DNA from: Solirubrobacterales bacterium
GTDB taxonomy: Bacteria > Actinomycetota > Thermoleophilia > Solirubrobacterales > JACPNS01
DNA length: 64,000 nucleotides
Assembly: GCA_051306435.1 (NCBI GenBank)
Contig: JBPPNF010000006.1
Location: 834-64,833 of the forward strand
Reading direction: 5' to 3'
Part shown: in pieces, positions 1 to 64,000 of the stretch
How the letters are laid out: every line of letters starts with the position of its first letter
Numbering within the stretch: position 1 is the first letter of the stretch
Made by a program: the position numbers and the translations under genes
Notes under the pieces: model-generated
What the model was told of the DNA's origin: nothing
The model's database searches: none
Seen by the model: only the letters and a program-made list of their open reading frames with translations

Positions 1-1036
1 CGCCGCGCGCCTTCCGCGCATGGACGGCGTGGCGATTCAGACCGAGGACGAGATCGCCGCCCTGGCATCCGTGCTCGGAGCAAGCTTCACCGGCGCCAAG
101 GCGATGACTGCCACATCGGGCCCGGGTCTTTCGTTGATGGCCGAGCTGATCGGACTCGCCGGCACCGCAGAACTTCCCGCAGTGATCATCGACGCCCAGC
201 GCGCCGGACCGTCAACGGGCATGCCCACAAAGACCGAGCAGAGCGACCTCAACCAGGCCGTCTACGGCTCGCACGGCGAGGCGCCGCGCGTGGTGATCGC
301 GCCGACGACCGTCGACGACTGCCTCGTCTGCACGGTGGACGCCTTCAACGCCGCCGAGACCTACCAGGTTCCGGTCATTCTCCTTTCCGACCAGTCGCTG
401 AGCCACCGCCTCGAGACGGTCGACCGACCAGACCTTTCGAAGATCGCGGTCGAGAACCGCACCACGCCCGGCAGCGACGCCGGCGACAAGCGCTACCAGC
501 GCTACGAGTTGACCGGGTCCGGCGTTTCGCCGATGGCGATTCCCGGCGGTCCCGGCGCGTACGTCTCAACCGGAATCGAGCACGACGAGCTCGGACACCC
601 CGGCTACACCCCCGAGCTGCACATCGCGATGCAGGACAAGCGGTTCAAGAAGCTCGATCCGCTGCGCGAGACCGGGCGGGTCACCGTCACCGGCCCCGAG
701 CAGGCGAAGGTCGGCATCCTCGGCTGGGGCTCGACCGAAGGCGCCGCAGTAGAAGCTGCAGAAATTCTCCGCGAGCGCGGAATCAGCGCCGCCACCTTCT
801 ATCCGCGCATCCTCATGCCGATGCCGGTCCGTCGCATTCAGGAGTGGGCCGAGAGCATGGAGACGATCTTCGTCCCAGAGGTCAACTACACCGGTCAGTT
901 CGCGCGGATGGTTCGCGCCGACTGCGGAATCGAAGTGATCACGCAGTCGCAGATCACCGGCTACCCCTTCACCGCCGCGGACATCGCGGACTTCATCGAG
1001 CAGCACGTACCCGCACCCGCCAAGGCAACGGCCTGA
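1..1036 (+). CDS. korA: 2-oxoacid:ferredoxin oxidoreductase alpha subunit, C-terminal part (5' end lies upstream of the window)
   Basis: The frame is open from nt 2 to the stop at 1036. The translation (SGPGLSLMAELIGLAGTAELPAVIIDAQRAGPSTGMPTKTEQSDL...) matches the conserved alpha-subunit core. The beta subunit follows 15 nt downstream. Confidence 0.85.
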   Translation, partial: AARLPRMDGVAIQTEDEIAALASVLGASFTGAKAMTATSGPGLSLMAELIGLAGTAELPAVIIDAQRAGPSTGMPTKTEQSDLNQAVYGSHGEAPRVVIAPTTVDDCLVCTVDAFNAAETYQVPVILLSDQSLSHRLETVDRPDLSKIAVENRTTPGSDAGDKRYQRYELTGSGVSPMAIPGGPGAYVSTGIEHDELGHPGYTPELHIAMQDKRFKKLDPLRETGRVTVTGPEQAKVGILGWGSTEGAAVEAAEILRERGISAATFYPRILMPMPVRRIQEWAESMETIFVPEVNYTGQFARMVRADCGIEVITQSQITGYPFTAADIADFIEQHVPAPAKATA

Positions 1037-1051
1037 CCAGGAGATAAACGG

Positions 1052-1903
1052 ATGACCACTGACCCAAAAGACTTCAAGTCAGATCTCAAGCCGATCTGGT
1101 GCCCGGGCTGCGGTGACTTCGGTGTTCTCGCCGCCGCGTACCGCGCCTTCGCAGAGCTCGACCTTGACCCGGACCGCACAGTCGTGGTCTCGGGCATCGG
1201 TTGCTCGAGCCGCTTCCCGGGTTTTGTCACGACCTACGGCTACCACGGTGTCCACGGCCGCGCGTTGCCGACGGCGATGGGCGTGAAGATGGCCAACCCC
1301 GAGCTTGAAGTGATCGCTGTCGGTGGCGACGGTGACGGCTTCGCGATCGGCGGCGGACACTTTCCGCACGCCGCACGGCGCAACATCGACATCACCTACA
1401 TCGTGATGGACAACGAGATCTACGGCCTGACCAAGGGCCAGGTGTCACCAACTTCGCTGCACGCACAGAAGTCACCGAGCTCGCCCTACGGCAACGTCGA
1501 GCAGCCGCTCAACACGATGGCCACGGCGATCGCTGCTGACGCATCGTTCGTCGCCCGCGGCGCCTCGTTCCGGCCGAAGGAGCTGACGGAGCTGGTGATC
1601 GCCGGCATGAGGAACCCCGGCTTCTCCTTCATCGACGCGTACTCACCGTGCACAGCCTTCAACAACACCACGCAGATCTGGAAGGACGAGGTCTCGCAGC
1701 TCGACGAGCAGCACGACCCGACCGACCGCGCCGCTGCTTTCGCTCACGCACTCGAAGACCCGATGGCCCTGGGCATCTTCTACAAGCACGAGCGCGCCAC
1801 GATGGCCGACCAGCTGCAGGCTCTGAAGGACAACGCAGAGCCCACGACGCCCGACGCGCTGCTCGACAGCTACGCGCTCGACGTCACAGTGTCATCGAGG
1901 TAG
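1052..1903 (+). CDS. korB: 2-oxoacid:ferredoxin oxidoreductase beta subunit (TPP-binding)
   Basis: Contains the N-terminal CPGCGDFGVL motif, GIGCSSRFP, and the GGDGDGFAIGGGH...MDNEIYGLTKGQ thiamine-diphosphate binding region typical of KorB/OorB. Confidence 0.88.
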   Translation: MTTDPKDFKSDLKPIWCPGCGDFGVLAAAYRAFAELDLDPDRTVVVSGIGCSSRFPGFVTTYGYHGVHGRALPTAMGVKMANPELEVIAVGGDGDGFAIGGGHFPHAARRNIDITYIVMDNEIYGLTKGQVSPTSLHAQKSPSSPYGNVEQPLNTMATAIAADASFVARGASFRPKELTELVIAGMRNPGFSFIDAYSPCTAFNNTTQIWKDEVSQLDEQHDPTDRAAAFAHALEDPMALGIFYKHERATMADQLQALKDNAEPTTPDALLDSYALDVTVSSR

Positions 1904-1925
1904 CAGCGCCAGTTGGCGCCCGGCG

Positions 1926-2495
1926 CTAGTTCGCGTCGAAGAAGTCGTCGTCGAACTGCGGCGTTGCGTCGATCGCGACGGTGCGCGTGTCTGCGGCCGG
2001 CGTGTTGTCGGCGCCGTTGACGACCTTCGCGTCGCTGAAGAGGTCGGCGGCGAGTCTGTAGCCGACTTCGTGGCGTCCGCGGCGCAGCGGCGAGAGCGTG
2101 ACGGTGTAGGTCTTGGTCGCGCCGGGCGCGAGCGGACCAAAGTTGAAGCTGCTTGCAAGCGCGGAGTTGTACGGCGTGACCTCGGCGTAGTTGACTTCAG
2201 AGGTCAGCCAGATCGGCCGAATTTCGGAAGCCGCGCCGACCTGCTTGACGCGCATGCGCAGGCCTTCGATCGTCGCGATCAACTGCGGGATCGGGCGCGT
2301 GTCGGTGTTGCGGATCTTCAGAACGAAGTCGGTGGGGGTGCCGAGGAACTGTCGCTTGGGGAACTTCCATTCCTCAACTGCGACGGTCCAGGTTCCGCTC
2401 GCAGCGTTCTTGTCCTGCGGTTCGCCGCTGCCGCAACCGGCGACCGAAATCGCAACCGCGGCAACGAGTGCCACTGTCAGCGAACGGGCGGGCAT
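1926..2495 (-). CDS. hypothetical lipoprotein
   Basis: The in-frame ATG at 2495 gives MPARSLTVALVAAVAISVAGCGSG, a signal peptide with a lipobox Cys. The longer ORF-track start at 2702 adds a non-protein-like extension. No recognisable family. Confidence 0.55.
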   Translation of the reverse strand: MPARSLTVALVAAVAISVAGCGSGEPQDKNAASGTWTVAVEEWKFPKRQFLGTPTDFVLKIRNTDTRPIPQLIATIEGLRMRVKQVGAASEIRPIWLTSEVNYAEVTPYNSALASSFNFGPLAPGATKTYTVTLSPLRRGRHEVGYRLAADLFSDAKVVNGADNTPAADTRTVAIDATPQFDDDFFDAN

Positions 2496-2766
2496 AAGCC
2501 ACGCAGAAATGTGCTCAGACTCCTCCACAGTCAAGACCGCTCGCAAGATACCACCAGCATGAGCAGCAAACTGCACGAACCCTGATGGCTCTGCAGGATT
2601 TGGGTACGAAACACGAAACTCGCCTAGATATGATCTGCATTCGGAATTTGGGGACCTGACCCGTCGTGTTGCACAGGAGCAGACGCCGCGGGGTCTGGGC
2701 AACTGCTGGGATAGCGAAAAGGATGGCCGCTTTGAATGCTGCCGTGAGGAATTACGGGGCGTCGAC

Positions 2767-3567
2767 GTGAACTACGCGTCGAAGTTGTATGACGCAGTAA
2801 GGGAATTTCTCGTCGAGATCGGCGAGATGGTGATCCTTGGCGGAAGGACGATCGTCTCGGCGGCCAGGCCTCCGTATCCCTACGGCGGTGAGTTCGTCCA
2901 GCAATTTCTCTTCGCGCTGAAGCTCTGCTGGTTCCCGCTGGTCGTCTCGACGATCGCGCTCGGCTACGGTGCGCCCGGCCTGCAGGCCGCAAACATTTTC
3001 ACGATCCTCGGATCGATCGACCGCCTCGGTGGATTCTTCGTGCTCGCATCGATCCGCGAGTTCGCACCGTTCGTCACCGCGGTCGTCATGGCCGGCGTTG
3101 CCGGCACGGCGATCACCGCCGACCTCGGAGCGCGCAAGATCCGCGACGAGCTCGACGCGCTCGCGGTGCTCGGTGTTGACGCGATCAAGAACCTCGTCGT
3201 CCCGCGCTTCTTCGCGCTGATGATCCTCACCGGACTCTTCGACGTCTTCGCGCTGGTGCTCGGCGTATCGGGCGGAGTCATCGCCACGCTCGTCAACGGC
3301 GCGCCGCTCGGTCCGTTCTGGGCAACCTTCTTCACCAACGCGTCCGTCACCGACCTCTGGGGTTCGATCGTCAAGACCACGGTCTTCGGCGCGATCATCG
3401 CGATCGTCTGTTGCTACAAAGGAATGAACGCGCAGGGCGGTGCCGAGGGCGTCGGCCGCGCGGTCAACCAGGCAGTGGTCATCGCCTTCATCGGCGTTTT
3501 CGCGTTCAACATCGTCTTCACGCAGGCGCTCCTGGCAACCAATCCCGAGATCACGCAGATCAGGTAG
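2767..3567 (+). CDS. yrbEA: Mce-system ABC permease, YrbE/MlaE family (A copy)
   Basis: GTG start. Multi-TM protein with FAPFVTAVVMAGVAGTAITADLGARKIRDELDALAVLGVD, the MlaE/YrbE signature. First gene of the mce operon. Confidence 0.88.
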   Translation: MNYASKLYDAVREFLVEIGEMVILGGRTIVSAARPPYPYGGEFVQQFLFALKLCWFPLVVSTIALGYGAPGLQAANIFTILGSIDRLGGFFVLASIREFAPFVTAVVMAGVAGTAITADLGARKIRDELDALAVLGVDAIKNLVVPRFFALMILTGLFDVFALVLGVSGGVIATLVNGAPLGPFWATFFTNASVTDLWGSIVKTTVFGAIIAIVCCYKGMNAQGGAEGVGRAVNQAVVIAFIGVFAFNIVFTQALLATNPEITQIR

Positions 3568-3573
3568 GCAGCA

Positions 3574-4371
3574 ATGGTCGGCGCACGCAACAGGATTGAG
3601 CAGTGGATCGAGGACTTCGGTCGCGTCGTGAAGTTCGGCTCGGAAGTCGTTGTCGACATCTTCAACGGTCGCGTGATGACCTTCTTCGGCGAGACGCTGC
3701 GCCAGGCCGGCGTGTTGATCATCGGATCGGCCGTCGTCATCTGGACCCTGATGTTCTTCGTCGGCCTGCAGTGCGGCATCGAGGGTGCCTATTCACTGCG
3801 CGCATTCGGTGCTCCCGCATACGCCGGAGTCTTCACCGCGTGGTGCGACCTCCGAGAGATCGCCCCGTACGCGTTCGGCTACATGATGTGCGCCAAGGTC
3901 GGTACCGGAATCGTCGCCGAGATCGGCTCGATGCGCATCAACGACGAAATCGACGCGCTCGAGGTCATGGGCATCGACTCGGTGCTCTTCCTCGCGTCCA
4001 CGAGGCTGTTTGCCTCATGGCTCGTTCTTCCCTTCCTTTACGTCACCGGAGTCGCCGGTGCGTTCGTCGCTTCCTATCTGGCGGTGGTCCAGCAGGTCGG
4101 TGATGTTTCCAGCGGTTCGTACTCGTTGATCTTCTGGCTCTTCCAGAACCCACCAGACCTCTTGTTCAGCTTGATCAAGGCGATGGTGATGGCGACATTC
4201 ATCGTGATCATTGCCTGTTACTACGGGTACAACGTTTCCGGAGGACCGGTCGGCGTGGGCACCGCCACGGCCAAGTCGATGGTCGCAAACATCGTTGTCG
4301 TCCACCTCGTGGGAATGATGGGCACGGTCTTTTTCTGGGGGGCGAACCCACGCGCCCCGATTGGAGGGTGA
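3574..4371 (+). CDS. yrbEB: Mce-system ABC permease, YrbE/MlaE family (B copy)
   Basis: Paralog of the preceding gene, with IGSMRINDEIDALEVMGIDS. Lies 6 nt after yrbEA. Confidence 0.88.
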   Translation: MVGARNRIEQWIEDFGRVVKFGSEVVVDIFNGRVMTFFGETLRQAGVLIIGSAVVIWTLMFFVGLQCGIEGAYSLRAFGAPAYAGVFTAWCDLREIAPYAFGYMMCAKVGTGIVAEIGSMRINDEIDALEVMGIDSVLFLASTRLFASWLVLPFLYVTGVAGAFVASYLAVVQQVGDVSSGSYSLIFWLFQNPPDLLFSLIKAMVMATFIVIIACYYGYNVSGGPVGVGTATAKSMVANIVVVHLVGMMGTVFFWGANPRAPIGG

Positions 4372-4427
4372 CCGTGGAGTCATTGGCAATGCAAAGTTGT
4401 GCTTGTTTTGAGCAGCGAAGCGTCCGC

Positions 4428-4456
4428 TTGACGAACGGGTTTGAATACGCGATTAT
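4428..4456 (+). promoter_or_regulatory. candidate internal sigma70-type promoter (TTGACG-N17-GATTAT) in front of mceG
   Basis: TTGACG lies at 4428-4433 and GATTAT at 4451-4456, with a 17-nt spacer. The predicted TSS falls at about the GTG at 4463, which would give a leaderless or near-leaderless mRNA. Sequence pattern only. Confidence 0.3.
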
Positions 4457-4462
4457 CGAAAG

Positions 4463-5503
4463 GTGGCGTCAGCCATGACGGAGAAAAACCTCGGGCCAGG
4501 TCAGGACGACTCAGGGGCCCGCAGCGAGGAAGCTGTGACGGAAGCTCAGAATTCAGGGGAAGGTGATCGATTCGTCGATCCGCAAACCGGCGAATCTTTC
4601 CCGACCGCACTGCCGCCCGAGCGGCGACCAGTTGAACCGACGATCCATCTGGATGAGTTCGGCAACCGCATTCCCCCGAACGCGCCCGGCTACGAGCACG
4701 CCGGCCCCTACGATTTTCACTCCCAGACCGTCCGCGAGCACGGCGCTCAGCGCAGCGCGATCCAGTTCATCGACGTGCACAAGGCCTTTGGTCGAAACAA
4801 GGTTCTGAACGGCCTCAACCTCGACATTCCCGAGGACCAGATCTCGATGATCCTCGGACCGTCCGGTACGGGCAAGTCGGTCTGCATCAAGCACATGGTC
4901 GGCCTGCTCTACCCGGACCAGGGCGATGTGCTCGTGCACGGCGAGTCCGTGCCCAACATGGCCAGCGACCGCCTCTTCGAGGTGCGCAAGAAGTTCGGCG
5001 TGCTCTTCCAGGACGGCGCGCTCTTCGGCTCGATGAATCTCTTTGACAACGTGGCCTTCCCGCTGCGCCAACACACCGACAAGTCCGAGGCCGATGTGAC
5101 AGAGATCGTCTCGCGGCGCCTGAAGGAAGTCGGTCTGGGCAATGACGGGGACAAGATGCCCAACGAGCTCTCGGGTGGAATGCGCAAGCGCGCAGGTTTT
5201 GCCCGTGCCCTGGTGCTCGATCCCGACATCGTGTTGTTCGATGAGCCGGACTCCGGCCTCGATCCGGTCCGCACGGCGCTCCTGTGTGACCTGATCCAGG
5301 AGATCCACAACGAGAACGGCGGCGCCTACGTCGTCATCACCCACGACATTCTCTCCGCGAGGCGCGTGGCCGAGCACATCGCGCTGCTCTGGAAGGGCCG
5401 CATCGTCGACGCCGGCCCGGCCAAGGAGCTTTTCGTTTCGGAGAACCCATTCGTAAAGCAGTTCCTCACCGGCGACGCAGCCGGACCCCTGGGCATGGAG
5501 TAA
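4463..5503 (+). CDS. mceG: Mce-system ABC ATPase (MceG/Mkl/MlaF-like) with ~95-aa low-complexity N-terminal extension
   Basis: Walker A GPSGTGKS, signature LSGGMRKR and Walker B LFDEPDSGLD are present. The core begins near IQFIDVHKAFG. Alternative start: ATG 4475, preceded by AAGGTGG. Confidence 0.88.
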   Translation: MASAMTEKNLGPGQDDSGARSEEAVTEAQNSGEGDRFVDPQTGESFPTALPPERRPVEPTIHLDEFGNRIPPNAPGYEHAGPYDFHSQTVREHGAQRSAIQFIDVHKAFGRNKVLNGLNLDIPEDQISMILGPSGTGKSVCIKHMVGLLYPDQGDVLVHGESVPNMASDRLFEVRKKFGVLFQDGALFGSMNLFDNVAFPLRQHTDKSEADVTEIVSRRLKEVGLGNDGDKMPNELSGGMRKRAGFARALVLDPDIVLFDEPDSGLDPVRTALLCDLIQEIHNENGGAYVVITHDILSARRVAEHIALLWKGRIVDAGPAKELFVSENPFVKQFLTGDAAGPLGME

Positions 5504-5629
5504 GTCAGACCAGGTGTTTCGAAAACTTCGTCAGCAATCGCGGGCCAGCATGGCCGCACACGGCGCCCCCTCGGAGGGGCGCTTGGCGCGTCTACGGGCG
5601 GTCGCTTCCGGCCGCACGACTGCGGGTGA

Positions 5630-7003
5630 TTGCGCGTGGTGACTCAGCGTCAGAGGCAGGCCGTGATCGGCGCGCTCATCGTCGCGGTGCTGATCGTCAT
5701 CTGGCTGGTCATGCGTGGCGGCAGCTACGAGGTGAACGCCCGCTTCGAGACCGGCGGACAGCTGGTCAAGGGCGCAAACGTGACCGTCGGCGGCAAGGCG
5801 ATCGGCACGGTCGAATCGATCACGCTGACCGACGGCAACCAGGCCAACGTGAAGATGAAGATCAACGACGAGTCGCTTGATCCGCTGCACCGCGGCACCA
5901 CGGCCACGATCCGCCAGTTCTCGCTCTCAGGTGTCGCCAACCGCTTCGTCGCGGTTGCGCCCGGCCCGAACAACGCCCCCGAGATTCCCGACGGAGGAGT
6001 CATCGAGGCAGACGACACTGAGTCCCCGGTCGACCTCGACCAGCTCCTGAACAGCTTCACGCCCAACGTCACCAAGGGTCTCCAGGGCTTCATCAAGGGC
6101 AGCGCCGCGCAGTACAAGGACGACCCGTCCACACCGCTCAACGAAACCGCTTACGGCAACCAGGCGCTGCGCTACATCGCGCCGTTCTTCGACGCCGGCG
6201 CGCGCCTCGCGCACTCGGTCGCCAAGGACGACGAGACCCTCGCCAGCTTCCTGATCGTTTCTGATCGCGCCACGACAACCTTGGCCGAGCAGAAGGAACA
6301 GATCAAGGCGATGTTCACGAACCTGACTCGGTTCACCACCGCCGTTTCGTCTGAGTCGGAAGAGCTCGACAAGGCGCTCGCGATCCTGCCGACGACGTTG
6401 CGTGAGGGCACGATTGCCTTCCGTCAGCTGCGGCCGACATTTGCGGCGCTGGAGAATCTTTCTGACAAGTCGGATCCGATCGGCAAGAACGGCGGGGACG
6501 GACTCGCGGAGTTGTTCATCAAGCTGAAGCCGCTGATTGACAACTCGGAGCCGACGCTCGGCTACCTGCGTGAGATGGTCAAGCAGGGCGGCAAGAACAA
6601 CGACTTGACAGACCTCTTCGCCGGCCAGCCCTCGCTGACCAAGAAGGCGAAGACTGCGTTTCCGAACTCAACCTCTGCGATGCAGACTGGGCAGATTGTG
6701 TTGCAGTTCTTGCGGCCGTACACGCCGGAACTGACGAGTTGGTTCTCGCGATTTGGCCAGATCGCCGCGAACTACGACGCCAACGGGCACTACGTGCGCG
6801 TGGCGACGCAAACAGGAAACTTCAAGCTCAACGGCAGTGGCGAGCTGACTCCCAGCAATGACCAGTCGCTCGCAGAGTACGGCAAGACGGGCACCTCGCA
6901 TTGTCCCGGCTCCGGAGCACAGCCTGCCGGCGACGGCTCGAACCCGTTCACTGCCGGCGGAGCGCTCGACTGTGACGCTTCAAACCAGATCCCGGGCCCG
7001 TAG
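5630..7003 (+). CDS. MCE-family protein (MlaD domain), 1 of 6
   Basis: N-terminal TM helix followed by an MlaD-type beta-barrel motif (GANVTVGGKAIGTVESITL) and a long helical C-terminal region. TTG start. Confidence 0.85.
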   Translation: MRVVTQRQRQAVIGALIVAVLIVIWLVMRGGSYEVNARFETGGQLVKGANVTVGGKAIGTVESITLTDGNQANVKMKINDESLDPLHRGTTATIRQFSLSGVANRFVAVAPGPNNAPEIPDGGVIEADDTESPVDLDQLLNSFTPNVTKGLQGFIKGSAAQYKDDPSTPLNETAYGNQALRYIAPFFDAGARLAHSVAKDDETLASFLIVSDRATTTLAEQKEQIKAMFTNLTRFTTAVSSESEELDKALAILPTTLREGTIAFRQLRPTFAALENLSDKSDPIGKNGGDGLAELFIKLKPLIDNSEPTLGYLREMVKQGGKNNDLTDLFAGQPSLTKKAKTAFPNSTSAMQTGQIVLQFLRPYTPELTSWFSRFGQIAANYDANGHYVRVATQTGNFKLNGSGELTPSNDQSLAEYGKTGTSHCPGSGAQPAGDGSNPFTAGGALDCDASNQIPGP

Positions 7004-7006
7004 GAC

Positions 7007-8401
7007 ATGAACGCGCAGCAACGGACATCTCGATTCTTTGCAGCGGTCACGCCAGGTCGGCTGACGGCACGATCTCGTCGAATTGCGGTGCTCTGCCTGA
7101 TCGTCGCTGCAGCTTCGATCGTCGTCATCTCATCTGTAGGTGCCGGAGCTGGCGACAGCTACAAGGTTCGCATCGTCTTTGTCAACTCTGCGGGAATCAC
7201 GGAGGGTGCTGACGTGCGTGTCGCTGGAGCCAACGTCGGAAGCATTGAGGGGATCTACGCCGGCAAGAACGGACTCGCATCCGTGGTCGTGAACATCACC
7301 GACCCCGCTTTCCAGCGCTTTTACGCCGACGCCAGATGCCGCATCCGCCTGCAGTCACTGATCGGTGAGAAGTTCATCGACTGCGACCCGGGCACGCCGT
7401 CCAAAGAAGAGATCGCAGTTGACCCTGCTGACGACGAGCGCCGCATCCTCCCGAGCAGCCAGACAAGTTCGCCGGTGGATCCGGACGAACTGCTCAACGC
7501 AATGCGCGAGCCGCAGCGCGAACGTTTCCGCGTGATCATCAACGAACTCGGCATCACCCTGACTGGTCGCGGTCAAGACCTGCAGGACATTCTTGACCGC
7601 TTTGACCCGACCTTCTTGAACGTCAACAAGATCCTGAAGATCCTTGCCAAGGAGAACCGCAACCTGATCCGCCTTGCGGAGGATGGCGACAAGTCACTCA
7701 AGCAGTTGGCCGAGAACCGCGACAGCATCGTCGGGCTGTTCAAGAATGCAGATCAAGCTTCACGCGCGACCAACGCCAAGCAGCAGGAGCTGGCCGAGAC
7801 ACTTCAGCGCCTACCTGCATTCCTTGATGAGCTCGAGCAGACGGCGCCAGTGCTTGAGAACTTCGCAAATCAGGCGGCGCCAGTGGCGGCCGCGACCCGT
7901 GCGGCCTCGGCTGATCTCTCCGAGTTTGTGACCGGTACCAACGAGTTCGTCGAATCGGCGAACCCTGCGTTGAAGCGCTTCGGAGACACCGCCGACGTGT
8001 TTCGCGCCCAGATTCCAGCGTTGCAGCCGGTCGCAGCAACTTTGAAAACGATCGGGGACAACCGGTCTTCGGTCACAAACCTGAAGAAGCTGCTCCAGAG
8101 CTTCGGCGATGACCAGAACGGCTACGCGAACCTCGCTTCGATGGCAATCGGCCTCGTCGGAGCGGGCAATGGAACCAACTCATTGGGACACTTCTTGCGC
8201 TCTGCGGCGGTGCTTCAGGGCTCTTGCCTCAGTTACGTTCAGAAAAGCAACGCCGGCTGCATGGCGAACTTCTCCGAAGACCGCGCCGGCAGCAACACCG
8301 AGCCATCCGCGAAGGAGACCGCTCCGCCCACGAAGTCCAGCGCGTCGAGTCTGTCGTCCGATGCTGCGGCGCTTGACTATCTGCTCGGGAGCGAGAACTG
8401 A
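7007..8401 (+). CDS. MCE-family protein, 2 of 6
   Basis: TM helix plus MlaD motif (GADVRVAGANVGSIEGIY). Lies 3 nt after the previous gene. Confidence 0.85.
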   Translation: MNAQQRTSRFFAAVTPGRLTARSRRIAVLCLIVAAASIVVISSVGAGAGDSYKVRIVFVNSAGITEGADVRVAGANVGSIEGIYAGKNGLASVVVNITDPAFQRFYADARCRIRLQSLIGEKFIDCDPGTPSKEEIAVDPADDERRILPSSQTSSPVDPDELLNAMREPQRERFRVIINELGITLTGRGQDLQDILDRFDPTFLNVNKILKILAKENRNLIRLAEDGDKSLKQLAENRDSIVGLFKNADQASRATNAKQQELAETLQRLPAFLDELEQTAPVLENFANQAAPVAAATRAASADLSEFVTGTNEFVESANPALKRFGDTADVFRAQIPALQPVAATLKTIGDNRSSVTNLKKLLQSFGDDQNGYANLASMAIGLVGAGNGTNSLGHFLRSAAVLQGSCLSYVQKSNAGCMANFSEDRAGSNTEPSAKETAPPTKSSASSLSSDAAALDYLLGSEN

Positions 8402-9885
8402 TGCGTCGCCAGGGTGTCGCAGACAACCCGGTTCTGGTCGGTGCCGGCGCGATCCTCGTAATGCTCGTGATGATCCTCCTGAGCTACAACGCGACCACGG
8501 GGCTCCCGTTCGTCCCGACCTACAACATCACCGCTGAGGTTCCCAACGGTGCAGCACTCGTGAAGGGAAATGAAGTGCGTATCGGTGGCGCTCGCGTCGG
8601 CATAGTCACGTCGATCACCCCGGTGGAGGGAGAGGTCGACGGCAAGACCAGCTATCACGCTCAACTTGCGCTGAAGCTCGACAAGAACATTGGACCGATT
8701 CCGGAAAACTCTCGGGTGGAAGTGCGTCCGAAGTCAACGATCGGCTTGAAGTATGTCGAACTGACGCTTGGGGACTCATCTCAAACGATCGCCAACGGCG
8801 GCAACCTCCCGCTCAGCCAGGCCACGGTTGCCACTGAGTTCGAGGATCTTCTGAACACCTTCGATGAGCGAGTTCGAGAAGGAAACAAACGGTCGCTTCA
8901 GGAGTTCGGAAACGCTTTCGCCGGTCGTGGCGCTGACCTGAATGTCGCATTTGGCGAGTTGGGCCCGCTGTTCCAGAATCTGGAGCCGGTTGCGCGCACC
9001 ATTTCCGACCCGGCAGCTCGACTTGGTGACTTCATCGCGGCTCTCGCTCAGGTAACCCACGACACCGCCGTAACCGGCGACCAGGCAGGCGAAGTGTTTG
9101 TCAACGCGGATCGCACTTTCGCAGCATTTGCAGCAGCTTCGAACGGCATTCAGGAGAGCCTCGAGGAGTCCCCAGCGACTCTCGCGGTCCTGACTGAGAA
9201 CTTCCCTGCCGAGCGCCAGTACGTCCGCCAGCTGACCGGGCTCGTCGAGAAGTTCCAACCTGGAGCGCCGTATCTGCCGTCTGTTTCCGCCAACCTCGCG
9301 GAGATCACTCGCAATGGACCGTCCGCGTTCGACAAGCTCTACCGGACAACACCGGCTTTCAACAAGACCCTGACCAAGCTCGGGGAGTTCGCTGCCGATC
9401 AACAGGTTCGACTTGGCCTGAACGGGCTTCGCAACTTCGTCGTGACGATCAACAAGCCGCTCAAGTACGTCACGCCTGCGCAAACGACCTGCAACTACTT
9501 TGGCCTCTTCGCTCGCAACATCGCTTCGACCGTTTCGTCACGAGACAACGGTGTGGGATGGCTGCGATTCGGAATCGTCGGCGGTTGGCCCAATCCGGCT
9601 CCGAGGGCCAACAGTGAAGTCGGGCCGGCGAACGGTGTCGCATCCTTCGCGCAGAATCTCACTGGTCAGGAGGCGTCCGATTTCCTTCAGACCAACGGCT
9701 ACCCGACCACGGGGCAGAACAACGTCTGTGGAGCTGGCAATGAAGTCAGCAAGGGCAAGAACGTTGATACCGGTACTGGAACTCTGCCGCAGAGGCCCAC
9801 ACTTCAGCAACCGGGTGGAATCCGAAGCGGCAAGACGACTGAAGACACGCAAGCGATCGGCTCCGACCAGGTGCGAACCAAATGA
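8401..9885 (+). CDS. MCE-family protein, 3 of 6
   Basis: TM helix plus MlaD motif (GNEVRIGGARVGIVTSIT). The start overlaps the upstream stop by 1 nt. Confidence 0.85.
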   Translation: MRRQGVADNPVLVGAGAILVMLVMILLSYNATTGLPFVPTYNITAEVPNGAALVKGNEVRIGGARVGIVTSITPVEGEVDGKTSYHAQLALKLDKNIGPIPENSRVEVRPKSTIGLKYVELTLGDSSQTIANGGNLPLSQATVATEFEDLLNTFDERVREGNKRSLQEFGNAFAGRGADLNVAFGELGPLFQNLEPVARTISDPAARLGDFIAALAQVTHDTAVTGDQAGEVFVNADRTFAAFAAASNGIQESLEESPATLAVLTENFPAERQYVRQLTGLVEKFQPGAPYLPSVSANLAEITRNGPSAFDKLYRTTPAFNKTLTKLGEFAADQQVRLGLNGLRNFVVTINKPLKYVTPAQTTCNYFGLFARNIASTVSSRDNGVGWLRFGIVGGWPNPAPRANSEVGPANGVASFAQNLTGQEASDFLQTNGYPTTGQNNVCGAGNEVSKGKNVDTGTGTLPQRPTLQQPGGIRSGKTTEDTQAIGSDQVRTK

Positions 9886-11306
9886 CCATGCATCACGGCG
9901 CAAATACGGGAATGTCGGTGCGAAAGGCCGGCCTGATCGCGATCATCGTGCTTTCGGTTCTCGTCTACTTCGCATTCTCGAAGAACATCCCGTTCACAAA
10001 CGGTTACAAGGTGAACGCCTATTTCACCAACGCCGCAAACATACAGCCCAAGGCGCAGGTACGAATCGCTGGCGTCAAGGTTGGAACCGTGGCGAGCGTT
10101 GAGCGCGGGGACGGCTCCACAACCAAGGTGGTTATGAACCTCGACGACAAGGCGCTCCCGATCCGACAGGACGCCGCAGCACGAATTCGATTCCGAATCT
10201 TTCTTGAGGGAAACCCATTTGTCGACCTTCAGCCAGGCACTCCCGGTTCGCCGGAAATCGAGTCTGGCGGATCAATCCCCGCGGCGCAGACCGCAGGTCC
10301 CGTGCAGCTTGACCAGGTGCTGAGTTCGGTCAACAGCGACGCGCGCACGGGCCTCGAGAACGTCTTCACGGAGATCGGCACTGCACTCAACACCAAAGGC
10401 ACACCTGCAGAGAACAAAACGCAGGACGATGAGGTGAAGGACCTCACCGGCGCGGAGGCTCTGAACCGCGCATTCCGCTACGGTCCCGAAGGATTCAAGG
10501 GAGGCGCACGCCTCTTCGACGCGCTGATCGGCTACAACGACGACGATCAGCTCACAGTTCTGCGCGGTTTCCGGGACTTCAACACCGCGATCAATGATCG
10601 CGAAACTCAGATCGTCCCGTTGATTGCTGACTTCGCGACCACGATGGGCGCATTCGCCGACGACGAGGTTGCTCTGGCCGAAGCCACGAGGCAGTTCTCT
10701 CGACTGGCGTATGAATCGGAGCCCACCCTTCGCCAACTGAACCAACTGCTGCCCCAGCTGACGCGCTGGTCGAACACGATTGCACCGAATCTCAAGGAGA
10801 TTCCGGCCACCGTTCGTGCGGCCTATCCATGGATAGAACAGACGAATCTGTTGCTCGCAAAGAATGAACTCGGTGGCACCGCGCCGCTTGCGCAGTCCAC
10901 GGTCGAGAACTTCGCCAAGACACAGGCAGCGTCGCAAGACCTGCTGCCGCAGCTCGACAACATCGCGAAGTGCTGGAACAAGAACTGGTTCCCGACGATG
11001 AACGCCGTCGTTCCGGACGGGGCCAACACATCCGGCAAGGAGAACTACAAGGAGTTCTGGTACTCGCTGGTCGGACTCAACAGTGCCTCGCAGAACTTCA
11101 ACGCGAACGGTCCATATCTGCGGCTTGGATCGGGCTCGGCAGCGCGAGTGACGACGCCGTCCGGAAAGCTCTACGGAAACGCGCCCCTCCCGCAAACCGG
11201 AACGAGCCCGCTCCTGCCCTCCAAGAACCCGATCGTTCAGACGTCGACTGCGTGCTACAAGAACTCGAGGCCGAACCTTGCTCCCACGAAGGGAAGCAGC
11301 CCCTGA
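9882..11306 (+). CDS. MCE-family protein, 4 of 6
   Basis: TM helix plus MlaD motif (KAQVRIAGVKVGTVASVE). 4-nt ATGA overlap with the upstream gene. Confidence 0.85.
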   Translation: MTMHHGANTGMSVRKAGLIAIIVLSVLVYFAFSKNIPFTNGYKVNAYFTNAANIQPKAQVRIAGVKVGTVASVERGDGSTTKVVMNLDDKALPIRQDAAARIRFRIFLEGNPFVDLQPGTPGSPEIESGGSIPAAQTAGPVQLDQVLSSVNSDARTGLENVFTEIGTALNTKGTPAENKTQDDEVKDLTGAEALNRAFRYGPEGFKGGARLFDALIGYNDDDQLTVLRGFRDFNTAINDRETQIVPLIADFATTMGAFADDEVALAEATRQFSRLAYESEPTLRQLNQLLPQLTRWSNTIAPNLKEIPATVRAAYPWIEQTNLLLAKNELGGTAPLAQSTVENFAKTQAASQDLLPQLDNIAKCWNKNWFPTMNAVVPDGANTSGKENYKEFWYSLVGLNSASQNFNANGPYLRLGSGSAARVTTPSGKLYGNAPLPQTGTSPLLPSKNPIVQTSTACYKNSRPNLAPTKGSSP

Positions 11307-12628
11307 TGCACGGACTGCGCAAATCACTCAAGCGCTACGGCGTGCACCTCGCCGCCATCGTGGTTCTCGTTGTGGCGTCGCTGGGAATCGCGGGCTACAT
11401 CTTGTCCAATCAGCGCCTCCACCTGCCGGCCTGGGTGCCGGTGGTCGGGACCGACTTCTACGTCGTGAATGCGCAGTTCTCAAGTGCGCAGGCGGTCACG
11501 CCCGGCCAGGGCCAGACGGTCAACATCGCGGGTGTCCCGGTCGGCGAGATCGGAAACGTCACGCTCAAGAATGGTGCCGCGAACGTAGAGCTGAAGATCC
11601 GTCGGTCACACGCGCCGATCTACAAGGACGCAACGATGCTGCTCAGGCCGAGGACGCCGCTCTCGGACATGTACATCGAGATGAAGACGGGCTCACCGAA
11701 GGCGGGCGAAATCGAGGAAGGCGGCACAGTTCCGCTCTCGAACACGCAGCCGACAGTCAACTTCGATGAGTTTCTCTCCGTGCTTGACTCGGATACGCGT
11801 GACTATCTCCAGAATCTCTTGACCGCTGCCGGCCAAGGTCTCGACGGACAGGCGAGCAACCTCCGTCAGGGCCTGAAACGCTTCCCGACGACCGGCAAGT
11901 ACGGCACGCGGATTGTGAAGGACCTACAGAAGCGCCATAAGAACATCAAGCGCGCGATCACAAACCTCGCGCTGCTGGCGGAGGCGCTCGGTGACAACTC
12001 GAAGATCTTCGCATCGCTGATCGATTCGTCGAGCGTGACATTCCGGACCTGGGCCAGCCAGCAGGAATCGATCAGGCAGATCGTCCAGAAAGCTCCAGCG
12101 GCGTTCGGTGAAACAGCCGACGCCGTGGCCGCCTCGGAGCCGGTGATCGAGGACACGGCAGTCGCCTTCAAGAACCTGCAACCGCTTGCGAAGGATCTGG
12201 GCGTGTCGCTGGAAAGCCTGCGTCCGTTCTTCCGCGATCAGACCACCGTCACCCGTGATCAGTTCCGCCCGCTCGCACGCGATTCCAAGCCGCTTCTGCA
12301 GCAGCTCAATCCGGCGGCTGTCAACTTTGCGAAGCTGACACCGGACGCGACGGCAGCGACGAAGTCGTTCAACAACCTCCTGAACCTCGTTGGATACAAC
12401 CCCAAGGGTTCTGAAGAGGGCTACCTCTACTGGCTCTCATGGTTCAGCCACATCTCTGCTTCCAGCTTCAATCGTGCAGATGCCAACGGCATCCTCGGTG
12501 CGGGCGCGATCGTCGGAAGTGACTGCGACTTCACGGCCTCCAGTGCAGCGGTGCGTGGCGGCAACGCAGTGCTTCGACTCCTGGTCGGACTCAACGACCT
12601 TCCTGCGGGACCGGGGTGCCCACAATGA
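11306..12628 (+). CDS. MCE-family protein, 5 of 6
   Basis: The start is moved to ATG 11306, which overlaps the upstream TGA. This gives MHGLRKSLKRYGVHLAAIVVLVV (TM helix) and then GQTVNIAGVPVGEIGNVTL. The longer track ORF from 10970 lies inside the previous gene. Confidence 0.82.
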   Translation: MHGLRKSLKRYGVHLAAIVVLVVASLGIAGYILSNQRLHLPAWVPVVGTDFYVVNAQFSSAQAVTPGQGQTVNIAGVPVGEIGNVTLKNGAANVELKIRRSHAPIYKDATMLLRPRTPLSDMYIEMKTGSPKAGEIEEGGTVPLSNTQPTVNFDEFLSVLDSDTRDYLQNLLTAAGQGLDGQASNLRQGLKRFPTTGKYGTRIVKDLQKRHKNIKRAITNLALLAEALGDNSKIFASLIDSSSVTFRTWASQQESIRQIVQKAPAAFGETADAVAASEPVIEDTAVAFKNLQPLAKDLGVSLESLRPFFRDQTTVTRDQFRPLARDSKPLLQQLNPAAVNFAKLTPDATAATKSFNNLLNLVGYNPKGSEEGYLYWLSWFSHISASSFNRADANGILGAGAIVGSDCDFTASSAAVRGGNAVLRLLVGLNDLPAGPGCPQ

Positions 12629-14211
12629 TCAAGCGCGCCCCAAGCCCCGCCCAGCTGATCTCGATGATCGTCTTCGCATTCTCATGCTTTGCGCTGATCC
12701 TGTTTCTCTGGGTCTCGTTCGGAGGCCCCGTGCCTTTGAAGCCGCAGGGTTATCGCGTGAACGTGACATTCACTGAAGCCGTCCAGCTTGCGACCGAGGC
12801 TGACGTTCGGATTTCTGGCGTACCCGTAGGAAAGGTCAAGGCTGTCGAGCCGGAGCAAGGCCGAACCGGCGCGACGCTCGAGATCGAGTCGCGATACGCG
12901 CCGCTCCCCGACGACGTCAAAGCGATCCTCCGAAGCAAGACTCTTCTGGGCGAGACATACGTGGAGCTCTCTCCTGGTACGAAGGGCTCTCGGACAATTC
13001 CGGAAAACGGCTCGATCTCCGCTTCTCAGGTTTCGAACCAGGTGCAGCTCGACGAGGTCATTCGAACCTTTGACCCAGTGACTCGAAAGGCATTCGGCGA
13101 CTGGCTGATCGGGCAGTCCGATGCGGTCAAGGGCCACGGAGATCAGCTCAACCAGGCGTTCGGCGTACTGCCGATGTTCTTCACCGACAGCAACAGTCTG
13201 ATGAAGGTCCTACACCGTCAGGACAAGGCTTTGTCGCGGTTGTTCGCCAACACAGCCGACATCTTCGAGGCGATCGACAGTCGTCCGGGCCAGTTGACCG
13301 AGTTGATCCTGACTTCCAATCGACTGCTGCGCGTCACAGCAAATCGCAGTCAGCAGCTGATCGACACTTTCAACGAGTTCCCGGAGTTCCTGCGACAGAC
13401 CCGTCAGACGATCGATCAGTTCCAAGAGTTCTCTGATGGAACACAGAACTTGATCGAGAACACGGGAGAGTTCGCCGACGCTTCGTCCCCGATCATGAAG
13501 AAGTCCGTCCAGGTGACGAATGATGCGCGCCTGCTCGTGAACGGTCTTGAGCCGATGCTGGACAAGGCCGACGCCGGCCTTCCGGCGACAGATCAGTTCC
13601 TCGATCTGGCCAGACCGACCCTCGCTCAGCTCGACCCGTTCTTGGCGAACCTCAATCCCGTTCTCCAGTTCGTGGGCGAGTACCAGCGTGAGCTGGCTGC
13701 CTTCCCGGCGAACGCTGCGGCAGCTTCTCAGGCGCAGCTCACGTCTGCAGACCCGGCCATCGGTCGTTCAAACTGGGGTCACTACCTCCGCACCTTTGTC
13801 ACGCTCACGCCGGACAATCTTGCTTACTACCCGAACAAGACGACCAGGACGCGGTCGAATGCCTACCCGGTACCCGGTTGGTACGACCGACTGGCGCAGG
13901 GCCTGCAGGTCTTCGACAGCGGCGCGTGTGGGACGATTGCGGTGCCGCCGCTGGACCCCGACACGACGCTCTACTCCGCGAAGTGGGGCGGTCTCCTGAC
14001 GGACATCAATCAACTCGTATACGCAGGTGAGTACACGCCGAACCCGACCGCGCCCGTGGGCGCGACCTCGGCAACCGCCAACCTCGCCCAAAGCCCCAAC
14101 AACGCCGCAAACCTCCCGGCCCCCAATTGCGAGCAGCAGGGCAACCACCCTTTCCAGGGTCAATCGCTCCAGTTCCCGCACGTCAACGAATCCTCGAACG
14201 CGAACCCCTAG
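12616..14211 (+). CDS. MCE-family protein, 6 of 6
   Basis: TM helix plus MlaD motif (EADVRISGVPVGKVKAVE). GTG 12616 is the track start; ATG 12625 would give an ATGA overlap with the upstream stop. Confidence 0.85.
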   Translation: MPTMIKRAPSPAQLISMIVFAFSCFALILFLWVSFGGPVPLKPQGYRVNVTFTEAVQLATEADVRISGVPVGKVKAVEPEQGRTGATLEIESRYAPLPDDVKAILRSKTLLGETYVELSPGTKGSRTIPENGSISASQVSNQVQLDEVIRTFDPVTRKAFGDWLIGQSDAVKGHGDQLNQAFGVLPMFFTDSNSLMKVLHRQDKALSRLFANTADIFEAIDSRPGQLTELILTSNRLLRVTANRSQQLIDTFNEFPEFLRQTRQTIDQFQEFSDGTQNLIENTGEFADASSPIMKKSVQVTNDARLLVNGLEPMLDKADAGLPATDQFLDLARPTLAQLDPFLANLNPVLQFVGEYQRELAAFPANAAAASQAQLTSADPAIGRSNWGHYLRTFVTLTPDNLAYYPNKTTRTRSNAYPVPGWYDRLAQGLQVFDSGACGTIAVPPLDPDTTLYSAKWGGLLTDINQLVYAGEYTPNPTAPVGATSATANLAQSPNNAANLPAPNCEQQGNHPFQGQSLQFPHVNESSNANP

Positions 14212-14247
14212 GCCGTCGGCCTTAAAACCGGCACCTCCGCAGACGCC

Positions 14248-16791
14248 GTGAACCTTCCTGACTTCTACCGTCGCGCCGCCGAGCGAGCAGCGCGCGTTTC
14301 GTTGAAGAAGCCACCGATCGTGATTGCGATCTCCGGCCTGCTTGCGGTTGGCGCCGCGCTGCTGGCACTGAACCTCACGCCTGACACCGGCGTCGAGTCG
14401 ATCACCGGCACCAGCTCAGACACCTACAAGTCCACGCAGGTCTGGGCCGACAACTTCGGCGGCGATCCGATCGTTGTCGTCGCCAAGGGCAAGGTCGCAG
14501 AGCTCGCGCTCGGATCGGACCTCGGCGTGATGCTCGGCCTCGAAGGCTGTCTCTCGGGCAAGATCCCGAAGAAGGCGCTTGCAGCCCAGCCGAAGGTCTG
14601 TCAGGACATCGCGAAGCTCAAACCGGCGGTCGCCGTCTACGGCCCGGGCACGTTCGTGAACACGGCCGTCATCTCCATCCAGGACACGATCACCGAACTC
14701 TCAAAGCAGGCCCGGAAACAGGGCGAGGAGGCAGGCGAAGCCGCCGCCGAGGTCGCGCGTCGCTCGGGCAAGGGCACCCAGGCGCAGGAGAAGGCACGCA
14801 AGGCCGCCGCCGACGCCACGCGCCTCCAGCTGCTCACCTACGCGCTGAAGCTCGGCACGCAGTACAACCTCGGGCCAGGCAGCCAGCCCAGCCTCAACAA
14901 CCCCGAGTTCATCGCCCGCCTGATCTTTGACCCGATCAACGGATCCGACACGCCGAAGGCGCGTTGGTCATACATCTTCCCCAGCAAGGACGCCGCGATC
15001 ATCCAGGTTCGCCTGCGTCCGGGCCTCACCTCCGAGCAGCGCGCGCAGGCGGTTGACCTCGTCAAGCGCGCCACCGCCGACAACAAGTACGCGCTCTCAA
15101 AGGGTGAGTACTTCGTGACCGGTGCGCCGGTGCTCCTGACCGGCGTCGAGCAATCGATCCAGGAGGCGATCGTCGTGCTGCTGATCGCCGCGCTGCTGGT
15201 CATGGGGATCGCCCTGCTCGTCGTCTTCCCCGCCGAGCTGCGGCTGCTGCCGCTGATGCTCGCGCTGATGGCCGCGGCGATGACCTACGGCCTGCTTGCG
15301 CTCACCGGCTCGACGATCGGAGTGGGGGCGGTGGCTGTGCTCCCGGTGCTTGTGGGTCTGGCGGTGGACTACGCGATCCAGTTCCATGCTCGCGCCGACC
15401 GCGCGATGCAGTCCGGCGCGAGCCCGCCCGAGGCCGTCATGAAGGCTGCCACCAGCGGCGGCCCGCCGGTGCTCGCGGCAGCCACTGCAACGATCGCGGC
15501 CCTGCTCGCCCTGATCCTCAGCCCGGTCCCCTTGATTCGCGGCTTCGGCCTGCTGCTGGTGATCGGCGTCGCGCTCGCGATCGTGATCGTGCTCACCGCC
15601 GGCTTTGCAACCCTGGGCTGGGCGGGAGGTGCCGCCAAGCGCACTCAGCGCCGCCAGCCCGCCGAGACGGTCGCCGGCTGGGTGCGGCTGCGCAAGCTCT
15701 TCAACCGCACGACTGCCAACCCGCGCAAGACGGTGCGGATCGCGCTGGCCGTCGCTCTAGTCGGCTGGATCGCCGGCCTGCTCTCGCCGGTGACCACAGA
15801 CGTCCAGCAGCTCGTGCCGGCAAGCCTTGGCGCCGTGAAGGACGCCAAAGAGTTCCAGCGCCTGACCGGCACGAGCGGCGAGGTCTCCGTCCTTGTCCAG
15901 TCAAAGGACGTCACCGACCCCAAGGCCGTCAAGTGGATGATCGACTTCCAGAAGGCAGCGCTCGCCGAAGCCGGTTACAAGGGCGAGAATCCGACCTGCG
16001 CGAAGTCCGCGCTCTGTCCGGCGCTTTCGCTCTCCGGCCTCTTTGAGGGGCAGAAACTCACCCGGGCGAGCATTCGTCGCACGCTCGATCAGGTCGGCGA
16101 CTTCTCGCGCGGCGCCGTCACCAGCGACCGCAGGATGGCCACGATCGCCTTCGGCCTGCGTGAAGAGGCGCTGAACGATCAGAAGCAGTCGATCGACGCC
16201 CTGCGCTCGCGGATCGAGGACCAGCCGCCTCCAGCGGGCACCACGGCGACCGTGGTCGGGCTCAGCGCCCAGGCCGCCGACGCGAGCGGCGCGCTCAGCA
16301 ACCCCTTCAGGCGACTGCTTATCGCGCTGGTGGCGCTGGGCCTGCTGCTGCTCGTCGTTCGCGGCGTGTCTGCGAACTGGCGCAAGGCGTACGCGCCTGT
16401 GCTGTCGGTCGCGGCGGCTGCGGGCATCTCTGCGCTGCTGCTCTTCATCCTGCGGATCGATCTGAACCCGATGTCCGCGGCGCTGGGCGTCTTCATCATC
16501 GCGATCGCCGGCGAGTTCACGCTGTTGATCCACATGCAGTACCTGCGTGAGCGCAAGGATGCTCCGGACGTGGAGACGATTACCGCCTTCCGCAAGGCGT
16601 ACAAGAACATCGGCCCGGCCGTCTTCGCCTCGGGCGTGACCGCGATCGCCGGTTTCGCCGCGTTGGCCGTCAGCGACATCAACATGCTGCGCGGATTCGC
16701 AATCGTCGCCGTGGTCGATCTCGCCGTCGCGCTGGCCGGCACCGTTCTGCTTCTTCCCGCAATCACAGCCTGGCTCGAAGACGAGAAATGA
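14248..16791 (+). CDS. MMPL/RND-superfamily membrane transporter (two MMPL halves, HpnN/HAE3-like)
   Basis: 847 aa with two repeats, each a large extracytoplasmic loop followed by a 5-6 TM bundle. The N-terminus (VSLKKPPIVIAISGLLAVGAALLAL) and overall architecture are typical of MMPL transporters. Lies 36 nt after the last mce gene. Confidence 0.8.
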   Translation: MNLPDFYRRAAERAARVSLKKPPIVIAISGLLAVGAALLALNLTPDTGVESITGTSSDTYKSTQVWADNFGGDPIVVVAKGKVAELALGSDLGVMLGLEGCLSGKIPKKALAAQPKVCQDIAKLKPAVAVYGPGTFVNTAVISIQDTITELSKQARKQGEEAGEAAAEVARRSGKGTQAQEKARKAAADATRLQLLTYALKLGTQYNLGPGSQPSLNNPEFIARLIFDPINGSDTPKARWSYIFPSKDAAIIQVRLRPGLTSEQRAQAVDLVKRATADNKYALSKGEYFVTGAPVLLTGVEQSIQEAIVVLLIAALLVMGIALLVVFPAELRLLPLMLALMAAAMTYGLLALTGSTIGVGAVAVLPVLVGLAVDYAIQFHARADRAMQSGASPPEAVMKAATSGGPPVLAAATATIAALLALILSPVPLIRGFGLLLVIGVALAIVIVLTAGFATLGWAGGAAKRTQRRQPAETVAGWVRLRKLFNRTTANPRKTVRIALAVALVGWIAGLLSPVTTDVQQLVPASLGAVKDAKEFQRLTGTSGEVSVLVQSKDVTDPKAVKWMIDFQKAALAEAGYKGENPTCAKSALCPALSLSGLFEGQKLTRASIRRTLDQVGDFSRGAVTSDRRMATIAFGLREEALNDQKQSIDALRSRIEDQPPPAGTTATVVGLSAQAADASGALSNPFRRLLIALVALGLLLLVVRGVSANWRKAYAPVLSVAAAAGISALLLFILRIDLNPMSAALGVFIIAIAGEFTLLIHMQYLRERKDAPDVETITAFRKAYKNIGPAVFASGVTAIAGFAALAVSDINMLRGFAIVAVVDLAVALAGTVLLLPAITAWLEDEK

Positions 16792-17390
16792 CCACGTTCT
16801 GGAAGGTTGTCGTTGCGCTGCTGGCGATTGGAGTCGTCGTCTCGCTGGTGACGCTTTTCGCCGGATCACGCCCTGTCGGATCCGAGAACCTCGTCGGCAC
16901 ACGGCTGCCGGACTTCGCCGCGCCGCTGGCGTCCGGAAGCTCGACCGCCGACGCCAACATCTTCACCGCAGCCCAGGCAAAGGCCGCCAAGTCGACCGCT
17001 GCATGCGCCGTCGAGCTGCCGGGAGCCTTCAACTCCTGTCGCGATCTCACCGGGGAGGCAATCGTGATGTTCTGGAACTCGACCAAGAGTCAGTGCGTCA
17101 GCGAGGTGGAAGTGCTGGACGCCTTTGCCGACGCCAACCCGGATGTGAACGTCGCCACCGTCGCCTTCGATCAGACGGTCGAGGACGTACGGAAGTTCGT
17201 GACCACCAAGGACTGGAAGCTTCCGGTCGCGATCGACGGCGACGGCGCGGTCGCCGGCCTCTACGCCGTGGCCGGTTGCCCGAGCACCTACTTCGTGCGT
17301 GACGGGGAGGTGACCGGGGTTAAGCTCGGTGCGCTCTCGCCGGCGCAGCTGAAAGCTGGCCTCGCCAAAGCAGCTGGCGCGACCAATTAG
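16788..17390 (+). CDS. membrane-anchored thioredoxin-fold (TlpA/redoxin-like) protein with degenerate active site
   Basis: Has an N-terminal TM helix. MFWNSTKSQC sits where WCxxC is expected, and a cis-Pro region (AGCPSTYFV) is present. 4-nt overlap with the MMPL gene. Confidence 0.5.
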   Translation: MTTFWKVVVALLAIGVVVSLVTLFAGSRPVGSENLVGTRLPDFAAPLASGSSTADANIFTAAQAKAAKSTAACAVELPGAFNSCRDLTGEAIVMFWNSTKSQCVSEVEVLDAFADANPDVNVATVAFDQTVEDVRKFVTTKDWKLPVAIDGDGAVAGLYAVAGCPSTYFVRDGEVTGVKLGALSPAQLKAGLAKAAGATN

Positions 17391-17882
17391 ATGGGCAAAA
17401 GATCAAGACAGCGAAACGCGCCGCAGGCGAAGCAGAAGGCGGACCCACAGTCGCGCAAAGAGCGCTTGCGCGATCGAGCCGACGCCGCCGGTCGCGTCGC
17501 CGAGAAGCAGATCAGGGCTCGCCCGAAAGCGCCGTGGGATCCCTTTCCGCTCACAGAACTGGCGATATTGGCCGGCATCGCGCTGCTCGTGATCGGCGTC
17601 ATCATCGGAGGGTCGACGGGGGATGGGCTGATCGTCGCCGGCGTCGTCCTCGCCTGTATCGGTGGGCTCGAGACGATTCTGCGTGAGCACTTCGGCGGCT
17701 TCCGCTCTCATGCGGGGATGATCGCCGGGATCTTCGGTGTTACCACGCTGATGCTCACATCGGCCGTGCTGGAGCTGCCACGGGCCATCTCCGCGGCCGC
17801 CGGAATCGCGGTATACGGGCTGCTGTTCACGACGCTGCGCTCGGCATTCATCCGGAAATCCGGCGGGCGCGGCGTACTCTGA
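17391..17882 (+). CDS. hypothetical membrane protein (basic N-terminus, ~4 TM)
   Basis: The ATG directly abuts the upstream TAG. Lys/Arg-rich N-terminus followed by hydrophobic helices. No family recognised. Confidence 0.55.
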   Translation: MGKRSRQRNAPQAKQKADPQSRKERLRDRADAAGRVAEKQIRARPKAPWDPFPLTELAILAGIALLVIGVIIGGSTGDGLIVAGVVLACIGGLETILREHFGGFRSHAGMIAGIFGVTTLMLTSAVLELPRAISAAAGIAVYGLLFTTLRSAFIRKSGGRGVL

Positions 17883-17939
17883 GTCGGGACGGATTCGAGT
17901 TACGCTATTTTTGGGGTTCGTTGTACACGATGTCAATAG

Positions 17940-18368
17940 GTGACACAGGGGAAGCTGAGCAGAATGGCTGAGGGGCAGGTATACGGCGGACGGCCGCCGG
18001 AGATCAAGTCCGGACGCATGCGCGCCGGCGGCTTCGGCATGTTCGTGATCGGCATGCTGATGTGGGTCGGCGTGCCCGGCGGCTGGCTCTACATCGGCTC
18101 GATGATCAAGGCCGAATCCAACTCTCTCGGCCTCGCCCTTGTCGTCATGGGTATCGGCGCACTCGCCACTGTCGTCGGTCTGGTCAAGCTGCTCGGAAAC
18201 CTCAACCGCAGCTGGCTCGAGCAGTACGAAGAGCTCAACGACCGCAAGCCGATGCGCTCGCCGCTGGAGCCGATCCTCGTGATCAGCGCGTTCCTCGCGC
18301 TGGCCGTGTTCGGGCTCTGGTTCGCGTTCTTCGCCGGTGCCGGCGGCCCTGTCGCCGCTCCGCAGTAG
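17940..18368 (+). CDS. hypothetical membrane protein (~3 TM)
   Basis: Hydrophobic segments with codon usage consistent with the neighbouring genes. No family recognised. Confidence 0.45.
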   Translation: MTQGKLSRMAEGQVYGGRPPEIKSGRMRAGGFGMFVIGMLMWVGVPGGWLYIGSMIKAESNSLGLALVVMGIGALATVVGLVKLLGNLNRSWLEQYEELNDRKPMRSPLEPILVISAFLALAVFGLWFAFFAGAGGPVAAPQ

Positions 18369-18386
18369 CCCGGCGGCGCCTGCGCG

Positions 18387-18872
18387 CTACTCGACGACGA
18401 TTCCGGGACCGTCTGTGGCGATCTCGAGAATGTTGCCGTCAGGGTCACGGAAGTAGATCGAGCTGTAGTACGTACGGTTGATCGGCTCGGTCGCCTGCAC
18501 GCCGTGTTCGTTGAGGTGCTGGTGCCAGGCGTGCAGTTCGTCGAGTGATCCTGCGCGCAGCGCGAAGTGGTGGACCACGCCGACTCCGATCGCGCCCTGT
18601 TCCATGTTTGCGTATTCCATGAACGTGACGATCGAGCCTGGCGTGGCCTCGCTGTCGCCGAAGTAGAAGTGCCGCGCGCCGGGGTCGTCCTCGTTGGTCG
18701 AGCGCTTGATCAGCGTCATTCCGAGGAGGTCGCGATAAAAGCTGACCGTGCGCTCGAGGTTTGAGCAGATCGCGGTCACGTGGTGGATTCCGCGCAGCGC
18801 GAGCTTCGGTGACTCAGCGACCGGCTCGCGCGCGGATTCGGTTTCCGCAGTGACTGTGGGCTCGTCGTTCAC
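18387..18872 (-). CDS. VOC/glyoxalase-family protein (ring-cleaving dioxygenase-like)
   Basis: IHHVTAICSNLERTVSFYRDLLGM...HFYFGD...HHFALR...IYFRDPDGNILEIA are paired beta-alpha-beta-beta-beta motifs of the vicinal oxygen chelate fold. GTG start. Confidence 0.78.
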   Translation of the reverse strand: MNDEPTVTAETESAREPVAESPKLALRGIHHVTAICSNLERTVSFYRDLLGMTLIKRSTNEDDPGARHFYFGDSEATPGSIVTFMEYANMEQGAIGVGVVHHFALRAGSLDELHAWHQHLNEHGVQATEPINRTYYSSIYFRDPDGNILEIATDGPGIVVE

Positions 18873-18886
18873 GGGGGAGAGCCTAA

Positions 18887-18916
18887 CCGGGCGAGCGCGC
18901 TGGCGCGCCCGCCCGG
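18887..18916 (-). terminator. GC-rich hairpin downstream of the mIHF-like gene (possible terminator)
   Basis: 13-bp arms (CCGGGCGAGCGCG / CGCGCCCGCCCGG, one mismatch) with a 4-nt loop, 17 nt past the stop codon. The U-tract is weak. Confidence 0.4.
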
Positions 18917-18932
18917 GGGCTGAAACGTCTGA

Positions 18933-19316
18933 TCAGGCGGAGGCGCGGTAGACGACCGACGCTGCGAGGTCTGGTGCTGGGCGACCAGCGCTGAGCACTG
19001 CCGCCATGGCAGAGCGCTGACGTTCGGTCAGGGACCGGATCGTCTTGGTCTCGTTGAGACCGATCGAGTCCATGAACTTGGCGCAACGGGTCGTCCCCCA
19101 TCGCTTCTGGCTCGTCAGAAGCTCGTAGAGCTCCATTCCGGCGATTTCGTCGGACGGGTCGAGCAGGACGTCCGCGACGGCCACATCGCCCTTGGCGATA
19201 CGACGCTTGAGTTCCGCACGGGCGAGGCGGATGCGGTTGGCCTGCTCCAGCGCACGCATGTTCTGGCGTCCGGCCGGTGCGTTGCTGATTGTCGGGACTG
19301 GGCTTTGATTGTTCAC
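18933..19316 (-). CDS. mihF: integration host factor, actinobacterial type (mIHF-like)
   Basis: RIRLARAELKRRIAKGDVAVADVLLD...MELYELLTSQKRWGTTRCAKFMDSIGLNETKTIRSLTERQRSAM resembles the mycobacterial/streptomycete mIHF/sIHF fold. GTG start preceded by GGGAGG. Confidence 0.72.
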   Translation of the reverse strand: MNNQSPVPTISNAPAGRQNMRALEQANRIRLARAELKRRIAKGDVAVADVLLDPSDEIAGMELYELLTSQKRWGTTRCAKFMDSIGLNETKTIRSLTERQRSAMAAVLSAGRPAPDLAASVVYRASA

Positions 19317-19651
19317 TTGATTCGTACCTCCCGAGTACGAGGAAATTGACTAGGTCACACGCTTCACACCAGTTCGCTCACACGGCACGAAAAGGCCTCC
19401 ATCGTCCGAGCGCGCACAAGATCGTCCGGCTCCCCACCGGCTTGATCAGGCGTCTCGATGAATGGTCCCCTTGGCAGATCCGAAAGACCGTGTCAGCGAG
19501 GTGAACCTTACGACGGAATGTTTCGTATTTGTGACAAGGCCGTTTTTAAATCCCGCTCAGAGCGAACATTTTCGTTCGTGAAAGGCTTGTGAAAATCTGG
19601 ACAAAGCGTTTCCGTCCGCTGGCGTGTTCATTCGCACAAGGGTGGGGGCGG

Positions 19652-19669
19652 AGTGACTATTTAGTCACT
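19652..19669. promoter_or_regulatory. perfect 18-bp palindrome AGTGACTA-TT-TAGTCACT (operator-like)
   Basis: Read directly. Arms are 8 bp with a 2-bp centre, which is too short a loop for a hairpin, so a dimeric DNA-binding site is more likely. It lies in the 453-bp lower-GC intergenic region upstream of mihF. Confidence 0.4.
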
Positions 19670-19769
19670 TGGCTGGCCGGCTAGCCCGGGTTGGGTACTT
19701 GGGGGTAAGTGGGGTCTGGGGTTGCCGTGGGCGGCCGTCAACACGGCCAGACAGGGCAAAATCAACGGC

Positions 19770-21068
19770 CTATGCCGCTGCTCCGTCTCGAGTCATCGCA
19801 GGATGCTTCTCGGCCACAGTCAGGATCGAAGCAATCGCCCGATCCAGGTGCTCACGCTCGTGCGTGGCCATCACGCTCGTGCGCAGCAGCGCCCCGCCGC
19901 GCGGCACCGCCGGGTACATCGCGACGTTCGCGTAGAGCCCGAGGTCGTAGAGCTCCTTCCAGACCACGGCCGCTTCCCAGTCCTCGCCAACGACGATCGG
20001 GACGATCGGCGTGAAGGGCTTCAAGTCGTAGCGCTCGCCCAGCTCGGTCCCAGGGTCAGCCACGCGGATGCCCTCGTCATTCAGCGTCGTCCAGAGGTAT
20101 TCGGCGTTCTCAAGGGTCCGCGCCATCAGAGCTTTGCCCTCATCGGTCCTGGCGATCTTGACCGCAGCAAGGGCTGCGCCGATCGCGGCCGGCACTGCGC
20201 TGGCCGTGAACATGAAAGAGCGCGCATACAGGCGCAGGAAGTCGACGATGTCGGCATCTGCGGCGATGAACCCGCCGCAACTGGCCAGAGACTTCGAAAA
20301 CGTGCCCATGCGAAGGTCAACATCACCTTCGATGCCAAGCAGTTCGCTGGCACCGACACCGCGTGCTCCCAGAACCCCCACGCCGTGCGCCTCATCAACC
20401 ATCAGGCGGGCACCGTAAGCTTTCGAGAGTTCCGCGATCCGCGGAAGATCAGCGATGTCGCCCTCCATCGAATAGACGCCGTCCACAACGACCAGGACAC
20501 CGCCGCCGTCAGTCTGGGCGCGGTCCAGCATCGTCTCAAGCTTGTCCAACCGGCCGTGGCGGAACGGGCGAACCTTCGCGCCCGACAAGGCGATCCCGTC
20601 CAGCAGTGAAGCGTGATCACCCGCGTCGCAGATCACCGTGTCGCCAGGCTGAAGGAGCGCGCTGAGCACGCCGACATTCGCCTGGTACCCGGTGGTGAAC
20701 ACGATCGAGTCGCCGGTTCCGTACCACTCGGCGATCTCACGCTCGAGCTCGGTGTGGATGTCGATCGTGCCGTTCAAGAGGCGCGAACCGGTGAGCGCCG
20801 TGCCGTACTTGTCAAGCGCGTCGCGCGCGCCCTGGATGACCCGCTGATCGCCGGTCAGACCGAGGTAGTTGTTCGAGCCGAGCATCACGCGCTCTTTGCC
20901 CTCCATCTGCACGATCGGGCCGGCGGGGCCCTCCAGCAGGCGGAAGAACGGCAGCATGTCGTGCTCGCGGGCGGCAGCGATGATCTCGGCGCGCTCGTGC
21001 TTGCGGGCGCGCTCGAAGAGGTCCACCGCCGGCCCGGTGTGGGCTGCTTGTGTACTTGTAGAGTCCAC
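19770..21068 (-). CDS. alpha-oxoamine synthase family PLP enzyme (serine palmitoyltransferase / Kbl / BioF-like)
   Basis: GSNNYLGLT, DEAHGVG and the FSKSL PLP-lysine motif are present, and the C-terminal PAVPRGGALLRTSVMATH is typical of the AOS family. Start is GTG 21068 or GTG 21026; the track ATG at 21299 runs into the divergent gene. Confidence 0.8.
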   Translation of the reverse strand: MDSTSTQAAHTGPAVDLFERARKHERAEIIAAAREHDMLPFFRLLEGPAGPIVQMEGKERVMLGSNNYLGLTGDQRVIQGARDALDKYGTALTGSRLLNGTIDIHTELEREIAEWYGTGDSIVFTTGYQANVGVLSALLQPGDTVICDAGDHASLLDGIALSGAKVRPFRHGRLDKLETMLDRAQTDGGGVLVVVDGVYSMEGDIADLPRIAELSKAYGARLMVDEAHGVGVLGARGVGASELLGIEGDVDLRMGTFSKSLASCGGFIAADADIVDFLRLYARSFMFTASAVPAAIGAALAAVKIARTDEGKALMARTLENAEYLWTTLNDEGIRVADPGTELGERYDLKPFTPIVPIVVGEDWEAAVVWKELYDLGLYANVAMYPAVPRGGALLRTSVMATHEREHLDRAIASILTVAEKHPAMTRDGAAA

Positions 21069-21071
21069 CGT

Positions 21072-22199
21072 GTGAGCGATCCTATCGACGTCTCGGCGGT
21101 GCGCGGCAAGGCAGATCTGAAGGCCTTCGTCGACTTCCCCTACGAGCTCTACAAAGCAGGCAGCAACTGGGTCCCGCCCTTGAAGATGGACATCAAGGAT
21201 CAGCTCAGCCAGAAGAAGAACCCCTGGTTCGAGCATGCTGAGGCCGAGTTCTTCCTGGCGCGGCGTGGCGGGACCGTCGTGGGGCGGATCAGCGCCCACA
21301 TCGACCGCAACTTCAATGAGTTCCAGGGCAACGACTGGGGCCTGTTCGGCTGGTTCGAGTGCATCGACGATGCCGAGGTCGCCAATGCGCTCTACAACCG
21401 CGCCGCTGAATGGCTGAAGGAACGCGACCGCGACCGCATGGTCGGTCCGTTCAGCTACACGACCAACGATGAATGCGGCGTGCTGATCGACGGCTTCGAG
21501 ATCCCTCCGGCGATTCTCGAGCCGTGGAACTACAGCTACTACCCGGGCCTGTTCGACGGCGCGGGCTTTCAGAAGGCGATGGATCTCCTGATGTACAAGA
21601 TGGAGATCTCCGACAAGGACAAAGTGCGCCCGGCTGTGTACATCGCCGCCGGCAGGGTCGATGAGTCGAGCTACAAGTTCAAGCGCTTCTCGCGGCTGAC
21701 GCTGAACTCAGACGTGGACCGATTCCTCGACATCTACAACGAGTCCTGGGAGCAGAACTGGGGCTTCGTGCCGCTCACCGAGAAGGAAGTGCGGCACTAC
21801 GCGAAGACTCTGCTTCCGGTGCTCGACAAGAACTGGGCCTTCGTGATCATCGGATCTGACGGCGACAACGCAGGTGCCGCGTTGACGCTGCCCGACTACA
21901 ACCAGGTTTTGAAACACCTCGGCGGCAGGTTGCTGCCGTTCGGCTGGGCGAAGTTCCTCTGGTATCGCCGCAAGATCGACCGGGTTCGCGTCTTTGCGCT
22001 CGGCGTGAAGCCGAAGTACCGCACCACGGGGCTCGCCGCGAAGCTCTACATCGAGCACCTCGATGCGGCCGAACGCACGGGTGTGGTTGGTGGAACGATG
22101 GGGTGGGTCCTTGAGAACAACCGACCGATGAACAAGTCGGTCGAGGCGCTCGGCGGGACTGTGATCAAGCGGTTTCGGGTTTACGAGCGAATGCTCTAG
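21072..22199 (+). CDS. GNAT-fold N-acyltransferase-like protein, uncharacterised ~375-aa family
   Basis: The start is moved to GTG 21072 (VSDPIDVSAVRGKADLKAFVDFPYELY...). The conserved NPWFEHAEAEFFLA...GRISAHID...GLFGWFEC...TNDECGVL pattern is one I recall from widespread proteins annotated as GNAT family. The upstream part of the track ORF is antisense to the AOS gene. Confidence 0.6.
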   Translation: MSDPIDVSAVRGKADLKAFVDFPYELYKAGSNWVPPLKMDIKDQLSQKKNPWFEHAEAEFFLARRGGTVVGRISAHIDRNFNEFQGNDWGLFGWFECIDDAEVANALYNRAAEWLKERDRDRMVGPFSYTTNDECGVLIDGFEIPPAILEPWNYSYYPGLFDGAGFQKAMDLLMYKMEISDKDKVRPAVYIAAGRVDESSYKFKRFSRLTLNSDVDRFLDIYNESWEQNWGFVPLTEKEVRHYAKTLLPVLDKNWAFVIIGSDGDNAGAALTLPDYNQVLKHLGGRLLPFGWAKFLWYRRKIDRVRVFALGVKPKYRTTGLAAKLYIEHLDAAERTGVVGGTMGWVLENNRPMNKSVEALGGTVIKRFRVYERML

Positions 22200-22245
22200 C
22201 CACTTGGGCGAATTCCGGCCGCCGAAGCATCGTTAGACTGCGGGA

Positions 22246-22650
22246 ATGGCTTTCTCATCACGATTTGGACGCAATGGCGCGGTCACAGACCAGCCGGAAG
22301 ACGTCGAGCAGCCCACGGGTGAAGAGATCGTGATCGACGCTGAGGCGACTGAAGTCACCGAGGCTCCGAGCAACGCGCCGATTCGTCGCGCCGCGGCGGT
22401 GCCCGAGGCCACTGACACTCACGCAGTGAGCAAGCGCTCTGATCGTGAGATAGCGGTTCGTAACGTGGCCGTTGCCACGGCCGGCGGACTGATCGCGGGC
22501 GCGGCGACGATCGCCGTCGCGGCAGTCGCGAAGACCGCCGCAAAGAACGCCGCAGCGCCCACGCCGGGTCTCTCTCGTCGTCGCAAGAAGGACATCATGC
22601 AGTCGCAGTCCTTCCTCGTCGACGTGCACGTGCTGAAGCCCGGCCGCTAG
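22246..22650 (+). CDS. hypothetical protein (acidic N-terminus, one Ala/Gly-rich hydrophobic segment)
   Basis: ORF only; no family recognised. Confidence 0.35.
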   Translation: MAFSSRFGRNGAVTDQPEDVEQPTGEEIVIDAEATEVTEAPSNAPIRRAAAVPEATDTHAVSKRSDREIAVRNVAVATAGGLIAGAATIAVAAVAKTAAKNAAAPTPGLSRRRKKDIMQSQSFLVDVHVLKPGR

Positions 22651-22839
22651 GCCATGCCCAGCACAAACCAGCACTACTTGACGCGACGAGCCGGTTCGCG
22701 CGCGGGCCGAATGCACTTGTGTGACCGGGGCCAAGGATTCCAGAAACGCGAGTCCGCTCTGGTGGGGGAAGATCAAACTGTCCGGAGAAGCGGGTTAGTT
22801 CCAAACCGCTGGAACGCCTTTCTTGCGCGCCGTTTCGTT

Positions 22840-23928
22840 TCAGCTGCCTTCAGCCGCGGCCGCCTCCTCATCCGGGGTCACGCCCGGGAGCAGATCGTTC
22901 GTGATCGCATCGGTATACGTGGTGTCGCTCTTACTCAGCTCGCCGTTGTCGTGCATCCACTTGCCGTAGGCGACCCAGCTGGCCGGGTCCTGCCAGCCGA
23001 ACGGGTTCTCGCCGCGGTTGGTCTGGGCGAGTACCGGCAGGGTGACCTTGAGGCTGGCCGTGTTGAAGCGACGGTCTGCTGCGGTCTTGTCGAGGTCCGG
23101 GTACTTCGCCGCAAGTGCCTTGAACGCTGCGGCCGGGTCGGCGACGGCCTTCTCTGTGCCTTCCTCCAGCCCGGCGATGAAGCGACGGTACGTTTCGACG
23201 CGACGGGCGTCCTTCAGGCGCTCAGTGTTGGCAACGATGACAAGCTCGTCGTAGGTCGGTGAGCCGGCCTCATCAACCGGCACGATCGTGGGCTTCAGGC
23301 CCGCGAGCTTGAGCTGTATGCCTTCGACGTTCCAGTATCCGGTGATCGACGCGTCGACGCGGCCGGACACGAGCACCTTCTGCAGGTCGTACCCGACGTC
23401 GATCTGCTTGACGCTCGAAGCGGTGACGCCGTTCTCTTCGAGGATCGTGTTCAGCGTCGATGACGGTCCATCGCCGGAGACGGCAACGGTCTTGCCCTTC
23501 AGGTCCTTGATCGACCTGATGCCCGACTTCTTCAGCCAGATCAGCGAGTTCAGCGGACGATTGACGATCGCGGCGATCGACTTGACGTCGGCTCCCTTGT
23601 CCTGCGCGGCGAGCACGTAGCTCGCGTATGAGATGCCCAGGTCAACACGACCGGCCTCGACCTGCTTGATCACGCCCGCGGGGTCAGACGGGACCTTCGG
23701 ATCCACGACCAGCGCGCGCTTCTCGAAGGAACCGTCGGCGATTCCCATGTAGATCCCGGCGTGGTTGGCGTTGGGCTGCCAGTCGAGCATCAGGTTGATC
23801 TGGTCGGGGCGCACGTCCTCTGCGGTGGTCGGCTCGGCCTTCTCGCCGCAGCCGGCGATCGTCGCGGCGAGCGCGAGGGTGGCGAGGACGGCGAGAGCAC
23901 GCATCAGGTGCTTTGTCAGACTGGTCAA
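22840..23928 (-). CDS. thiY: ABC substrate-binding lipoprotein, NMT1/THI5-like (ThiY-type, thiamine-pyrimidine salvage)
   Basis: Lipobox LAATIAGC. LMLDWQPNANHAGIYMGIADGSF...GRVDLGISY is the NMT1/THI5/ThiY pattern. The operon is headed by a TPP riboswitch. Confidence 0.75.
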   Translation of the reverse strand: MTSLTKHLMRALAVLATLALAATIAGCGEKAEPTTAEDVRPDQINLMLDWQPNANHAGIYMGIADGSFEKRALVVDPKVPSDPAGVIKQVEAGRVDLGISYASYVLAAQDKGADVKSIAAIVNRPLNSLIWLKKSGIRSIKDLKGKTVAVSGDGPSSTLNTILEENGVTASSVKQIDVGYDLQKVLVSGRVDASITGYWNVEGIQLKLAGLKPTIVPVDEAGSPTYDELVIVANTERLKDARRVETYRRFIAGLEEGTEKAVADPAAAFKALAAKYPDLDKTAADRRFNTASLKVTLPVLAQTNRGENPFGWQDPASWVAYGKWMHDNGELSKSDTTYTDAITNDLLPGVTPDEEAAAAEGS

Positions 23929-23959
23929 GGGGTTCTCCTGGTGGGGTCGGGTGTCGGGG

Positions 23960-24739
23960 TCAACGTTGATTTGCCGAGTGCCGCTCCCACGGCACGATCC
24001 GGCGTTCGAGCAGGGCGGTGAGTCCGTAGAGCGCCAGCGATCCGGCGGTCAGGATCAGGATCGCGGCGTAGACGCGCGAGGTGTCAAAGGTGGGCGTGCC
24101 GCGGGCGATCAGGTAGCCGAGGCCCGCGTCCGCGCCGGCGTACTCGGCAAAGACCGCCGCGATGAAGGCCCACGTGGCCGCGATCCGCACGCCGCCGAGC
24201 AGGCGCGGCAGTGCGGCCGGCAGTTCAGCGAGCCGCAGGATTCGGGCGCGCCCGGCTCCGAGCGAGCGCATCAGCTGGATCAGCTGCGGGTCCGCGCTGC
24301 GCAAGCCGTCGAACGTGCCGATGACCACCGGGAAGAAGCAGGCGATCGCGACGATCAGAATCTTTGTCGAGAGCCCGAAGCCGAACGCGATCACCAGCAG
24401 TGGTGCGAGCACCACCGTGGGCACGGCCTGTGAGGCGACGACGACCGGGAGGGTCGCGTCACGCAGAAAAGGGGAGAGGTGCAGCACGATCCCCAGCGCC
24501 GCGCCGAAGCAGCAGGCGGCGGCCAGACCGAGCAGCGCCTCCGTGGTCGTGACCCGTGCGGCCGGAAGCAGGATGTCGAGCTCGCCGGTCAGCGTGCGCG
24601 TGACGTCCCACGGTCCCGAGACCACGAGATTGCTCATGCCGCCGTAACGCACGAACAGCTCCCAGACGGCGATCAGCAGGACGAACGCGATGACCGGACT
24701 GAGCCGGCGCAGCCAGCGAGGGCGCGGTCGCTCGTTCAT
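23960..24739 (-). CDS. thiX: ABC transporter permease, NitT/TauT family (ThiX-type)
   Basis: 6-TM BPD-type permease lying between the ATPase and the binding-protein genes. 4-nt overlap with the ATPase gene. Confidence 0.75.
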   Translation of the reverse strand: MNERPRPRWLRRLSPVIAFVLLIAVWELFVRYGGMSNLVVSGPWDVTRTLTGELDILLPAARVTTTEALLGLAAACCFGAALGIVLHLSPFLRDATLPVVVASQAVPTVVLAPLLVIAFGFGLSTKILIVAIACFFPVVIGTFDGLRSADPQLIQLMRSLGAGRARILRLAELPAALPRLLGGVRIAATWAFIAAVFAEYAGADAGLGYLIARGTPTFDTSRVYAAILILTAGSLALYGLTALLERRIVPWERHSANQR

Positions 24740-25545
24740 GACAATGCCTCCAGCGCCTCGGCCTTCAGGCCCGCAAACTCAAGCGAGGTGGCCCAGTCGG
24801 TGCGGCTCACTCCGCGCGGGCGGCCGACGGAAATCTCGGCCGCGACACGTCCCGGGCGCGGCGTGACGATCACCATGCGGTCGGCGAGCGTCAATGCCTC
24901 TTCAACGTCGTGGGTGACCAGCAGCAGCGTGCGCGGCTCCTCGGCGAGCGCGTCTATCAGCCACTCCTGCATCTGGCTGCGCGTGATCGAGTCGAGCGCG
25001 CCGAACGGCTCGTCAAGCGCGAGCAGCGGCCGCCCGGTCAGCACAGTGCGCAGGAAAGCGACGCGCTGGCGCATTCCTCCAGAGAGCTCCCAGGTCTTCG
25101 AGTTCTCAAACGATTCGAGACCGAAGCGCTCAAACAGTGGCGCCGCGCGGCGGACGGCCTCGGCCTTCGGGACGCCTTGCGCCTCCAGTGCCAATGCCGC
25201 GTTGCGCAGCGCGCTGCGCCATGGCACCAGCAGATCGCGCTGGGGCATCAGCGCGACGGCTTCGCCGACAGAAACGGTTCCACTGGTCGGGGCAACAAGA
25301 CCGGCCGTCAGCGCCAGCAGGCTCGACTTGCCGCAGCCAGACGGTCCGACGACGGCAACCTGCTCGCCGCTGGCGATGTCCAGCGTGAAGTCCGTAAGCG
25401 CGTCGGTCGATTTCTCGCGCGAGCTGTAGGTCAGGCCGACCGCGTCAAAACGCGCCGCGCTTCTGGGCGCCGCGGGTGCGGTCGTAGGGGCCGGCCGTTG
25501 CGCGGGTGCTACGACTGCCGCCGAGGTTTGCTCTGGCAAGTCCAT
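24736..25545 (-). CDS. thiZ: ABC transporter ATP-binding protein, NitT/TauT family (ThiZ-type)
   Basis: Walker A GPSGCGKSS, signature LSGGMRQR and Walker B LLALDEPFGALD are present. The start is moved to ATG 25545 (RBS GAAGGAAG) because 25552-25662 is a TPP riboswitch rather than coding sequence. Confidence 0.8.
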   Translation of the reverse strand: MDLPEQTSAAVVAPAQRPAPTTAPAAPRSAARFDAVGLTYSSREKSTDALTDFTLDIASGEQVAVVGPSGCGKSSLLALTAGLVAPTSGTVSVGEAVALMPQRDLLVPWRSALRNAALALEAQGVPKAEAVRRAAPLFERFGLESFENSKTWELSGGMRQRVAFLRTVLTGRPLLALDEPFGALDSITRSQMQEWLIDALAEEPRTLLLVTHDVEEALTLADRMVIVTPRPGRVAAEISVGRPRGVSRTDWATSLEFAGLKAEALEALS

Positions 25546-25549
25546 ACTG

Positions 25550-25662
25550 CTGCTTCCTTCGCGGGAATTACCCCACAGGTTCAAAGGGTCCGCGGCCGCC
25601 GCAGACAACTGCTCTGCGAATCCACGATCTCAGCCCGCTTTGCTGCGAGCTCCCCTGACGAC
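25550..25662 (-). promoter_or_regulatory. TPP (THI-box) riboswitch
   Basis: The minus-strand RNA reads ..CAGGGGAGCUCGCAGCAAAGCGGGCUGAGA-(38-nt P3 hairpin region)-ACCCUUUGAACCUGUGGGGUAAUUCCCGCGAAGGAAGC. This matches the consensus GGGGUGC...GCUGAGA...ACCC-UUGAACCUGAUCUGGAUAAUGCCAGCG-AGGGAA. The 3' end overlaps the Shine-Dalgarno of the ATPase gene. Confidence 0.85.
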
Positions 25663-25704
25663 GGGTACTGCTGATGCCAGTGTACAGACGCGCCCAGCGA
25701 CGAT

Positions 25705-25950
25705 TGCTGCACACCTCTGGTGTGCAGCAGGTTTTTGCGGTGAAGAATGGCTCAGGTATGCGGGGTGTTGCTGCACACCACTGGTGAGCAACAACGGGAG
25801 GTGCGTGTTCGCGGTGAGCTGAGCCGACCGGACCCGACGCGACCCGACGCAGCGCCCACTGCTGCACACCAGAGGTGTGCAGCGCGACTTCGCTCAACCA
25901 AGGGCTCCTTCGCTTCCAAAATGCTGTTGCTCACCAGAGGTGTGCAGCAG
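25705..25950. repeat. four-hairpin repeat module, copy A
   Basis: Hairpins at 25705-25729 (TGCTGCACACC-TCT-GGTGTGCAGCA), 25767-25792 (imperfect, ACT loop), 25861-25883 (GCTGCACACC-AGA-GGTGTGCAGC) and 25924-25950 (one mismatch, AGA loop). A tandem 10-mer GACCCGACGC x2 lies at 25831-25850. Confidence 0.85.
25924..25950 (-). terminator. intrinsic terminator of the regulator gene (hairpin 4 of module A)
   Basis: On the minus strand, a 12-bp stem with one mismatch is followed by CAUUUUGG, 32 nt after the stop codon at 25982-25984. Confidence 0.6.
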
Positions 25951-25981
25951 TTGCCAGTTGGCGCGCTGCGGGGCGGGGGGG

Positions 25982-27295
25982 CTAGTGACGATTGCTCAGG
26001 CGTCGCAGGCGACTGAGGGATGCGGCGCGGCGCGGGTCGGCGGGGGAGAGCCCGCCGATCAATGCTTTGGTCGCGACCAGGTCGTCCTGGCCGGACGGCG
26101 TTGCGAGCCAGCGTTCGATCGCGACCGGGTCGCCGCTCGCGAGCACAGTCGCGCGCAGCGCATCGTCGACGCGATCGCGTAGCTCGGCGATAAGCGGCAC
26201 CTGCGAGTTGGGCAGGAGCGGTCCGTCGTAGAGGTCAAGCGCCGCGTCGACCATGCCGGCGCGGGCCAGCCGCTCGACGCTCAGCGCGTCGATCAGCAGT
26301 GGTTCGTCGATCCGGTAGGGCTGATCGGCGATCGCGATGCCGGTGCGCTGGCGCAGGCGGTGCAGCTCTGCGCGCACGCTGACCGGTTTGCCGAGATCGC
26401 CGTACATCTCGAAGGCGAGCTGCTCTCCGGAAGCACCCTGGGGGAGGAGGCTCAAGAGCACGAGCAGTTCACTGTGGCGTTGCGAGATCTGCAGCGACTT
26501 GCCGCCGAAGCGCAGGTCACCGCGCCGGCGGCCGGTCACCTTCAGCGAGTGCCCTTCAAACGTTGCGACGGGGGCCGGCACGTCCATCATCCCCAGCGCC
26601 CGAACGCGCAGACGCTCTTCGACCATCCGCGCAGTCGCCTGCACCATCGCAAGCCCGTTGGGATGGGCGGTGGCGAGCTCGCCGGTCAGGTCGATCACGC
26701 CGAGCACCTCGCCGGTCATCGGATCGTGGACGGGTGCCGCGCTGCAGGTCCAGTCGCGGATGTTGCGCGTGAAGTGCTCGGACGAGAAGATCTGCACTGC
26801 GTGGCTCTCGGCGAGCGCAGTGCCCATCGCGTTCGTGCCCACGGCGGTCTCGCTCCAGACCGATCCCTCATGGAGGTTGATGTCCTCGGCGGCGGATTCG
26901 AGAACCTGCGGATCGCCTGCACGCCAGAGCATCGTGCCGTCGATGTCGCAGACGAGCACGATCTGTTGGGTGTCTGCGGCGACGTCGTCGAGCAGTCCGC
27001 GCAGCAGCGGCGCGGCGCAGGCGAGCGGGTGCGTTTCCCAGCGCCGCGCGGCGTCGTCGATCGTCACGGCGGTGGGGGCCAGGCCGTGTTCCGGGTCGAC
27101 GCCCGCCGCGAGAGATCGGCGCCAGGAGCCGAGCACCACGTTGCGCAGCTCGGGTTGGCGTCGGTCACCGTCGAGCTGCTTGCGCCCTTCGCCGCTGCGA
27201 AGAGCGCGATCGCGCGCGCGTTCGAGAGAAAGTGCCCAGCTCTGGGTGTCAGTCGTCGAATCGACTGCCAACCATGGATTTGGACTTTGAGACAA
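25982..27295 (-). CDS. transcriptional regulator: N-terminal AcoR-type GAF sensor domain plus C-terminal winged-helix/BTAD-like region
   Basis: WSETAVGTNAMGTALAESHAVQIFSSEHF...WTCSAAPVHDP is the GAF motif of AcoR-like regulators. The C-terminus (SQRHSELLVLLSLLPQGASGEQLAFEMYGD...VRAELHRLRQ, then LYDGPLLP) resembles a DNA-binding activator domain. TTG start. Divergent from an aldehyde dehydrogenase gene. Confidence 0.7.
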   Translation of the reverse strand: MSQSPNPWLAVDSTTDTQSWALSLERARDRALRSGEGRKQLDGDRRQPELRNVVLGSWRRSLAAGVDPEHGLAPTAVTIDDAARRWETHPLACAAPLLRGLLDDVAADTQQIVLVCDIDGTMLWRAGDPQVLESAAEDINLHEGSVWSETAVGTNAMGTALAESHAVQIFSSEHFTRNIRDWTCSAAPVHDPMTGEVLGVIDLTGELATAHPNGLAMVQATARMVEERLRVRALGMMDVPAPVATFEGHSLKVTGRRRGDLRFGGKSLQISQRHSELLVLLSLLPQGASGEQLAFEMYGDLGKPVSVRAELHRLRQRTGIAIADQPYRIDEPLLIDALSVERLARAGMVDAALDLYDGPLLPNSQVPLIAELRDRVDDALRATVLASGDPVAIERWLATPSGQDDLVATKALIGGLSPADPRRAASLSRLRRLSNRH

Positions 27296-27365
27296 CTTCA
27301 GTTCACTCCCTGAAATTCACTCTACAGAGCTGGCGCCTGCCCATGTGGCAGGGCGCAACCCGGGT

Positions 27366-27375
27366 GCAACGTTGC
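27366..27375. promoter_or_regulatory. perfect 10-bp palindrome GCAACGTTGC in the regulator/ALDH divergent promoter region
   Basis: Read directly. The same 130-bp intergenic region also has TTCACTC direct repeats (27302-27308, 27316-27322) and an imperfect hairpin at 27333-27356. Confidence 0.3.
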
Positions 27376-27425
27376 CGGGCGTAGGTTCGATCGTGGGGGA
27401 ACTGAAGCTATGGAGAGGAACTGCA

Positions 27426-28922
27426 ATGTCCACTGAACTGAAGGCCGATCCCGACGCATTGAAGTTTGCCGCCGGCGATCACCACATGCTGATCGGAGGC
27501 GACTGGGTGCACGCCGCGTCAGGCAAGACTTTCACCACGCCCAACCCGGCCACCGGCGAGGTGCTCGCGACCGTCCCGGCCGGCAACTCCGAAGACATCG
27601 ACCGCGCCGTGAAGACCGCACGCGCGGCATTTGAGACCGGTCCTTGGAGCCGCATGACGCCCTCCGAGCGCGGCCGCGCGATCCACAAGATCGGCGACCT
27701 GATCCTCGAGCACGCCGACGAACTCGCGACGCTCGAATCGCTCGACAACGGCAAGCCCTATGCGATCGCCCGCGCGGCGGACGTGCCGCTTTCCGCCGAT
27801 CTCTTCCACTACATGAGCGGTTGGTGCACGCGCTCGCAGGGTGAGTCGATCGTGCCGTCGGTGCCGTACATGCCGGGCGCCGAGTTTCACGCCTACTCGC
27901 TGAAGGAGCCGGTCGGCGTGGTTGGTCAGATCATCCCCTGGAACTTCCCGCTGCTGATGGCGGCATGGAAGCTCGGACCGGCGCTCGCCGCCGGATGCAC
28001 AGTGATCTGGAAGCCCGCCGAGCAGACGCCGCTATCGGCCCTGCGTCTCGGCGAGATCATCCTCGAGGCCGGCATCCCCGAGGGCGTCGTCAACGTCGTG
28101 ACCGGGTTCGGCGAGGACGCCGGCGCGCCGCTCGCGGCGCACGACGACGTCGACAAGGTCGCCTTCACGGGATCGACCGAGGTCGGCAAGCTGATCGTGC
28201 AGGCGGCATCGGGCAACCTCAAGAAGGTCTCGCTCGAGCTCGGCGGCAAGTCGCCGAACATCGTCTATGCCGACGCCGACATGGAGACGGCGATCCCCGG
28301 GGCGGCGGGCGCGATCTTCTTCAACCACGGGCAGTGCTGCGCTGCCGGATCGCGGCTCTTCGCAGAGAAGTCGGTGTTCGATGACGTCGCTCAGGGCGTC
28401 GCCGACGCTGCAAAGAAGATCCGCGTGGGCCCGGGGCTCGACCCCGCAACCGAGATGGGGCCGCTGGTCTCGCACGACCAGATGTCCCGGGTCTGTCGCT
28501 TCCTCGACGAGGGCGCCCGTGACGGCGCAACAGCTCTCGCCGGTGGTGGCCGCCACGGGGAAGAGGGCTACTTCGTGCAGCCGACGGTGCTGACGGACAC
28601 CTCCAACGACATGTCGGTCGTCCGTGAGGAGATCTTCGGCCCGGTGGTGACGGTGATCCCGTTCGACTCCGCCGAAACAATCCGCCAGCCCGCAAATGAC
28701 TCAGATTTCGGTCTGGCCGCGGGAATCTGGACGAACGACCTCTCCAAGGCCCACCGCACGGCCCGCCAGCTGCGCGCCGGAACGGTGTGGATCAACTGTT
28801 ACAACGTGTTCGACGCGGCGCTGCCATTCGGCGGCTACAAGCAGTCGGGCTGGGGACGGGAGATGGGCCACGAAGCGATGGAGCTCTACACCGAAACCAA
28901 GGCAGTGTGCGCTCAGCTCTGA
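27426..28922 (+). CDS. NAD(P)+-dependent aldehyde dehydrogenase
   Basis: The start is moved to ATG 27426 (RBS GGAGAGGA). FTGSTEVG, ELGGKSP and the catalytic region NHGQCCAAGSR are present, and the length and termini are typical of the ALDH superfamily. Confidence 0.9.
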   Translation: MSTELKADPDALKFAAGDHHMLIGGDWVHAASGKTFTTPNPATGEVLATVPAGNSEDIDRAVKTARAAFETGPWSRMTPSERGRAIHKIGDLILEHADELATLESLDNGKPYAIARAADVPLSADLFHYMSGWCTRSQGESIVPSVPYMPGAEFHAYSLKEPVGVVGQIIPWNFPLLMAAWKLGPALAAGCTVIWKPAEQTPLSALRLGEIILEAGIPEGVVNVVTGFGEDAGAPLAAHDDVDKVAFTGSTEVGKLIVQAASGNLKKVSLELGGKSPNIVYADADMETAIPGAAGAIFFNHGQCCAAGSRLFAEKSVFDDVAQGVADAAKKIRVGPGLDPATEMGPLVSHDQMSRVCRFLDEGARDGATALAGGGRHGEEGYFVQPTVLTDTSNDMSVVREEIFGPVVTVIPFDSAETIRQPANDSDFGLAAGIWTNDLSKAHRTARQLRAGTVWINCYNVFDAALPFGGYKQSGWGREMGHEAMELYTETKAVCAQL

Positions 28923-29068
28923 GAATCCAGCTGAATTGCGCTACGCGATGAGCCCACCACCGGCGGCGCCACGCCATCCCCCGCAAACGGCGCCGCCGGC
29001 TCATCGCCCCGAGCAGGTTGAAAACCGGCACCAGGGGAGCAGCAGCCGAGATGCTCCATCGACCTTGT

Positions 29069-29314
29069 GCTGCGCACCTCTGGTGAGCGGCGGGAGTTCG
29101 CGCCGAGAAACCGCTTGTTCATGGGGTTGCGTGCTGCACACCTCTGGCGTGCAACGCGCCCTTGGATGGGCTGCGCCGGAGGGCGGAGGCGAACAGCATC
29201 AATGCCGCAATCGACCCAGCCCGTCGCTGCACACCAGAGGTGTGCAGCACCAAACCGCTCAACAGAGGCTTCCTTTGGTATCAAAACACCGTTGCACACC
29301 AGAGGTGTGCAACG
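29069..29314. repeat. four-hairpin repeat module, copy B (same order, orientation and spacing as copy A)
   Basis: Hairpins at 29069-29091, 29131-29157 (TCT loops), 29226-29248 (GCTGCACACC-AGA-GGTGTGCAGC, identical to 25861-25883) and 29290-29314 (CGTTGCACACC-AGA-GGTGTGCAACG). Inter-hairpin gaps are 39/68/41 nt, against 37/68/40 nt in copy A. Confidence 0.85.
29290..29314 (-). terminator. intrinsic terminator of the VWA gene (hairpin 4 of module B)
   Basis: On the minus strand, a perfect 11-bp stem is followed by GUGUUUUGA, 18 nt after the stop codon at 29332-29334. Confidence 0.65.
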
Positions 29315-29331
29315 CGAGCGTGGGTGTTGGG

Positions 29332-30792
29332 TCAGCGGGGGCGGACGGCGGTCAGTTCTCGGACGAACTCTTCGAGCTGTTTGCTGGTCCAGCACTCGAA
29401 GACGCCGTCGCAGAACCTTTTGTACACCCCGATCACGGAGTCCCCGTAGTTCCAGTAAAGCCGTGGCTCAGGATTCAGCCAGAAACTCCGGCCGGCCTTC
29501 TCGGTCACCTTGCCAAAAAGGTCCGCGCGCGGTTCGCGGCCGTTGGTCCGAGCGTCGCCGAGGACGATCACCGTCGAGCGGGGATCGAGGTCTGCTGCAA
29601 CCTGGTCATAGAAGTCGATCCACACGCGGCCGTAGTCGGTGTAGCCCGAGATGTCGGCAACGCCGGCAGTGTTCGAGATCTTCTCGGATGCAGCCTTGAA
29701 TGATCGCTCCTGCTCGAAGACATCAGTCACCTCGGCAACCCGCTCGATGAAAACGAACGTGCGCAGTCGCTTGAAACTGTCGTGCAGCGCATGCAGGATC
29801 GACAGAAAGAACACGCTCGCGCTGGTCACGCTGGTCGAGACGTCGCAGAGCACATAGAGCTCTGGTCTGCGCGGGCGGCGTGGGCGGTATCGAAGGTCGA
29901 TCGGCACGCCACCCGTCTCAAGTGAAGCGCGCATCGTCTGACGCACGTCGATCGGGCCGCTGCGGTTGTGGCCGCGCTGCTCGAGCCCCTGGGTGGCCAT
30001 CGCGCGCTTGAGCATCTTCACCGACCGGTGCACGGCCGCAAGATCCTGAGATCCACCGGACGGCAGCGCGCGGTTCATCTCGTTCAGCGGGCGCGCCGTT
30101 GGCAGTTCGCCGGTCTCGGAGATCATCCGTGCCTCCAGCTCGCGCCGCACGTGTTGCTCGAACTTCTGCAACTGTTTGCGCAGGTCTTCGCCCTCGGCAC
30201 CCGGCGGGAGGTCCTGCGAGCGCAGCTCCAGCTGTCGCCGGACGCGCTGCACATCCACACCGACGACGCCGCTGCTGGCGCCGCCGGCAAGAGTCATGAT
30301 CGCGAGCCGGGCAAGATCGCGCAGCGTGGCATCGCTGCCGCTCTCGAGCGCTTCCATGATCGCTTCGCGCAGCGCCTCGACATCGATCTGCGTGTCGCCC
30401 TCACCGCCTTCTCCGAGCTGTGGATCACCGTCCTCGCCCTCGCGTTGAGCGCCCTCGGCCTGTGCTCCGTCCTGCTCGCCGCGGGCATGTTCACGCGCAG
30501 CCTCAGCCTCGGTGGCGCGGAAGAAGTAGCGGTCAAAGACGGCAGCAAACAGCGTGCGGTCCTCCTGCGACTTGGCGATCGTCGCGGACATCGCCTCGCG
30601 GAAGGCGGCTCGATCGGTCCAGTCGACTTCACCGAGAGCATCGAACGCGTCGAGCAGTTCGGACGTGCCGACAGCCATCCCTTCGTCACGCAGCTCGCGT
30701 GCGAAGTCAACCACCAGCGGGCCGACTCCCGCGGCGTCGCCGCTCGGTCCGCCGGAAGTGAACCGGGCCCACGCGGGAACGCCGGCGTTCAC
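29332..30792 (-). CDS. VWA domain protein, CoxE-like
   Basis: The C-terminal half (YVLCDVSTSVTSASVFFLSILHAL...VIVLGDARTNG...SFWLNPEPRLYWNYGDS) matches the VWA_CoxE pattern with a MIDAS-like DxSxS. Lies 9 nt downstream of a MoxR ATPase gene. Confidence 0.8.
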   Translation of the reverse strand: MNAGVPAWARFTSGGPSGDAAGVGPLVVDFARELRDEGMAVGTSELLDAFDALGEVDWTDRAAFREAMSATIAKSQEDRTLFAAVFDRYFFRATEAEAAREHARGEQDGAQAEGAQREGEDGDPQLGEGGEGDTQIDVEALREAIMEALESGSDATLRDLARLAIMTLAGGASSGVVGVDVQRVRRQLELRSQDLPPGAEGEDLRKQLQKFEQHVRRELEARMISETGELPTARPLNEMNRALPSGGSQDLAAVHRSVKMLKRAMATQGLEQRGHNRSGPIDVRQTMRASLETGGVPIDLRYRPRRPRRPELYVLCDVSTSVTSASVFFLSILHALHDSFKRLRTFVFIERVAEVTDVFEQERSFKAASEKISNTAGVADISGYTDYGRVWIDFYDQVAADLDPRSTVIVLGDARTNGREPRADLFGKVTEKAGRSFWLNPEPRLYWNYGDSVIGVYKRFCDGVFECWTSKQLEEFVRELTAVRPR

Positions 30793-30801
30793 GGTCTTCC
30801 C

Positions 30802-31743
30802 CTAAGCCGCCGGCCGCGGGCCGCCGAGCGAGGCCGGGGACTTGTCGAGTTTCATGCCGACGCGCTCGGCAACGAGATCCATGTCGGTGCGGTGCTTGAC
30901 GATGATGCTCATCGTGTCCTCAAAGGTCTTGCGGTCGATCTGATCGGCGCCCAGCAGCAACAGCGTGCGTGCCCAATCGATCGATTCGCTGATGCTCGGC
31001 GGCTTCTTCACATCGAGCTCGCGGACCATCCTGATCACCTCGACCAGCCGTGCGGCGACGCGCTCTTCGAGCTCGGGAACGTGCATGCGCACGATTTCGA
31101 TTTCACGCGAGTTCTCGGGGTAGTCGAGCCAGAGGTAGAGGCAGCGGCGCTTTAGCGCCTCGGTCAGCTCGCGCGAGTCGTTGCTGGTGAGAAGCACGAT
31201 CGGGTGTGTTGTCGCCTCGACAACGCCGAGCTCCGGAATTGAAACTTGGAAGTCCGAGAGGATCTCGAGCAGCAGCGCCTCGAACTCGTGGTCGGTCTTG
31301 TCGATCTCGTCGATCAGCAGGACGACCGGGTCGGGCGAGGCGATCGCCTGCAGGAGCGGCCGCGTGAGCAGGAACTCCTCGGAGAAGATGTTGTCCTGGA
31401 CCGAGTCCCAGGCGGCGTCGTCGCTGCCGGCCGCCGCGCCGCTCTGAATGCGCAGGAGCTGCTTCTTGTAGTTCCACTCGTAGAGGGCTTTGGCTTCATC
31501 CACGCCTTCGTAACACTGCAGGCGGATCAGCTCGCGACCCGTGAAGCGGGCGAGGGCCTTCGCCAGCTCGGTCTTGCCGACTCCGGCGGGACCCTCCACG
31601 AGGATCGGCTTGCCGAGTTTGACGGCGAGGTAGCTGACGAGCGATGTTGTCTCGTCGGGCAGGTATCCGACAGAGTGGAGGCCGGCGCCGACGGCTTCCG
31701 GTGAGCTCAGATCGGCAGCGTCGGGGGCGGGGGAAATCGACAT
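30802..31743 (-). CDS. MoxR-family AAA+ ATPase (CoxD-like)
   Basis: Walker A GPAGVGKT, Walker B LLIDEIDK, and the conserved RLQCYEGVDEAKALYEWNY and LKRRCLYLWLDYP blocks of CoxD/MoxR proteins are present. Confidence 0.88.
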   Translation of the reverse strand: MSISPAPDAADLSSPEAVGAGLHSVGYLPDETTSLVSYLAVKLGKPILVEGPAGVGKTELAKALARFTGRELIRLQCYEGVDEAKALYEWNYKKQLLRIQSGAAAGSDDAAWDSVQDNIFSEEFLLTRPLLQAIASPDPVVLLIDEIDKTDHEFEALLLEILSDFQVSIPELGVVEATTHPIVLLTSNDSRELTEALKRRCLYLWLDYPENSREIEIVRMHVPELEERVAARLVEVIRMVRELDVKKPPSISESIDWARTLLLLGADQIDRKTFEDTMSIIVKHRTDMDLVAERVGMKLDKSPASLGGPRPAA

Positions 31744-31768
31744 GAGCCGATGGTATCCCCGCGGCAGA

Positions 31769-32221
31769 TCACGGCGCGAAGTCGTGCTCGTACCACTGCG
31801 GCCCCTCGTTCCAGCGGATGATCATCCCCGACAGGAACAGCGCCATGCAACCAAGAACCACGATGATTCCGCTGCGCGTGTCGGCGCCGTCAAACAGCGC
31901 GTTGCCCAGCGCGATCGTGGCAGTCCAGAGCCCACCGGCAGCGAGCAGCGTGCCGTCGGCGAAGGGACTCGTGAACTGCACAGACTCGACGTAGCGGGCG
32001 ATCATCCGCAGGCACGACACCCCGACCAGAACCTGCGCAGCCTCGATCCAACCGAAGTCGGGGAAGCTCAGGAGCGAGCCGATGATCACGATCATCGCCC
32101 CCGCCAGGGCCACGCGCCGCCAGTTGTCAAGCTGGCGAAAGTGCGAGAACGGCAGCAGCAGGATGCGCAGTCCGCGCTCGTGCTCTGGTCGTGTCGCGCG
32201 CCTGGCCATCGCTTCAGGCAC
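31769..32221 (-). CDS. hypothetical 4-TM membrane protein
   Basis: 150 aa with four hydrophobic segments. 8-nt overlap with the upstream gene. No family recognised. Confidence 0.5.
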   Translation of the reverse strand: MPEAMARRATRPEHERGLRILLLPFSHFRQLDNWRRVALAGAMIVIIGSLLSFPDFGWIEAAQVLVGVSCLRMIARYVESVQFTSPFADGTLLAAGGLWTATIALGNALFDGADTRSGIIVVLGCMALFLSGMIIRWNEGPQWYEHDFAP

Positions 32222-33404
32222 CGGGCAGGGCCAGCCTCGAGATGCGGCTGCCGTTGGACATGTAGATGTAGCGGTCGTTGGCGATCAGGTCCCAGCCGGT
32301 GCGCCCGCGCGCCGTGTTTGCGGTGCTGAGCTTGCGCGACTTGATGTCGTAGCGCCTGAGCGAGCTCTCGGCGAAGATCCCGAAGAAGACGTCATCGCGC
32401 CACGAGCCGGCCTGCTTCGACTTCGGGATCGCGACACCCGAGGGCGTGCCGGTGAGCTTGAGCACCGGCCTTCCGTCACCCGTGCCACCGCAGTCCGTGC
32501 GCGGCGGCTCCCAGCCGTAGTTCACGCCGGACCGGACGATGTCGATCTCGTCACAGTCGTCGCCGGGCTCGGCCACCCACATGCGGTTGGCGCGGTCCCA
32601 GTCGAATGAGTACGGGTTGCGCAGGCCGCAGGCGAAGATGCGCCCGTCTTCGATCTTGCGCTGCGCCGAGTTGTCGGCGTTTCCGCACGTCGTCGGGTTG
32701 CCCGCCGCGCCACGGTTGGTGGCGCTGGGGTCGAGGCGGAGGATCTTGCCGTAGGGCACCGACAGGCTCTGCGCGCGGCTCGGACCCTTCTCGGGATCGT
32801 CGTTCTGGCCCAGGTCGCCGAGGCCCAGATAGAGCGCGCCGTCGGGCCCGAAGTGAAGGCCGCCACCGACGTGGTTTGACGCGTCGCTCGGGTGACCTGA
32901 AGAGAAGATCAGCTTGTCGGCCTTGAGCTTGCCGCCGGAGGGGCGGAAACGCCAGACGCAGTGGGCGTTGATGTTGCCGCTGCTTGAAGCGTTGGTGGGA
33001 TCAGGGCAGCCGCTGCGCGAAGTTGTGTAGTAGGCAAAGACGTTGCCGTTGCTGTCGCCGGCAAGGCCCAGCAGCCCGGGTTCGCCACCGCCGGCCACGC
33101 CGAGGTTCGCGAGCGTCGTCTTCTTGCCGCGCGCGACGCGCATGATCTTGCCCTCGTCCTTCTCTGCGTAGAGCAGGCGACCCTTGTTGTCGAAAGCGAG
33201 CCCGACCGCCGCAGAGAGGCCGCTGACATAAGTCTTGGCCGACGCCGCCATGACCCCCGTGGGAGCGGACGGTTCCGCGTCTTTGGCATTGCCGCTTGAG
33301 CAGGCCCAGAGAAAGACGGCTGCAAACACGACGAGCGACGCGCCCAGCGCCGCGCGTCCGCGTTTGATCGATCGGAAGCTCAACAATCTCGAATTCACGG
33401 TCAC
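32214..33404 (-). CDS. secreted PQQ-dependent sugar dehydrogenase-like beta-propeller (sGDH/GSDH family) lipoprotein, copy 1
   Basis: Signal peptide with lipobox (FLWAC). GLLGLAGD, GGGLHFGPDGALYLGLGD, YGKILRLD, GLRNPYSFDWD and DEIDIVRSGVNYGW match the glucose/sorbosone dehydrogenase pattern. Confidence 0.78.
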   Translation of the reverse strand: MTVNSRLLSFRSIKRGRAALGASLVVFAAVFLWACSSGNAKDAEPSAPTGVMAASAKTYVSGLSAAVGLAFDNKGRLLYAEKDEGKIMRVARGKKTTLANLGVAGGGEPGLLGLAGDSNGNVFAYYTTSRSGCPDPTNASSSGNINAHCVWRFRPSGGKLKADKLIFSSGHPSDASNHVGGGLHFGPDGALYLGLGDLGQNDDPEKGPSRAQSLSVPYGKILRLDPSATNRGAAGNPTTCGNADNSAQRKIEDGRIFACGLRNPYSFDWDRANRMWVAEPGDDCDEIDIVRSGVNYGWEPPRTDCGGTGDGRPVLKLTGTPSGVAIPKSKQAGSWRDDVFFGIFAESSLRRYDIKSRKLSTANTARGRTGWDLIANDRYIYMSNGSRISRLALPGA

Positions 33405-34561
33405 CGTAGGTTGAGGCGCGAAATCTCGTCGCCGTTGGACATGTACAGATAATGGTCGGTCGCAAGCAACGACCAGCCAGCTTGTCCAGACGTGCCTCGG
33501 ACGGTGCTCAACTTCTTGCTCCGGATTCCGTACTGCTTGATCAGACTATCCCTGAAGACGCCGAAAAAAACGTCACCACGGGCGCTTCCTGCTGCCTTTG
33601 ACTTCGGGATCGCCACTCCTGAGGGCGTCGGCGCGTTGCGAAGCGAGAGCCTCGGCCTGCCAGCTCCGCTTCCGGCGCAGTCGGTTCGCGGAGGCTGCCA
33701 GCCGTAGTTGACGCCCCGCGTGACGACATTGAGCTCGTCGCAGTTGTCGCCGACGTCGGCGACCCAGAGCCGCCCGAGCAGGTCGAAGTCGAAGCTGTAA
33801 GGGTTGCGAAAGCCGCAGGCGAAGATGCGTGGATCGGTGACTTCGCGCTGCACAGAATTGTCCGCGCTGCCGCACGTCTCAGGGTTACCGGCCGCGCCGC
33901 GGTTGGTCGCGTTCGCATCGAGGCGCAGAATCTTGCCGAAGGGAACGCCCGGGTCCTGCGAGCGGTTCGGCCCGAGGCTCGGGCTGTCGTCGTCGCCGAG
34001 GTCCCCGATACCCAGGTAGAGCGCGCCGTCGGGGCCGAAGCGCATCCCGCCACCGAAGTGGGTGCGCCAGGCGCTCGGATGACCGGAGGAGAAGATCAGC
34101 TTGTCCGGCTTCAGGACCGCGCCGGAGGGCCGGAAGCGCCAAACGCAGATCGCGTTGACGAGGACGGGGTCGCTGATCGCCCGGATGGGATCGGGGCAGC
34201 CGGCGCTTGAGGTGGTGTAGGACGCCCAGACCCTGCCCTTGTTGTCGGCGGCAAGGCCGAGCAGCCCGGGCTCGATGTTGGATGAGACAGACAGACGTGC
34301 AAGCAGACGCTTCTTGCCGCCTGCCACGCGCACGATCTCGCCGCGGACGTGTTCGCCGAAGAGCAGCCGGCCGCGCTGGTCCATGGCCAGGCCTACCGCG
34401 GCTTCGGCGCGGACAATCCGTTTGGTCGATGCTTCGGCGGCGGGCGCGAGGAGCAGGCAGATCAGGATCGTGAGAGTCGATGCGCAAGCACGCGCGCTGC
34501 GAGGCTCAGTCAATCGGGATGTTTTCCATTTCGAAGTCGGACTCGCGCCGGCGGTTGTCAA
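33401..34561 (-). CDS. secreted PQQ-dependent sugar dehydrogenase-like beta-propeller, copy 2 (tandem paralog)
   Basis: Shows the same motif series (GGGMRFGPDGALYLGIGD, FGKILRLD, GFRNPYSFDFD, DELNVVTRGVNYGW). 4-nt overlap with copy 1. The ATG at 34561 overlaps the upstream gene by 56 nt; TTG 34513 is an alternative start. Confidence 0.75.
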   Translation of the reverse strand: MTTAGASPTSKWKTSRLTEPRSARACASTLTILICLLLAPAAEASTKRIVRAEAAVGLAMDQRGRLLFGEHVRGEIVRVAGGKKRLLARLSVSSNIEPGLLGLAADNKGRVWASYTTSSAGCPDPIRAISDPVLVNAICVWRFRPSGAVLKPDKLIFSSGHPSAWRTHFGGGMRFGPDGALYLGIGDLGDDDSPSLGPNRSQDPGVPFGKILRLDANATNRGAAGNPETCGSADNSVQREVTDPRIFACGFRNPYSFDFDLLGRLWVADVGDNCDELNVVTRGVNYGWQPPRTDCAGSGAGRPRLSLRNAPTPSGVAIPKSKAAGSARGDVFFGVFRDSLIKQYGIRSKKLSTVRGTSGQAGWSLLATDHYLYMSNGDEISRLNLR

Positions 34562-34910
34562 TCCGCTCGATCATTGCGTCGATCACGTCGCGGAGCACGA
34601 CGAGCAGGTCACGCAGCGCGTGCTCGAGCCGACGTCGGGTCTCGGGCGAGAGCGAATCGCCGGCGACGCCGCCGAGGCTTTCGAGAATGCGGGTTATGCC
34701 GTCGACGAGACCGCGGTCAAAGCCGGGTTGCTGAGCGCCGGCGCCGGCGTAGTCGGCGTACGGGTCGTACTCGCCGCGCGGGTGACCTTCGTAGCCGCTG
34801 TAGGGTTCGCCGGCGTCGGTTGGCTCGCGGTCGCGGATGAAGTCGTCGAAGTCGTCAATTCCGTCGCCTCCGGCACCGTTGCCGCCGCCTTTGGGCGTGT
34901 CCTGACTCAA
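34506..34910 (-). CDS. small acidic hypothetical protein (disordered Gly/Asp/Tyr-rich N-half, helical C-half)
   Basis: 134 aa. ATGA overlap with the upstream ArsA-like gene implies translational coupling. No family recognised. Confidence 0.5.
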   Translation of the reverse strand: MSQDTPKGGGNGAGGDGIDDFDDFIRDREPTDAGEPYSGYEGHPRGEYDPYADYAGAGAQQPGFDRGLVDGITRILESLGGVAGDSLSPETRRRLEHALRDLLVVLRDVIDAMIERIDNRRRESDFEMENIPID

Positions 34911-36112
34911 GAAACTGCCTCCGCTGTGCGCTCGACGCGGGCGAACTCGATCCGCAGGCGGCCATCCTCGACGCGCGCGCCGCTGGGCCTGAAGCCGGTC
35001 ATCGAGTTGGGCAGCATGATCGTGCGCTTCTGATCGCCGACACGGACGACGACTTCCAGTCCAATCTTGTTCAACCCGATGTCCCCCTTCTCGACGAATG
35101 GAAGCGACAACAGCAGATGCGCGCTGTCGTCCTCGATGACGATTTCCTGGATGATTGTGTCAAACAGGACCTGTGACGCCTCGGTGCCGTCTTCAAACAA
35201 CTTGTCACCGAGCCGCGTGAGCATCTTCTCGCCGACCACTTCCTCGTCAAAGTAGGGCGCGGTGCGCACGGGCACCGGCGAAAACGAGTCCCGCACGCTG
35301 ACGAGGTTCTCCTGCTGGGCCTCGCGCCAGCTCGCGAAGTAGCCCTCGGCCGTCTCTTCGGGGAAGAGGCGGTTGACGATCACGGCGTCGGTCAGATAGC
35401 CGTAGAGATTCAGATACGTGAAGGTGCGCATCGCCTCGCTGATGACCATCTTGTCCGGCGTCATCACCAGGCGCAGGCTGGTGTTCGCGTGGTCGCGCAG
35501 AATGTCGTTCATCGCCACAAGGCTGCCGACCAGGCGCTCGACTTCGTTGTAGACCTCCTTGTCGGGAAGTGGAATGTCGAGAAAGGCCTTGGCGACGGGC
35601 CGCGCCGCGCTGATCAGGCGGCGCTCCCACGGGAAGACCTTTTCGATCCACCACTGGGCGACGTCGGGGAAGCTCAGCAGGCGCAGCGTCTCGCCGGTGG
35701 GCGCGCAGTCGACGATGATCACGTCATAGGCGCCGGAGTCGTGGTGGTCCTTGATCTGGAGCAGCGCGAAGAGCTCGTCAAAGCCGGGCGGCACGGTCAG
35801 CTCTTCAGCGGTGATGCGCTCGAGGCCGCGGTCGGACAGGAGCTCCGTCAGCCAGCTCTGCACCGCCGACCAGTGGCGCTCCATCTCTTCGTTGGCCTGG
35901 ACCTGCTGGGCGAAGAGGTACGGTTCGACCTCACGGGGCGCGGCGTCGAGCGGGACGTCAAGCGAGTCGGCGAGGCTGTGCGCGGGGTCCGTGCTCATGA
36001 CGATTGTGCGCAGGCCGCTGCGAGCGCAGGCAAGTGCGGTCGCCGTGGCGACGCTCGTCTTGCCGACGCCGCCCTTGCCCGTGTACAAGATCGTGCGCGG
36101 TGTCACCCGCAC
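34907..36112 (-). CDS. ArsA/Get3-family P-loop ATPase
   Basis: Deviant Walker A GKGGVGKTS followed by VMSTDPAHSLADSL, the ArsA/Get3 signature. Single-domain protein of ~400 aa. Confidence 0.82.
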   Translation of the reverse strand: MRVTPRTILYTGKGGVGKTSVATATALACARSGLRTIVMSTDPAHSLADSLDVPLDAAPREVEPYLFAQQVQANEEMERHWSAVQSWLTELLSDRGLERITAEELTVPPGFDELFALLQIKDHHDSGAYDVIIVDCAPTGETLRLLSFPDVAQWWIEKVFPWERRLISAARPVAKAFLDIPLPDKEVYNEVERLVGSLVAMNDILRDHANTSLRLVMTPDKMVISEAMRTFTYLNLYGYLTDAVIVNRLFPEETAEGYFASWREAQQENLVSVRDSFSPVPVRTAPYFDEEVVGEKMLTRLGDKLFEDGTEASQVLFDTIIQEIVIEDDSAHLLLSLPFVEKGDIGLNKIGLEVVVRVGDQKRTIMLPNSMTGFRPSGARVEDGRLRIEFARVERTAEAVS

Positions 36113-36127
36113 GATTATTCCATGCGA

Positions 36128-37276
36128 CTACTTGTAGCTTCGAAACTTGTCGCGCGTATCGCAGAACGCGGCTTTTTTCGTGTCCTTGCAGAGCTTGTCG
36201 AGGAAGTGGATCGTGAGGTCGTGGTAGTGCGCGTCGGAGCGCTCGCCGCTGAGTGAATAGAGCGACCACGAGCCGGTGTCGAACTTCGGTGTCACGACCT
36301 CCGCCGACGCCACGCCCTTCTTGTAGAGAACTCGCGCCTTGCGATCGTTGTTGATGATCGCGTAGTCGTGAAGGCCGTCGAGCGAACCCAGGAACATGTT
36401 CAGGATGATCAGGTTCGGGGCGCCTGAGTAGCCGAGGTAGTGGTAGCCGCCGTCACGCTTCACGCGCACGCCGCGCGTTGCCGACTGGTTGAAGGAGCGG
36501 GCACCAAGGCGGGCAGCGCGCATCATTGAGCGGTTGTGCATGCGGTAGCCGACGCGGGCGAGTGCCTGGATCGCCGTGCCCTGACTGAGCGCGCTGATCC
36601 ACGGGGCTGGGCTGCCGGAGAAGCTGAAGTAGTACTCCCAGGTGAGCGCGCCGTTGCGCCGGACGCCCCAGCGAATCAGTTCACGCGCGAAACTGCGCTG
36701 CGCGCGGCGTGAGGGCGTGGTGTCGACGGTCCAGATCGCGTTCAACTTGGCGAAGTTGCTGAGCGGATGAAACTGCCAGCCGGTCTTGTGGAAGTACTGG
36801 AAGATGATGCGGCTGTTGCCGAAGCGTCGGTCGGTGCCGGCCGCGGCCGGCCCGTTGCTGCGGAACCAGCGTGTGTTGTTGCTCAGCGTCGTGAACAGCG
36901 GCGCCAGGCGGTCTGCGCTGATGCGGTGGGTGCGGGCCATGCGCTGAACCATGCGCATCTGCCAGGCCATCGGCGCACGGCGCACCTTGATTGCGCTGCG
37001 CCGAGCACGCGCCGAGGGTGATCTGCCCTTGATCGGCCTGTTCAGCAGCGCCGACCTGATGCGTGCCTTCTTGTAGACACGCAGTGCCCAGCTCGCACGC
37101 GAGCGACTGATGTCGCCACGGTTGGCGAGTGACTTCAGCGAGCGCTCGACCGGGCCGACGGCCTGGGCCTGCGCAGCGCCGAGCGTCAGCGCGCAGGCCG
37201 CGAGCAGCGAGGCGAGGGCGCAGACCAGCAACAGCCGGTTGACGCGAGATGGCGACGTTCCGGAAAAGACGTTCAT
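36128..37276 (-). CDS. secreted D-glucuronyl C5-epimerase-like protein, copy 1
   Basis: Signal peptide. PWISALSQGTAIQALARVGY, ILNMFLGSLDGLHDY and TGSWSLYSL...YHDL follow the pattern of the C5-epimerase C-terminal domain as I recall it (WxSAMAQGQAISxLxRAY / LNGFIYxLxGLYDY / WSLYD...YH). Confidence 0.62.
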   Translation of the reverse strand: MNVFSGTSPSRVNRLLLVCALASLLAACALTLGAAQAQAVGPVERSLKSLANRGDISRSRASWALRVYKKARIRSALLNRPIKGRSPSARARRSAIKVRRAPMAWQMRMVQRMARTHRISADRLAPLFTTLSNNTRWFRSNGPAAAGTDRRFGNSRIIFQYFHKTGWQFHPLSNFAKLNAIWTVDTTPSRRAQRSFARELIRWGVRRNGALTWEYYFSFSGSPAPWISALSQGTAIQALARVGYRMHNRSMMRAARLGARSFNQSATRGVRVKRDGGYHYLGYSGAPNLIILNMFLGSLDGLHDYAIINNDRKARVLYKKGVASAEVVTPKFDTGSWSLYSLSGERSDAHYHDLTIHFLDKLCKDTKKAAFCDTRDKFRSYK

Positions 37277-37281
37277 TCAGA

Positions 37282-38586
37282 TCACTTCGAGGCTTGGGCG
37301 GAGTTTCCCGCGAGGTCCTTCGCAACGATCGTGACAGCGTTCGAGCTGCCTTTCTTCACACTGAAAACGCGCTTGCCGCGGCCAACCGTCGCGATTGCCG
37401 TGCCGCCGCCGGGCGTCCGCACAGTTATCGTCGAAACCTTCGAGAGCCTGAAGGTCACATAGATGCGGCCGCTCCTGACCTTCTTCGAAATTCCCGTCAC
37501 CGTCGGCTTGGCGGTGAGGTAACTGGTCAGGCGTGCATGGAGGTCGCAGAAGAGCGCTTCCTCGGTGTTCTCGCAGATGCGGAACATGAACTCGATCAGT
37601 TCCTTGTGGTAGTTCAGATTGGATTCTGCGCCGCCCAGCGAGTAGTAGGACCAGGCGCCGGTGTCTGCCTGCGGAAGCTCGACGCGGGCCGCGATCAGGC
37701 CACGTTCGTAGACGGCCCGCGCGCCTGCGTCGCCGGTGATCTTCGAGTAGTCGTGCAGCCCGTCGAGCGCCTGGGCAAAAATGTTGTGGATGATCAGGCG
37801 GCGGTTGCCCGAGTAGCCGAGGAAGTGCAGCCCGCCGTCGCGGCTGATCTTCAGGCCGGTCGGCGCGGCGACGTCGAATGACCTTGAGCCGGCCGTCGCA
37901 GCGTTGGTGATGTTCGCGTCCTTCAGCGCGTCACCCGAGCGCGCGAGCGCCTGGATCGCTGTGCCCTGCGAGATCGAACTGATGAACGGGGCGGGGCTGC
38001 CGCTGAAGGGGAAGTAGTACTCCCAGGTGAGTGCGCCGCCACGGTTGACGCCGAAGCCGATCAGCTCGTAGGCGAACTTGCTCAGAGACCGCCGGGCGCC
38101 GGCCGACTTGTCGGTCCAGATCGCGTTCAGGCGCGAGAAGTTCGCCAGCGGATGAAACTGCCAGCCCCAGCCGGCGAAGTTCTGGTAGTAGATCCGGCTC
38201 TCTCCGAAGCGAGCGCGGGTGCCGACCGCCGCCGGGCCACGGGTCGCGAACCAGTCGATGTTCACCCGCAACTGCGCGAAGAGCGGCGTGACGCGATCGG
38301 CCGTGATGCGGTTCTTGCGGGCGAGCGCCTCGATCGTGCGGATCTGGTTGGTCAGCGGCAACTGCCGCGATCCCTTCAGACGCTTGCGCAGCGATCGGGA
38401 GTCGTGGTAGGCCTTGCGCGCGGCATCTGCCTTGGCAGGATTGATCTGACCGGAGTCCTGAAGCTTGGTCAGCGAGGCCGAAACCGTTGCCGCCTGCGCG
38501 CGACCAGAAGCGAGCAGCAGGGCAGCTGCCACGATCGTCAGGATCGTCGCAACACGGACGTTTCGATTGCTCAGAAGTAGCTGCAT
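37282..38586 (-). CDS. secreted D-glucuronyl C5-epimerase-like protein, copy 2, with extra ~55-aa C-terminal beta-rich tail
   Basis: Tandem paralog of copy 1 (PFISSISQGTAIQALARSGD, IHNIFAQALDGLHDY, TGAWSYYSL...YHKEL). The gap to copy 1 is 5 nt. Confidence 0.62.
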   Translation of the reverse strand: MQLLLSNRNVRVATILTIVAAALLLASGRAQAATVSASLTKLQDSGQINPAKADAARKAYHDSRSLRKRLKGSRQLPLTNQIRTIEALARKNRITADRVTPLFAQLRVNIDWFATRGPAAVGTRARFGESRIYYQNFAGWGWQFHPLANFSRLNAIWTDKSAGARRSLSKFAYELIGFGVNRGGALTWEYYFPFSGSPAPFISSISQGTAIQALARSGDALKDANITNAATAGSRSFDVAAPTGLKISRDGGLHFLGYSGNRRLIIHNIFAQALDGLHDYSKITGDAGARAVYERGLIAARVELPQADTGAWSYYSLGGAESNLNYHKELIEFMFRICENTEEALFCDLHARLTSYLTAKPTVTGISKKVRSGRIYVTFRLSKVSTITVRTPGGGTAIATVGRGKRVFSVKKGSSNAVTIVAKDLAGNSAQASK

Positions 38587-38658
38587 GTGTAAAGGTTAAA
38601 ACCGCACTCCGACGCTAGTTGCGCTGTGCTTAAGCGTCATTTCAGGGGTTCTGTGCGC

Positions 38659-38667
38659 TGGTAGATT
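38659..38667 (+). promoter_or_regulatory. candidate extended -10 element (TG-n-TAGATT) for a near-leaderless transcript of the 38677 gene
   Basis: TGGTAGATT ends 9 nt before the GTG start at 38677. Pattern only. Confidence 0.3.
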
Positions 38668-38676
38668 CGGGTCGCT

Positions 38677-39636
38677 GTGCCGGAGGAGACCACATCGCCA
38701 ACGAAATCGCGCCGATCGGCGCTGCCCTGGATCATCGGTCCGGTGGTTGCGTTCGTCGTGCTCGTCGGCCTGATCTTCGCAACCGGTGCGCCCAGCTCGG
38801 CCGCACTGATGAAGACCGCGGCGGCCAGTTTCGGCGAAGTCAGTCGCGGCAACTTCCTTTTCAGAATCACGATCACGCCGCAGGGATCAGAATCTGCCGC
38901 GCCTTCATCGATCGCGCTGAAGGGACCGTTTGAGATCGTCCCGGGCAAGCCGCTCCCGGTGGCCAGGATCACCTACACGGTGAGCTCCGGGGGCCGCAGT
39001 CAGGTGACGACGCTGCTCACGACGGGCGACAAGGCCTACACCGTGATCAAGGGCCAGGCCTATGAGCTGCCGGCATCGGCGACCAAGGACCTGAAGTCGG
39101 CGACCAAAGAGATCGCCAAGCCGGGCGAGGGGAAGGGACTGACCGGCATCAAGCTCAGTTTCGACAAGTGGCTCGTGAATCCGCAGGTCGCTCCCGGTCG
39201 CGACATCGACGGCACCGCCACGTGGCGCACGACCGCCGGCGTGAATGTTGTCGAAGCGCTGAAGGATCTGGTCGCATCGTCGGGCGCGGTCGGCGGCATC
39301 ACCGGCGGAGCGGTCCCCGCGATCAAGAACTCCGACCTCGACGAGGTCAAGAAGGGCATCAGGAACGCGTCTGTCGTTGTTTACGTCGGTCGCTACGACA
39401 GGATCATCCGCCTGCTCGACCTGACGATGGACTTCACGACGCCCACCAAACTCACCGCTGATGCCGGCGGCGTGACCGGCGGACGCATGAACATGGTGGT
39501 CGGAATCAGCAACCCCAACCAGCCCGTCGACGTGGAGCCGCCCAAGAGCCCGCTGCCCTACAGCGCGCTGCAGTCGTTGGTTTCCGGGCAGGCCTCCCAG
39601 ACCGGAACTTCCCTCGACGACGGTCTGGGCCAGTAA
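38677..39636 (+). CDS. membrane-anchored hypothetical protein (possible LolA/LppX-like fold)
   Basis: N-terminal TM/signal anchor. It resembles the downstream gene at a low level, with the same succession of beta-strand-like blocks ending in ...PVDVEPP versus ...PVTIEEP. Confidence 0.5.
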   Translation: MPEETTSPTKSRRSALPWIIGPVVAFVVLVGLIFATGAPSSAALMKTAAASFGEVSRGNFLFRITITPQGSESAAPSSIALKGPFEIVPGKPLPVARITYTVSSGGRSQVTTLLTTGDKAYTVIKGQAYELPASATKDLKSATKEIAKPGEGKGLTGIKLSFDKWLVNPQVAPGRDIDGTATWRTTAGVNVVEALKDLVASSGAVGGITGGAVPAIKNSDLDEVKKGIRNASVVVYVGRYDRIIRLLDLTMDFTTPTKLTADAGGVTGGRMNMVVGISNPNQPVDVEPPKSPLPYSALQSLVSGQASQTGTSLDDGLGQ

Positions 39637-39649
39637 GCTGCGCCGCGCT

Positions 39650-40447
39650 ATGAACCCACTCTTGAAGAAAACACTCCTGGTCGTTGTTTCGTTCGCACTC
39701 GTGGCTTTTGCAGCCGGTTGCGGCGACTCCAAGTCCTCGTCCGAGTCGCCCGACCAGGCCGTGAAGAACGCCCTGACCAAGACCGCCGGCATCACCAGCG
39801 GCCGCGCCGCGGTGAAGGCGTCGCTCGCGATGGGCAGTCTCCCGGGATCGCTGACGATCACCGGTGGCGGGCCGTTCGACACGAAGGCCAAGGGTGGTCC
39901 GGCAACGGACCTGCAGTTCTCGGTCGACGTCGCCGGCACCCGGCAGACCTTCGGCGTCGTGGCCTTCGGCGGCAAGAACTACCTGACCGTCGACGGCAAG
40001 GCGCTCGAGCAGAAGGGCTCTGGCTCGTCGTTCAGCCCCGATCAGATTGCTGACTTCATCGAGGGCCTCGGCAAGTACCTGACCAACGCCAAGAGCGTCC
40101 CCGACACCGACAACGAGTACACCGCCACGGTCGACGTGAAGAAGCTGCTTTCAGACAGCAAGGCCGGCGACAACCTTTCGAAGCTTTCGATCCCGGGCCT
40201 CGGTTCCGGGCAGAAGCTCGCCGAGCAGGTCGGCAACGCCGACATCACCGTGACGATCGACGCCGACGGCTACGCACAGATCCTCGACATCGATCTTCCG
40301 ATCACCACGAACGGCAGTCAGGGTGGCGTCCGGGCCAACATTGAGCTCAGCGACATCGACCAGCCGGTGACGATCGAAGAGCCGACCAACGTGGTCTCCA
40401 GCGCCTCCGAACTTGGCGGACTGGGCGCGGCGATCGCGGGCCAGTAG
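39650..40447 (+). CDS. hypothetical lipoprotein, paralog of the preceding gene
   Basis: Lipobox FAAGCGDS; see the preceding feature. Confidence 0.55.
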   Translation: MNPLLKKTLLVVVSFALVAFAAGCGDSKSSSESPDQAVKNALTKTAGITSGRAAVKASLAMGSLPGSLTITGGGPFDTKAKGGPATDLQFSVDVAGTRQTFGVVAFGGKNYLTVDGKALEQKGSGSSFSPDQIADFIEGLGKYLTNAKSVPDTDNEYTATVDVKKLLSDSKAGDNLSKLSIPGLGSGQKLAEQVGNADITVTIDADGYAQILDIDLPITTNGSQGGVRANIELSDIDQPVTIEEPTNVVSSASELGGLGAAIAGQ

Positions 40448-40451
40448 ACCG

Positions 40452-41561
40452 TTGCGCGTCAAGCAGTTCCTTTTCTCGTCTGACGGCTGGCCGTACCTGC
40501 TCAGCCCGTTCATCGTCGCCACGATCCTGATGGAGTTCACGCACGCGAGTGCGACGATGATCTTCGGGTTCGCGGCCGTCGCGCTGATTCCGGCTGCGGC
40601 CGTCATGGGTCGCGCGACCGAAGAGCTCTCAGCCCGTTCCGGACCGGGAATCGGCGGACTGCTGAACGTGACCTTCGGCAACTTTCCCGAGCTTGTCATC
40701 GCCGTCTTCGCCCTTGAGAAAGGCTTACAGGAGATCGTCAAGGCGTCGCTCGTCGGATCGATCATCGGCAACATCCTGCTTGTGATGGGAGCGTCGATGC
40801 TCGTCGGCGGACTTAAGCGCAAGGAACAAACCTTCAACCAGACCGCGGCGTCGGTGCAGTCCTCGATGCTCGTGCTGGCGATGGCCGCGCTGATCATGCC
40901 GGCCGTCTACGAGATGGTCGACGGTGGTGGACTGCCCGCTCCCGGCGCGTCACTGATCAACTTCGACTCCTCGGTCGAGAAGCTCTCGCTGATCACCTGC
41001 ATCGTTCTGCTGCTGAGCTACGTCGGCGGACTGATCTTCTCGCTCGTGACACACAAGGATCTCTTCAACCAGGGCCACGACGAAGAGATGGCCCAACACG
41101 CCTGGCCGGTCAAGAAGTCGATCGGCGTGCTTGCAGGGGCGAGCATCGTCGTCGGTCTGATGAGCGAGATCCTCGTCGGGTCGATCGAAGAGGCTTCGCA
41201 TGCGATCGGCCTCTCTGAGTTCTTCGTCGGTGTCTTCGTGATCGCAATCGTCGGAAATGCGGCTGAGCACTGGGTCGCCGTGCTCGTGGCATACAAGAAC
41301 AAGATGGATCTCGCGGTCAACATCGCGATCGGTTCTGCGGCGCAGGTCGCACTGTTTGTCGCCCCGGTGCTCGTGATCCTGTCGTTCGTGCTCGGTCCGC
41401 ACCCGATGCCGCTGGTCTTCAACGGCTTCGAGCTCGCCGGCCTTCTGATTGCGCTCGTCACGGCCAACATAATCACCGCCGACGGGAGATCCACGTGGTT
41501 CGAGGGGCTCCAGCTGCTCTGCCTCTACGCCGTCATCGGTGTGGCGTTTTACTTCGCCTGA
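40452..41561 (+). CDS. Ca2+/H+ antiporter (CaCA family, ChaA/Cax-type)
   Basis: GLLNVTFGNFPELVIAVFAL and GNAAEHWVAVLVA are the paired alpha-repeat GNxxE motifs; about 11 TM segments. The start is set to TTG 40452, just after the upstream stop, because the track start at 40413 overlaps the lipoprotein gene. Confidence 0.82.
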   Translation: MRVKQFLFSSDGWPYLLSPFIVATILMEFTHASATMIFGFAAVALIPAAAVMGRATEELSARSGPGIGGLLNVTFGNFPELVIAVFALEKGLQEIVKASLVGSIIGNILLVMGASMLVGGLKRKEQTFNQTAASVQSSMLVLAMAALIMPAVYEMVDGGGLPAPGASLINFDSSVEKLSLITCIVLLLSYVGGLIFSLVTHKDLFNQGHDEEMAQHAWPVKKSIGVLAGASIVVGLMSEILVGSIEEASHAIGLSEFFVGVFVIAIVGNAAEHWVAVLVAYKNKMDLAVNIAIGSAAQVALFVAPVLVILSFVLGPHPMPLVFNGFELAGLLIALVTANIITADGRSTWFEGLQLLCLYAVIGVAFYFA

Positions 41562-41591
41562 CGCGCTTGGGCAAGCCATTTCCGGCTTTCC

Positions 41592-41607
41592 GTACGAACG
41601 TGCGTAC
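41592..41607. promoter_or_regulatory. imperfect 16-bp palindrome GTACGAACGTGCGTAC upstream of an acyl-CoA dehydrogenase gene (TetR/FadR-type operator candidate)
   Basis: 14 of 16 positions are self-complementary. It lies 121 nt upstream of the GTG start at 41728. Confidence 0.3.
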
Positions 41608-41727
41608 CCCTCGGCCTTCTCGCTACACTCCGGCCTACCTCAAGGGCCTTGGCGAGCATCCGCGATCCACCGCCGCCGACGCCAGTTTTTTCTCCCCACG
41701 AATCAACCAACCAGGAGTTACCTGACC

Positions 41728-42891
41728 GTGTCTGTCAATTTCCAGCTTTCCGACGAGCAGAAGCTCATGCAGGAGACCGCGAAGGGTTTCGCCGAGACCG
41801 AAATCCGCCCGGTTGCCGAGCACCACGACCGCGACTCGATCTTCCCGCGCGAGATCATCAACAAGGCCTGGGAGCTCGGCCTGATGAACACGGGCCTCGA
41901 TGAGGCTTACGGCGGAGCAGGGCTCGACTACCTCTCGGGCAGCATCATCGAGGAGCAGCTCTCCTGGGGTTGCAGCGGAATCGCCACTTCGATCTTCACC
42001 AACAGCCTCGCCGCAGCCCCCGTCGAGCTCGCCGGCTCTGAAGAGATCAAGAAGAAGTACCTCACCCAGCTGACAGAAGAGCCCAAGCTCGCGTCATTCT
42101 GTCTGACCGAGCCCGAGGCCGGTTCAGACGTCTCCTCGATGAAGTCCACCGCCGTCAAGCAGGGTGACAAGTACATCCTCAACGGCTCCAAGTGCTTCAT
42201 AACCAACGGCTCGCACGCCGACTGGTTCACGGTCTACGCCAAGACCGACCCGGACGCCGGACGCCGCGGCATCAGCGCCTTCGTCGTCGAGAAGGACTGG
42301 GGCGTCGTCGTCGACAAGAAGGAAGACAAGCTCGGCCAGCGCGCGTCAGACACTGCGATGATCAGCTTCCAGGACATCGAAGTCCCGGCAGAGAACCTGC
42401 TCGGCGAAGAGAACGCCGGCTTCAAGCTCGCGATGATGACCCTCGACCGCACCCGCCCGGGCGTGGCTGCGATGGCAACCGGCATCCAGCAGGCAGCCCT
42501 CGACGCAGCCGTCCAGTACGCCAACGAGCGCGTCCAGTTCGGCGTGCCGATCGCGATGCACCAGGCGATCCAGTTCATGATCGCCGACATGGCCACCAAG
42601 GTCGAAGCCTCACGTCTGCTTTACATGAAGAGCGCGTGGATGCTCGACAACGGCCTGCGCAACTCGCTGGTCGCCTCGCACGCGAAGCGCTTCGCCAGCG
42701 ACTCCGCCATGGAGACCGCAGTCGACGCCGTGCAGGTCTTCGGAGGCTACGGCTTCATCAAGGAGTACCCGGTCGAGAAGTTCATGCGTGACGCCAAGAT
42801 AATGCAGCTGTACGAAGGCACGAGCCAGATCCAGCGCCTCGTCATCGCCAAGGAGACTCTTGCTCCTTCGCGCGACACGGTCGCCGTCTAG
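41728..42891 (+). CDS. acyl-CoA dehydrogenase (short/medium-chain type)
   Basis: The start is moved to GTG 41728 (RBS AGGAG at 41713-41717). FCLTEPEAGSD, QRASDTAMISFQD, the catalytic YEGTSQIQRLVIA motif and a length of ~387 aa all fit the family. Confidence 0.9.
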   Translation: MSVNFQLSDEQKLMQETAKGFAETEIRPVAEHHDRDSIFPREIINKAWELGLMNTGLDEAYGGAGLDYLSGSIIEEQLSWGCSGIATSIFTNSLAAAPVELAGSEEIKKKYLTQLTEEPKLASFCLTEPEAGSDVSSMKSTAVKQGDKYILNGSKCFITNGSHADWFTVYAKTDPDAGRRGISAFVVEKDWGVVVDKKEDKLGQRASDTAMISFQDIEVPAENLLGEENAGFKLAMMTLDRTRPGVAAMATGIQQAALDAAVQYANERVQFGVPIAMHQAIQFMIADMATKVEASRLLYMKSAWMLDNGLRNSLVASHAKRFASDSAMETAVDAVQVFGGYGFIKEYPVEKFMRDAKIMQLYEGTSQIQRLVIAKETLAPSRDTVAV

Positions 42892-42920
42892 TTCCTTCAG
42901 CTTTGATTCGAGTTCGATCT

Positions 42921-42949
42921 GGGGCGGTCCTTCGGGGCCGCCTTTTTTC
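42921..42949 (+). terminator. rho-independent terminator of the acyl-CoA dehydrogenase gene
   Basis: GGGGCGGTCC-TTCG-GGGCCGCC hairpin followed by TTTTTT, 30 nt after the stop. Confidence 0.8.
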
Positions 42950-43042
42950 GTGGGCGTGGGGTGGTACGGGCCGCTGGCGGGGCGGACTGGCGCTGGCTGC
43001 CGGGGCACCGAAATGCTGGATGCCTCAGGTATGCGAGATTCA

Positions 43043-43077
43043 CTCCACAGTCGATCCCGCGAGGATCGACTGTGGAG
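43043..43077. repeat. 15-bp-stem palindromic repeat (type 2), copy 1
   Basis: CTCCACAGTCGATCC-CGCGA-GGATCGACTGTGGAG forms a perfect stem and is followed by GATTTTCGG. It is flanked by GCCTCAGGTATGCGA (43022-43036) and GGCTCAGGTATGCGG (43085-43099). Confidence 0.85.
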
Positions 43078-43343
43078 GATTTTCGGCTCAGGTATGCGGC
43101 CCCCCGGTTCGGGCCTTGTCTTCCCGGGCTCTTGACGAACATCACAAATGCCGAGATCACCAACAGGTCGAAGCCAGTTTCGCTGCCATCCTTCCTCCCC
43201 TCTGAGTCCTTTCAGCCTCGGATCAACGCGATCACCACGCCAGGAATGCGATCGCCGAAGCCGCCTGGGTCGTCGCGAAGCCGATCAGCTCAGATCCTTG
43301 CGGGGGCGCCGGAAGCGATGGCCTGCCGATCTATCCTCACCCC

Positions 43344-43925
43344 ATGCCCACCGTCACCTTCTTCTATGACCTCGGATCCCCATACGCCTACATCACCGCC
43401 GACCGCATAGACGAGCAGTTCGACACCTCGATCACGGTCGACTGGGTCCCGGTTCTGCTGGGTGGAATCTTCAAAGCCAACGGGCGCAGCTCCTGGGCAG
43501 AAACCGCTGGGCGCGCCGACGGGATCGCCGAGATCGCCCAAAGGGCAGCCGCCTACGGGATGCCGGCTTTCCGCTATCCAGAGCCGTGGCCGAACAACGG
43601 CCTGACCGTGATGCGCGTCGCCGCCTGGGCTCACAGCGCCGGCGCCGGTCGCCGCTTCGCCCGCGCCGCCTTCGAAGTGCAGTTCAACGACGGTCTCCCG
43701 CTCAATGAACATGAAAACATTGAGCTGGCAGCGCACCGCGCCGGGCTCGACCCGGACTTCGCACTCGAGGCCGCGCAGGATCAGACCGTCAAGCAGGCCC
43801 TGATCGACAACACGCAGGCTGCGATTGACATCGGTGCCAACGGCGTCCCGACGATCGTCGTCGGCAGTCAGGCCTTCTGGGGCGACGACCGGGTGAACGA
43901 AGCCGTCGCTGCCGCCACGGCCTGA
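43344..43925 (+). CDS. DsbA-family 2-hydroxychromene-2-carboxylate isomerase-like protein
   Basis: FFYDLGSPYAYI at the N-terminus, VDWVPVLLGGIFK and a C-terminal FWGDDR are typical of the HCCA isomerase/DsbA-like family. Confidence 0.72.
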   Translation: MPTVTFFYDLGSPYAYITADRIDEQFDTSITVDWVPVLLGGIFKANGRSSWAETAGRADGIAEIAQRAAAYGMPAFRYPEPWPNNGLTVMRVAAWAHSAGAGRRFARAAFEVQFNDGLPLNEHENIELAAHRAGLDPDFALEAAQDQTVKQALIDNTQAAIDIGANGVPTIVVGSQAFWGDDRVNEAVAAATA

Positions 43926-43949
43926 GCGCCTGGGCGTATCCTCCCTGCC

Positions 43950-44438
43950 GTGGCCGCCAAGCCGACCAAGCGCACGCCCAAGGACACCGTCGCCAGAGCT
44001 GCGGGCGCAGCCACCGAGCAGTATCTCCGCGAACAACGCGAGGCCGCAGCCGGCCCCGAAGCCCCGGCGACGATCCGCAGGCGCGCCACCAGCGACCCGC
44101 TCGCCGGCGAACTGCGCAAGCAGCTCCTGCCGCTGCTTGTGCTGCACTTCGCACAACAGGAACCGACCTACGGCAATCAGTTGATCGACAAGATCACCAC
44201 CCTCACCGGCGGCGTGATCACGGTGAATCCGAACACGATGTACCCGCTGCTCAGGGACTTTGAGGCGCGCGGCCTGATCGAGGGCCAGTGGGAGCACCCG
44301 GAGCGTCGTAGCCGCCGCTTCTACTCACTCACCGACCTCGGGCGCGAAGAACTCGAGCGCCTGCTCCCGGGTGCCCGAGAAGCGCTCGACGCGCTCGACA
44401 ACACAATCGGCCAGATCAAGCGCGAACTCGGCGCTTGA
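43950..44438 (+). CDS. PadR-family transcriptional regulator
   Basis: LLPLLVLHFAQQEPTYGNQLIDKI...NPNTMYPLLRDFEARGLIEGQWE...RRFYSLTDLGRE is the PadR winged-helix signature. GTG start. Confidence 0.85.
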   Translation: MAAKPTKRTPKDTVARAAGAATEQYLREQREAAAGPEAPATIRRRATSDPLAGELRKQLLPLLVLHFAQQEPTYGNQLIDKITTLTGGVITVNPNTMYPLLRDFEARGLIEGQWEHPERRSRRFYSLTDLGREELERLLPGAREALDALDNTIGQIKRELGA

Positions 44439-44530
44439 GCGATTAATATCCCCTTCTTCGGAACCTGCGCGCATCGTAAGCGCGCGCCGCCTCCCGATGG
44501 CGGATCTCACTCCCTGAAAGGCAATTTCCC

Positions 44531-45697
44531 ATGTCAGTAGCTGTTGCGGCCGGTTCGCGGCCCCTCTTTGAAGACGTCCACGAGGACTACCGTGCGAGCT
44601 TTCGCCAGTTCCTCGAAGCCGAAGTGGTCCCCAAGCACGAAGAGTGGGGCGAGAAGCACCTCGTGGACCGCGAACTGTTCACGAAGGCCGGCGAGCACGG
44701 CTTCATCGCGATGGCAGTCGACGAGGAGTACGGCGGATTCGGAGTAGAGGACTGGCGCTTCAACGCGATTCTTGCCGAGGAAGCCGCGTACGCCGGCGTC
44801 CAGGCATCTTGGATGGGCCCGTCGGTCCACACGGACCTCGGCGTTCCCTACATCCGTGCAGCGGCCAATGACGAGCAGAAGGCGCGCTGGTACCCGCAGA
44901 TCGCGACCGGCGAGAAGATCCTCGCGCTGGCGATGACCGAGCCGGGCACCGGGTCGGACCTCTCCGCCATCAGCACGACCGCAGTGCGCGACGGCGACGA
45001 CTACATCGTCAACGGCTCCAAGACCTTCATCAGCAACGGGATCAACGCCGACCAGGTCGTGACCGCTGTCCGCACAGGAGATGACCCGCACCACGGCCTC
45101 TCGATGATGGTCATCGAGCGCGGGATGGACGGCTTCGAGCGCGGCAAGCAGATCCAAAAGCGCGGTCAGCACGCCAGCGACACCGCCGAGCTCTACTTCA
45201 ACGACTGCCGGGTCCCGGCCGACAACCTCCTGGGAGAAGAGGGCACCGGCTTCGCCCAGCTGATGGCCCACCTGATCCCCGAGCGTCTCGGCCTGGCCGT
45301 CGGCTCGATCGCTGCCTGCGAAGCGGTTCTCGACCTGACGCTCGAATACGCCAAGGAGCGCAAAGCCTTCGGCCGCCCGATCGGCTCGTTCCAGAACTCG
45401 CGCTTCGTGCTCGCTGAGGCACAGACGAAGATCACGATCACTCGCGTATGGATGGACACGATCGTCCAGAAGTACATCGAGGGCACGTGCACCGTCCAGG
45501 AAGCCGCGATGGCCAAGTACTGGACCACCGACCTGATGTCAGACGTCGCCGACGTCTGCGTCCAGATGTTCGGCGGCTACGGCTACACCACTGAGTACAA
45601 GGTCAGTGAGTACTGGGCCGACGCACGCGTGAACCGCATCTACGCGGGCACCAACGAGATCATGAAGGAGCTCATCGGTCGCTCGATGGGTCTTTAG
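44531..45697 (+). CDS. acyl-CoA dehydrogenase
   Basis: LAMTEPGTGSDL, KRGQHASDTAELYFND and the catalytic YAGTNEIMKELIGR motif are present; 388 aa. Confidence 0.9.
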   Translation: MSVAVAAGSRPLFEDVHEDYRASFRQFLEAEVVPKHEEWGEKHLVDRELFTKAGEHGFIAMAVDEEYGGFGVEDWRFNAILAEEAAYAGVQASWMGPSVHTDLGVPYIRAAANDEQKARWYPQIATGEKILALAMTEPGTGSDLSAISTTAVRDGDDYIVNGSKTFISNGINADQVVTAVRTGDDPHHGLSMMVIERGMDGFERGKQIQKRGQHASDTAELYFNDCRVPADNLLGEEGTGFAQLMAHLIPERLGLAVGSIAACEAVLDLTLEYAKERKAFGRPIGSFQNSRFVLAEAQTKITITRVWMDTIVQKYIEGTCTVQEAAMAKYWTTDLMSDVADVCVQMFGGYGYTTEYKVSEYWADARVNRIYAGTNEIMKELIGRSMGL

Positions 45698-45708
45698 GCT
45701 CCGGCGCC

Positions 45709-47670
45709 ATGAACGTGACCAAGGCAGCCGTCGTGGGCGCGGGCACGATGGGCGGAGAGATCGCCTTCGTGATCGCGTCGGCGGGCATCCCAGTCCTGCT
45801 CAAAGATGTCGACCAGAAGTTCGTCGACCACGGAATCGACAAGGCGACCGAGCTGCTTGATCGCGCGGTCAAGAAAGAGAAGATCGACGAGTCCGGGAAG
45901 GCCGCAGTCCTCGGTCTGATCACCGGCACGCTCGACTACGACGGCTTCGGCGACGTTGACTTCGTGATCGAGGCCGTGCCCGAGCGGATGGCGATCAAGC
46001 AGTCCGTCTTCGCGGATCTCGACGCAACGACATCGGGCCACGCAATCCTCGCGAGCAACACGAGTGCGCTTTCAATCGACGAGATCGGCGCCGCAACCAC
46101 GCGCCCGGACAAGGTCGTCGGATTCCACTTCTTCTACCCGGCGAGCTTCAGCAAGCTCGTCGAGGTGATCGAGGGAGCATCGACGTCACCGGAGACGAGC
46201 ATCGCCGCCGCGAACTTCGCGCAGAAGATCAAGAAGTCACCGATCACCTGCGCGGATGCGCCCGGGTTTGTCGTGAACCGAATTCTCACTGCCAGCATCG
46301 GCGAGATGTTCCGCGCCGCCGACGAGCACGACCTCTCGCCGGCTCAGATGGATTCTGCGGTCGTCAGCCTGAAGACCGCGCCCGCCGGCCCGGCCACGCT
46401 GACCGACACGCTCGGCCTTGACACCGTCCTTCACGTGATGGAGCACCTCAACGCCGAGCTTGGCGACACCTTCTACGTCGCCCCGAAGCTGAAGGAACTG
46501 GTCGAAGCCGGAAAGCTCGGCGCCAAGACCGGCAGTGGTTTCTACGACCCGGCCGGCCAGCCCGGCGAGTTGCCTGAAGTCGACGGCGCTCTGGCGGGCG
46601 AGCTTGCCCTGCGCAGCGGCCTGCGCGCGCTGGTCGAAGCGATTCTGATCGTCGAAGAGGCCGTCGGCAACGCCCGCGAGATCGACCTCGGAATGATCAT
46701 GGGCGCCGGAATTGTCCCGGGACCGCTTGCTCAGGCCGACGCGATGGGCCTTGACAACGCTCTGGTGGCGCTGCAGCACGCCGAGACGCAATGGGGCGAG
46801 GGTTTCGCCCCGCCGACCCTGCTCAGGCGCCTCGTCGCTCAAGGCCGCACAGGAAAGGCCGCAGGACAGGGCTTCTTCGCCTACCCGCAGCCCGCGGACG
46901 GCGATCAGGCTGACGTCGTGCTGTTCGAGAAGCGCGGTCGTGTCGCTGTCGCCTGGCTCAGGGCCAAACCTGTCAACCCGATCTCCGCGGAGCTCGTCCA
47001 CGACCTTGAGATCGTCTACGACCGCGCCGAGGCCGACCCCGAGATCAAAAGTCTCGTGATCGCCAGCGCGAACACGGCGATCTTCAGCGCCGGCGCGAAC
47101 CTCAAAGCCTTCGCCGCCTTCGGTCCCGACGAAGTCGCCGCGGCGATCGACGCGACCAACGCGATCTTCCGCAGGATTGAGACCGGCCGCCTGACCACGA
47201 TCGCGGCCGTCAACGGCGGAGCGTTCGGGGGTGGATGTGAGCTCTCGATGAGCGCCGACGTGCGGCTCGCAGGCGAGTCGGCGACCTTCGGCCAGCCGGA
47301 GATCAATCTCGGCATCATTCCGGGCTTCGGCGGTTCTCAGCGCCTCCCGCGACTGGTCGGCAAGGCCGCTGCCTTCGAGATCATCGCCGGCGGCGAGAAC
47401 ATCTCGGCCTGGCGCGCACTCGAGATCGGCCTGGTCAGTGACGTGCTGCCGGACCACGAACTCTTCGACGCCGCGATCGCGCTCGGCGAGCAGCTCGCTG
47501 CCCAACCGCAGGCCGCGATCAGGCAGATCAAGTCACTGCTCGACGACCCGACGCTCGAAGCCGGCATCCAGCGCGAGCGCGATGCATTCGTGGCTGCGGT
47601 CGATTCTCCGGACGGTCGCGAAGGCGTGGCCGCCTTCCTCCAGAAGCGCGCACCCAGGTTCGCGAAGTGA
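45709..47670 (+). CDS. bifunctional 3-hydroxyacyl-CoA dehydrogenase (N-terminal) / enoyl-CoA hydratase (C-terminal) fusion
   Basis: N-terminal Rossmann motif VVGAGTMGGEIA plus LASNTSALSI and HFFYPA (HAD). The C-terminal crotonase fold has FSAGANLKAF and GGAFGGGCELSMSAD. Domain order is the reverse of E. coli FadB. Confidence 0.85.
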   Translation: MNVTKAAVVGAGTMGGEIAFVIASAGIPVLLKDVDQKFVDHGIDKATELLDRAVKKEKIDESGKAAVLGLITGTLDYDGFGDVDFVIEAVPERMAIKQSVFADLDATTSGHAILASNTSALSIDEIGAATTRPDKVVGFHFFYPASFSKLVEVIEGASTSPETSIAAANFAQKIKKSPITCADAPGFVVNRILTASIGEMFRAADEHDLSPAQMDSAVVSLKTAPAGPATLTDTLGLDTVLHVMEHLNAELGDTFYVAPKLKELVEAGKLGAKTGSGFYDPAGQPGELPEVDGALAGELALRSGLRALVEAILIVEEAVGNAREIDLGMIMGAGIVPGPLAQADAMGLDNALVALQHAETQWGEGFAPPTLLRRLVAQGRTGKAAGQGFFAYPQPADGDQADVVLFEKRGRVAVAWLRAKPVNPISAELVHDLEIVYDRAEADPEIKSLVIASANTAIFSAGANLKAFAAFGPDEVAAAIDATNAIFRRIETGRLTTIAAVNGGAFGGGCELSMSADVRLAGESATFGQPEINLGIIPGFGGSQRLPRLVGKAAAFEIIAGGENISAWRALEIGLVSDVLPDHELFDAAIALGEQLAAQPQAAIRQIKSLLDDPTLEAGIQRERDAFVAAVDSPDGREGVAAFLQKRAPRFAK

Positions 47671-48434
47671 CGCCGAGCGACTCCGTCGCAACGCTCGCCC
47701 AGGCCCTCGTCAACGCCCGCAGCGCGGTTGTCCTGACGGGCGCTGGCGTTTCCGTACCCAGCGGCATCCCCGACTTCCGCACGCCGGAGACGGGCATGTG
47801 GGCGGAGGTGGACCCGATGGAGGTCGCACACATCGACACCTTCACCTACGAGCCGGAACGCTTCTGGTCGTTCTACGGCGAGCGCTTCGCCTCGCTGGGC
47901 GACAAACGCCCCAATGGCGCGCACGAGGTGCTGGTCGAACTGGAAAAGCGTGGGCTGATCGATGCGGTCGTCACACAGAACATCGACCGCCTGCACCACA
48001 TGGCAGGCACGCAGGACCTGATCGAGGTTCACGGTTCGATCGAGACCTCACGGTGTCTCGCCTGCGGAGCCGAGTATGAGCTTGAGTGGGTGCGCGATCA
48101 GGCTGCTGAACACGGCGTGCCGCGCTGCATCGAGTGCGAGACCAAGCCCGCGCTCAAGCCCGACGTCGTGCTCTTCGGCGAGCTGCTTCCCGAGCTGTCA
48201 ATCCAACGCGCGTTCGAGGTGGCCGGCGCCGCTGATCTCCTGATCGCCGTCGGCAGTTCGCTCGTCGTGCACCCGGTCGCGAGCCTCCCGGCAATCACGC
48301 TCAAGAGCGGGGGAGAGCTCGCGCTGATCACCAGCGGCCCGACGCCGTACGACGACGAGGCCCTCGTGAAGCTGGACGGCGACGTTGAGGAAGAGATGAC
48401 CGCGCTGCTTGCCGCGGTCGATCAGCTCTCCTAG
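47667..48434 (+). CDS. cobB: Sir2-family NAD+-dependent protein deacylase
   Basis: GAGVSVPSGIPDFR, TQNIDRLH and a Zn ribbon (CLAC...CIEC) are present. GTGA overlap with the upstream gene. Confidence 0.85.
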   Translation: MTPSDSVATLAQALVNARSAVVLTGAGVSVPSGIPDFRTPETGMWAEVDPMEVAHIDTFTYEPERFWSFYGERFASLGDKRPNGAHEVLVELEKRGLIDAVVTQNIDRLHHMAGTQDLIEVHGSIETSRCLACGAEYELEWVRDQAAEHGVPRCIECETKPALKPDVVLFGELLPELSIQRAFEVAGAADLLIAVGSSLVVHPVASLPAITLKSGGELALITSGPTPYDDEALVKLDGDVEEEMTALLAAVDQLS

Positions 48435-50719
48435 TCCTTTGCCTTGACCTTCTTGTTGACCTTGATCGCGTAGGCGGAGGGCTGGGTCGGGACTTCGGGG
48501 TTCTCGATCGTTCCGAGGTGGTCGAAGACGCGGTACCAGTCCTTTTTGGAGATGCGTGATCCCGTGCTGCCCTTGGCGACCTTGCCGTTGCGGTTGATTG
48601 AACCGCCCGGTCGGAAGCCGACGTGGATGTGGTCTGCGTGGTTGCCCATCGCCAGAGTCGCGCCGCCGATGTCAAAGAGCGAGATGATCTGGTGCGGTTC
48701 GAGCACGCCCTGGAGGGTCATGATCTTGCGCACGACGTCTTCCATCAGGCCGCCCGGCGTGTTGTTGCTGATCATCGCCTTGCCGTTGATCGCTGCGATG
48801 TCGAGCGCGGTGCCGGTCGTGTGCTCGGAGACGTTGCCCGAGCTGGTGAGGATGCCGTGACCTGAGATCAGGCTGGTTACGGTCGGGCTGTAGCCCTGGC
48901 TGTCGAGGAATGCCATGACGGCCAGCACGCGGCGGTCGATCTGACCGGCGGCGATGTCGGCGCGGCCACCCTCGTAAATCTTGATGCTCTTCTTACGCAG
49001 CACGAACTGCTCGAGCTGCTCCTTGCTCATCAGCAGGATCTGGCCGATCGTGCGGTCGCCGCCCTTGGTGGCTAGCGGGTTCATGCCGATCGCGCGGTAG
49101 ACGGCGGTCGAGTCAAGAAGCTTCCAACCGTCGAGGATCGGCTTCGGGTCGACCACAGGCGCGCCGCTGCCGGCAGGGCGGACCTGGAAGTTGAGGTAAG
49201 GGGTGCGTCCGTTGGGGCGCTCGCCGAGGCGGCCGATGATCGTTCCGCCGATCAGCTTGGAGCCGACCTTCATCTCCTTGAGGACGACATCTTCCTTCTT
49301 CAGGCCGTACGGACGAGCGAAGTAGTTGTCGAAGGTCTCGTAGGCGCTCATCGCCTGACCGGTCGTGGCGTCGTACGCGCCGCTGCCGGCGTTGCGTTCA
49401 CGGTCGGGGTGGGCGTAGATGCGTTCCTTGGTGGACACGCGCGGGCCGACCTGCTTGTTCGGGTCCGCGACTGCGCGGGCCTGGGCAGCTTCGGCCTCTG
49501 CGGTGCTCTGCTCGCCCTTGCGACGCGGCACGGGGTAGAGCTTGGAGACGCTGCCGAGGTTGGCGTACTTGTAACGGTTGCCGTAGTTGTCCTCGAGGAT
49601 CATGAAGTTGCCGTCGCGCTTGTTCTTGCCGACCATCTCGACCGTCGAATCCTGCACCGCGATCGCCGGAGCGTTCACGCGGGAGTAGATCTTGATCGCG
49701 TTGCGGCGAGCCGAACCCTGAACCACACGTGCAGCGTTGCCACTCTTGACACGCTTGGTGCCGGTCTTGACCGCGCCTGTGTAAGTGGCGCGTGCGTAGA
49801 CCGGGAAGTGACCCTGGGTGAGACCTGTGAGTGAGTCGATCAGCACGTCGGGCACGCCGGCGATCAGTTTGGCGCGGAGCATGACCTGGTCGACGTACCA
49901 CTGCGCGTGGTTGTAGGCGAAGATCGAACGTTCGATGTCGTCGTGGCCACCGGCCGCTTTCAGGTAGCGGGCTGCGGCGAAGATTGCGTCGACCGGGTTG
50001 TAGGGATCCTTGACGCCGTCGTTGTTGGCGTCGGTTCCGTACATCTCCCAGGTCGCCGGCATGAACTGCATCCAGCCGAGTGCTCCGGCGGACGAGACGT
50101 TCAGGTTGCGGCCGTAGTCGGTCTCGATCTCGTTGATCGAAGCGAGGATCTCCCAGCGGATGCCGTACTCGGTTCCGGCCGCCTGGTAGATCGGCAGGAG
50201 GAACGGCGGGATCTGGAACTGCTTGAGAACAAGGTTGGGCACGCTGATCGGGCCACTCGAAGATTCTCCGCCGATGTCGAGCGGGTCGCCGGCAGTCGTC
50301 GTGCCGCCGCCGTTGGAGCCGCCGCCCGATCCCCCTCCGCCGTCACTGTCGACCGCGAGGCCGTCGTCGCCGCTGGAGGACTTCCGCTTCTTGGCCCTGG
50401 TCGTGCTCTTCCTGGTGCCCGACGAAGACTTCTTCTTGGCGCTGTCTGAGGAGTCGCTGTCGTCGCCACCGGTTGAGCCGCTGCCGGTCGAGCCGCTGCC
50501 GGTCGACGGGGCGGTCGTCTTCTTCGGTGCGGTCGAACCCGGGTCGGTGGTCTCGGCAGGGGCAGTGTTGTCAGAGCCGTCCGGAACGATGCCGGGGCTC
50601 TCGCCCGAGCCTGCGGTCGGGTCGGCGTACGCGGTGAAGGATCCGTACAGGACGCCGAGCAACGCGCAGATCACTGCAACGAGGACAATCGCCGACCTAT
50701 TGGAAGAAGTGCTCTTCAC
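48431..50719 (-). CDS. secreted multidomain cell-wall hydrolase: lytic transglycosylase (SLT) + degenerate LytM/M23-like + LAS-type (M15/VanY-like) zinc peptidase domains
   Basis: N-terminal TM/signal followed by a Ser/Gly/Thr-rich linker. The SLT motif is GALGWMQFMPATWEMYG...AIFAAARYL. The LytM-like region has YLNFQVRP where HLHFEVR is expected. The C-terminus carries HTTGTALD (Hx6D) and HADHIHV (HxH). Confidence 0.75.
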   Translation of the reverse strand: MKSTSSNRSAIVLVAVICALLGVLYGSFTAYADPTAGSGESPGIVPDGSDNTAPAETTDPGSTAPKKTTAPSTGSGSTGSGSTGGDDSDSSDSAKKKSSSGTRKSTTRAKKRKSSSGDDGLAVDSDGGGGSGGGSNGGGTTTAGDPLDIGGESSSGPISVPNLVLKQFQIPPFLLPIYQAAGTEYGIRWEILASINEIETDYGRNLNVSSAGALGWMQFMPATWEMYGTDANNDGVKDPYNPVDAIFAAARYLKAAGGHDDIERSIFAYNHAQWYVDQVMLRAKLIAGVPDVLIDSLTGLTQGHFPVYARATYTGAVKTGTKRVKSGNAARVVQGSARRNAIKIYSRVNAPAIAVQDSTVEMVGKNKRDGNFMILEDNYGNRYKYANLGSVSKLYPVPRRKGEQSTAEAEAAQARAVADPNKQVGPRVSTKERIYAHPDRERNAGSGAYDATTGQAMSAYETFDNYFARPYGLKKEDVVLKEMKVGSKLIGGTIIGRLGERPNGRTPYLNFQVRPAGSGAPVVDPKPILDGWKLLDSTAVYRAIGMNPLATKGGDRTIGQILLMSKEQLEQFVLRKKSIKIYEGGRADIAAGQIDRRVLAVMAFLDSQGYSPTVTSLISGHGILTSSGNVSEHTTGTALDIAAINGKAMISNNTPGGLMEDVVRKIMTLQGVLEPHQIISLFDIGGATLAMGNHADHIHVGFRPGGSINRNGKVAKGSTGSRISKKDWYRVFDHLGTIENPEVPTQPSAYAIKVNKKVKAKD

Positions 50720-51130
50720 GATTCAGAATCCTTGGACATGCTCAGTGAAACCGGCCAAACGCCTATCCATTCGGCGCTGCGCGCAAAACTCCCCATGCGC
50801 GAAAACCGGACGACGGAAAGATAGCGGTTAAGCGCGGAAGAATCCATAGCTACGCGCGAATTTGCAACGGCTGGTTCGGATTGCGAATGGCTGTGGTCAG
50901 GCGTGAGCTGCATGCTTTTCTTCAACGTTGAGAGTTCGCAGGACCGGCGGAGGTCGATCCGTCCCCGTGCGAAACATCCGGTCTCGCCTCGGGACAAGCT
51001 TGATACAGGCATCGACACAACCGGAGACGACCTTAATCCTCTGAATTTGAATTGGGCATGAAGTTTCTGAGAAGGTGGGGGGTGCAATTGCCGTTCTGCA
51101 CTCCCTAAACCTCAAGTTGAAGCTTAGAGT

Positions 51131-51502
51131 ATGGGTATTCGATCGATTTTTCGTATGCTGCGTGTATCGATGGCTGACAAGCGCGACATACGCAAGGACA
51201 AGGACGACGACGAGGGCATCGGCGGCATCGTCGACGAGCTCGCCAGCAGTTGGCTGGTCGGAGACGCGCTGACGCGCATCGTTGAGACGGGCGAGAAGGC
51301 TTTTCGTGCCCAGCAGACGGCGCTTTCTGCACTTGGCCTGCCTTCGGGCTCGCAGTTTGAAAGCCTCACGCTGCGCGTGCGCACAATCTTTCACCGCATC
51401 GAGGAGCTCGAGGACGAGCTTGACCGCGTGACGGCGCGCGTCGCGGCACTCGAGGCCAGGGCGAAAGCCAAGCCGGCCGCCGCCAAGCGCACAGCAAAGT
51501 AA
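51131..51502 (+). CDS. phasin-like / coiled-coil hypothetical protein
   Basis: The C-terminal LGLPSGSQFESLTLRVRTIFHRIEELEDELDRVTARVAALE resembles the PHA-granule-associated (phasin/PhaF-type) tail. ATG 51170 (MADKRD...) is an alternative start. Confidence 0.45.
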   Translation: MGIRSIFRMLRVSMADKRDIRKDKDDDEGIGGIVDELASSWLVGDALTRIVETGEKAFRAQQTALSALGLPSGSQFESLTLRVRTIFHRIEELEDELDRVTARVAALEARAKAKPAAAKRTAK

Positions 51503-51537
51503 TAAAGTCTCCGCGTCATGACGACGGAACCGCAGCA

Positions 51538-52320
51538 ATGAGAGCCGGACTGTTTCCCGGCCAGGGGAGCCAGACGCCGGACATGCCGGTTGACACCTCC
51601 GGGCAGCAGCCCGCGATATTTGCACGCTCGGTCGAGAGTTTCACTCAGCACGGCGTCGAATGCGACTACTTCCTCGGGCACTCGCTCGGGTCCTATGCGG
51701 CGCTGGTTGCCGCCGGCGCGATGGACGCCGCCGACGGAGAGAAGGTTGTGGCTGAACGCGGACTCGCGATGGCCGCCGCTGCAAGTGATCACCCCGGCGC
51801 AATGCTCGCGCTGCTCGGTTGCTCGCCAGAGGGCGCCCACGAGCTCGCCGCGCAGTTCGGACTTACCGTGGCAAACGACAACGCGCCCGGGCAGATCGTC
51901 ATCACCGGCGCGATCGAAGGCATCGAAGCGATCGAGGGCGCAGAGCCGGTAGACCCGACCGCCGGTGACGGCGCCCGCCGTCTGCGGCTCAAACGTCTCC
52001 CGGTCAGCGGAGCGTTCCACTCCCCTCTGATCGAGTCGGCGGCGGCGCGGCTCACGGCCGTGCTGGCTGATGTTGAGTTCAGCGACGCATCGCGCGTGAT
52101 CGCCAACGGTACTGCGCGGCCGTACGTTGACCCGCGTCGCGAACTCGCCGAGGAGTTGCTCGGGCCGGTGCGCTTCCGCGAGTCGCTGCTCCACATGTGG
52201 GAACTCGGCGTGCGGGAGTTCGTCGAGTTCGAGCCCGGCGGCGTGCTGACCGGACTGGTCAGGCGCACACTTCCCGATGCGCGCGCCGTCAAGGTCGCCG
52301 ACCTGGCCGCGAGCAGCTGA
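51538..52320 (+). CDS. fabD: malonyl-CoA:ACP transacylase, unusually short (260 aa)
   Basis: FPGQGSQ, the active-site motif GHSLGSYAAL, NAPGQIVITG and VSGAFHSPL are present. About 40 residues between GQGSQ and GHSLG are missing relative to E. coli FabD. Confidence 0.8.
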   Translation: MRAGLFPGQGSQTPDMPVDTSGQQPAIFARSVESFTQHGVECDYFLGHSLGSYAALVAAGAMDAADGEKVVAERGLAMAAAASDHPGAMLALLGCSPEGAHELAAQFGLTVANDNAPGQIVITGAIEGIEAIEGAEPVDPTAGDGARRLRLKRLPVSGAFHSPLIESAAARLTAVLADVEFSDASRVIANGTARPYVDPRRELAEELLGPVRFRESLLHMWELGVREFVEFEPGGVLTGLVRRTLPDARAVKVADLAASS

Positions 52321-52322
52321 AG

Positions 52323-53333
52323 ATGTCCGTCGTCGAAACAAGTCATGCCGCGTCAGGCACCGCCAAGCGCGAGCTTCGCACCGCCGGCATGCTCGGCTAC
52401 GGCTGCGCCCAGCCGAGCAGGGTCGTCACTTCGGAAGAGATCGCAGCGCGCTATGACCTGACCGCCGACTGGATAATTGAACGCACTGGCGTCGAGTCGC
52501 GCCGCGTGCTCGATCTGGAGAAGGGCGAGACGCTGCTGGATCTCGCGGCAGCTTCCTCGCGCGACGCGCTGGCCGTCGCCGGACGCAGCGCCGAAGAGAT
52601 CGACACCGTGATCGTTGCGACGATCACGCCGGACAACATCTTTCCCGCACAGTCCGTCGCGCTTGCCGCGGCAATCGGCGTTCCGCAGCGCGCGGTCGTC
52701 TACGACCTGAGCGCGGCCTGCACCGGCTTCGTGACGGCGATGGGGCAGGCGGCGGCTGCGATTGAGTCCGGTCGAAGTGAACTTGCGCTCGTCGTCGGCG
52801 CCGATGCGCTTTCGCGGATCACGCCGTACGACGATCCCAAGGGCGCCCCGCTCTTCGGGGATGCAGCGGGGGCAGTTGTGGTCGGACCGGCCGAGCACGG
52901 CGGGATCGGCCCAATTGTCGGTGGCTACGACCACCAGTACCGCATCCTCTTCACCGAACGTGACGACGGCAACGTGATCCGCATGCGCGGTCGCGAGACG
53001 TATTCGCACGCCGTCGCAAGGATGAGCGAGGTGATCCTCGAATCGCTGGCGCAACGCGGAGCGACGCTCGACGACGTCGCGCTGCTGGTCCCGCATCAGG
53101 CGAACATCCGAATCGTGCAGGCCGTCGGCGAGAAGCTCGGAATTTCGAGCGATCGCGTATCGACGCAGATCGCCGATGTCGGCAACACCTCGGCAGCCTC
53201 TATCCCGTTCGCTCTCCGGCGCGAATACGACGCCGGTCGCCTCGCCGACGGCGGACTGATCGCAATGGCCGGATTCGGCGGCGGGTTTGTCTACTCGGCA
53301 ATCACGGCGCAGATCGAGGGGATCGCTCCTTGA
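52323..53333 (+). CDS. fabH: 3-oxoacyl-ACP synthase III
   Basis: The start is moved to ATG 52323, 2 nt after the fabD stop. TADWIIERTGV, the active-site motif LSAACTGF, VPHQANIRI and GFGGGF are present. Confidence 0.88.
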   Translation: MSVVETSHAASGTAKRELRTAGMLGYGCAQPSRVVTSEEIAARYDLTADWIIERTGVESRRVLDLEKGETLLDLAAASSRDALAVAGRSAEEIDTVIVATITPDNIFPAQSVALAAAIGVPQRAVVYDLSAACTGFVTAMGQAAAAIESGRSELALVVGADALSRITPYDDPKGAPLFGDAAGAVVVGPAEHGGIGPIVGGYDHQYRILFTERDDGNVIRMRGRETYSHAVARMSEVILESLAQRGATLDDVALLVPHQANIRIVQAVGEKLGISSDRVSTQIADVGNTSAASIPFALRREYDAGRLADGGLIAMAGFGGGFVYSAITAQIEGIAP

Positions 53334-54070
53334 CCGAAGCTTCCGAGCACGCGCGCGTCGCACTGGTCACCGGTGCTTCGCGCGGGATCGGCCGTGCCAC
53401 CGCCGAGCGCCTGGCGCGCGACGGGCACGACGTCGCGATCACGTATTCGAGCGACGCGGATGGCGCCGCCGAGACGCTTGAAGCGATCGAAGCACTCGGT
53501 CGGCGGGGAGTTTCGCTCCAGGCTGACGTTCGGGACGTCTCGTCGGTCAACGCCGCATTCGAGCAGATCGAATCGACGCTCGGACCGGTCGCGGTGCTTG
53601 TGAACAACGCCGGCGTGCGCCACGACGGACTCGCCCTGAGGCTTTCCGACGAAGACTGGAGCGACACGCTCGACGCCAACCTCACAGGTGCGTTCAACTG
53701 TTCGCGCGCCGCGCTGCGCGGAATGGTCCGCGCACGCTGGGGACGGATCGTGATGGTCTCGTCGGTCGCCGGTGTGCACGGCAATCCCGGTCAAGCGGCC
53801 TACGGCGCTTCGAAGGCCGGGATGATCGGGCTTGCCCGCACGCTCGCCAAGGAGTACGCGCGCAAGAATGTCACCGTCAACGCAGTGGCACCGGGTCCGG
53901 TCGCGACGGCGATGACCGAGGGACTCGTGGACAAGATCGCCGAGGCCGTTCCGCTGGGTCGGCCCGGTACGGTTGACGAGGTCGCTGCGGCCGTCGGGTT
54001 TCTCGCCTCCGACGACGCGGCATATGTAACCGGTGTGGTGTTGCCGGTAGACGGCGGCATGACCGCCTGA
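53330..54070 (+). CDS. fabG: 3-oxoacyl-ACP reductase (SDR)
   Basis: TGASRGIGRA, NNAG, the catalytic YGASKAG motif and LASDDAAYVTG are present. TTG start overlaps the fabH stop. Confidence 0.88.
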   Translation: MTEASEHARVALVTGASRGIGRATAERLARDGHDVAITYSSDADGAAETLEAIEALGRRGVSLQADVRDVSSVNAAFEQIESTLGPVAVLVNNAGVRHDGLALRLSDEDWSDTLDANLTGAFNCSRAALRGMVRARWGRIVMVSSVAGVHGNPGQAAYGASKAGMIGLARTLAKEYARKNVTVNAVAPGPVATAMTEGLVDKIAEAVPLGRPGTVDEVAAAVGFLASDDAAYVTGVVLPVDGGMTA

Positions 54071-54122
54071 TTCACCAATAGCTTTCAGCAATCAATCACG
54101 CAATTGAAAGGCTCCGCTCAGC

Positions 54123-54362
54123 ATGGCTGTGACGAACGAAGAAGTGTTGAACAAGATCAAAGACATCGTCCCGAAGTTCGGCGTCGACCCGGGCGACGTC
54201 AGCGACACCTCGACCCTCGAGGACCTGGACATGGACTCACTCGACGTCGTCGAGATCATGCAGGCGATCGAGGATGACCTCGGCATTCGCGTTCCGGACG
54301 AAGACCTCGAGGACCTGACCACGATCGGCGACGCCGTGGCCGCTGTCGTCAAGAACGGCTGA
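54123..54362 (+). CDS. acpP: acyl carrier protein
   Basis: 79 aa, acidic, with the phosphopantetheine attachment motif LDMDSLDVVEI. Confidence 0.92.
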   Translation: MAVTNEEVLNKIKDIVPKFGVDPGDVSDTSTLEDLDMDSLDVVEIMQAIEDDLGIRVPDEDLEDLTTIGDAVAAVVKNG

Positions 54363-54380
54363 TCGGTCCGTATCCGCGTC

Positions 54381-55568
54381 GTGGCTGCTCCTCCGCTCAC
54401 CAAAGTCCTGATCACCGGCATCGGCGCGATCTCGCCCGGTGGCGTCGGCGCCGACAGCCTCTGGGAAGCCGCAATCGCCGGTCGCTCACTGCCCGAGGGC
54501 GACGTCGCCGTCAGTCCTGACATCACGGACATGCTCACGATCAAGGAGTCGCGCAGGCTCGACAAATTCGCGCGGTTCGGACTGATCGCCGCCCGCGAGG
54601 CCGTCGCCGACGCCGGTGTCAACTTCGAGGAGCTCGACCGCGAGCGTTGCGGCGCCGTCGTCGGCACCGGCATCGGTGGCTTTGAAACGATTGACGACGG
54701 AATGGAGATCCTGCGCACGAAGGGTCCGCGCATGGTTCCGGCGACCAGTGTTCCGATGCTGATGCCGAACGCAGCGGTCGCCGCCGTGATCAAGGACTTC
54801 GGGATCTGGGGACCAGGGCATTGCGTTGTGAGCGCCTGCGCTTCCGGCAACCACTCGATCGGTGAGGGCAAGCGCATGATCGAGTACGGCCATGCCGATC
54901 TCGTGATCGCGGGAAGCGCCGAGACGGCAAACCGTCCTCTGGCCACCAGCGCCTTTCGCGCGATGGGCGCGATGACCTCGAAGGGCGTGTCGCGTCCATT
55001 CGATGCTGAGCGCGACGGTTTCGTGATGAGCGAGGGTGCCGGAATGGTGGTCCTCGAATCCGAGGAACACGCCAAGAAGCGTGGCGCGCGCGTGCTTGCC
55101 GAGCTTGCCGGATACGGCGCCACCAACGACGCCTTCCACCTGGTGCAGCCCGACCCCGAGGGCCGCGGCGCGATCTCCGCGATGCGCAAGGCGATCGCCG
55201 AGGCCGGCATCGAGCCGACAGACATCGACTACATCAACGCCCACGGCACGAGCACCCCGTACAACGACCTCTCCGAGACGAAGGCCGTGAAGCAGGTGTG
55301 GGGCGACAACACGCCGCCGCCGATGTCTTCGACCAAGTCGCTTGTCGGTCACATGATGGGGGCCTCTGGATCGATTGAGGCAGTGGTTGTGGTCAAGTCG
55401 ATCCTCGAGAACCGGGCGCACCCGACCGTGAACCTGAACACCCCGGACCCTGAATGTGACCTCGACTACATCGCCGAAGGCTTCCGCGACTTCGAGATCA
55501 ACACCGCGCTTTCAAACTCGTTCGGCTTCGGTGGGCATAACGCGTGCCTGCTCTTCAAGTCGGTCTAG
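54381..55568 (+). CDS. fabF: 3-oxoacyl-ACP synthase II
   Basis: The active-site motif VSACASG, plus NAHGTSTP, VGHMMGASG and FGFGGHNA are present. GTG start. Confidence 0.9.
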   Translation: MAAPPLTKVLITGIGAISPGGVGADSLWEAAIAGRSLPEGDVAVSPDITDMLTIKESRRLDKFARFGLIAAREAVADAGVNFEELDRERCGAVVGTGIGGFETIDDGMEILRTKGPRMVPATSVPMLMPNAAVAAVIKDFGIWGPGHCVVSACASGNHSIGEGKRMIEYGHADLVIAGSAETANRPLATSAFRAMGAMTSKGVSRPFDAERDGFVMSEGAGMVVLESEEHAKKRGARVLAELAGYGATNDAFHLVQPDPEGRGAISAMRKAIAEAGIEPTDIDYINAHGTSTPYNDLSETKAVKQVWGDNTPPPMSSTKSLVGHMMGASGSIEAVVVVKSILENRAHPTVNLNTPDPECDLDYIAEGFRDFEINTALSNSFGFGGHNACLLFKSV

Positions 55569-55572
55569 TCCG

Positions 55573-56361
55573 ATGGGGATCCTCGAGGGCAAAAAGCTGC
55601 TGATCACCGGCGTGTTGACGCCGCAGAGCCTCGCCTTCCATGTCGCCCAGCGCGCGCAGGAAGAGGGGGCGACGGTTGCGCTCTCGAGCTTTGGTCGGAT
55701 GATGTCTTTGACTGAGCGGACGGCGAATCGGCTTGATCGGGATGTTGAGCTGGTGGAGCTGGATGTCAACAGCCCCGAACATCTTGAGGCGTTGCCCGGC
55801 GCGGTCGAGTCAGCATTGAATGGATTGGACGGGGTGCTGCATGCGATCGCGTTTGCCCCCGAGGATGCGTTGGGCGGGAAGTTCATGACGGCGCCGGCCG
55901 AGTCGGCTGAGCTGGCTTTTCGCACTTCGGCCTTCTCCTACAAGGCTGTCGCGCAGGCCTTGTTGCCTCTCCTGGAGGCGGGAGAGTCAGAGTCAGCGAT
56001 GGTGGGTCTGGATTTCGACGCGACGGTGGCGTGGCCGATCTATGACTGGATGGGGGTGGCGAAAGCTGCGCTCGAGTCCGTCAACCGTTACCTGGCGCGC
56101 GATCTCGGGCCGCACGGCATCCGATCGAATCTGGTTTCTGCCGGGCCTTTGAGAACCATGGCCGCCAAGGGAATCCCCGGCTTCAAGGACCTCGCCGAGA
56201 TGTGGCCGGCGCACGCCCCCCTCGGCTGGGACATCGAAGACCCGATTCCGGTCGCGAACACCGTCTGCTTCCTGCTTTCAGACCTCGCCCGCGGCATCAG
56301 CGGCGAAATCCTCCACGTCGACGGCGGCTTCCACGCCATCGGCGCCCCCTCGCCGTCCTGA
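55573..56361 (+). CDS. fabI: enoyl-ACP reductase (NADH), FabI/InhA type
   Basis: The start is moved to ATG 55573 (MGILEGKKLLITGV...). HAIAFAP, YDWMGVAKAALES (Y/K catalytic pair) and SAGPLRT are present. The upstream part of the track ORF overlaps fabF. Confidence 0.85.
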   Translation: MGILEGKKLLITGVLTPQSLAFHVAQRAQEEGATVALSSFGRMMSLTERTANRLDRDVELVELDVNSPEHLEALPGAVESALNGLDGVLHAIAFAPEDALGGKFMTAPAESAELAFRTSAFSYKAVAQALLPLLEAGESESAMVGLDFDATVAWPIYDWMGVAKAALESVNRYLARDLGPHGIRSNLVSAGPLRTMAAKGIPGFKDLAEMWPAHAPLGWDIEDPIPVANTVCFLLSDLARGISGEILHVDGGFHAIGAPSPS

Positions 56362-56395
56362 CGGTCGGCCCAGGCGAGAGCCAAGCGGCATTTCC

Positions 56396-56428
56396 TCCAC
56401 ACTCGATCCCGGTGGGATCGAGTGTGGA
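56396..56428. repeat. 15-bp-stem palindromic repeat (type 2), copy 2
   Basis: TCCACACTCGATCCC-GGT-GGGATCGAGTGTGGA forms a perfect stem and starts 35 nt after the fabI stop. It is followed by CAGTTCTTTGCGG, so it probably also acts as the fab operon terminator. Confidence 0.85.
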
Positions 56429-56539
56429 CAGTTCTTTGCGGAGGATGACGACGGGCGACCGGCCGGATCGGTGCAAGCGGGTTCCCACTACCGGCGCGTA
56501 CCGGAAGGATCCGCGTCACGCTTGAAGAACTCACCGACG

Positions 56540-57304
56540 ATGAATGCAGCAGAGAAAGTGCGCCAGATGGGGTCGCCCGTGGTCGAGTTCGAGCACGTTA
56601 CGAAGGTCTACGACGACGGCACCATGGGCTTGGAGAACGCTTCAACGGTGATTCGCGAAGGCGAGTTCGTCTTCCTCGTGGGCCCGACCGGCTGCGGCAA
56701 ATCGACCTTCATCCGCCTGATGCTGAAGGAGTTCGACGCGACTGAAGGCCACCTGTACGTGGCCGGGCGCGACATCACCAACTTGGACCGCGGCCGCATT
56801 CCCTTCCTGCGCCGCAACATTGGCGCCGTCTTCCAGGACTTCAAGTTGCTTCCCAACCGCACGGTCTACGACAACGTCGCCTACTCGCTGCTGGTGACCG
56901 GCGCGAGCCGCGCCGAGATCCGCCAGAAGGTGCCCCACAGCCTGCGCCTCGTCGGGCTCTCGACCAAGCTTCACAACTACCCCGACCAGCTCTCGGGCGG
57001 AGAACAGCAGCGCGTCTCGATCGCGCGAGCGTTCGTCAACCACCCGCCGCTGCTGATCTGCGACGAGCCGACAGGAAACCTCGACCCCGAGACTTCGCTG
57101 GGCATCATGCAGCTGATTTACCGCATCAACCGCACCGGCACCACGGTCGTCGTCGCAACGCACGACAAGCAGATGGTCGACCGCATGCGCCGCCGCGTGA
57201 TCGAACTGAAGGACTCGCACATCATCCGTGATGAGCGTGGGGCGGGCTACACCCGTGAGTTCGCCGCGCTCGACGACACGCACCAGTCGGTGGACGCCGC
57301 ATGA
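56540..57304 (+). CDS. ftsE: cell-division ABC ATPase FtsE
   Basis: Walker [10 protein letters not shown], signature LSGGEQQR and Walker [12 protein letters not shown] are present, and ftsX follows. Start is ATG 56540; ATG 56567 is also possible. Confidence 0.88.
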
Positions 57305-58200
57305 ACTTCCGCTTCTTCTTCTCCGAGGCGCTCCGAACGCTGCGCCGCAACTCCGCGCCGAGCATCGCCGCTTTCCTGACCGTGATGGTCACGACGCTGG
57401 TTCTGGGCGTGTTCATCCCGATCACCAACATTGCGACCGGCGCCGCCAACGACGTGCGCAGCCGCCTGATGGTCGAGGTCTTCATCGCCGACGCGGCCTC
57501 CAACGCCGAGGTCAACGCGTTGAAGGGCAAGCTCGAAGCGAGCCAGTACGTCAAGAGCGTCAACTACGTCTCCAAGGCTGAGGCGCAGGAAAGCCTCGAG
57601 GGCACCCTCAAGGACGCCAGCGAACTGCTGGGCAAGAACCCGCTGCCGGCTTCCTTCCAGGTGACGCCCAACGATCCCGACGACGTCGATGCGATCGTCG
57701 TCTCCCTGCAGTCGTCCGCCACGACGTCTTCAGGCAAGCCCAGTTACGCGAGCCCCGCGATCGACGACGTCCAGAACCGCGAGGATCAGACCGAGAAGAT
57801 TCTGACGATCACCGGCGGTGTGAAGTTTGCGATGTGGGGTCTGGCGATCCTGCTCGTGCTCACGTCGGCGCTGCTGGTCGGCAACACGATCCGGCTTTCG
57901 ATCTACGCGCGCCGTCGCGAGGTCGAGGTGATGCGCATGGTCGGAGCGACCAGTTGGTTCATCCGCTGGCCGTTCGTGATTGAAGGCGTCTTCGTCGGCG
58001 CGGCAGGCGGGCTTTTTGCGGTGCTGATGCTGCTCATCTTCAAGCAGACGGTGATCGATCCGGTCTCCGACAAATTCGCGTTGTTCGCCGCGCCCGACAC
58101 GATCAACTTCTGGACCTTGACGCTCGTCCTGATGATCTCCGCGGTGCTGATCTCCGCGATCGGCTCGGGAATGACGCTGCGCCGCTTCCTGCGCGTTTGA
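57301..58200 (+). CDS. ftsX: cell-division permease-like protein FtsX
   Basis: ATGA overlap with ftsE. N-terminal TM helix, an extracytoplasmic domain, then 3 C-terminal TM helices with the conserved RRREVEVMRMVGAT block. Confidence 0.88.
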   Translation: MNFRFFFSEALRTLRRNSAPSIAAFLTVMVTTLVLGVFIPITNIATGAANDVRSRLMVEVFIADAASNAEVNALKGKLEASQYVKSVNYVSKAEAQESLEGTLKDASELLGKNPLPASFQVTPNDPDDVDAIVVSLQSSATTSSGKPSYASPAIDDVQNREDQTEKILTITGGVKFAMWGLAILLVLTSALLVGNTIRLSIYARRREVEVMRMVGATSWFIRWPFVIEGVFVGAAGGLFAVLMLLIFKQTVIDPVSDKFALFAAPDTINFWTLTLVLMISAVLISAIGSGMTLRRFLRV

Positions 58201-58219
58201 GCGCCCTGAACATCTAGGG

Positions 58220-59422
58220 TTGCGCGCAGTCCTCATGCGTCCCCTGATCACAGTCCTCGCGCTCTTTGCCGCGCTCGCCTCCGGCATCTACATAGGAGCA
58301 AACCCGAACACCCCGGTGGTCGGCGTGCTGAAGGACGTCGTCGCACCCGACAGCGCTGAAATCACGGTCGATGAGGTGCAGACGTTGATCGAGAACGAGT
58401 ACTACCGCAAGGTGCCAGATTCGAAACTGACCAACGGCTCGATCAACGGCATGGTCAAGAGCCTCGACGACAAGTTCTCGCACTACTTCGACCCGCAGCA
58501 GAACAAAGAATTTGAGCAGGCGATCACGGGCAGCTTCTCGGGTGTCGGCATGGCCGTCAACGAGGACAAGCGCGGCCTTGTGGTCGGCGTGACCTATCCC
58601 GGATCCCCGGCCCGCAGCGCAGGTCTGAGGGCTGGAGACGTGATCACAAAAGTCGACGGCAAGTCGATCGCTGGGGTCTCGTCCGAGGTTGCAGTGGCAA
58701 AGGTGAAGGGTCCCGCTGGCACAAAAGTCACATTGACGGTCGCGACGCCGGTCGGCGAAGACTCCGCGAAGCTCGGCGCCGAACGCAATCTCGCGCTGAC
58801 GCGCAAGGTGATCGACATACCTGTCGCCGAAGGCAAGCTCTACAAAGAGGACGGTCGCAAGGTCGGTGTGATCCAACTGGTGAGCTTCACTGAAACCGCC
58901 GGCGAGCTGGTCGCCAAGCAGGTCGACAAGCTGAAGAAGCAGGGCGCCGACAGCTGGGTGCTCGATCTGCGTGGCAATGGCGGCGGCAGGCTCGACCAGG
59001 CCGTTGAGGTGTCGAGCATCTTCATCGACAAGGGCATGATCGTGGCGACCGACGGTCGCGCGCGCAGACGCGAGGTCTACAAGGCGATCAAGCGCGACTT
59101 CCGCACCGCGGCGCCGCTGGTCGTACTCGTGGACAGGGGCTCGGCAAGCGCCTCCGAAATCACCGCAGGAGCGGTCAAATATCGCGACCGCGGGCTGATC
59201 GTCGGCACGCGCACATTCGGAAAGGGCGTCTTCCAGGAGGTCACCGAGCTCGACAACGGCGGCGCCGTGTCGCTCACTGTCGGCAGGTACGAGCTCCCGG
59301 GCAACCACTTCATCACAAGCGCGGGCCTCGCTCCTGACCTGAAGATCGAGGACAATCAGAAGACCAGGCCAGACGAGGCGCTCAACGCCGCGTACGAAGC
59401 GCTCGCGCAGTTCAAGCAGTGA
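58220..59422 (+). CDS. ctpA: S41 carboxy-terminal processing protease (PDZ domain)
   Basis: FSGVGM..., the PDZ motif GSPARSAGLRAGDVITKVDG, then DLRGNGGG and the catalytic GSASASEI ... TFGKG motifs. Confidence 0.85.
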   Translation: MRAVLMRPLITVLALFAALASGIYIGANPNTPVVGVLKDVVAPDSAEITVDEVQTLIENEYYRKVPDSKLTNGSINGMVKSLDDKFSHYFDPQQNKEFEQAITGSFSGVGMAVNEDKRGLVVGVTYPGSPARSAGLRAGDVITKVDGKSIAGVSSEVAVAKVKGPAGTKVTLTVATPVGEDSAKLGAERNLALTRKVIDIPVAEGKLYKEDGRKVGVIQLVSFTETAGELVAKQVDKLKKQGADSWVLDLRGNGGGRLDQAVEVSSIFIDKGMIVATDGRARRREVYKAIKRDFRTAAPLVVLVDRGSASASEITAGAVKYRDRGLIVGTRTFGKGVFQEVTELDNGGAVSLTVGRYELPGNHFITSAGLAPDLKIEDNQKTRPDEALNAAYEALAQFKQ

Positions 59423-61320
59423 ACGCCGCGTTCGGCAGCAGCTTTCATTCGCCGATCGCGGCCGTGCTCGTCCCGAAGGGTCGCGCGCTTGTCGCTGCGC
59501 CGCTCTTTGAGCGCGGCCAGAAGATCCAGCTGAAATCTGAGGGCAAGCGGGGCAAGCCGCTGAAGGCTGGCGAACTGGTGATCATCGAGCCGGCGGGCAT
59601 GGCACGCGGCAAGGAGCGCGGCCGGCAGGTCACCGCCCCGGTTGCCCGGATCGTCCGCCGCGTCGGAAACGCAGACAACGCGCACGACGTGACCGAAGCG
59701 TTGATGATCGAGTACGGGCTCGAGCGCCGCTTTCCCGGCAAGGTCGAGAACTACGCCCGTGAGGCTGCCCAGAGCGCCGACGAATTCGCTCGTCGCGACC
59801 TCATGGAGCTGCCGACATTCACAATGGACCCGCACGGCGCGAAGGACTTTGACGATGCGATCTCGGCTGCACGCGACGGCGAGCGGATACGCGTCTGGGT
59901 CCACATCGCTGACGTCTCCGCTTTCGTGCGCCCGGGCGACCCCGTCGACAAAGAGGCGCGCCGCCGCGCGACCAGCGTCTATGTGCCGAACATGGTTGAA
60001 CCGATGCTCCCGGAGGCGCTCTCGAACGACGCCTGTTCGCTGGTGCCGGGCGAGCCGCGTCGCGCAGTCACCGCCGAAATGGTCTTCGAGGGTGCGGAGT
60101 GCGTCGAGCAGTCGTTCTACCGCTCCCTGATCCGCTCTGACGCGCGGTTGACTTACGGGCAGGTCGATGCAATCTTCGCCGGCGAAGCGCACCCTGAGGC
60201 TCTCTGGGCCGATCCTCTGGCACTCGCTCGCGAAGTCAGCGCCACGCTGCAGGCCGACCGCGAACGGCGCAGGGCCCTCGAAGTCGAATCGAGCGAACCG
60301 AGCTTCGAGTTCGACAAGACCGGTGCCCCGACCGAGATCCACGCCGAGCAGCAGACCGAGTCCCACCGCGTGATCGAGCACCTGATGATCGCCGCGAACG
60401 AGGCCGTCGCGCGCTTCCTCCAGGAGAAGAATCTTCCGGCGCTCTACCGGATTCACGAGAAGCCCGAAGTGTCGTCTGTCGAGCGCGTCGCCGCCCAGCT
60501 GGAGTCGTTGGGGGTCGCGCTACCGCCGATCCCCGAGAACTTCACCGAGCAGCAGGCAGAAGGCATCGTCGGCGAGATCAGCGCTGCTGTCGCGCAGCAC
60601 GTGCGGCGTACAGGAAAGGGTCGGGCAGCGCTCACTTCACTGGTCCTGCGCTCGCTCAAGCAAGCCGTCTACTCGCCGCGCAACCTCGGCCACTCGGGCC
60701 TGCGCTCGGCGAACTACTGCCACTTCACGTCACCGATCCGCCGCTATCCAGATCTGATCGTCCACCGCGCGCTGCTTTCGGGGCTGGGCGTTGACTCGAC
60801 TGCCGGCGCCGTCGAGGATCTCCAGGACGAAGCCGAGTGGACCAGCGCCCGCGAGCGCGAGGCGATCAAGATCGAACGCAAGGCCGACGACATCGTGCGC
60901 GCCTTTCTGCTGGAACGCATGCTCAAAGAGGCGGGCTGGACCCAGCCCGGCGGTACCTCGGCCTACAACCCGAGCAGCACGAAGCCGTCCCAGAATCGCA
61001 ATCGTGCGCCGAAGTTCGCCGATCGCCGGATGAAACGCGAGAGCGCCACTCACGGCCCGGTCTTCGAGGGCGAGGTGATCGGGCTGATCGGCGGCGGCAT
61101 GTTCGTGCAGTTCGGACCGGAGTTCGCTTTCGAGGGATTTGTCCCGCTTCGCGAGATCAAAGAAGCACGCGGCGGCTACTGGAATCTCAATGAGTTGCAG
61201 ACCGCTCTGGTCGACGACAACAGCGGCTTCCAGATTGCACTGGGCGACTCGATCAACGTTGCCGTGCTCGAGCTTCAGACTGCTCGCGCGCGCGTTGACC
61301 TGCTACCTGTGAGCCTCTGA
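59419..61320 (+). CDS. rnr: RNase II/R-family 3'-5' exoribonuclease
   Basis: RNB-domain motifs DPHGAKDFDDAIS, YVPNMVEPMLPE and HFTSPIRRYPDLIVHR, with a C-terminal S1-like domain. GTGA overlap with the upstream gene. Confidence 0.85.
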   Translation: MNAAFGSSFHSPIAAVLVPKGRALVAAPLFERGQKIQLKSEGKRGKPLKAGELVIIEPAGMARGKERGRQVTAPVARIVRRVGNADNAHDVTEALMIEYGLERRFPGKVENYAREAAQSADEFARRDLMELPTFTMDPHGAKDFDDAISAARDGERIRVWVHIADVSAFVRPGDPVDKEARRRATSVYVPNMVEPMLPEALSNDACSLVPGEPRRAVTAEMVFEGAECVEQSFYRSLIRSDARLTYGQVDAIFAGEAHPEALWADPLALAREVSATLQADRERRRALEVESSEPSFEFDKTGAPTEIHAEQQTESHRVIEHLMIAANEAVARFLQEKNLPALYRIHEKPEVSSVERVAAQLESLGVALPPIPENFTEQQAEGIVGEISAAVAQHVRRTGKGRAALTSLVLRSLKQAVYSPRNLGHSGLRSANYCHFTSPIRRYPDLIVHRALLSGLGVDSTAGAVEDLQDEAEWTSAREREAIKIERKADDIVRAFLLERMLKEAGWTQPGGTSAYNPSSTKPSQNRNRAPKFADRRMKRESATHGPVFEGEVIGLIGGGMFVQFGPEFAFEGFVPLREIKEARGGYWNLNELQTALVDDNSGFQIALGDSINVAVLELQTARARVDLLPVSL

Positions 61321-61805
61321 TGGCGAAGTCAAAGAAGAAGAAGGTCGACGCCGGCGACATCGCGACAAACCGCGAGGCGCGCTTTCGCTATGAGCTCTCC
61401 GACCAGGTCGAAGCCGGGATGGTTCTGACCGGCAGTGAGGTCAAGTCGATGCGCGAAGGCGGCGTGATGATGAAGGACGCCTACGCATCGGTTGAGGACG
61501 GCGAGGTCTGGCTGCGCAACCTGCACATCGCGCCCTACAAGTTCGCCGGAGATCTCAACCACGAGCCCGAGCGCCCGCGCAAGCTGCTGCTCAACCGCCG
61601 CGAAATCGACCGCATCGTCGGCAAGCTCGCCGAGCGCGGTTTCTCATTGATCCCGACGCGGATCTACTTCGCCAACGGCCGCGCCAAGGTCGAGCTGGCG
61701 CTCGGTCGCGGAAAGGACGTCGGCGACAAGCGCCAGACGATCAAGGATCGCGAGATGAAGCGTGAGATGGACCGCGCCGGAGCTGACTTCCGACGCGGCC
61801 GCTGA
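61320..61805 (+). CDS. smpB: SsrA-binding protein
   Basis: IATNREARFRYEL...GSEVKSMR...HIAPY...HEPERPRKLLLNRREI is the SmpB signature. 1-nt overlap with the rnr stop. Confidence 0.92.
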   Translation: MAKSKKKKVDAGDIATNREARFRYELSDQVEAGMVLTGSEVKSMREGGVMMKDAYASVEDGEVWLRNLHIAPYKFAGDLNHEPERPRKLLLNRREIDRIVGKLAERGFSLIPTRIYFANGRAKVELALGRGKDVGDKRQTIKDREMKREMDRAGADFRRGR

Positions 61806-61816
61806 TCTCTCGCCGA

Positions 61817-63529
61817 TTACTTGCAGAGCTTGAAATGCCCGGTCTTGGTGATGACGCGACCCTGCGGGTACGTGGCATCGGGCTTGAAGTAGACCTTGAT
61901 CTTGTACCCGTAGCTCTTGCCGGTCTTCAGCTTGGACGAGACCTTCACCTTGAACTTGAACGGTGACTTCGTGACCTTCTTGACCTGCTTGCCGTTGATG
62001 TAGAGCTTCGCGTAACGCACATTGCCGCGCGACTTGATGCCGGGGGTGAAGCTCAGCGTGCGCTTCTTGACGCACTTCTTGATGCTCTTCAGCGAGACCG
62101 AGAAGCTGCTGCATGTCGCGGCCGTGTACGTGGTCGGCGACGCAAATGTGCGCGTCTGGCCCTGGTAGCTGGTCATTGCGAAGGCGGTCGAGCCACCATC
62201 GTTGGGCTCGCTGCCGCCCACCGGGCACTGGTCAACAAGAAGCAGGCCGTTGGTACCACCGGCGATCGTCAGGTTGAACGTCGAGAAACCGACCTGCGGA
62301 ATGTTGTCGAATGTCGTCTGGATCTGGCTCGTGTTGACGAAGCGGTTCGTGCCGAGCAGGTTGAAATTGATCGCGCCGCTGACGTTAACTCCGAGGTCAG
62401 GAAGGTTGTGTCCGGGCGAGGCCTGGACGAGGTGGACATTGCCCTGCAGGCCAGCCTTGATCATCGGCGTCGTGATGCTCGCCGAGCCGACCAGAGTGCT
62501 CGCGGGGCAGTTGCGCGCGGCAAACGCTGCGGGGCTGCAGATGCGTCCGAGCTGTTTGACGTCGATGTTCAGCGCGTCAGGGAGCGTGACGACAACTGTC
62601 TTCGGAACGGCAGGACTCTGCGGAACAGCCTGAAGGCCCGGAATATCCAGCTTGGTGGTGTACGACGCAGGCTTGCCGCGGGTGGTGCCTCCAACGCTCG
62701 CGTCAGCGGTGATTGTGAACGGTGCCGGCGTCGAGCAGTCGGGCGTGGTCGGGACAACGTCAGTCTTCGTGTACTGGTTCGTGCCGGTCAGGAACGGGTC
62801 CGAATTGGCAGTCGCGTTGTTCGAGTAGAACTCGGCGTAGCCCCAGGAGTTCCAGGTGTCGCAACGCGTCGGATTGGTGATGAAGACGTTGCCGTTGCCA
62901 AGCACGCCGTAAAGCTTCTGCTCATACTTGGTCAGCTGGATCGGCAGCACTCCGAACAAGCTCTTCGCTTCGACGGGGAGGACGTCGGTTTCAGTGCGGA
63001 TACGGAAGTCGCCTTCCGGACCACTGGTCACCGGGTAGAACTGCGCGTAGGTGCGGATCGGGTCGGCGATTTTGAGTCCGAGGAGCTTGGGCTGGATGTA
63101 CGCACCCACGATCGTGGGCACTTCCGGATCGGTCTGAATCACCGAGATCGGGCCGGCCTGGTCGGTCAGCGTGATCGGGATCGGGCCGAGGTATGCCTTG
63201 GCGCTGATTGTCGCGACGCCAATCTCACTTTTGGGGTCACACGTGCCGTGGTCAAAGGTGTCTCGAGTACAACGGTCTGCATACGGCACGGCGTTCGGGT
63301 CGCCGACACCGCCGGCCGGCAGGTCGATGAGGATCTTCTTCACGGTGTCCGTGGTGTTCGACCCGTAGTCGAAGAGGGCGCCCGTCGTCAGGTCACCGTG
63401 ACCACCGACCACAGCGCTCGTCGTGCCGCCGTACGGCGTCGCGGTGTAGGCCGCGCCGGCCGTGGGAACGACGACCAGCGATGCGATGACGACCGCGAAC
63501 AGCGCGGTCAGATCCTTGCGTGAAAACAT
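61817..63529 (-). CDS. secreted hypothetical protein (570 aa) with Lys-rich C-terminal beta-domain ending ...HFKLCK
   Basis: The start is moved to ATG 63529 (RBS GGAGGA). This gives MFSRKDLTALFAVVIASLVVVPTAGAAY, a signal peptide. No family recognised. Several paired Cys residues. Confidence 0.6.
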   Translation of the reverse strand: MFSRKDLTALFAVVIASLVVVPTAGAAYTATPYGGTTSAVVGGHGDLTTGALFDYGSNTTDTVKKILIDLPAGGVGDPNAVPYADRCTRDTFDHGTCDPKSEIGVATISAKAYLGPIPITLTDQAGPISVIQTDPEVPTIVGAYIQPKLLGLKIADPIRTYAQFYPVTSGPEGDFRIRTETDVLPVEAKSLFGVLPIQLTKYEQKLYGVLGNGNVFITNPTRCDTWNSWGYAEFYSNNATANSDPFLTGTNQYTKTDVVPTTPDCSTPAPFTITADASVGGTTRGKPASYTTKLDIPGLQAVPQSPAVPKTVVVTLPDALNIDVKQLGRICSPAAFAARNCPASTLVGSASITTPMIKAGLQGNVHLVQASPGHNLPDLGVNVSGAINFNLLGTNRFVNTSQIQTTFDNIPQVGFSTFNLTIAGGTNGLLLVDQCPVGGSEPNDGGSTAFAMTSYQGQTRTFASPTTYTAATCSSFSVSLKSIKKCVKKRTLSFTPGIKSRGNVRYAKLYINGKQVKKVTKSPFKFKVKVSSKLKTGKSYGYKIKVYFKPDATYPQGRVITKTGHFKLCK

Positions 63530-63677
63530 CTGGTTCCTCCGAGAAAAGCAGGCGCGCACCCCGTACGCCGTGGACAAACAGGGTATTACCCGGTAAGCGT
63601 GAGTGCAAGTCCTTAAACACAAAGGGAGCCCGCGCGATGCGGACCCCCTTCGGGAACTTCTTGCTTTCAGCGGATGC

Positions 63678-64000
63678 TTACTTGCAGGTCTTGAACGTGC
63701 CGGACTTCGTGTTGATGACCTTGCCGTCCTTGTACCAGACCTTGTAGCGGTAGTAGATCTTCTTGTTCTTCTTGAACTTGCTCTTCTTCAGGGTGAACTT
63801 CACTGAGAAGGGCGACTTCGTGTCGGTTGCGCGCTTGTGCATGCTTGAGGTCTTGTAACCCGTGAGGATCTGCACCTTTGCGATACCTGGACGGTCGACC
63901 AGTCCGCTCGGCGTGAACCGGTACGCCTTGCTCTGCTTCTTGCAGTGGTTGTACCTCGGCGGCGTGGCGGCGCCGTAGCAACCGTTGAACGAGTTCGATG
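63678..64000 (-). CDS. C-terminal part of a paralogous secreted protein (gene continues beyond the window)
   Basis: The frame is open to the window edge. The tail ...KIYYRYKVWYKDGKVINTKSGTFKTCK parallels ...YGYKIKVYFKPDATYPQGRVITKTGHFKLCK of the neighbouring gene. Confidence 0.55.
   Translation of the reverse strand, partial: SNSFNGCYGAATPPRYNHCKKQSKAYRFTPSGLVDRPGIAKVQILTGYKTSSMHKRATDTKSPFSVKFTLKKSKFKKNKKIYYRYKVWYKDGKVINTKSGTFKTCK

Follow-up and report, generated by a model that had tools for sequence, protein, structure and literature searches.

A palindromic four-hairpin module found on both sides of a regulator-aldehyde dehydrogenase gene pair in a Solirubrobacterales genome is probably a small non-coding insertion element

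Among the closest described counterparts of the repeats reported here are the REP, BIME and REPIN elements of Proteobacteria, which are mobilised by Y1 enzymes of the RAYT type and consist of short, GC-rich, imperfect intergenic palindromes located just past genes (PMC3337134, PMC3733652, PMC3333891). REPs occur in clusters and dimers, with spacers of 20-100 bp, and are sited after genes (PMC3733652), while REPINs are hairpin-forming doublets in which the REPs are conserved and the spacers are not identical (PMC3337134). REP and BIME elements are known for stabilising upstream mRNA (PMC3733652), and the BIME-2 clusters of E. coli are gyrase targets and supercoiling barriers (PMC10592627). The modules described below resemble these elements not only in the nature and location of their palindromes, but also in regular spacing, in the preservation of palindromes with differing linkers, in the ability of a group to fold as one long hairpin, in presence or absence among related genomes, and in a possible role as 3' stem-loops (PMC3337134, PMC3733652, PMC3333891).

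In the window, i.e. the whole 64-kb stretch of DNA that was analysed, which belongs to an uncultured actinobacterium from soil, hairpins of the form CTGCACACC-NNN-GGTGTGCAG occur eight times and are confined to positions 25707-25947 and 29070-29312. An earlier note on this DNA had reported eight hairpins in two clusters, and this was borne out: a scan of the 64 kb with the pattern CTGCACACCNNNGGTGTGCAG, in which up to three mismatches were tolerated, gave 8 matches against 0.01 expected, a number reached in none of 100 shuffles. No further copy was revealed in the window by half-site scans and a covariance model. All the hairpins are intergenic and 21-25 nt in size, with stems of 9-11 bp and loops of 3 nt. 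The loops are TCT, ACT, AGA and AGA in cluster 1 and TCT, TCT, AGA and AGA in cluster 2, as had been noted before, and the third hairpins of both clusters (25861-25883 and 29226-29248) are indeed the same over 23 nt. Conservation of the geometry was also found, with start-to-start spacing of 64/91/65 nt in module 1 and 64/93/65 nt in module 2, but the exact gaps given previously (37/68/40 and 39/68/41) differ from those measured with 23-nt hairpins (41/68/42 and 41/70/42).

Each cluster constitutes a single long imperfect palindrome of about 285 nt, in which two units of two hairpins each, inverted relative to one another, flank a centre that is not conserved; the arms are 80% complementary across 49 nt, outer hairpins included. 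As judged from the asymmetry of loops and flanks, the order of hairpins is forward, forward, reverse, reverse in both of them and in a third module, found in another genome. Both window modules fold as one long hairpin (module 1: -152 kcal/mol, z -7.5; module 2: -151 kcal/mol, z -6.9). The claim that stems are kept better than spacers found support in the comparison of the four window units, in which hairpin columns are 88% identical versus 54% for the inter-hairpin spacer, and some stem changes are paired. Pairing is retained in 90% of stem cells, and four pairs carry changes on both sides; these correspond to only 1-3 evolutionary events, and a palindromic site bound as double-stranded DNA would account for them just as well. 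Mismatches in the arms affect 4 of the 8 window hairpins, and half of the stems are free of them. When Rfam covariance models were compared with the modules, no family matched, whether at the gathering score or with E values up to 1.

Module 1 (25694-25981) lies between the stop codon of a GAF-domain transcription regulator of the MimR_N/GAF/HTH type (25982-27295, minus strand) and the TPP-riboswitch leader of a ThiXYZ-like ABC transporter operon (25537-25666, minus strand). The riboswitch was assigned by a match to Rfam RF00059 (E 3.6e-7) that, with 46.7 bits, does not reach the gathering score of 54.3, and its sequence is conserved in all relatives read. Since the left neighbour of the module is an ABC ATPase gene on the minus strand (24736-25545) preceded by this riboswitch, module 1 is placed between a gene end and the leader of the next operon, not between convergent genes. 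The left unit of the module consists of the outer hairpin H1 (25705-25729, plus strand; TGCTGCACACC-TCT-GGTGTGCAGCA followed by GGTTTTTG), which is terminator-like on the plus strand only, and the inner hairpin H2 (25769-25793, plus strand; loop ACT), in which the 3' arm GGTGAGCAA produces two stem mismatches. The right unit comprises the inner hairpin H3 (25860-25884, minus strand), with a perfect stem and the same sequence as H7 of module 2, and the outer hairpin H4 (25925-25949, minus strand), followed by CAGCATTTTGG on the minus strand.

The relatives compared were contigs of uncultured Solirubrobacterales. Seven of them bear the regulator gene and lack the hairpins, their intergenic regions being short (119-173 nt). 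The regulator adjoins the riboswitch and ABC genes in the same order in six of the seven, including L121 and L131, the only two with the whole CoxE-ALDH-regulator-ABC order; the L122 contig stops inside the leader/ABC region. Module 1 is absent from L118, L119, L121, L122, L123 and L131, thus even from the contig (L122) with a regulator protein 93% identical to that of the window. Because these relatives have the regulator and the same gene order without the hairpins, module 1 represents an insertion of about 288 nt. In blastn, the alignments of this region with L118 and L122 are interrupted at 25708 and at 25982-25984, and the final 15-16 nt of the regulator gene are present twice: in the proximal copy CTAGTGACGATTGCT (25982-25996), containing the present regulator stop and last codons, and in the distal copy CCAGCGACGATTGCT (25694-25708), which runs into the ancestral downstream sequence and has its stop codon mutated from TAG to TGG (minus strand). 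This duplication, though backed by the comparison with relatives, is imperfect (13/15 identical) and off-centre relative to the palindrome, and the module ends that it sets are not mutual inverted repeats.

Module 2 (29046-29331) is located in the region separating the gene for an aldehyde dehydrogenase (ALDH; 27426-28922, plus strand; PF00171, E 3.8e-178) from that for a VWA/CoxE-like protein (29332-30792, minus strand; PF05762), between the CoxE stop and a native intergenic hairpin. The latter, a long hairpin at 28945-29007, is common to the window and L131. In the left unit, the outer hairpin H5 (29068-29092, plus strand; CTGCGCACC-TCT-GGTGAGCGG) is the most decayed copy and has no T-tract, and the inner one is H6 (29132-29156, plus strand). 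The right unit contains the inner hairpin H7 (29225-29249, minus strand) and the outer hairpin H8 (29290-29314, minus strand), followed by GTGTTTTGAT and terminator-like on the minus strand; the pair at its stem base is changed from C-G to T-A. Module 2 is absent from L121 and L131, where the intergenic regions are 119 and 173 nt, respectively, and also from L124 and L125. Candidates for a target duplication were weak, and neither a clear duplication nor a clear terminal inverted repeat could be assigned to it. The CoxE-like protein shows 100% identity to P0121, a protein attributed to a Solirubrobacterales bacterium MAG, and an independent contig, L130, is 100% identical to the window up to its own end, just past H8. 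A break right after H8 in this assembly, obtained from another sample, is as expected at a repeat.

The third four-hairpin module was found in L132, a relative with an 83% identical CoxE, between the AAA ATPase and CoxE genes, which are separated by a gap of only 9-10 nt in the window, L121, L124, L125 and L131. Its hairpins are spaced 64/83/64, have the loops TTT, TAT, AAA and AAA, and all four show a paired A-T to G-C change in the stem. The covariance model built from the four window units alone matched both L132 units (58 and 40.8 bits; E 4.6e-13 and 1.3e-8), and this module also folds as a single long hairpin (z -10.3). Here, too, candidates for a target duplication were weak, and no clear duplication or terminal inverted repeat could be assigned. 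The same geometry at a different site of another genome supports the earlier description of the four hairpins as a genuine unit that recurs. The earlier note would have abandoned it had the four-unit arrangement never occurred elsewhere and had relatives kept the gene order without the modules; the latter is the case, but the former is not. Altogether, the hairpins occur at two sites in the 64-kb window, at one in 13.5 kb of the L132 genome, and at none in about 110 kb of other relatives.

The modules share some properties with the known REP families and differ from them in others. The window hairpins are imperfect extragenic palindromes of the 20-40 bp class to which REPs belong and, as in REPINs, two inverted parts form one hairpin over the whole span with non-identical spacers; a module arm, however, has two palindromes instead of one. 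REPs bear a GTAG/CGTC tag, whereas a consistently placed tag is missing from all 12 hairpins: GTAG or CTAC was found within 12 nt of none, and GACG or CGTC near three, at inconsistent positions. Successive REPs alternate in BIMEs, while in the modules the hairpins of an arm are head-to-tail and the arms are inverted (2+2); head-to-tail dimers are rare in REP families. E. coli RAYT requires a stem mismatch, in contrast to the perfect stems of half of the module hairpins. REPs are dispersed over genomes in tens to hundreds of copies and accompanied by a RAYT gene that REPs themselves flank, whereas the family known here comprises three modules in two genomes with no RAYT in view, and its copy number per genome may be very low. 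The host belongs to Thermoleophilia, and Actinobacteria do not figure in the portions of the REP surveys drawn on here. Moreover, Y1 enzymes (RAYT, IS200-type) are not expected to leave a duplication of 15-16 nt like that found at one module copy.

The modules are also similar to MITEs, as they are non-coding, about 280 bp long, intergenic and insertion polymorphic, with halves that are inverted repeats, and one copy is flanked by a direct target duplication. Unlike in MITEs, the inverted similarity spans whole arms and is centred on internal palindromes rather than on defined repeats at the termini, no insertion sequence is known that shares the ends and could be the parent, and the duplication, of a length unusual for transposons, was seen at one of the three sites. 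In transposons of the IS21, Tn7, Mu and Tn5053 type, the ends contain several transposase-binding sites, with two in direct orientation on one side and two inverted ones on the opposite side. This is the arrow pattern of the module, but the sites at such ends are not known to be palindromes themselves, and neither a transposase nor a full-length element of this type was found here. Among about 45 window ORFs tested there was no transposase, RAYT or integrase (Y1_Tnp included), and neither the window nor the retrieved loci contain an autonomous insertion sequence with matching ends; searches of plasmid and viral sequences gave no match either. No further module copy appeared in exact-pattern JGI metagenome scans, a viral scan, plasmid blastn, or six-frame protein and representative-protein searches, and a scan of a genome collection gave chance matches only among the matches listed.

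Direct repeats around a 3.1-kb two-gene unit that is variably present at this locus among relatives could mark where a mobile cassette of regulator and ALDH genes ends or has left scars, as the earlier note had suggested, or could serve its excision or amplification by homologous recombination. This explanation is largely refuted, and we regard it as extremely unlikely. The unit is carried without modules in the seven related contigs mentioned above. Nucleotide identity to L118 is equal on either side of module 1 (83.3% and 82.7%), inside and outside the unit, which is therefore orthologous and was not imported with the modules. Relatives devoid of the pair have no leftover solo module. In L125, 79 nt from the 3' end of ALDH persist, and deletion there therefore used other end points; in L124 and L134, the place of the unit is taken by a penicillin amidase gene. 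L132 has a module elsewhere and lacks the pair at this locus, with a clean junction. Recombination between the modules is physically possible, but no product of excision or amplification was seen, and uninterrupted identity between the two copies does not exceed 23 bases. Thus, the modules look like flanking the regulator and ALDH genes by coincidence, without having brought them in.

Two other explanations assign a host function to the modules. They might be mainly host-selected RNA structures, which would serve in tandem as intrinsic terminators or as stabilisers of 3' ends, insulate adjacent transcription units and spread only incidentally. H4 and H8 end 32 and about 18 nt past the regulator and CoxE stop codons, respectively, as the earlier note had correctly given, and mRNA stabilisation is known for REP and BIME elements (PMC3733652). 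The claim that both these hairpins are terminators held only in part: H8 (minus strand) and H1 (plus strand) fit the pattern of a hairpin with a T-run in a terminator scan, but H4, with a T-run of only 4 (TTTT), was not called. H1 has the best T-tract, but points along the plus strand, with no gene to terminate; T-runs are present in three of the six outer hairpins and in none of the inner or L132 ones, and the scan gave 3 sites versus 2.1 expected, i.e. no enrichment. A terminator would be harmful between the closely spaced AAA and CoxE genes split by the L132 module, relatives manage without modules, and the native hairpin already lies between ALDH and CoxE. Such a primary role is quite unlikely; terminator activity is plausible for H8 and weaker for H4, as far as sequence can tell, and would be secondary. 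Alternatively, a dimeric DNA-binding protein (nucleoid-associated, partition-type, or gyrase as at BIME-2) could bind the palindromes as double-stranded sites, of which each module has four, and the modules could then bracket the divergent regulator and ALDH genes and insulate them topologically or transcriptionally. The 9+9 symmetry of the perfect palindromes, their constant 3-bp centre and the fixed 64-nt spacing agree with this, symmetric half-site changes are also expected from co-evolution with a dimer, and the E. coli BIME-2 clusters provide a precedent (PMC10592627). However, no candidate protein is known, arm mismatches break the symmetry in half of the window hairpins, close relatives with the same genes lack the sites, and the third module lies at an unrelated place in a genome without the pair at the locus; we find this explanation very unlikely.

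The reading that we prefer, with a probability of roughly two in three, is that each cluster is a copy of a small insertion element that is non-coding, about 270-300 bp long and copied in trans. Each arm of the element would consist of an outer hairpin, a spacer of about 41 nt and an inner hairpin, followed by a variable centre of 60-70 nt and the arm inverted. An enzyme encoded elsewhere would recognise the conserved hairpins with their 9-11 bp stems, which would explain both the difference in conservation between hairpins (about 88%) and spacers (about 54%) and the joint change of all four hairpins of a module between genomes. An enzyme that recognises single-strand hairpins, of the REP/RAYT or IS200/IS605 type, is favoured by the 3-nt loops of the palindromes and by the folding into a long hairpin, whereas the target duplication of module 1 speaks for insertion at a staggered cut, as by a DDE transposase. 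It is also possible, though unlikely, that the modules represent a new, independent type of miniature mobile element in Thermoleophilia that has no relation to REP/RAYT, with its own predicted hairpin-specific enzyme co-evolving with the stems (A-T versus G-C) and with insertion at gene ends producing a long target duplication of 15-16 nt that regenerates the stop codon and the promoter region of the neighbour. A bolder variant would have the module pair co-opted as an insulator bracket around the divergent regulator and ALDH genes.

Under the preferred trans-copied element, the regulator-ALDH pair would have been in place first, and the two window copies would have reached its two sides by separate arrivals or by local hopping. 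Insertion in intergenic DNA near gene ends is shown by the three independent sites occupied, namely the regulator stop, the CoxE stop and, in L132, the junction between the AAA stop and the CoxE start. The duplication accompanying module 1 may have kept intact the regulator stop codon as well as the sequence just upstream of the thiamine riboswitch, and the CoxE and regulator transcripts probably have their 3' stem-loops or terminators in the outer hairpins that possess a U-run, H8 and, to a lesser degree, H4. The modules form a sporadic repeat family that is insertion-polymorphic and resembles the REP/BIME/REPIN elements or MITEs.

The hairpin CTGCACACC-NNN-GGTGTGCAG occurs in the 64-kb window in eight copies, against 0.01 expected at up to three mismatches, and all of them are confined to two clusters, at 25707-25947 (module 1, hairpins H1-H4) and 29070-29312 (module 2, H5-H8); half-site scans and a covariance model found no ninth copy there. 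Loops read TCT, ACT, AGA, AGA in module 1 and TCT, TCT, AGA, AGA in module 2, start-to-start spacing is 64/91/65 and 64/93/65 nt, respectively, and H3 is identical to H7 across 23 nt. The clusters had been correctly described in the earlier note as to copy number, loops, geometry and the H3-H7 identity; only the spacer lengths quoted there were a few bases off. Each module consists not of four equal repeats but of two inverted copies of a two-hairpin unit, in which an outer hairpin is followed by a spacer of ~41 nt and an inner hairpin, and the centre separating the units (60-70 nt) is not conserved. Alignment of the four window units gave a mean column identity of 74%, with pairwise identity of 88% in hairpin columns versus 54% in spacer columns. 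Folded as a single strand, each module forms one long hairpin (-152 kcal/mol, z -7.5 for module 1; -151 kcal/mol, z -6.9 for module 2). A T-run follows three of the four outer hairpins (H1 GGTTTTTG, H4 CAGCATTTTGG, H8 GGTGTTTTG) and none of the inner ones in either window module.

The order from left to right is ABC operon, module 1, regulator, aldehyde dehydrogenase (ALDH), a native hairpin, module 2 and CoxE/AAA. The ThiXYZ-like thiamine operon on the minus strand comprises an ABC ATPase gene (24736-25545), then a permease and an NMT1/THI5-type binding protein, and is headed by a TPP riboswitch (25537-25666, minus strand) kept in every relative read; its score, 46.7 bits (E 3.6e-7), lies below the Rfam gathering score of 54.3, so the default scan missed it. 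Module 1 sits between the leader of this operon and the end of the GAF-domain regulator gene (25982-27295, minus strand; MimR_N/GAF/HTH type), and module 2 between the convergent ALDH (27426-28922, plus strand) and CoxE-like VWA genes, the latter lying with AAA to its right on the minus strand. The long GC-rich hairpin at 28945-29007 (GCGATGAGCC...GGCTCATCGC), between ALDH and module 2, is homologous to a hairpin directly 3' of the CoxE stop in the related contig L131; originally it probably served as terminator in both directions for the convergent ALDH/CoxE pair. No transposase or integrase family match was obtained among ~45 window ORFs tested. Matches to Guanidine-II (mini-ykkC; 26040-26093, minus strand, inside the regulator coding sequence; 24.5 bits, E 0.06) and to CcsR1 (E 0.82) were taken as chance. 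Elsewhere in the window, 2563-16791 holds a complete operon for Mce-type lipid uptake (two MlaE permeases, one ATPase, six MlaD/Mce proteins) with an MMPL transporter after it, an arrangement ordinary for actinobacteria; third-position GC of the Mce genes at 7-12.5 kb is lower than in the rest of the window.

Contigs of relatives were retrieved around homologues of the regulator and CoxE. For the window CoxE protein, a 100% identical counterpart exists in an NCBI MAG named Solirubrobacterales bacterium, and an exact look-up of the ALDH protein found no identical entry on record. The regulator (77-93% protein identity to the window where measured) is present in seven contigs, and the hairpin is absent from all of them. 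Two (L121, L131) show the full order CoxE-ALDH-regulator-riboswitch-ABC, three (L118, L119, L120) cover ALDH, the regulator and the ABC operon, L123 runs from the regulator into the riboswitch and next gene, and L122 terminates within the leader/ABC region. In these relatives the riboswitch leader begins just 10-25 nt from the regulator stop, and 119-173 nt lie between CoxE and ALDH. Nucleotide identity to L118 is 83.3% over ALDH and regulator versus 82.7% over the ABC operon, and the alignment is interrupted exactly at 25708 and 25984. The equal identity on both sides of so sharp a break indicates that the regulator-ALDH pair is orthologous and vertically inherited, and that module 1 is an insertion of ~288 nt in the window's lineage. 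At the junctions, the last 15-16 nt of the regulator are present twice, agreeing at 13 of 15 positions: the proximal duplicate (25982-25996) is the present gene end, and the distal one (25694-25708), just beyond H1, reads TGG in place of the stop codon and continues into the ancestral downstream sequence GTACACTGGC...AGCAGTACCCG. Judged from these alignments, it looks like a target duplication, and it explains how the regulator stop codon and the DNA immediately preceding the riboswitch survived the insertion.

A third module was found in L132/L133, contigs of the MAG GCA_023404495.1, whose CoxE is 83% identical to that of the window. There, the gap between AAA and CoxE is 309 nt, versus 9-10 nt in the window and the four relatives compared at that junction (L121, L124, L125, L131). 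The extra DNA contains four hairpins, CTGCGCACC-TTT/TAT/AAA/AAA-GGTGCGCAG, spaced 64/83/64; a covariance model built from the four window units only recovered both of its units (58 and 40.8 bits), its spacers are partly homologous to those of the window (e.g. GAGAAAC.GCTT and TTGAACAAGGGATTCC), and the whole folds as one long hairpin (z -10.3). Relative to the window, stems of all four L132 hairpins carry a paired A-T to G-C change. Over the 12 hairpins, 90% of stem cells are paired and four pairs have changes on both sides, with a covariation score above all 500 shuffles and all slid controls that represents only one to three evolutionary events. A palindromic site bound as double-stranded DNA would account for such covariation as well; what it demonstrates is therefore that the arms change in concert, and it does not prove that the structure is folded.

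The earlier note had proposed that the modules could be insertion scars of the regulator-ALDH unit, or sites at which recombination excises or amplifies it. What lies between the thiamine ABC operon and CoxE does vary among related Solirubrobacterales: the window, L131 and L121 have the pair; the regulator is found here in L118, L119, L120, L122 and L123, three of them with ALDH, on contigs that stop short of CoxE; the pair is absent from L125-L129 and L132, the L132 junction being clean; and a penicillin amidase gene takes its place in L124 and L134. This variation does not track CoxE identity, suggesting that loss or replacement happened repeatedly. The solo module expected from direct-repeat recombination is found in none of the genomes lacking the pair, L125 retains 79 nt of the ALDH 3' end, which makes its loss of the pair a deletion with end points elsewhere, and the longest identical stretch common to modules 1 and 2 is 23 bases. 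These observations leave the scar and cassette ideas unsupported, and with them the proposed link of the modules to mobility of the unit. The comparison shows the flanked regulator and ALDH to be ordinary, vertically inherited neighbours.

Other functions were considered for the hairpins themselves. That the sites act as an operator of the neighbouring GAF regulator was rejected: they are positioned at 3' ends, regulator-bearing relatives have no such sites, and L132 has them without the regulator. Orientation flips, together with spacers that are of unequal length and partly homologous between copies, exclude a CRISPR-like array, and an att-site/integrase model of the 15-nt duplication was rejected for want of a core common to all three insertion sites. 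The outermost minus-strand hairpins had been taken for terminators, and H8 and H4 would indeed be usable, secondarily, as 3' stem-loops; a conserved role of this kind does not hold, since no L132 hairpin is followed by a T-run and that module lies inside a gene pair tightly linked elsewhere.

The family is known from three modules (twelve hairpins) in two genomes, plus a partial copy of module 2 in a second sample. The latter contig, L130 (Logan SRR22508362), is 100% identical to the window across 2035 nt and stops just after H8, the only hairpin it includes (1987-2035); by this identity the window strain is present in a further sample, and short-read assembly fails at the module. A genome-collection scan with the loose pattern TGCACACCNNNGGTGTGCA gave at least 117 loci; among the matches listed all were chance or unrelated repeats, and none had a TCT, AGA or TTT loop. 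Two metagenome scans, one with the exact 21-mer and one with a degenerate form of it, gave 0 matches, as did a viral scan, and plasmid blastn returned just a 46-nt chance match. Composite six-frame translation of both modules yielded nothing at E <=10 among 5.8 billion proteins, and ORF 28913-29395 (minus strand) matched only two unrelated repeat proteins among 1.8 billion representatives; no conserved small protein is encoded. One scan match, L057 636-771 (Frankiales MAG CBIHPE010000134.1), has, in an intergenic position, a hairpin GGATTCTGCACACC-ACG-GGTGTGCAGAATCC and, at a distance of 74 nt, a degenerate version of it, with a 9+9 core and head-to-tail layout like one module arm (24.5 bits under the covariance model, E 2e-4); it may be a distant relative or a coincidence. 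A dispersed repeat of an unrelated Clostridia, the Oscillospiraceae MAG JAAVIC01 (L014, L018, L038, L058, L070, L072, L109; L048 and L052 were listed alongside), has the hairpin GTGCACACC-GCA-GGTGTGCAC followed by GGTTTTG, and in L072 its copies stand in tandem every 111 nt; that it shares the core palindrome follows from the way the scan selected its matches.

The best reading of the module is a sporadic, insertion-polymorphic, non-coding palindromic element. A hairpin-recognising enzyme would copy it in trans, and the two window copies would have landed on either side of a resident regulator-ALDH pair. Among known systems, REP/BIME/REPIN elements and MITEs come closest, sharing with the module conserved palindromes, diverging linkers, a hairpin-forming whole, location after genes and presence/absence between strains (PMC3337134, PMC3733652, PMC3333891). 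Unlike REP, the module hairpins have no GTAG or CGTC tag and stand head-to-tail within an arm instead of alternating; in contrast to MITEs, target duplication is seen at one module site only, and no terminal repeats could be defined nor a parent element found. The long duplication argues against a Y1-type enzyme, and the hairpin design argues for one.

Repeats of the REP, BIME, REPIN and MITE kinds have been studied chiefly in Proteobacteria, and we found no description of such small palindromic repeats for Thermoleophilia, a deep actinobacterial class known mostly from metagenomes. The modules are a real, neatly structured repeat and probably small mobile DNA of a palindromic kind, from a lineage that has received little study. 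Such modules can be misread as regulatory sites or cassette boundaries, and the repeat could serve as a strain-typing marker. A fixed two-plus-two hairpin layout, the lack of GTAG and stems that co-change between genomes would suggest a yet undescribed enzyme partner.
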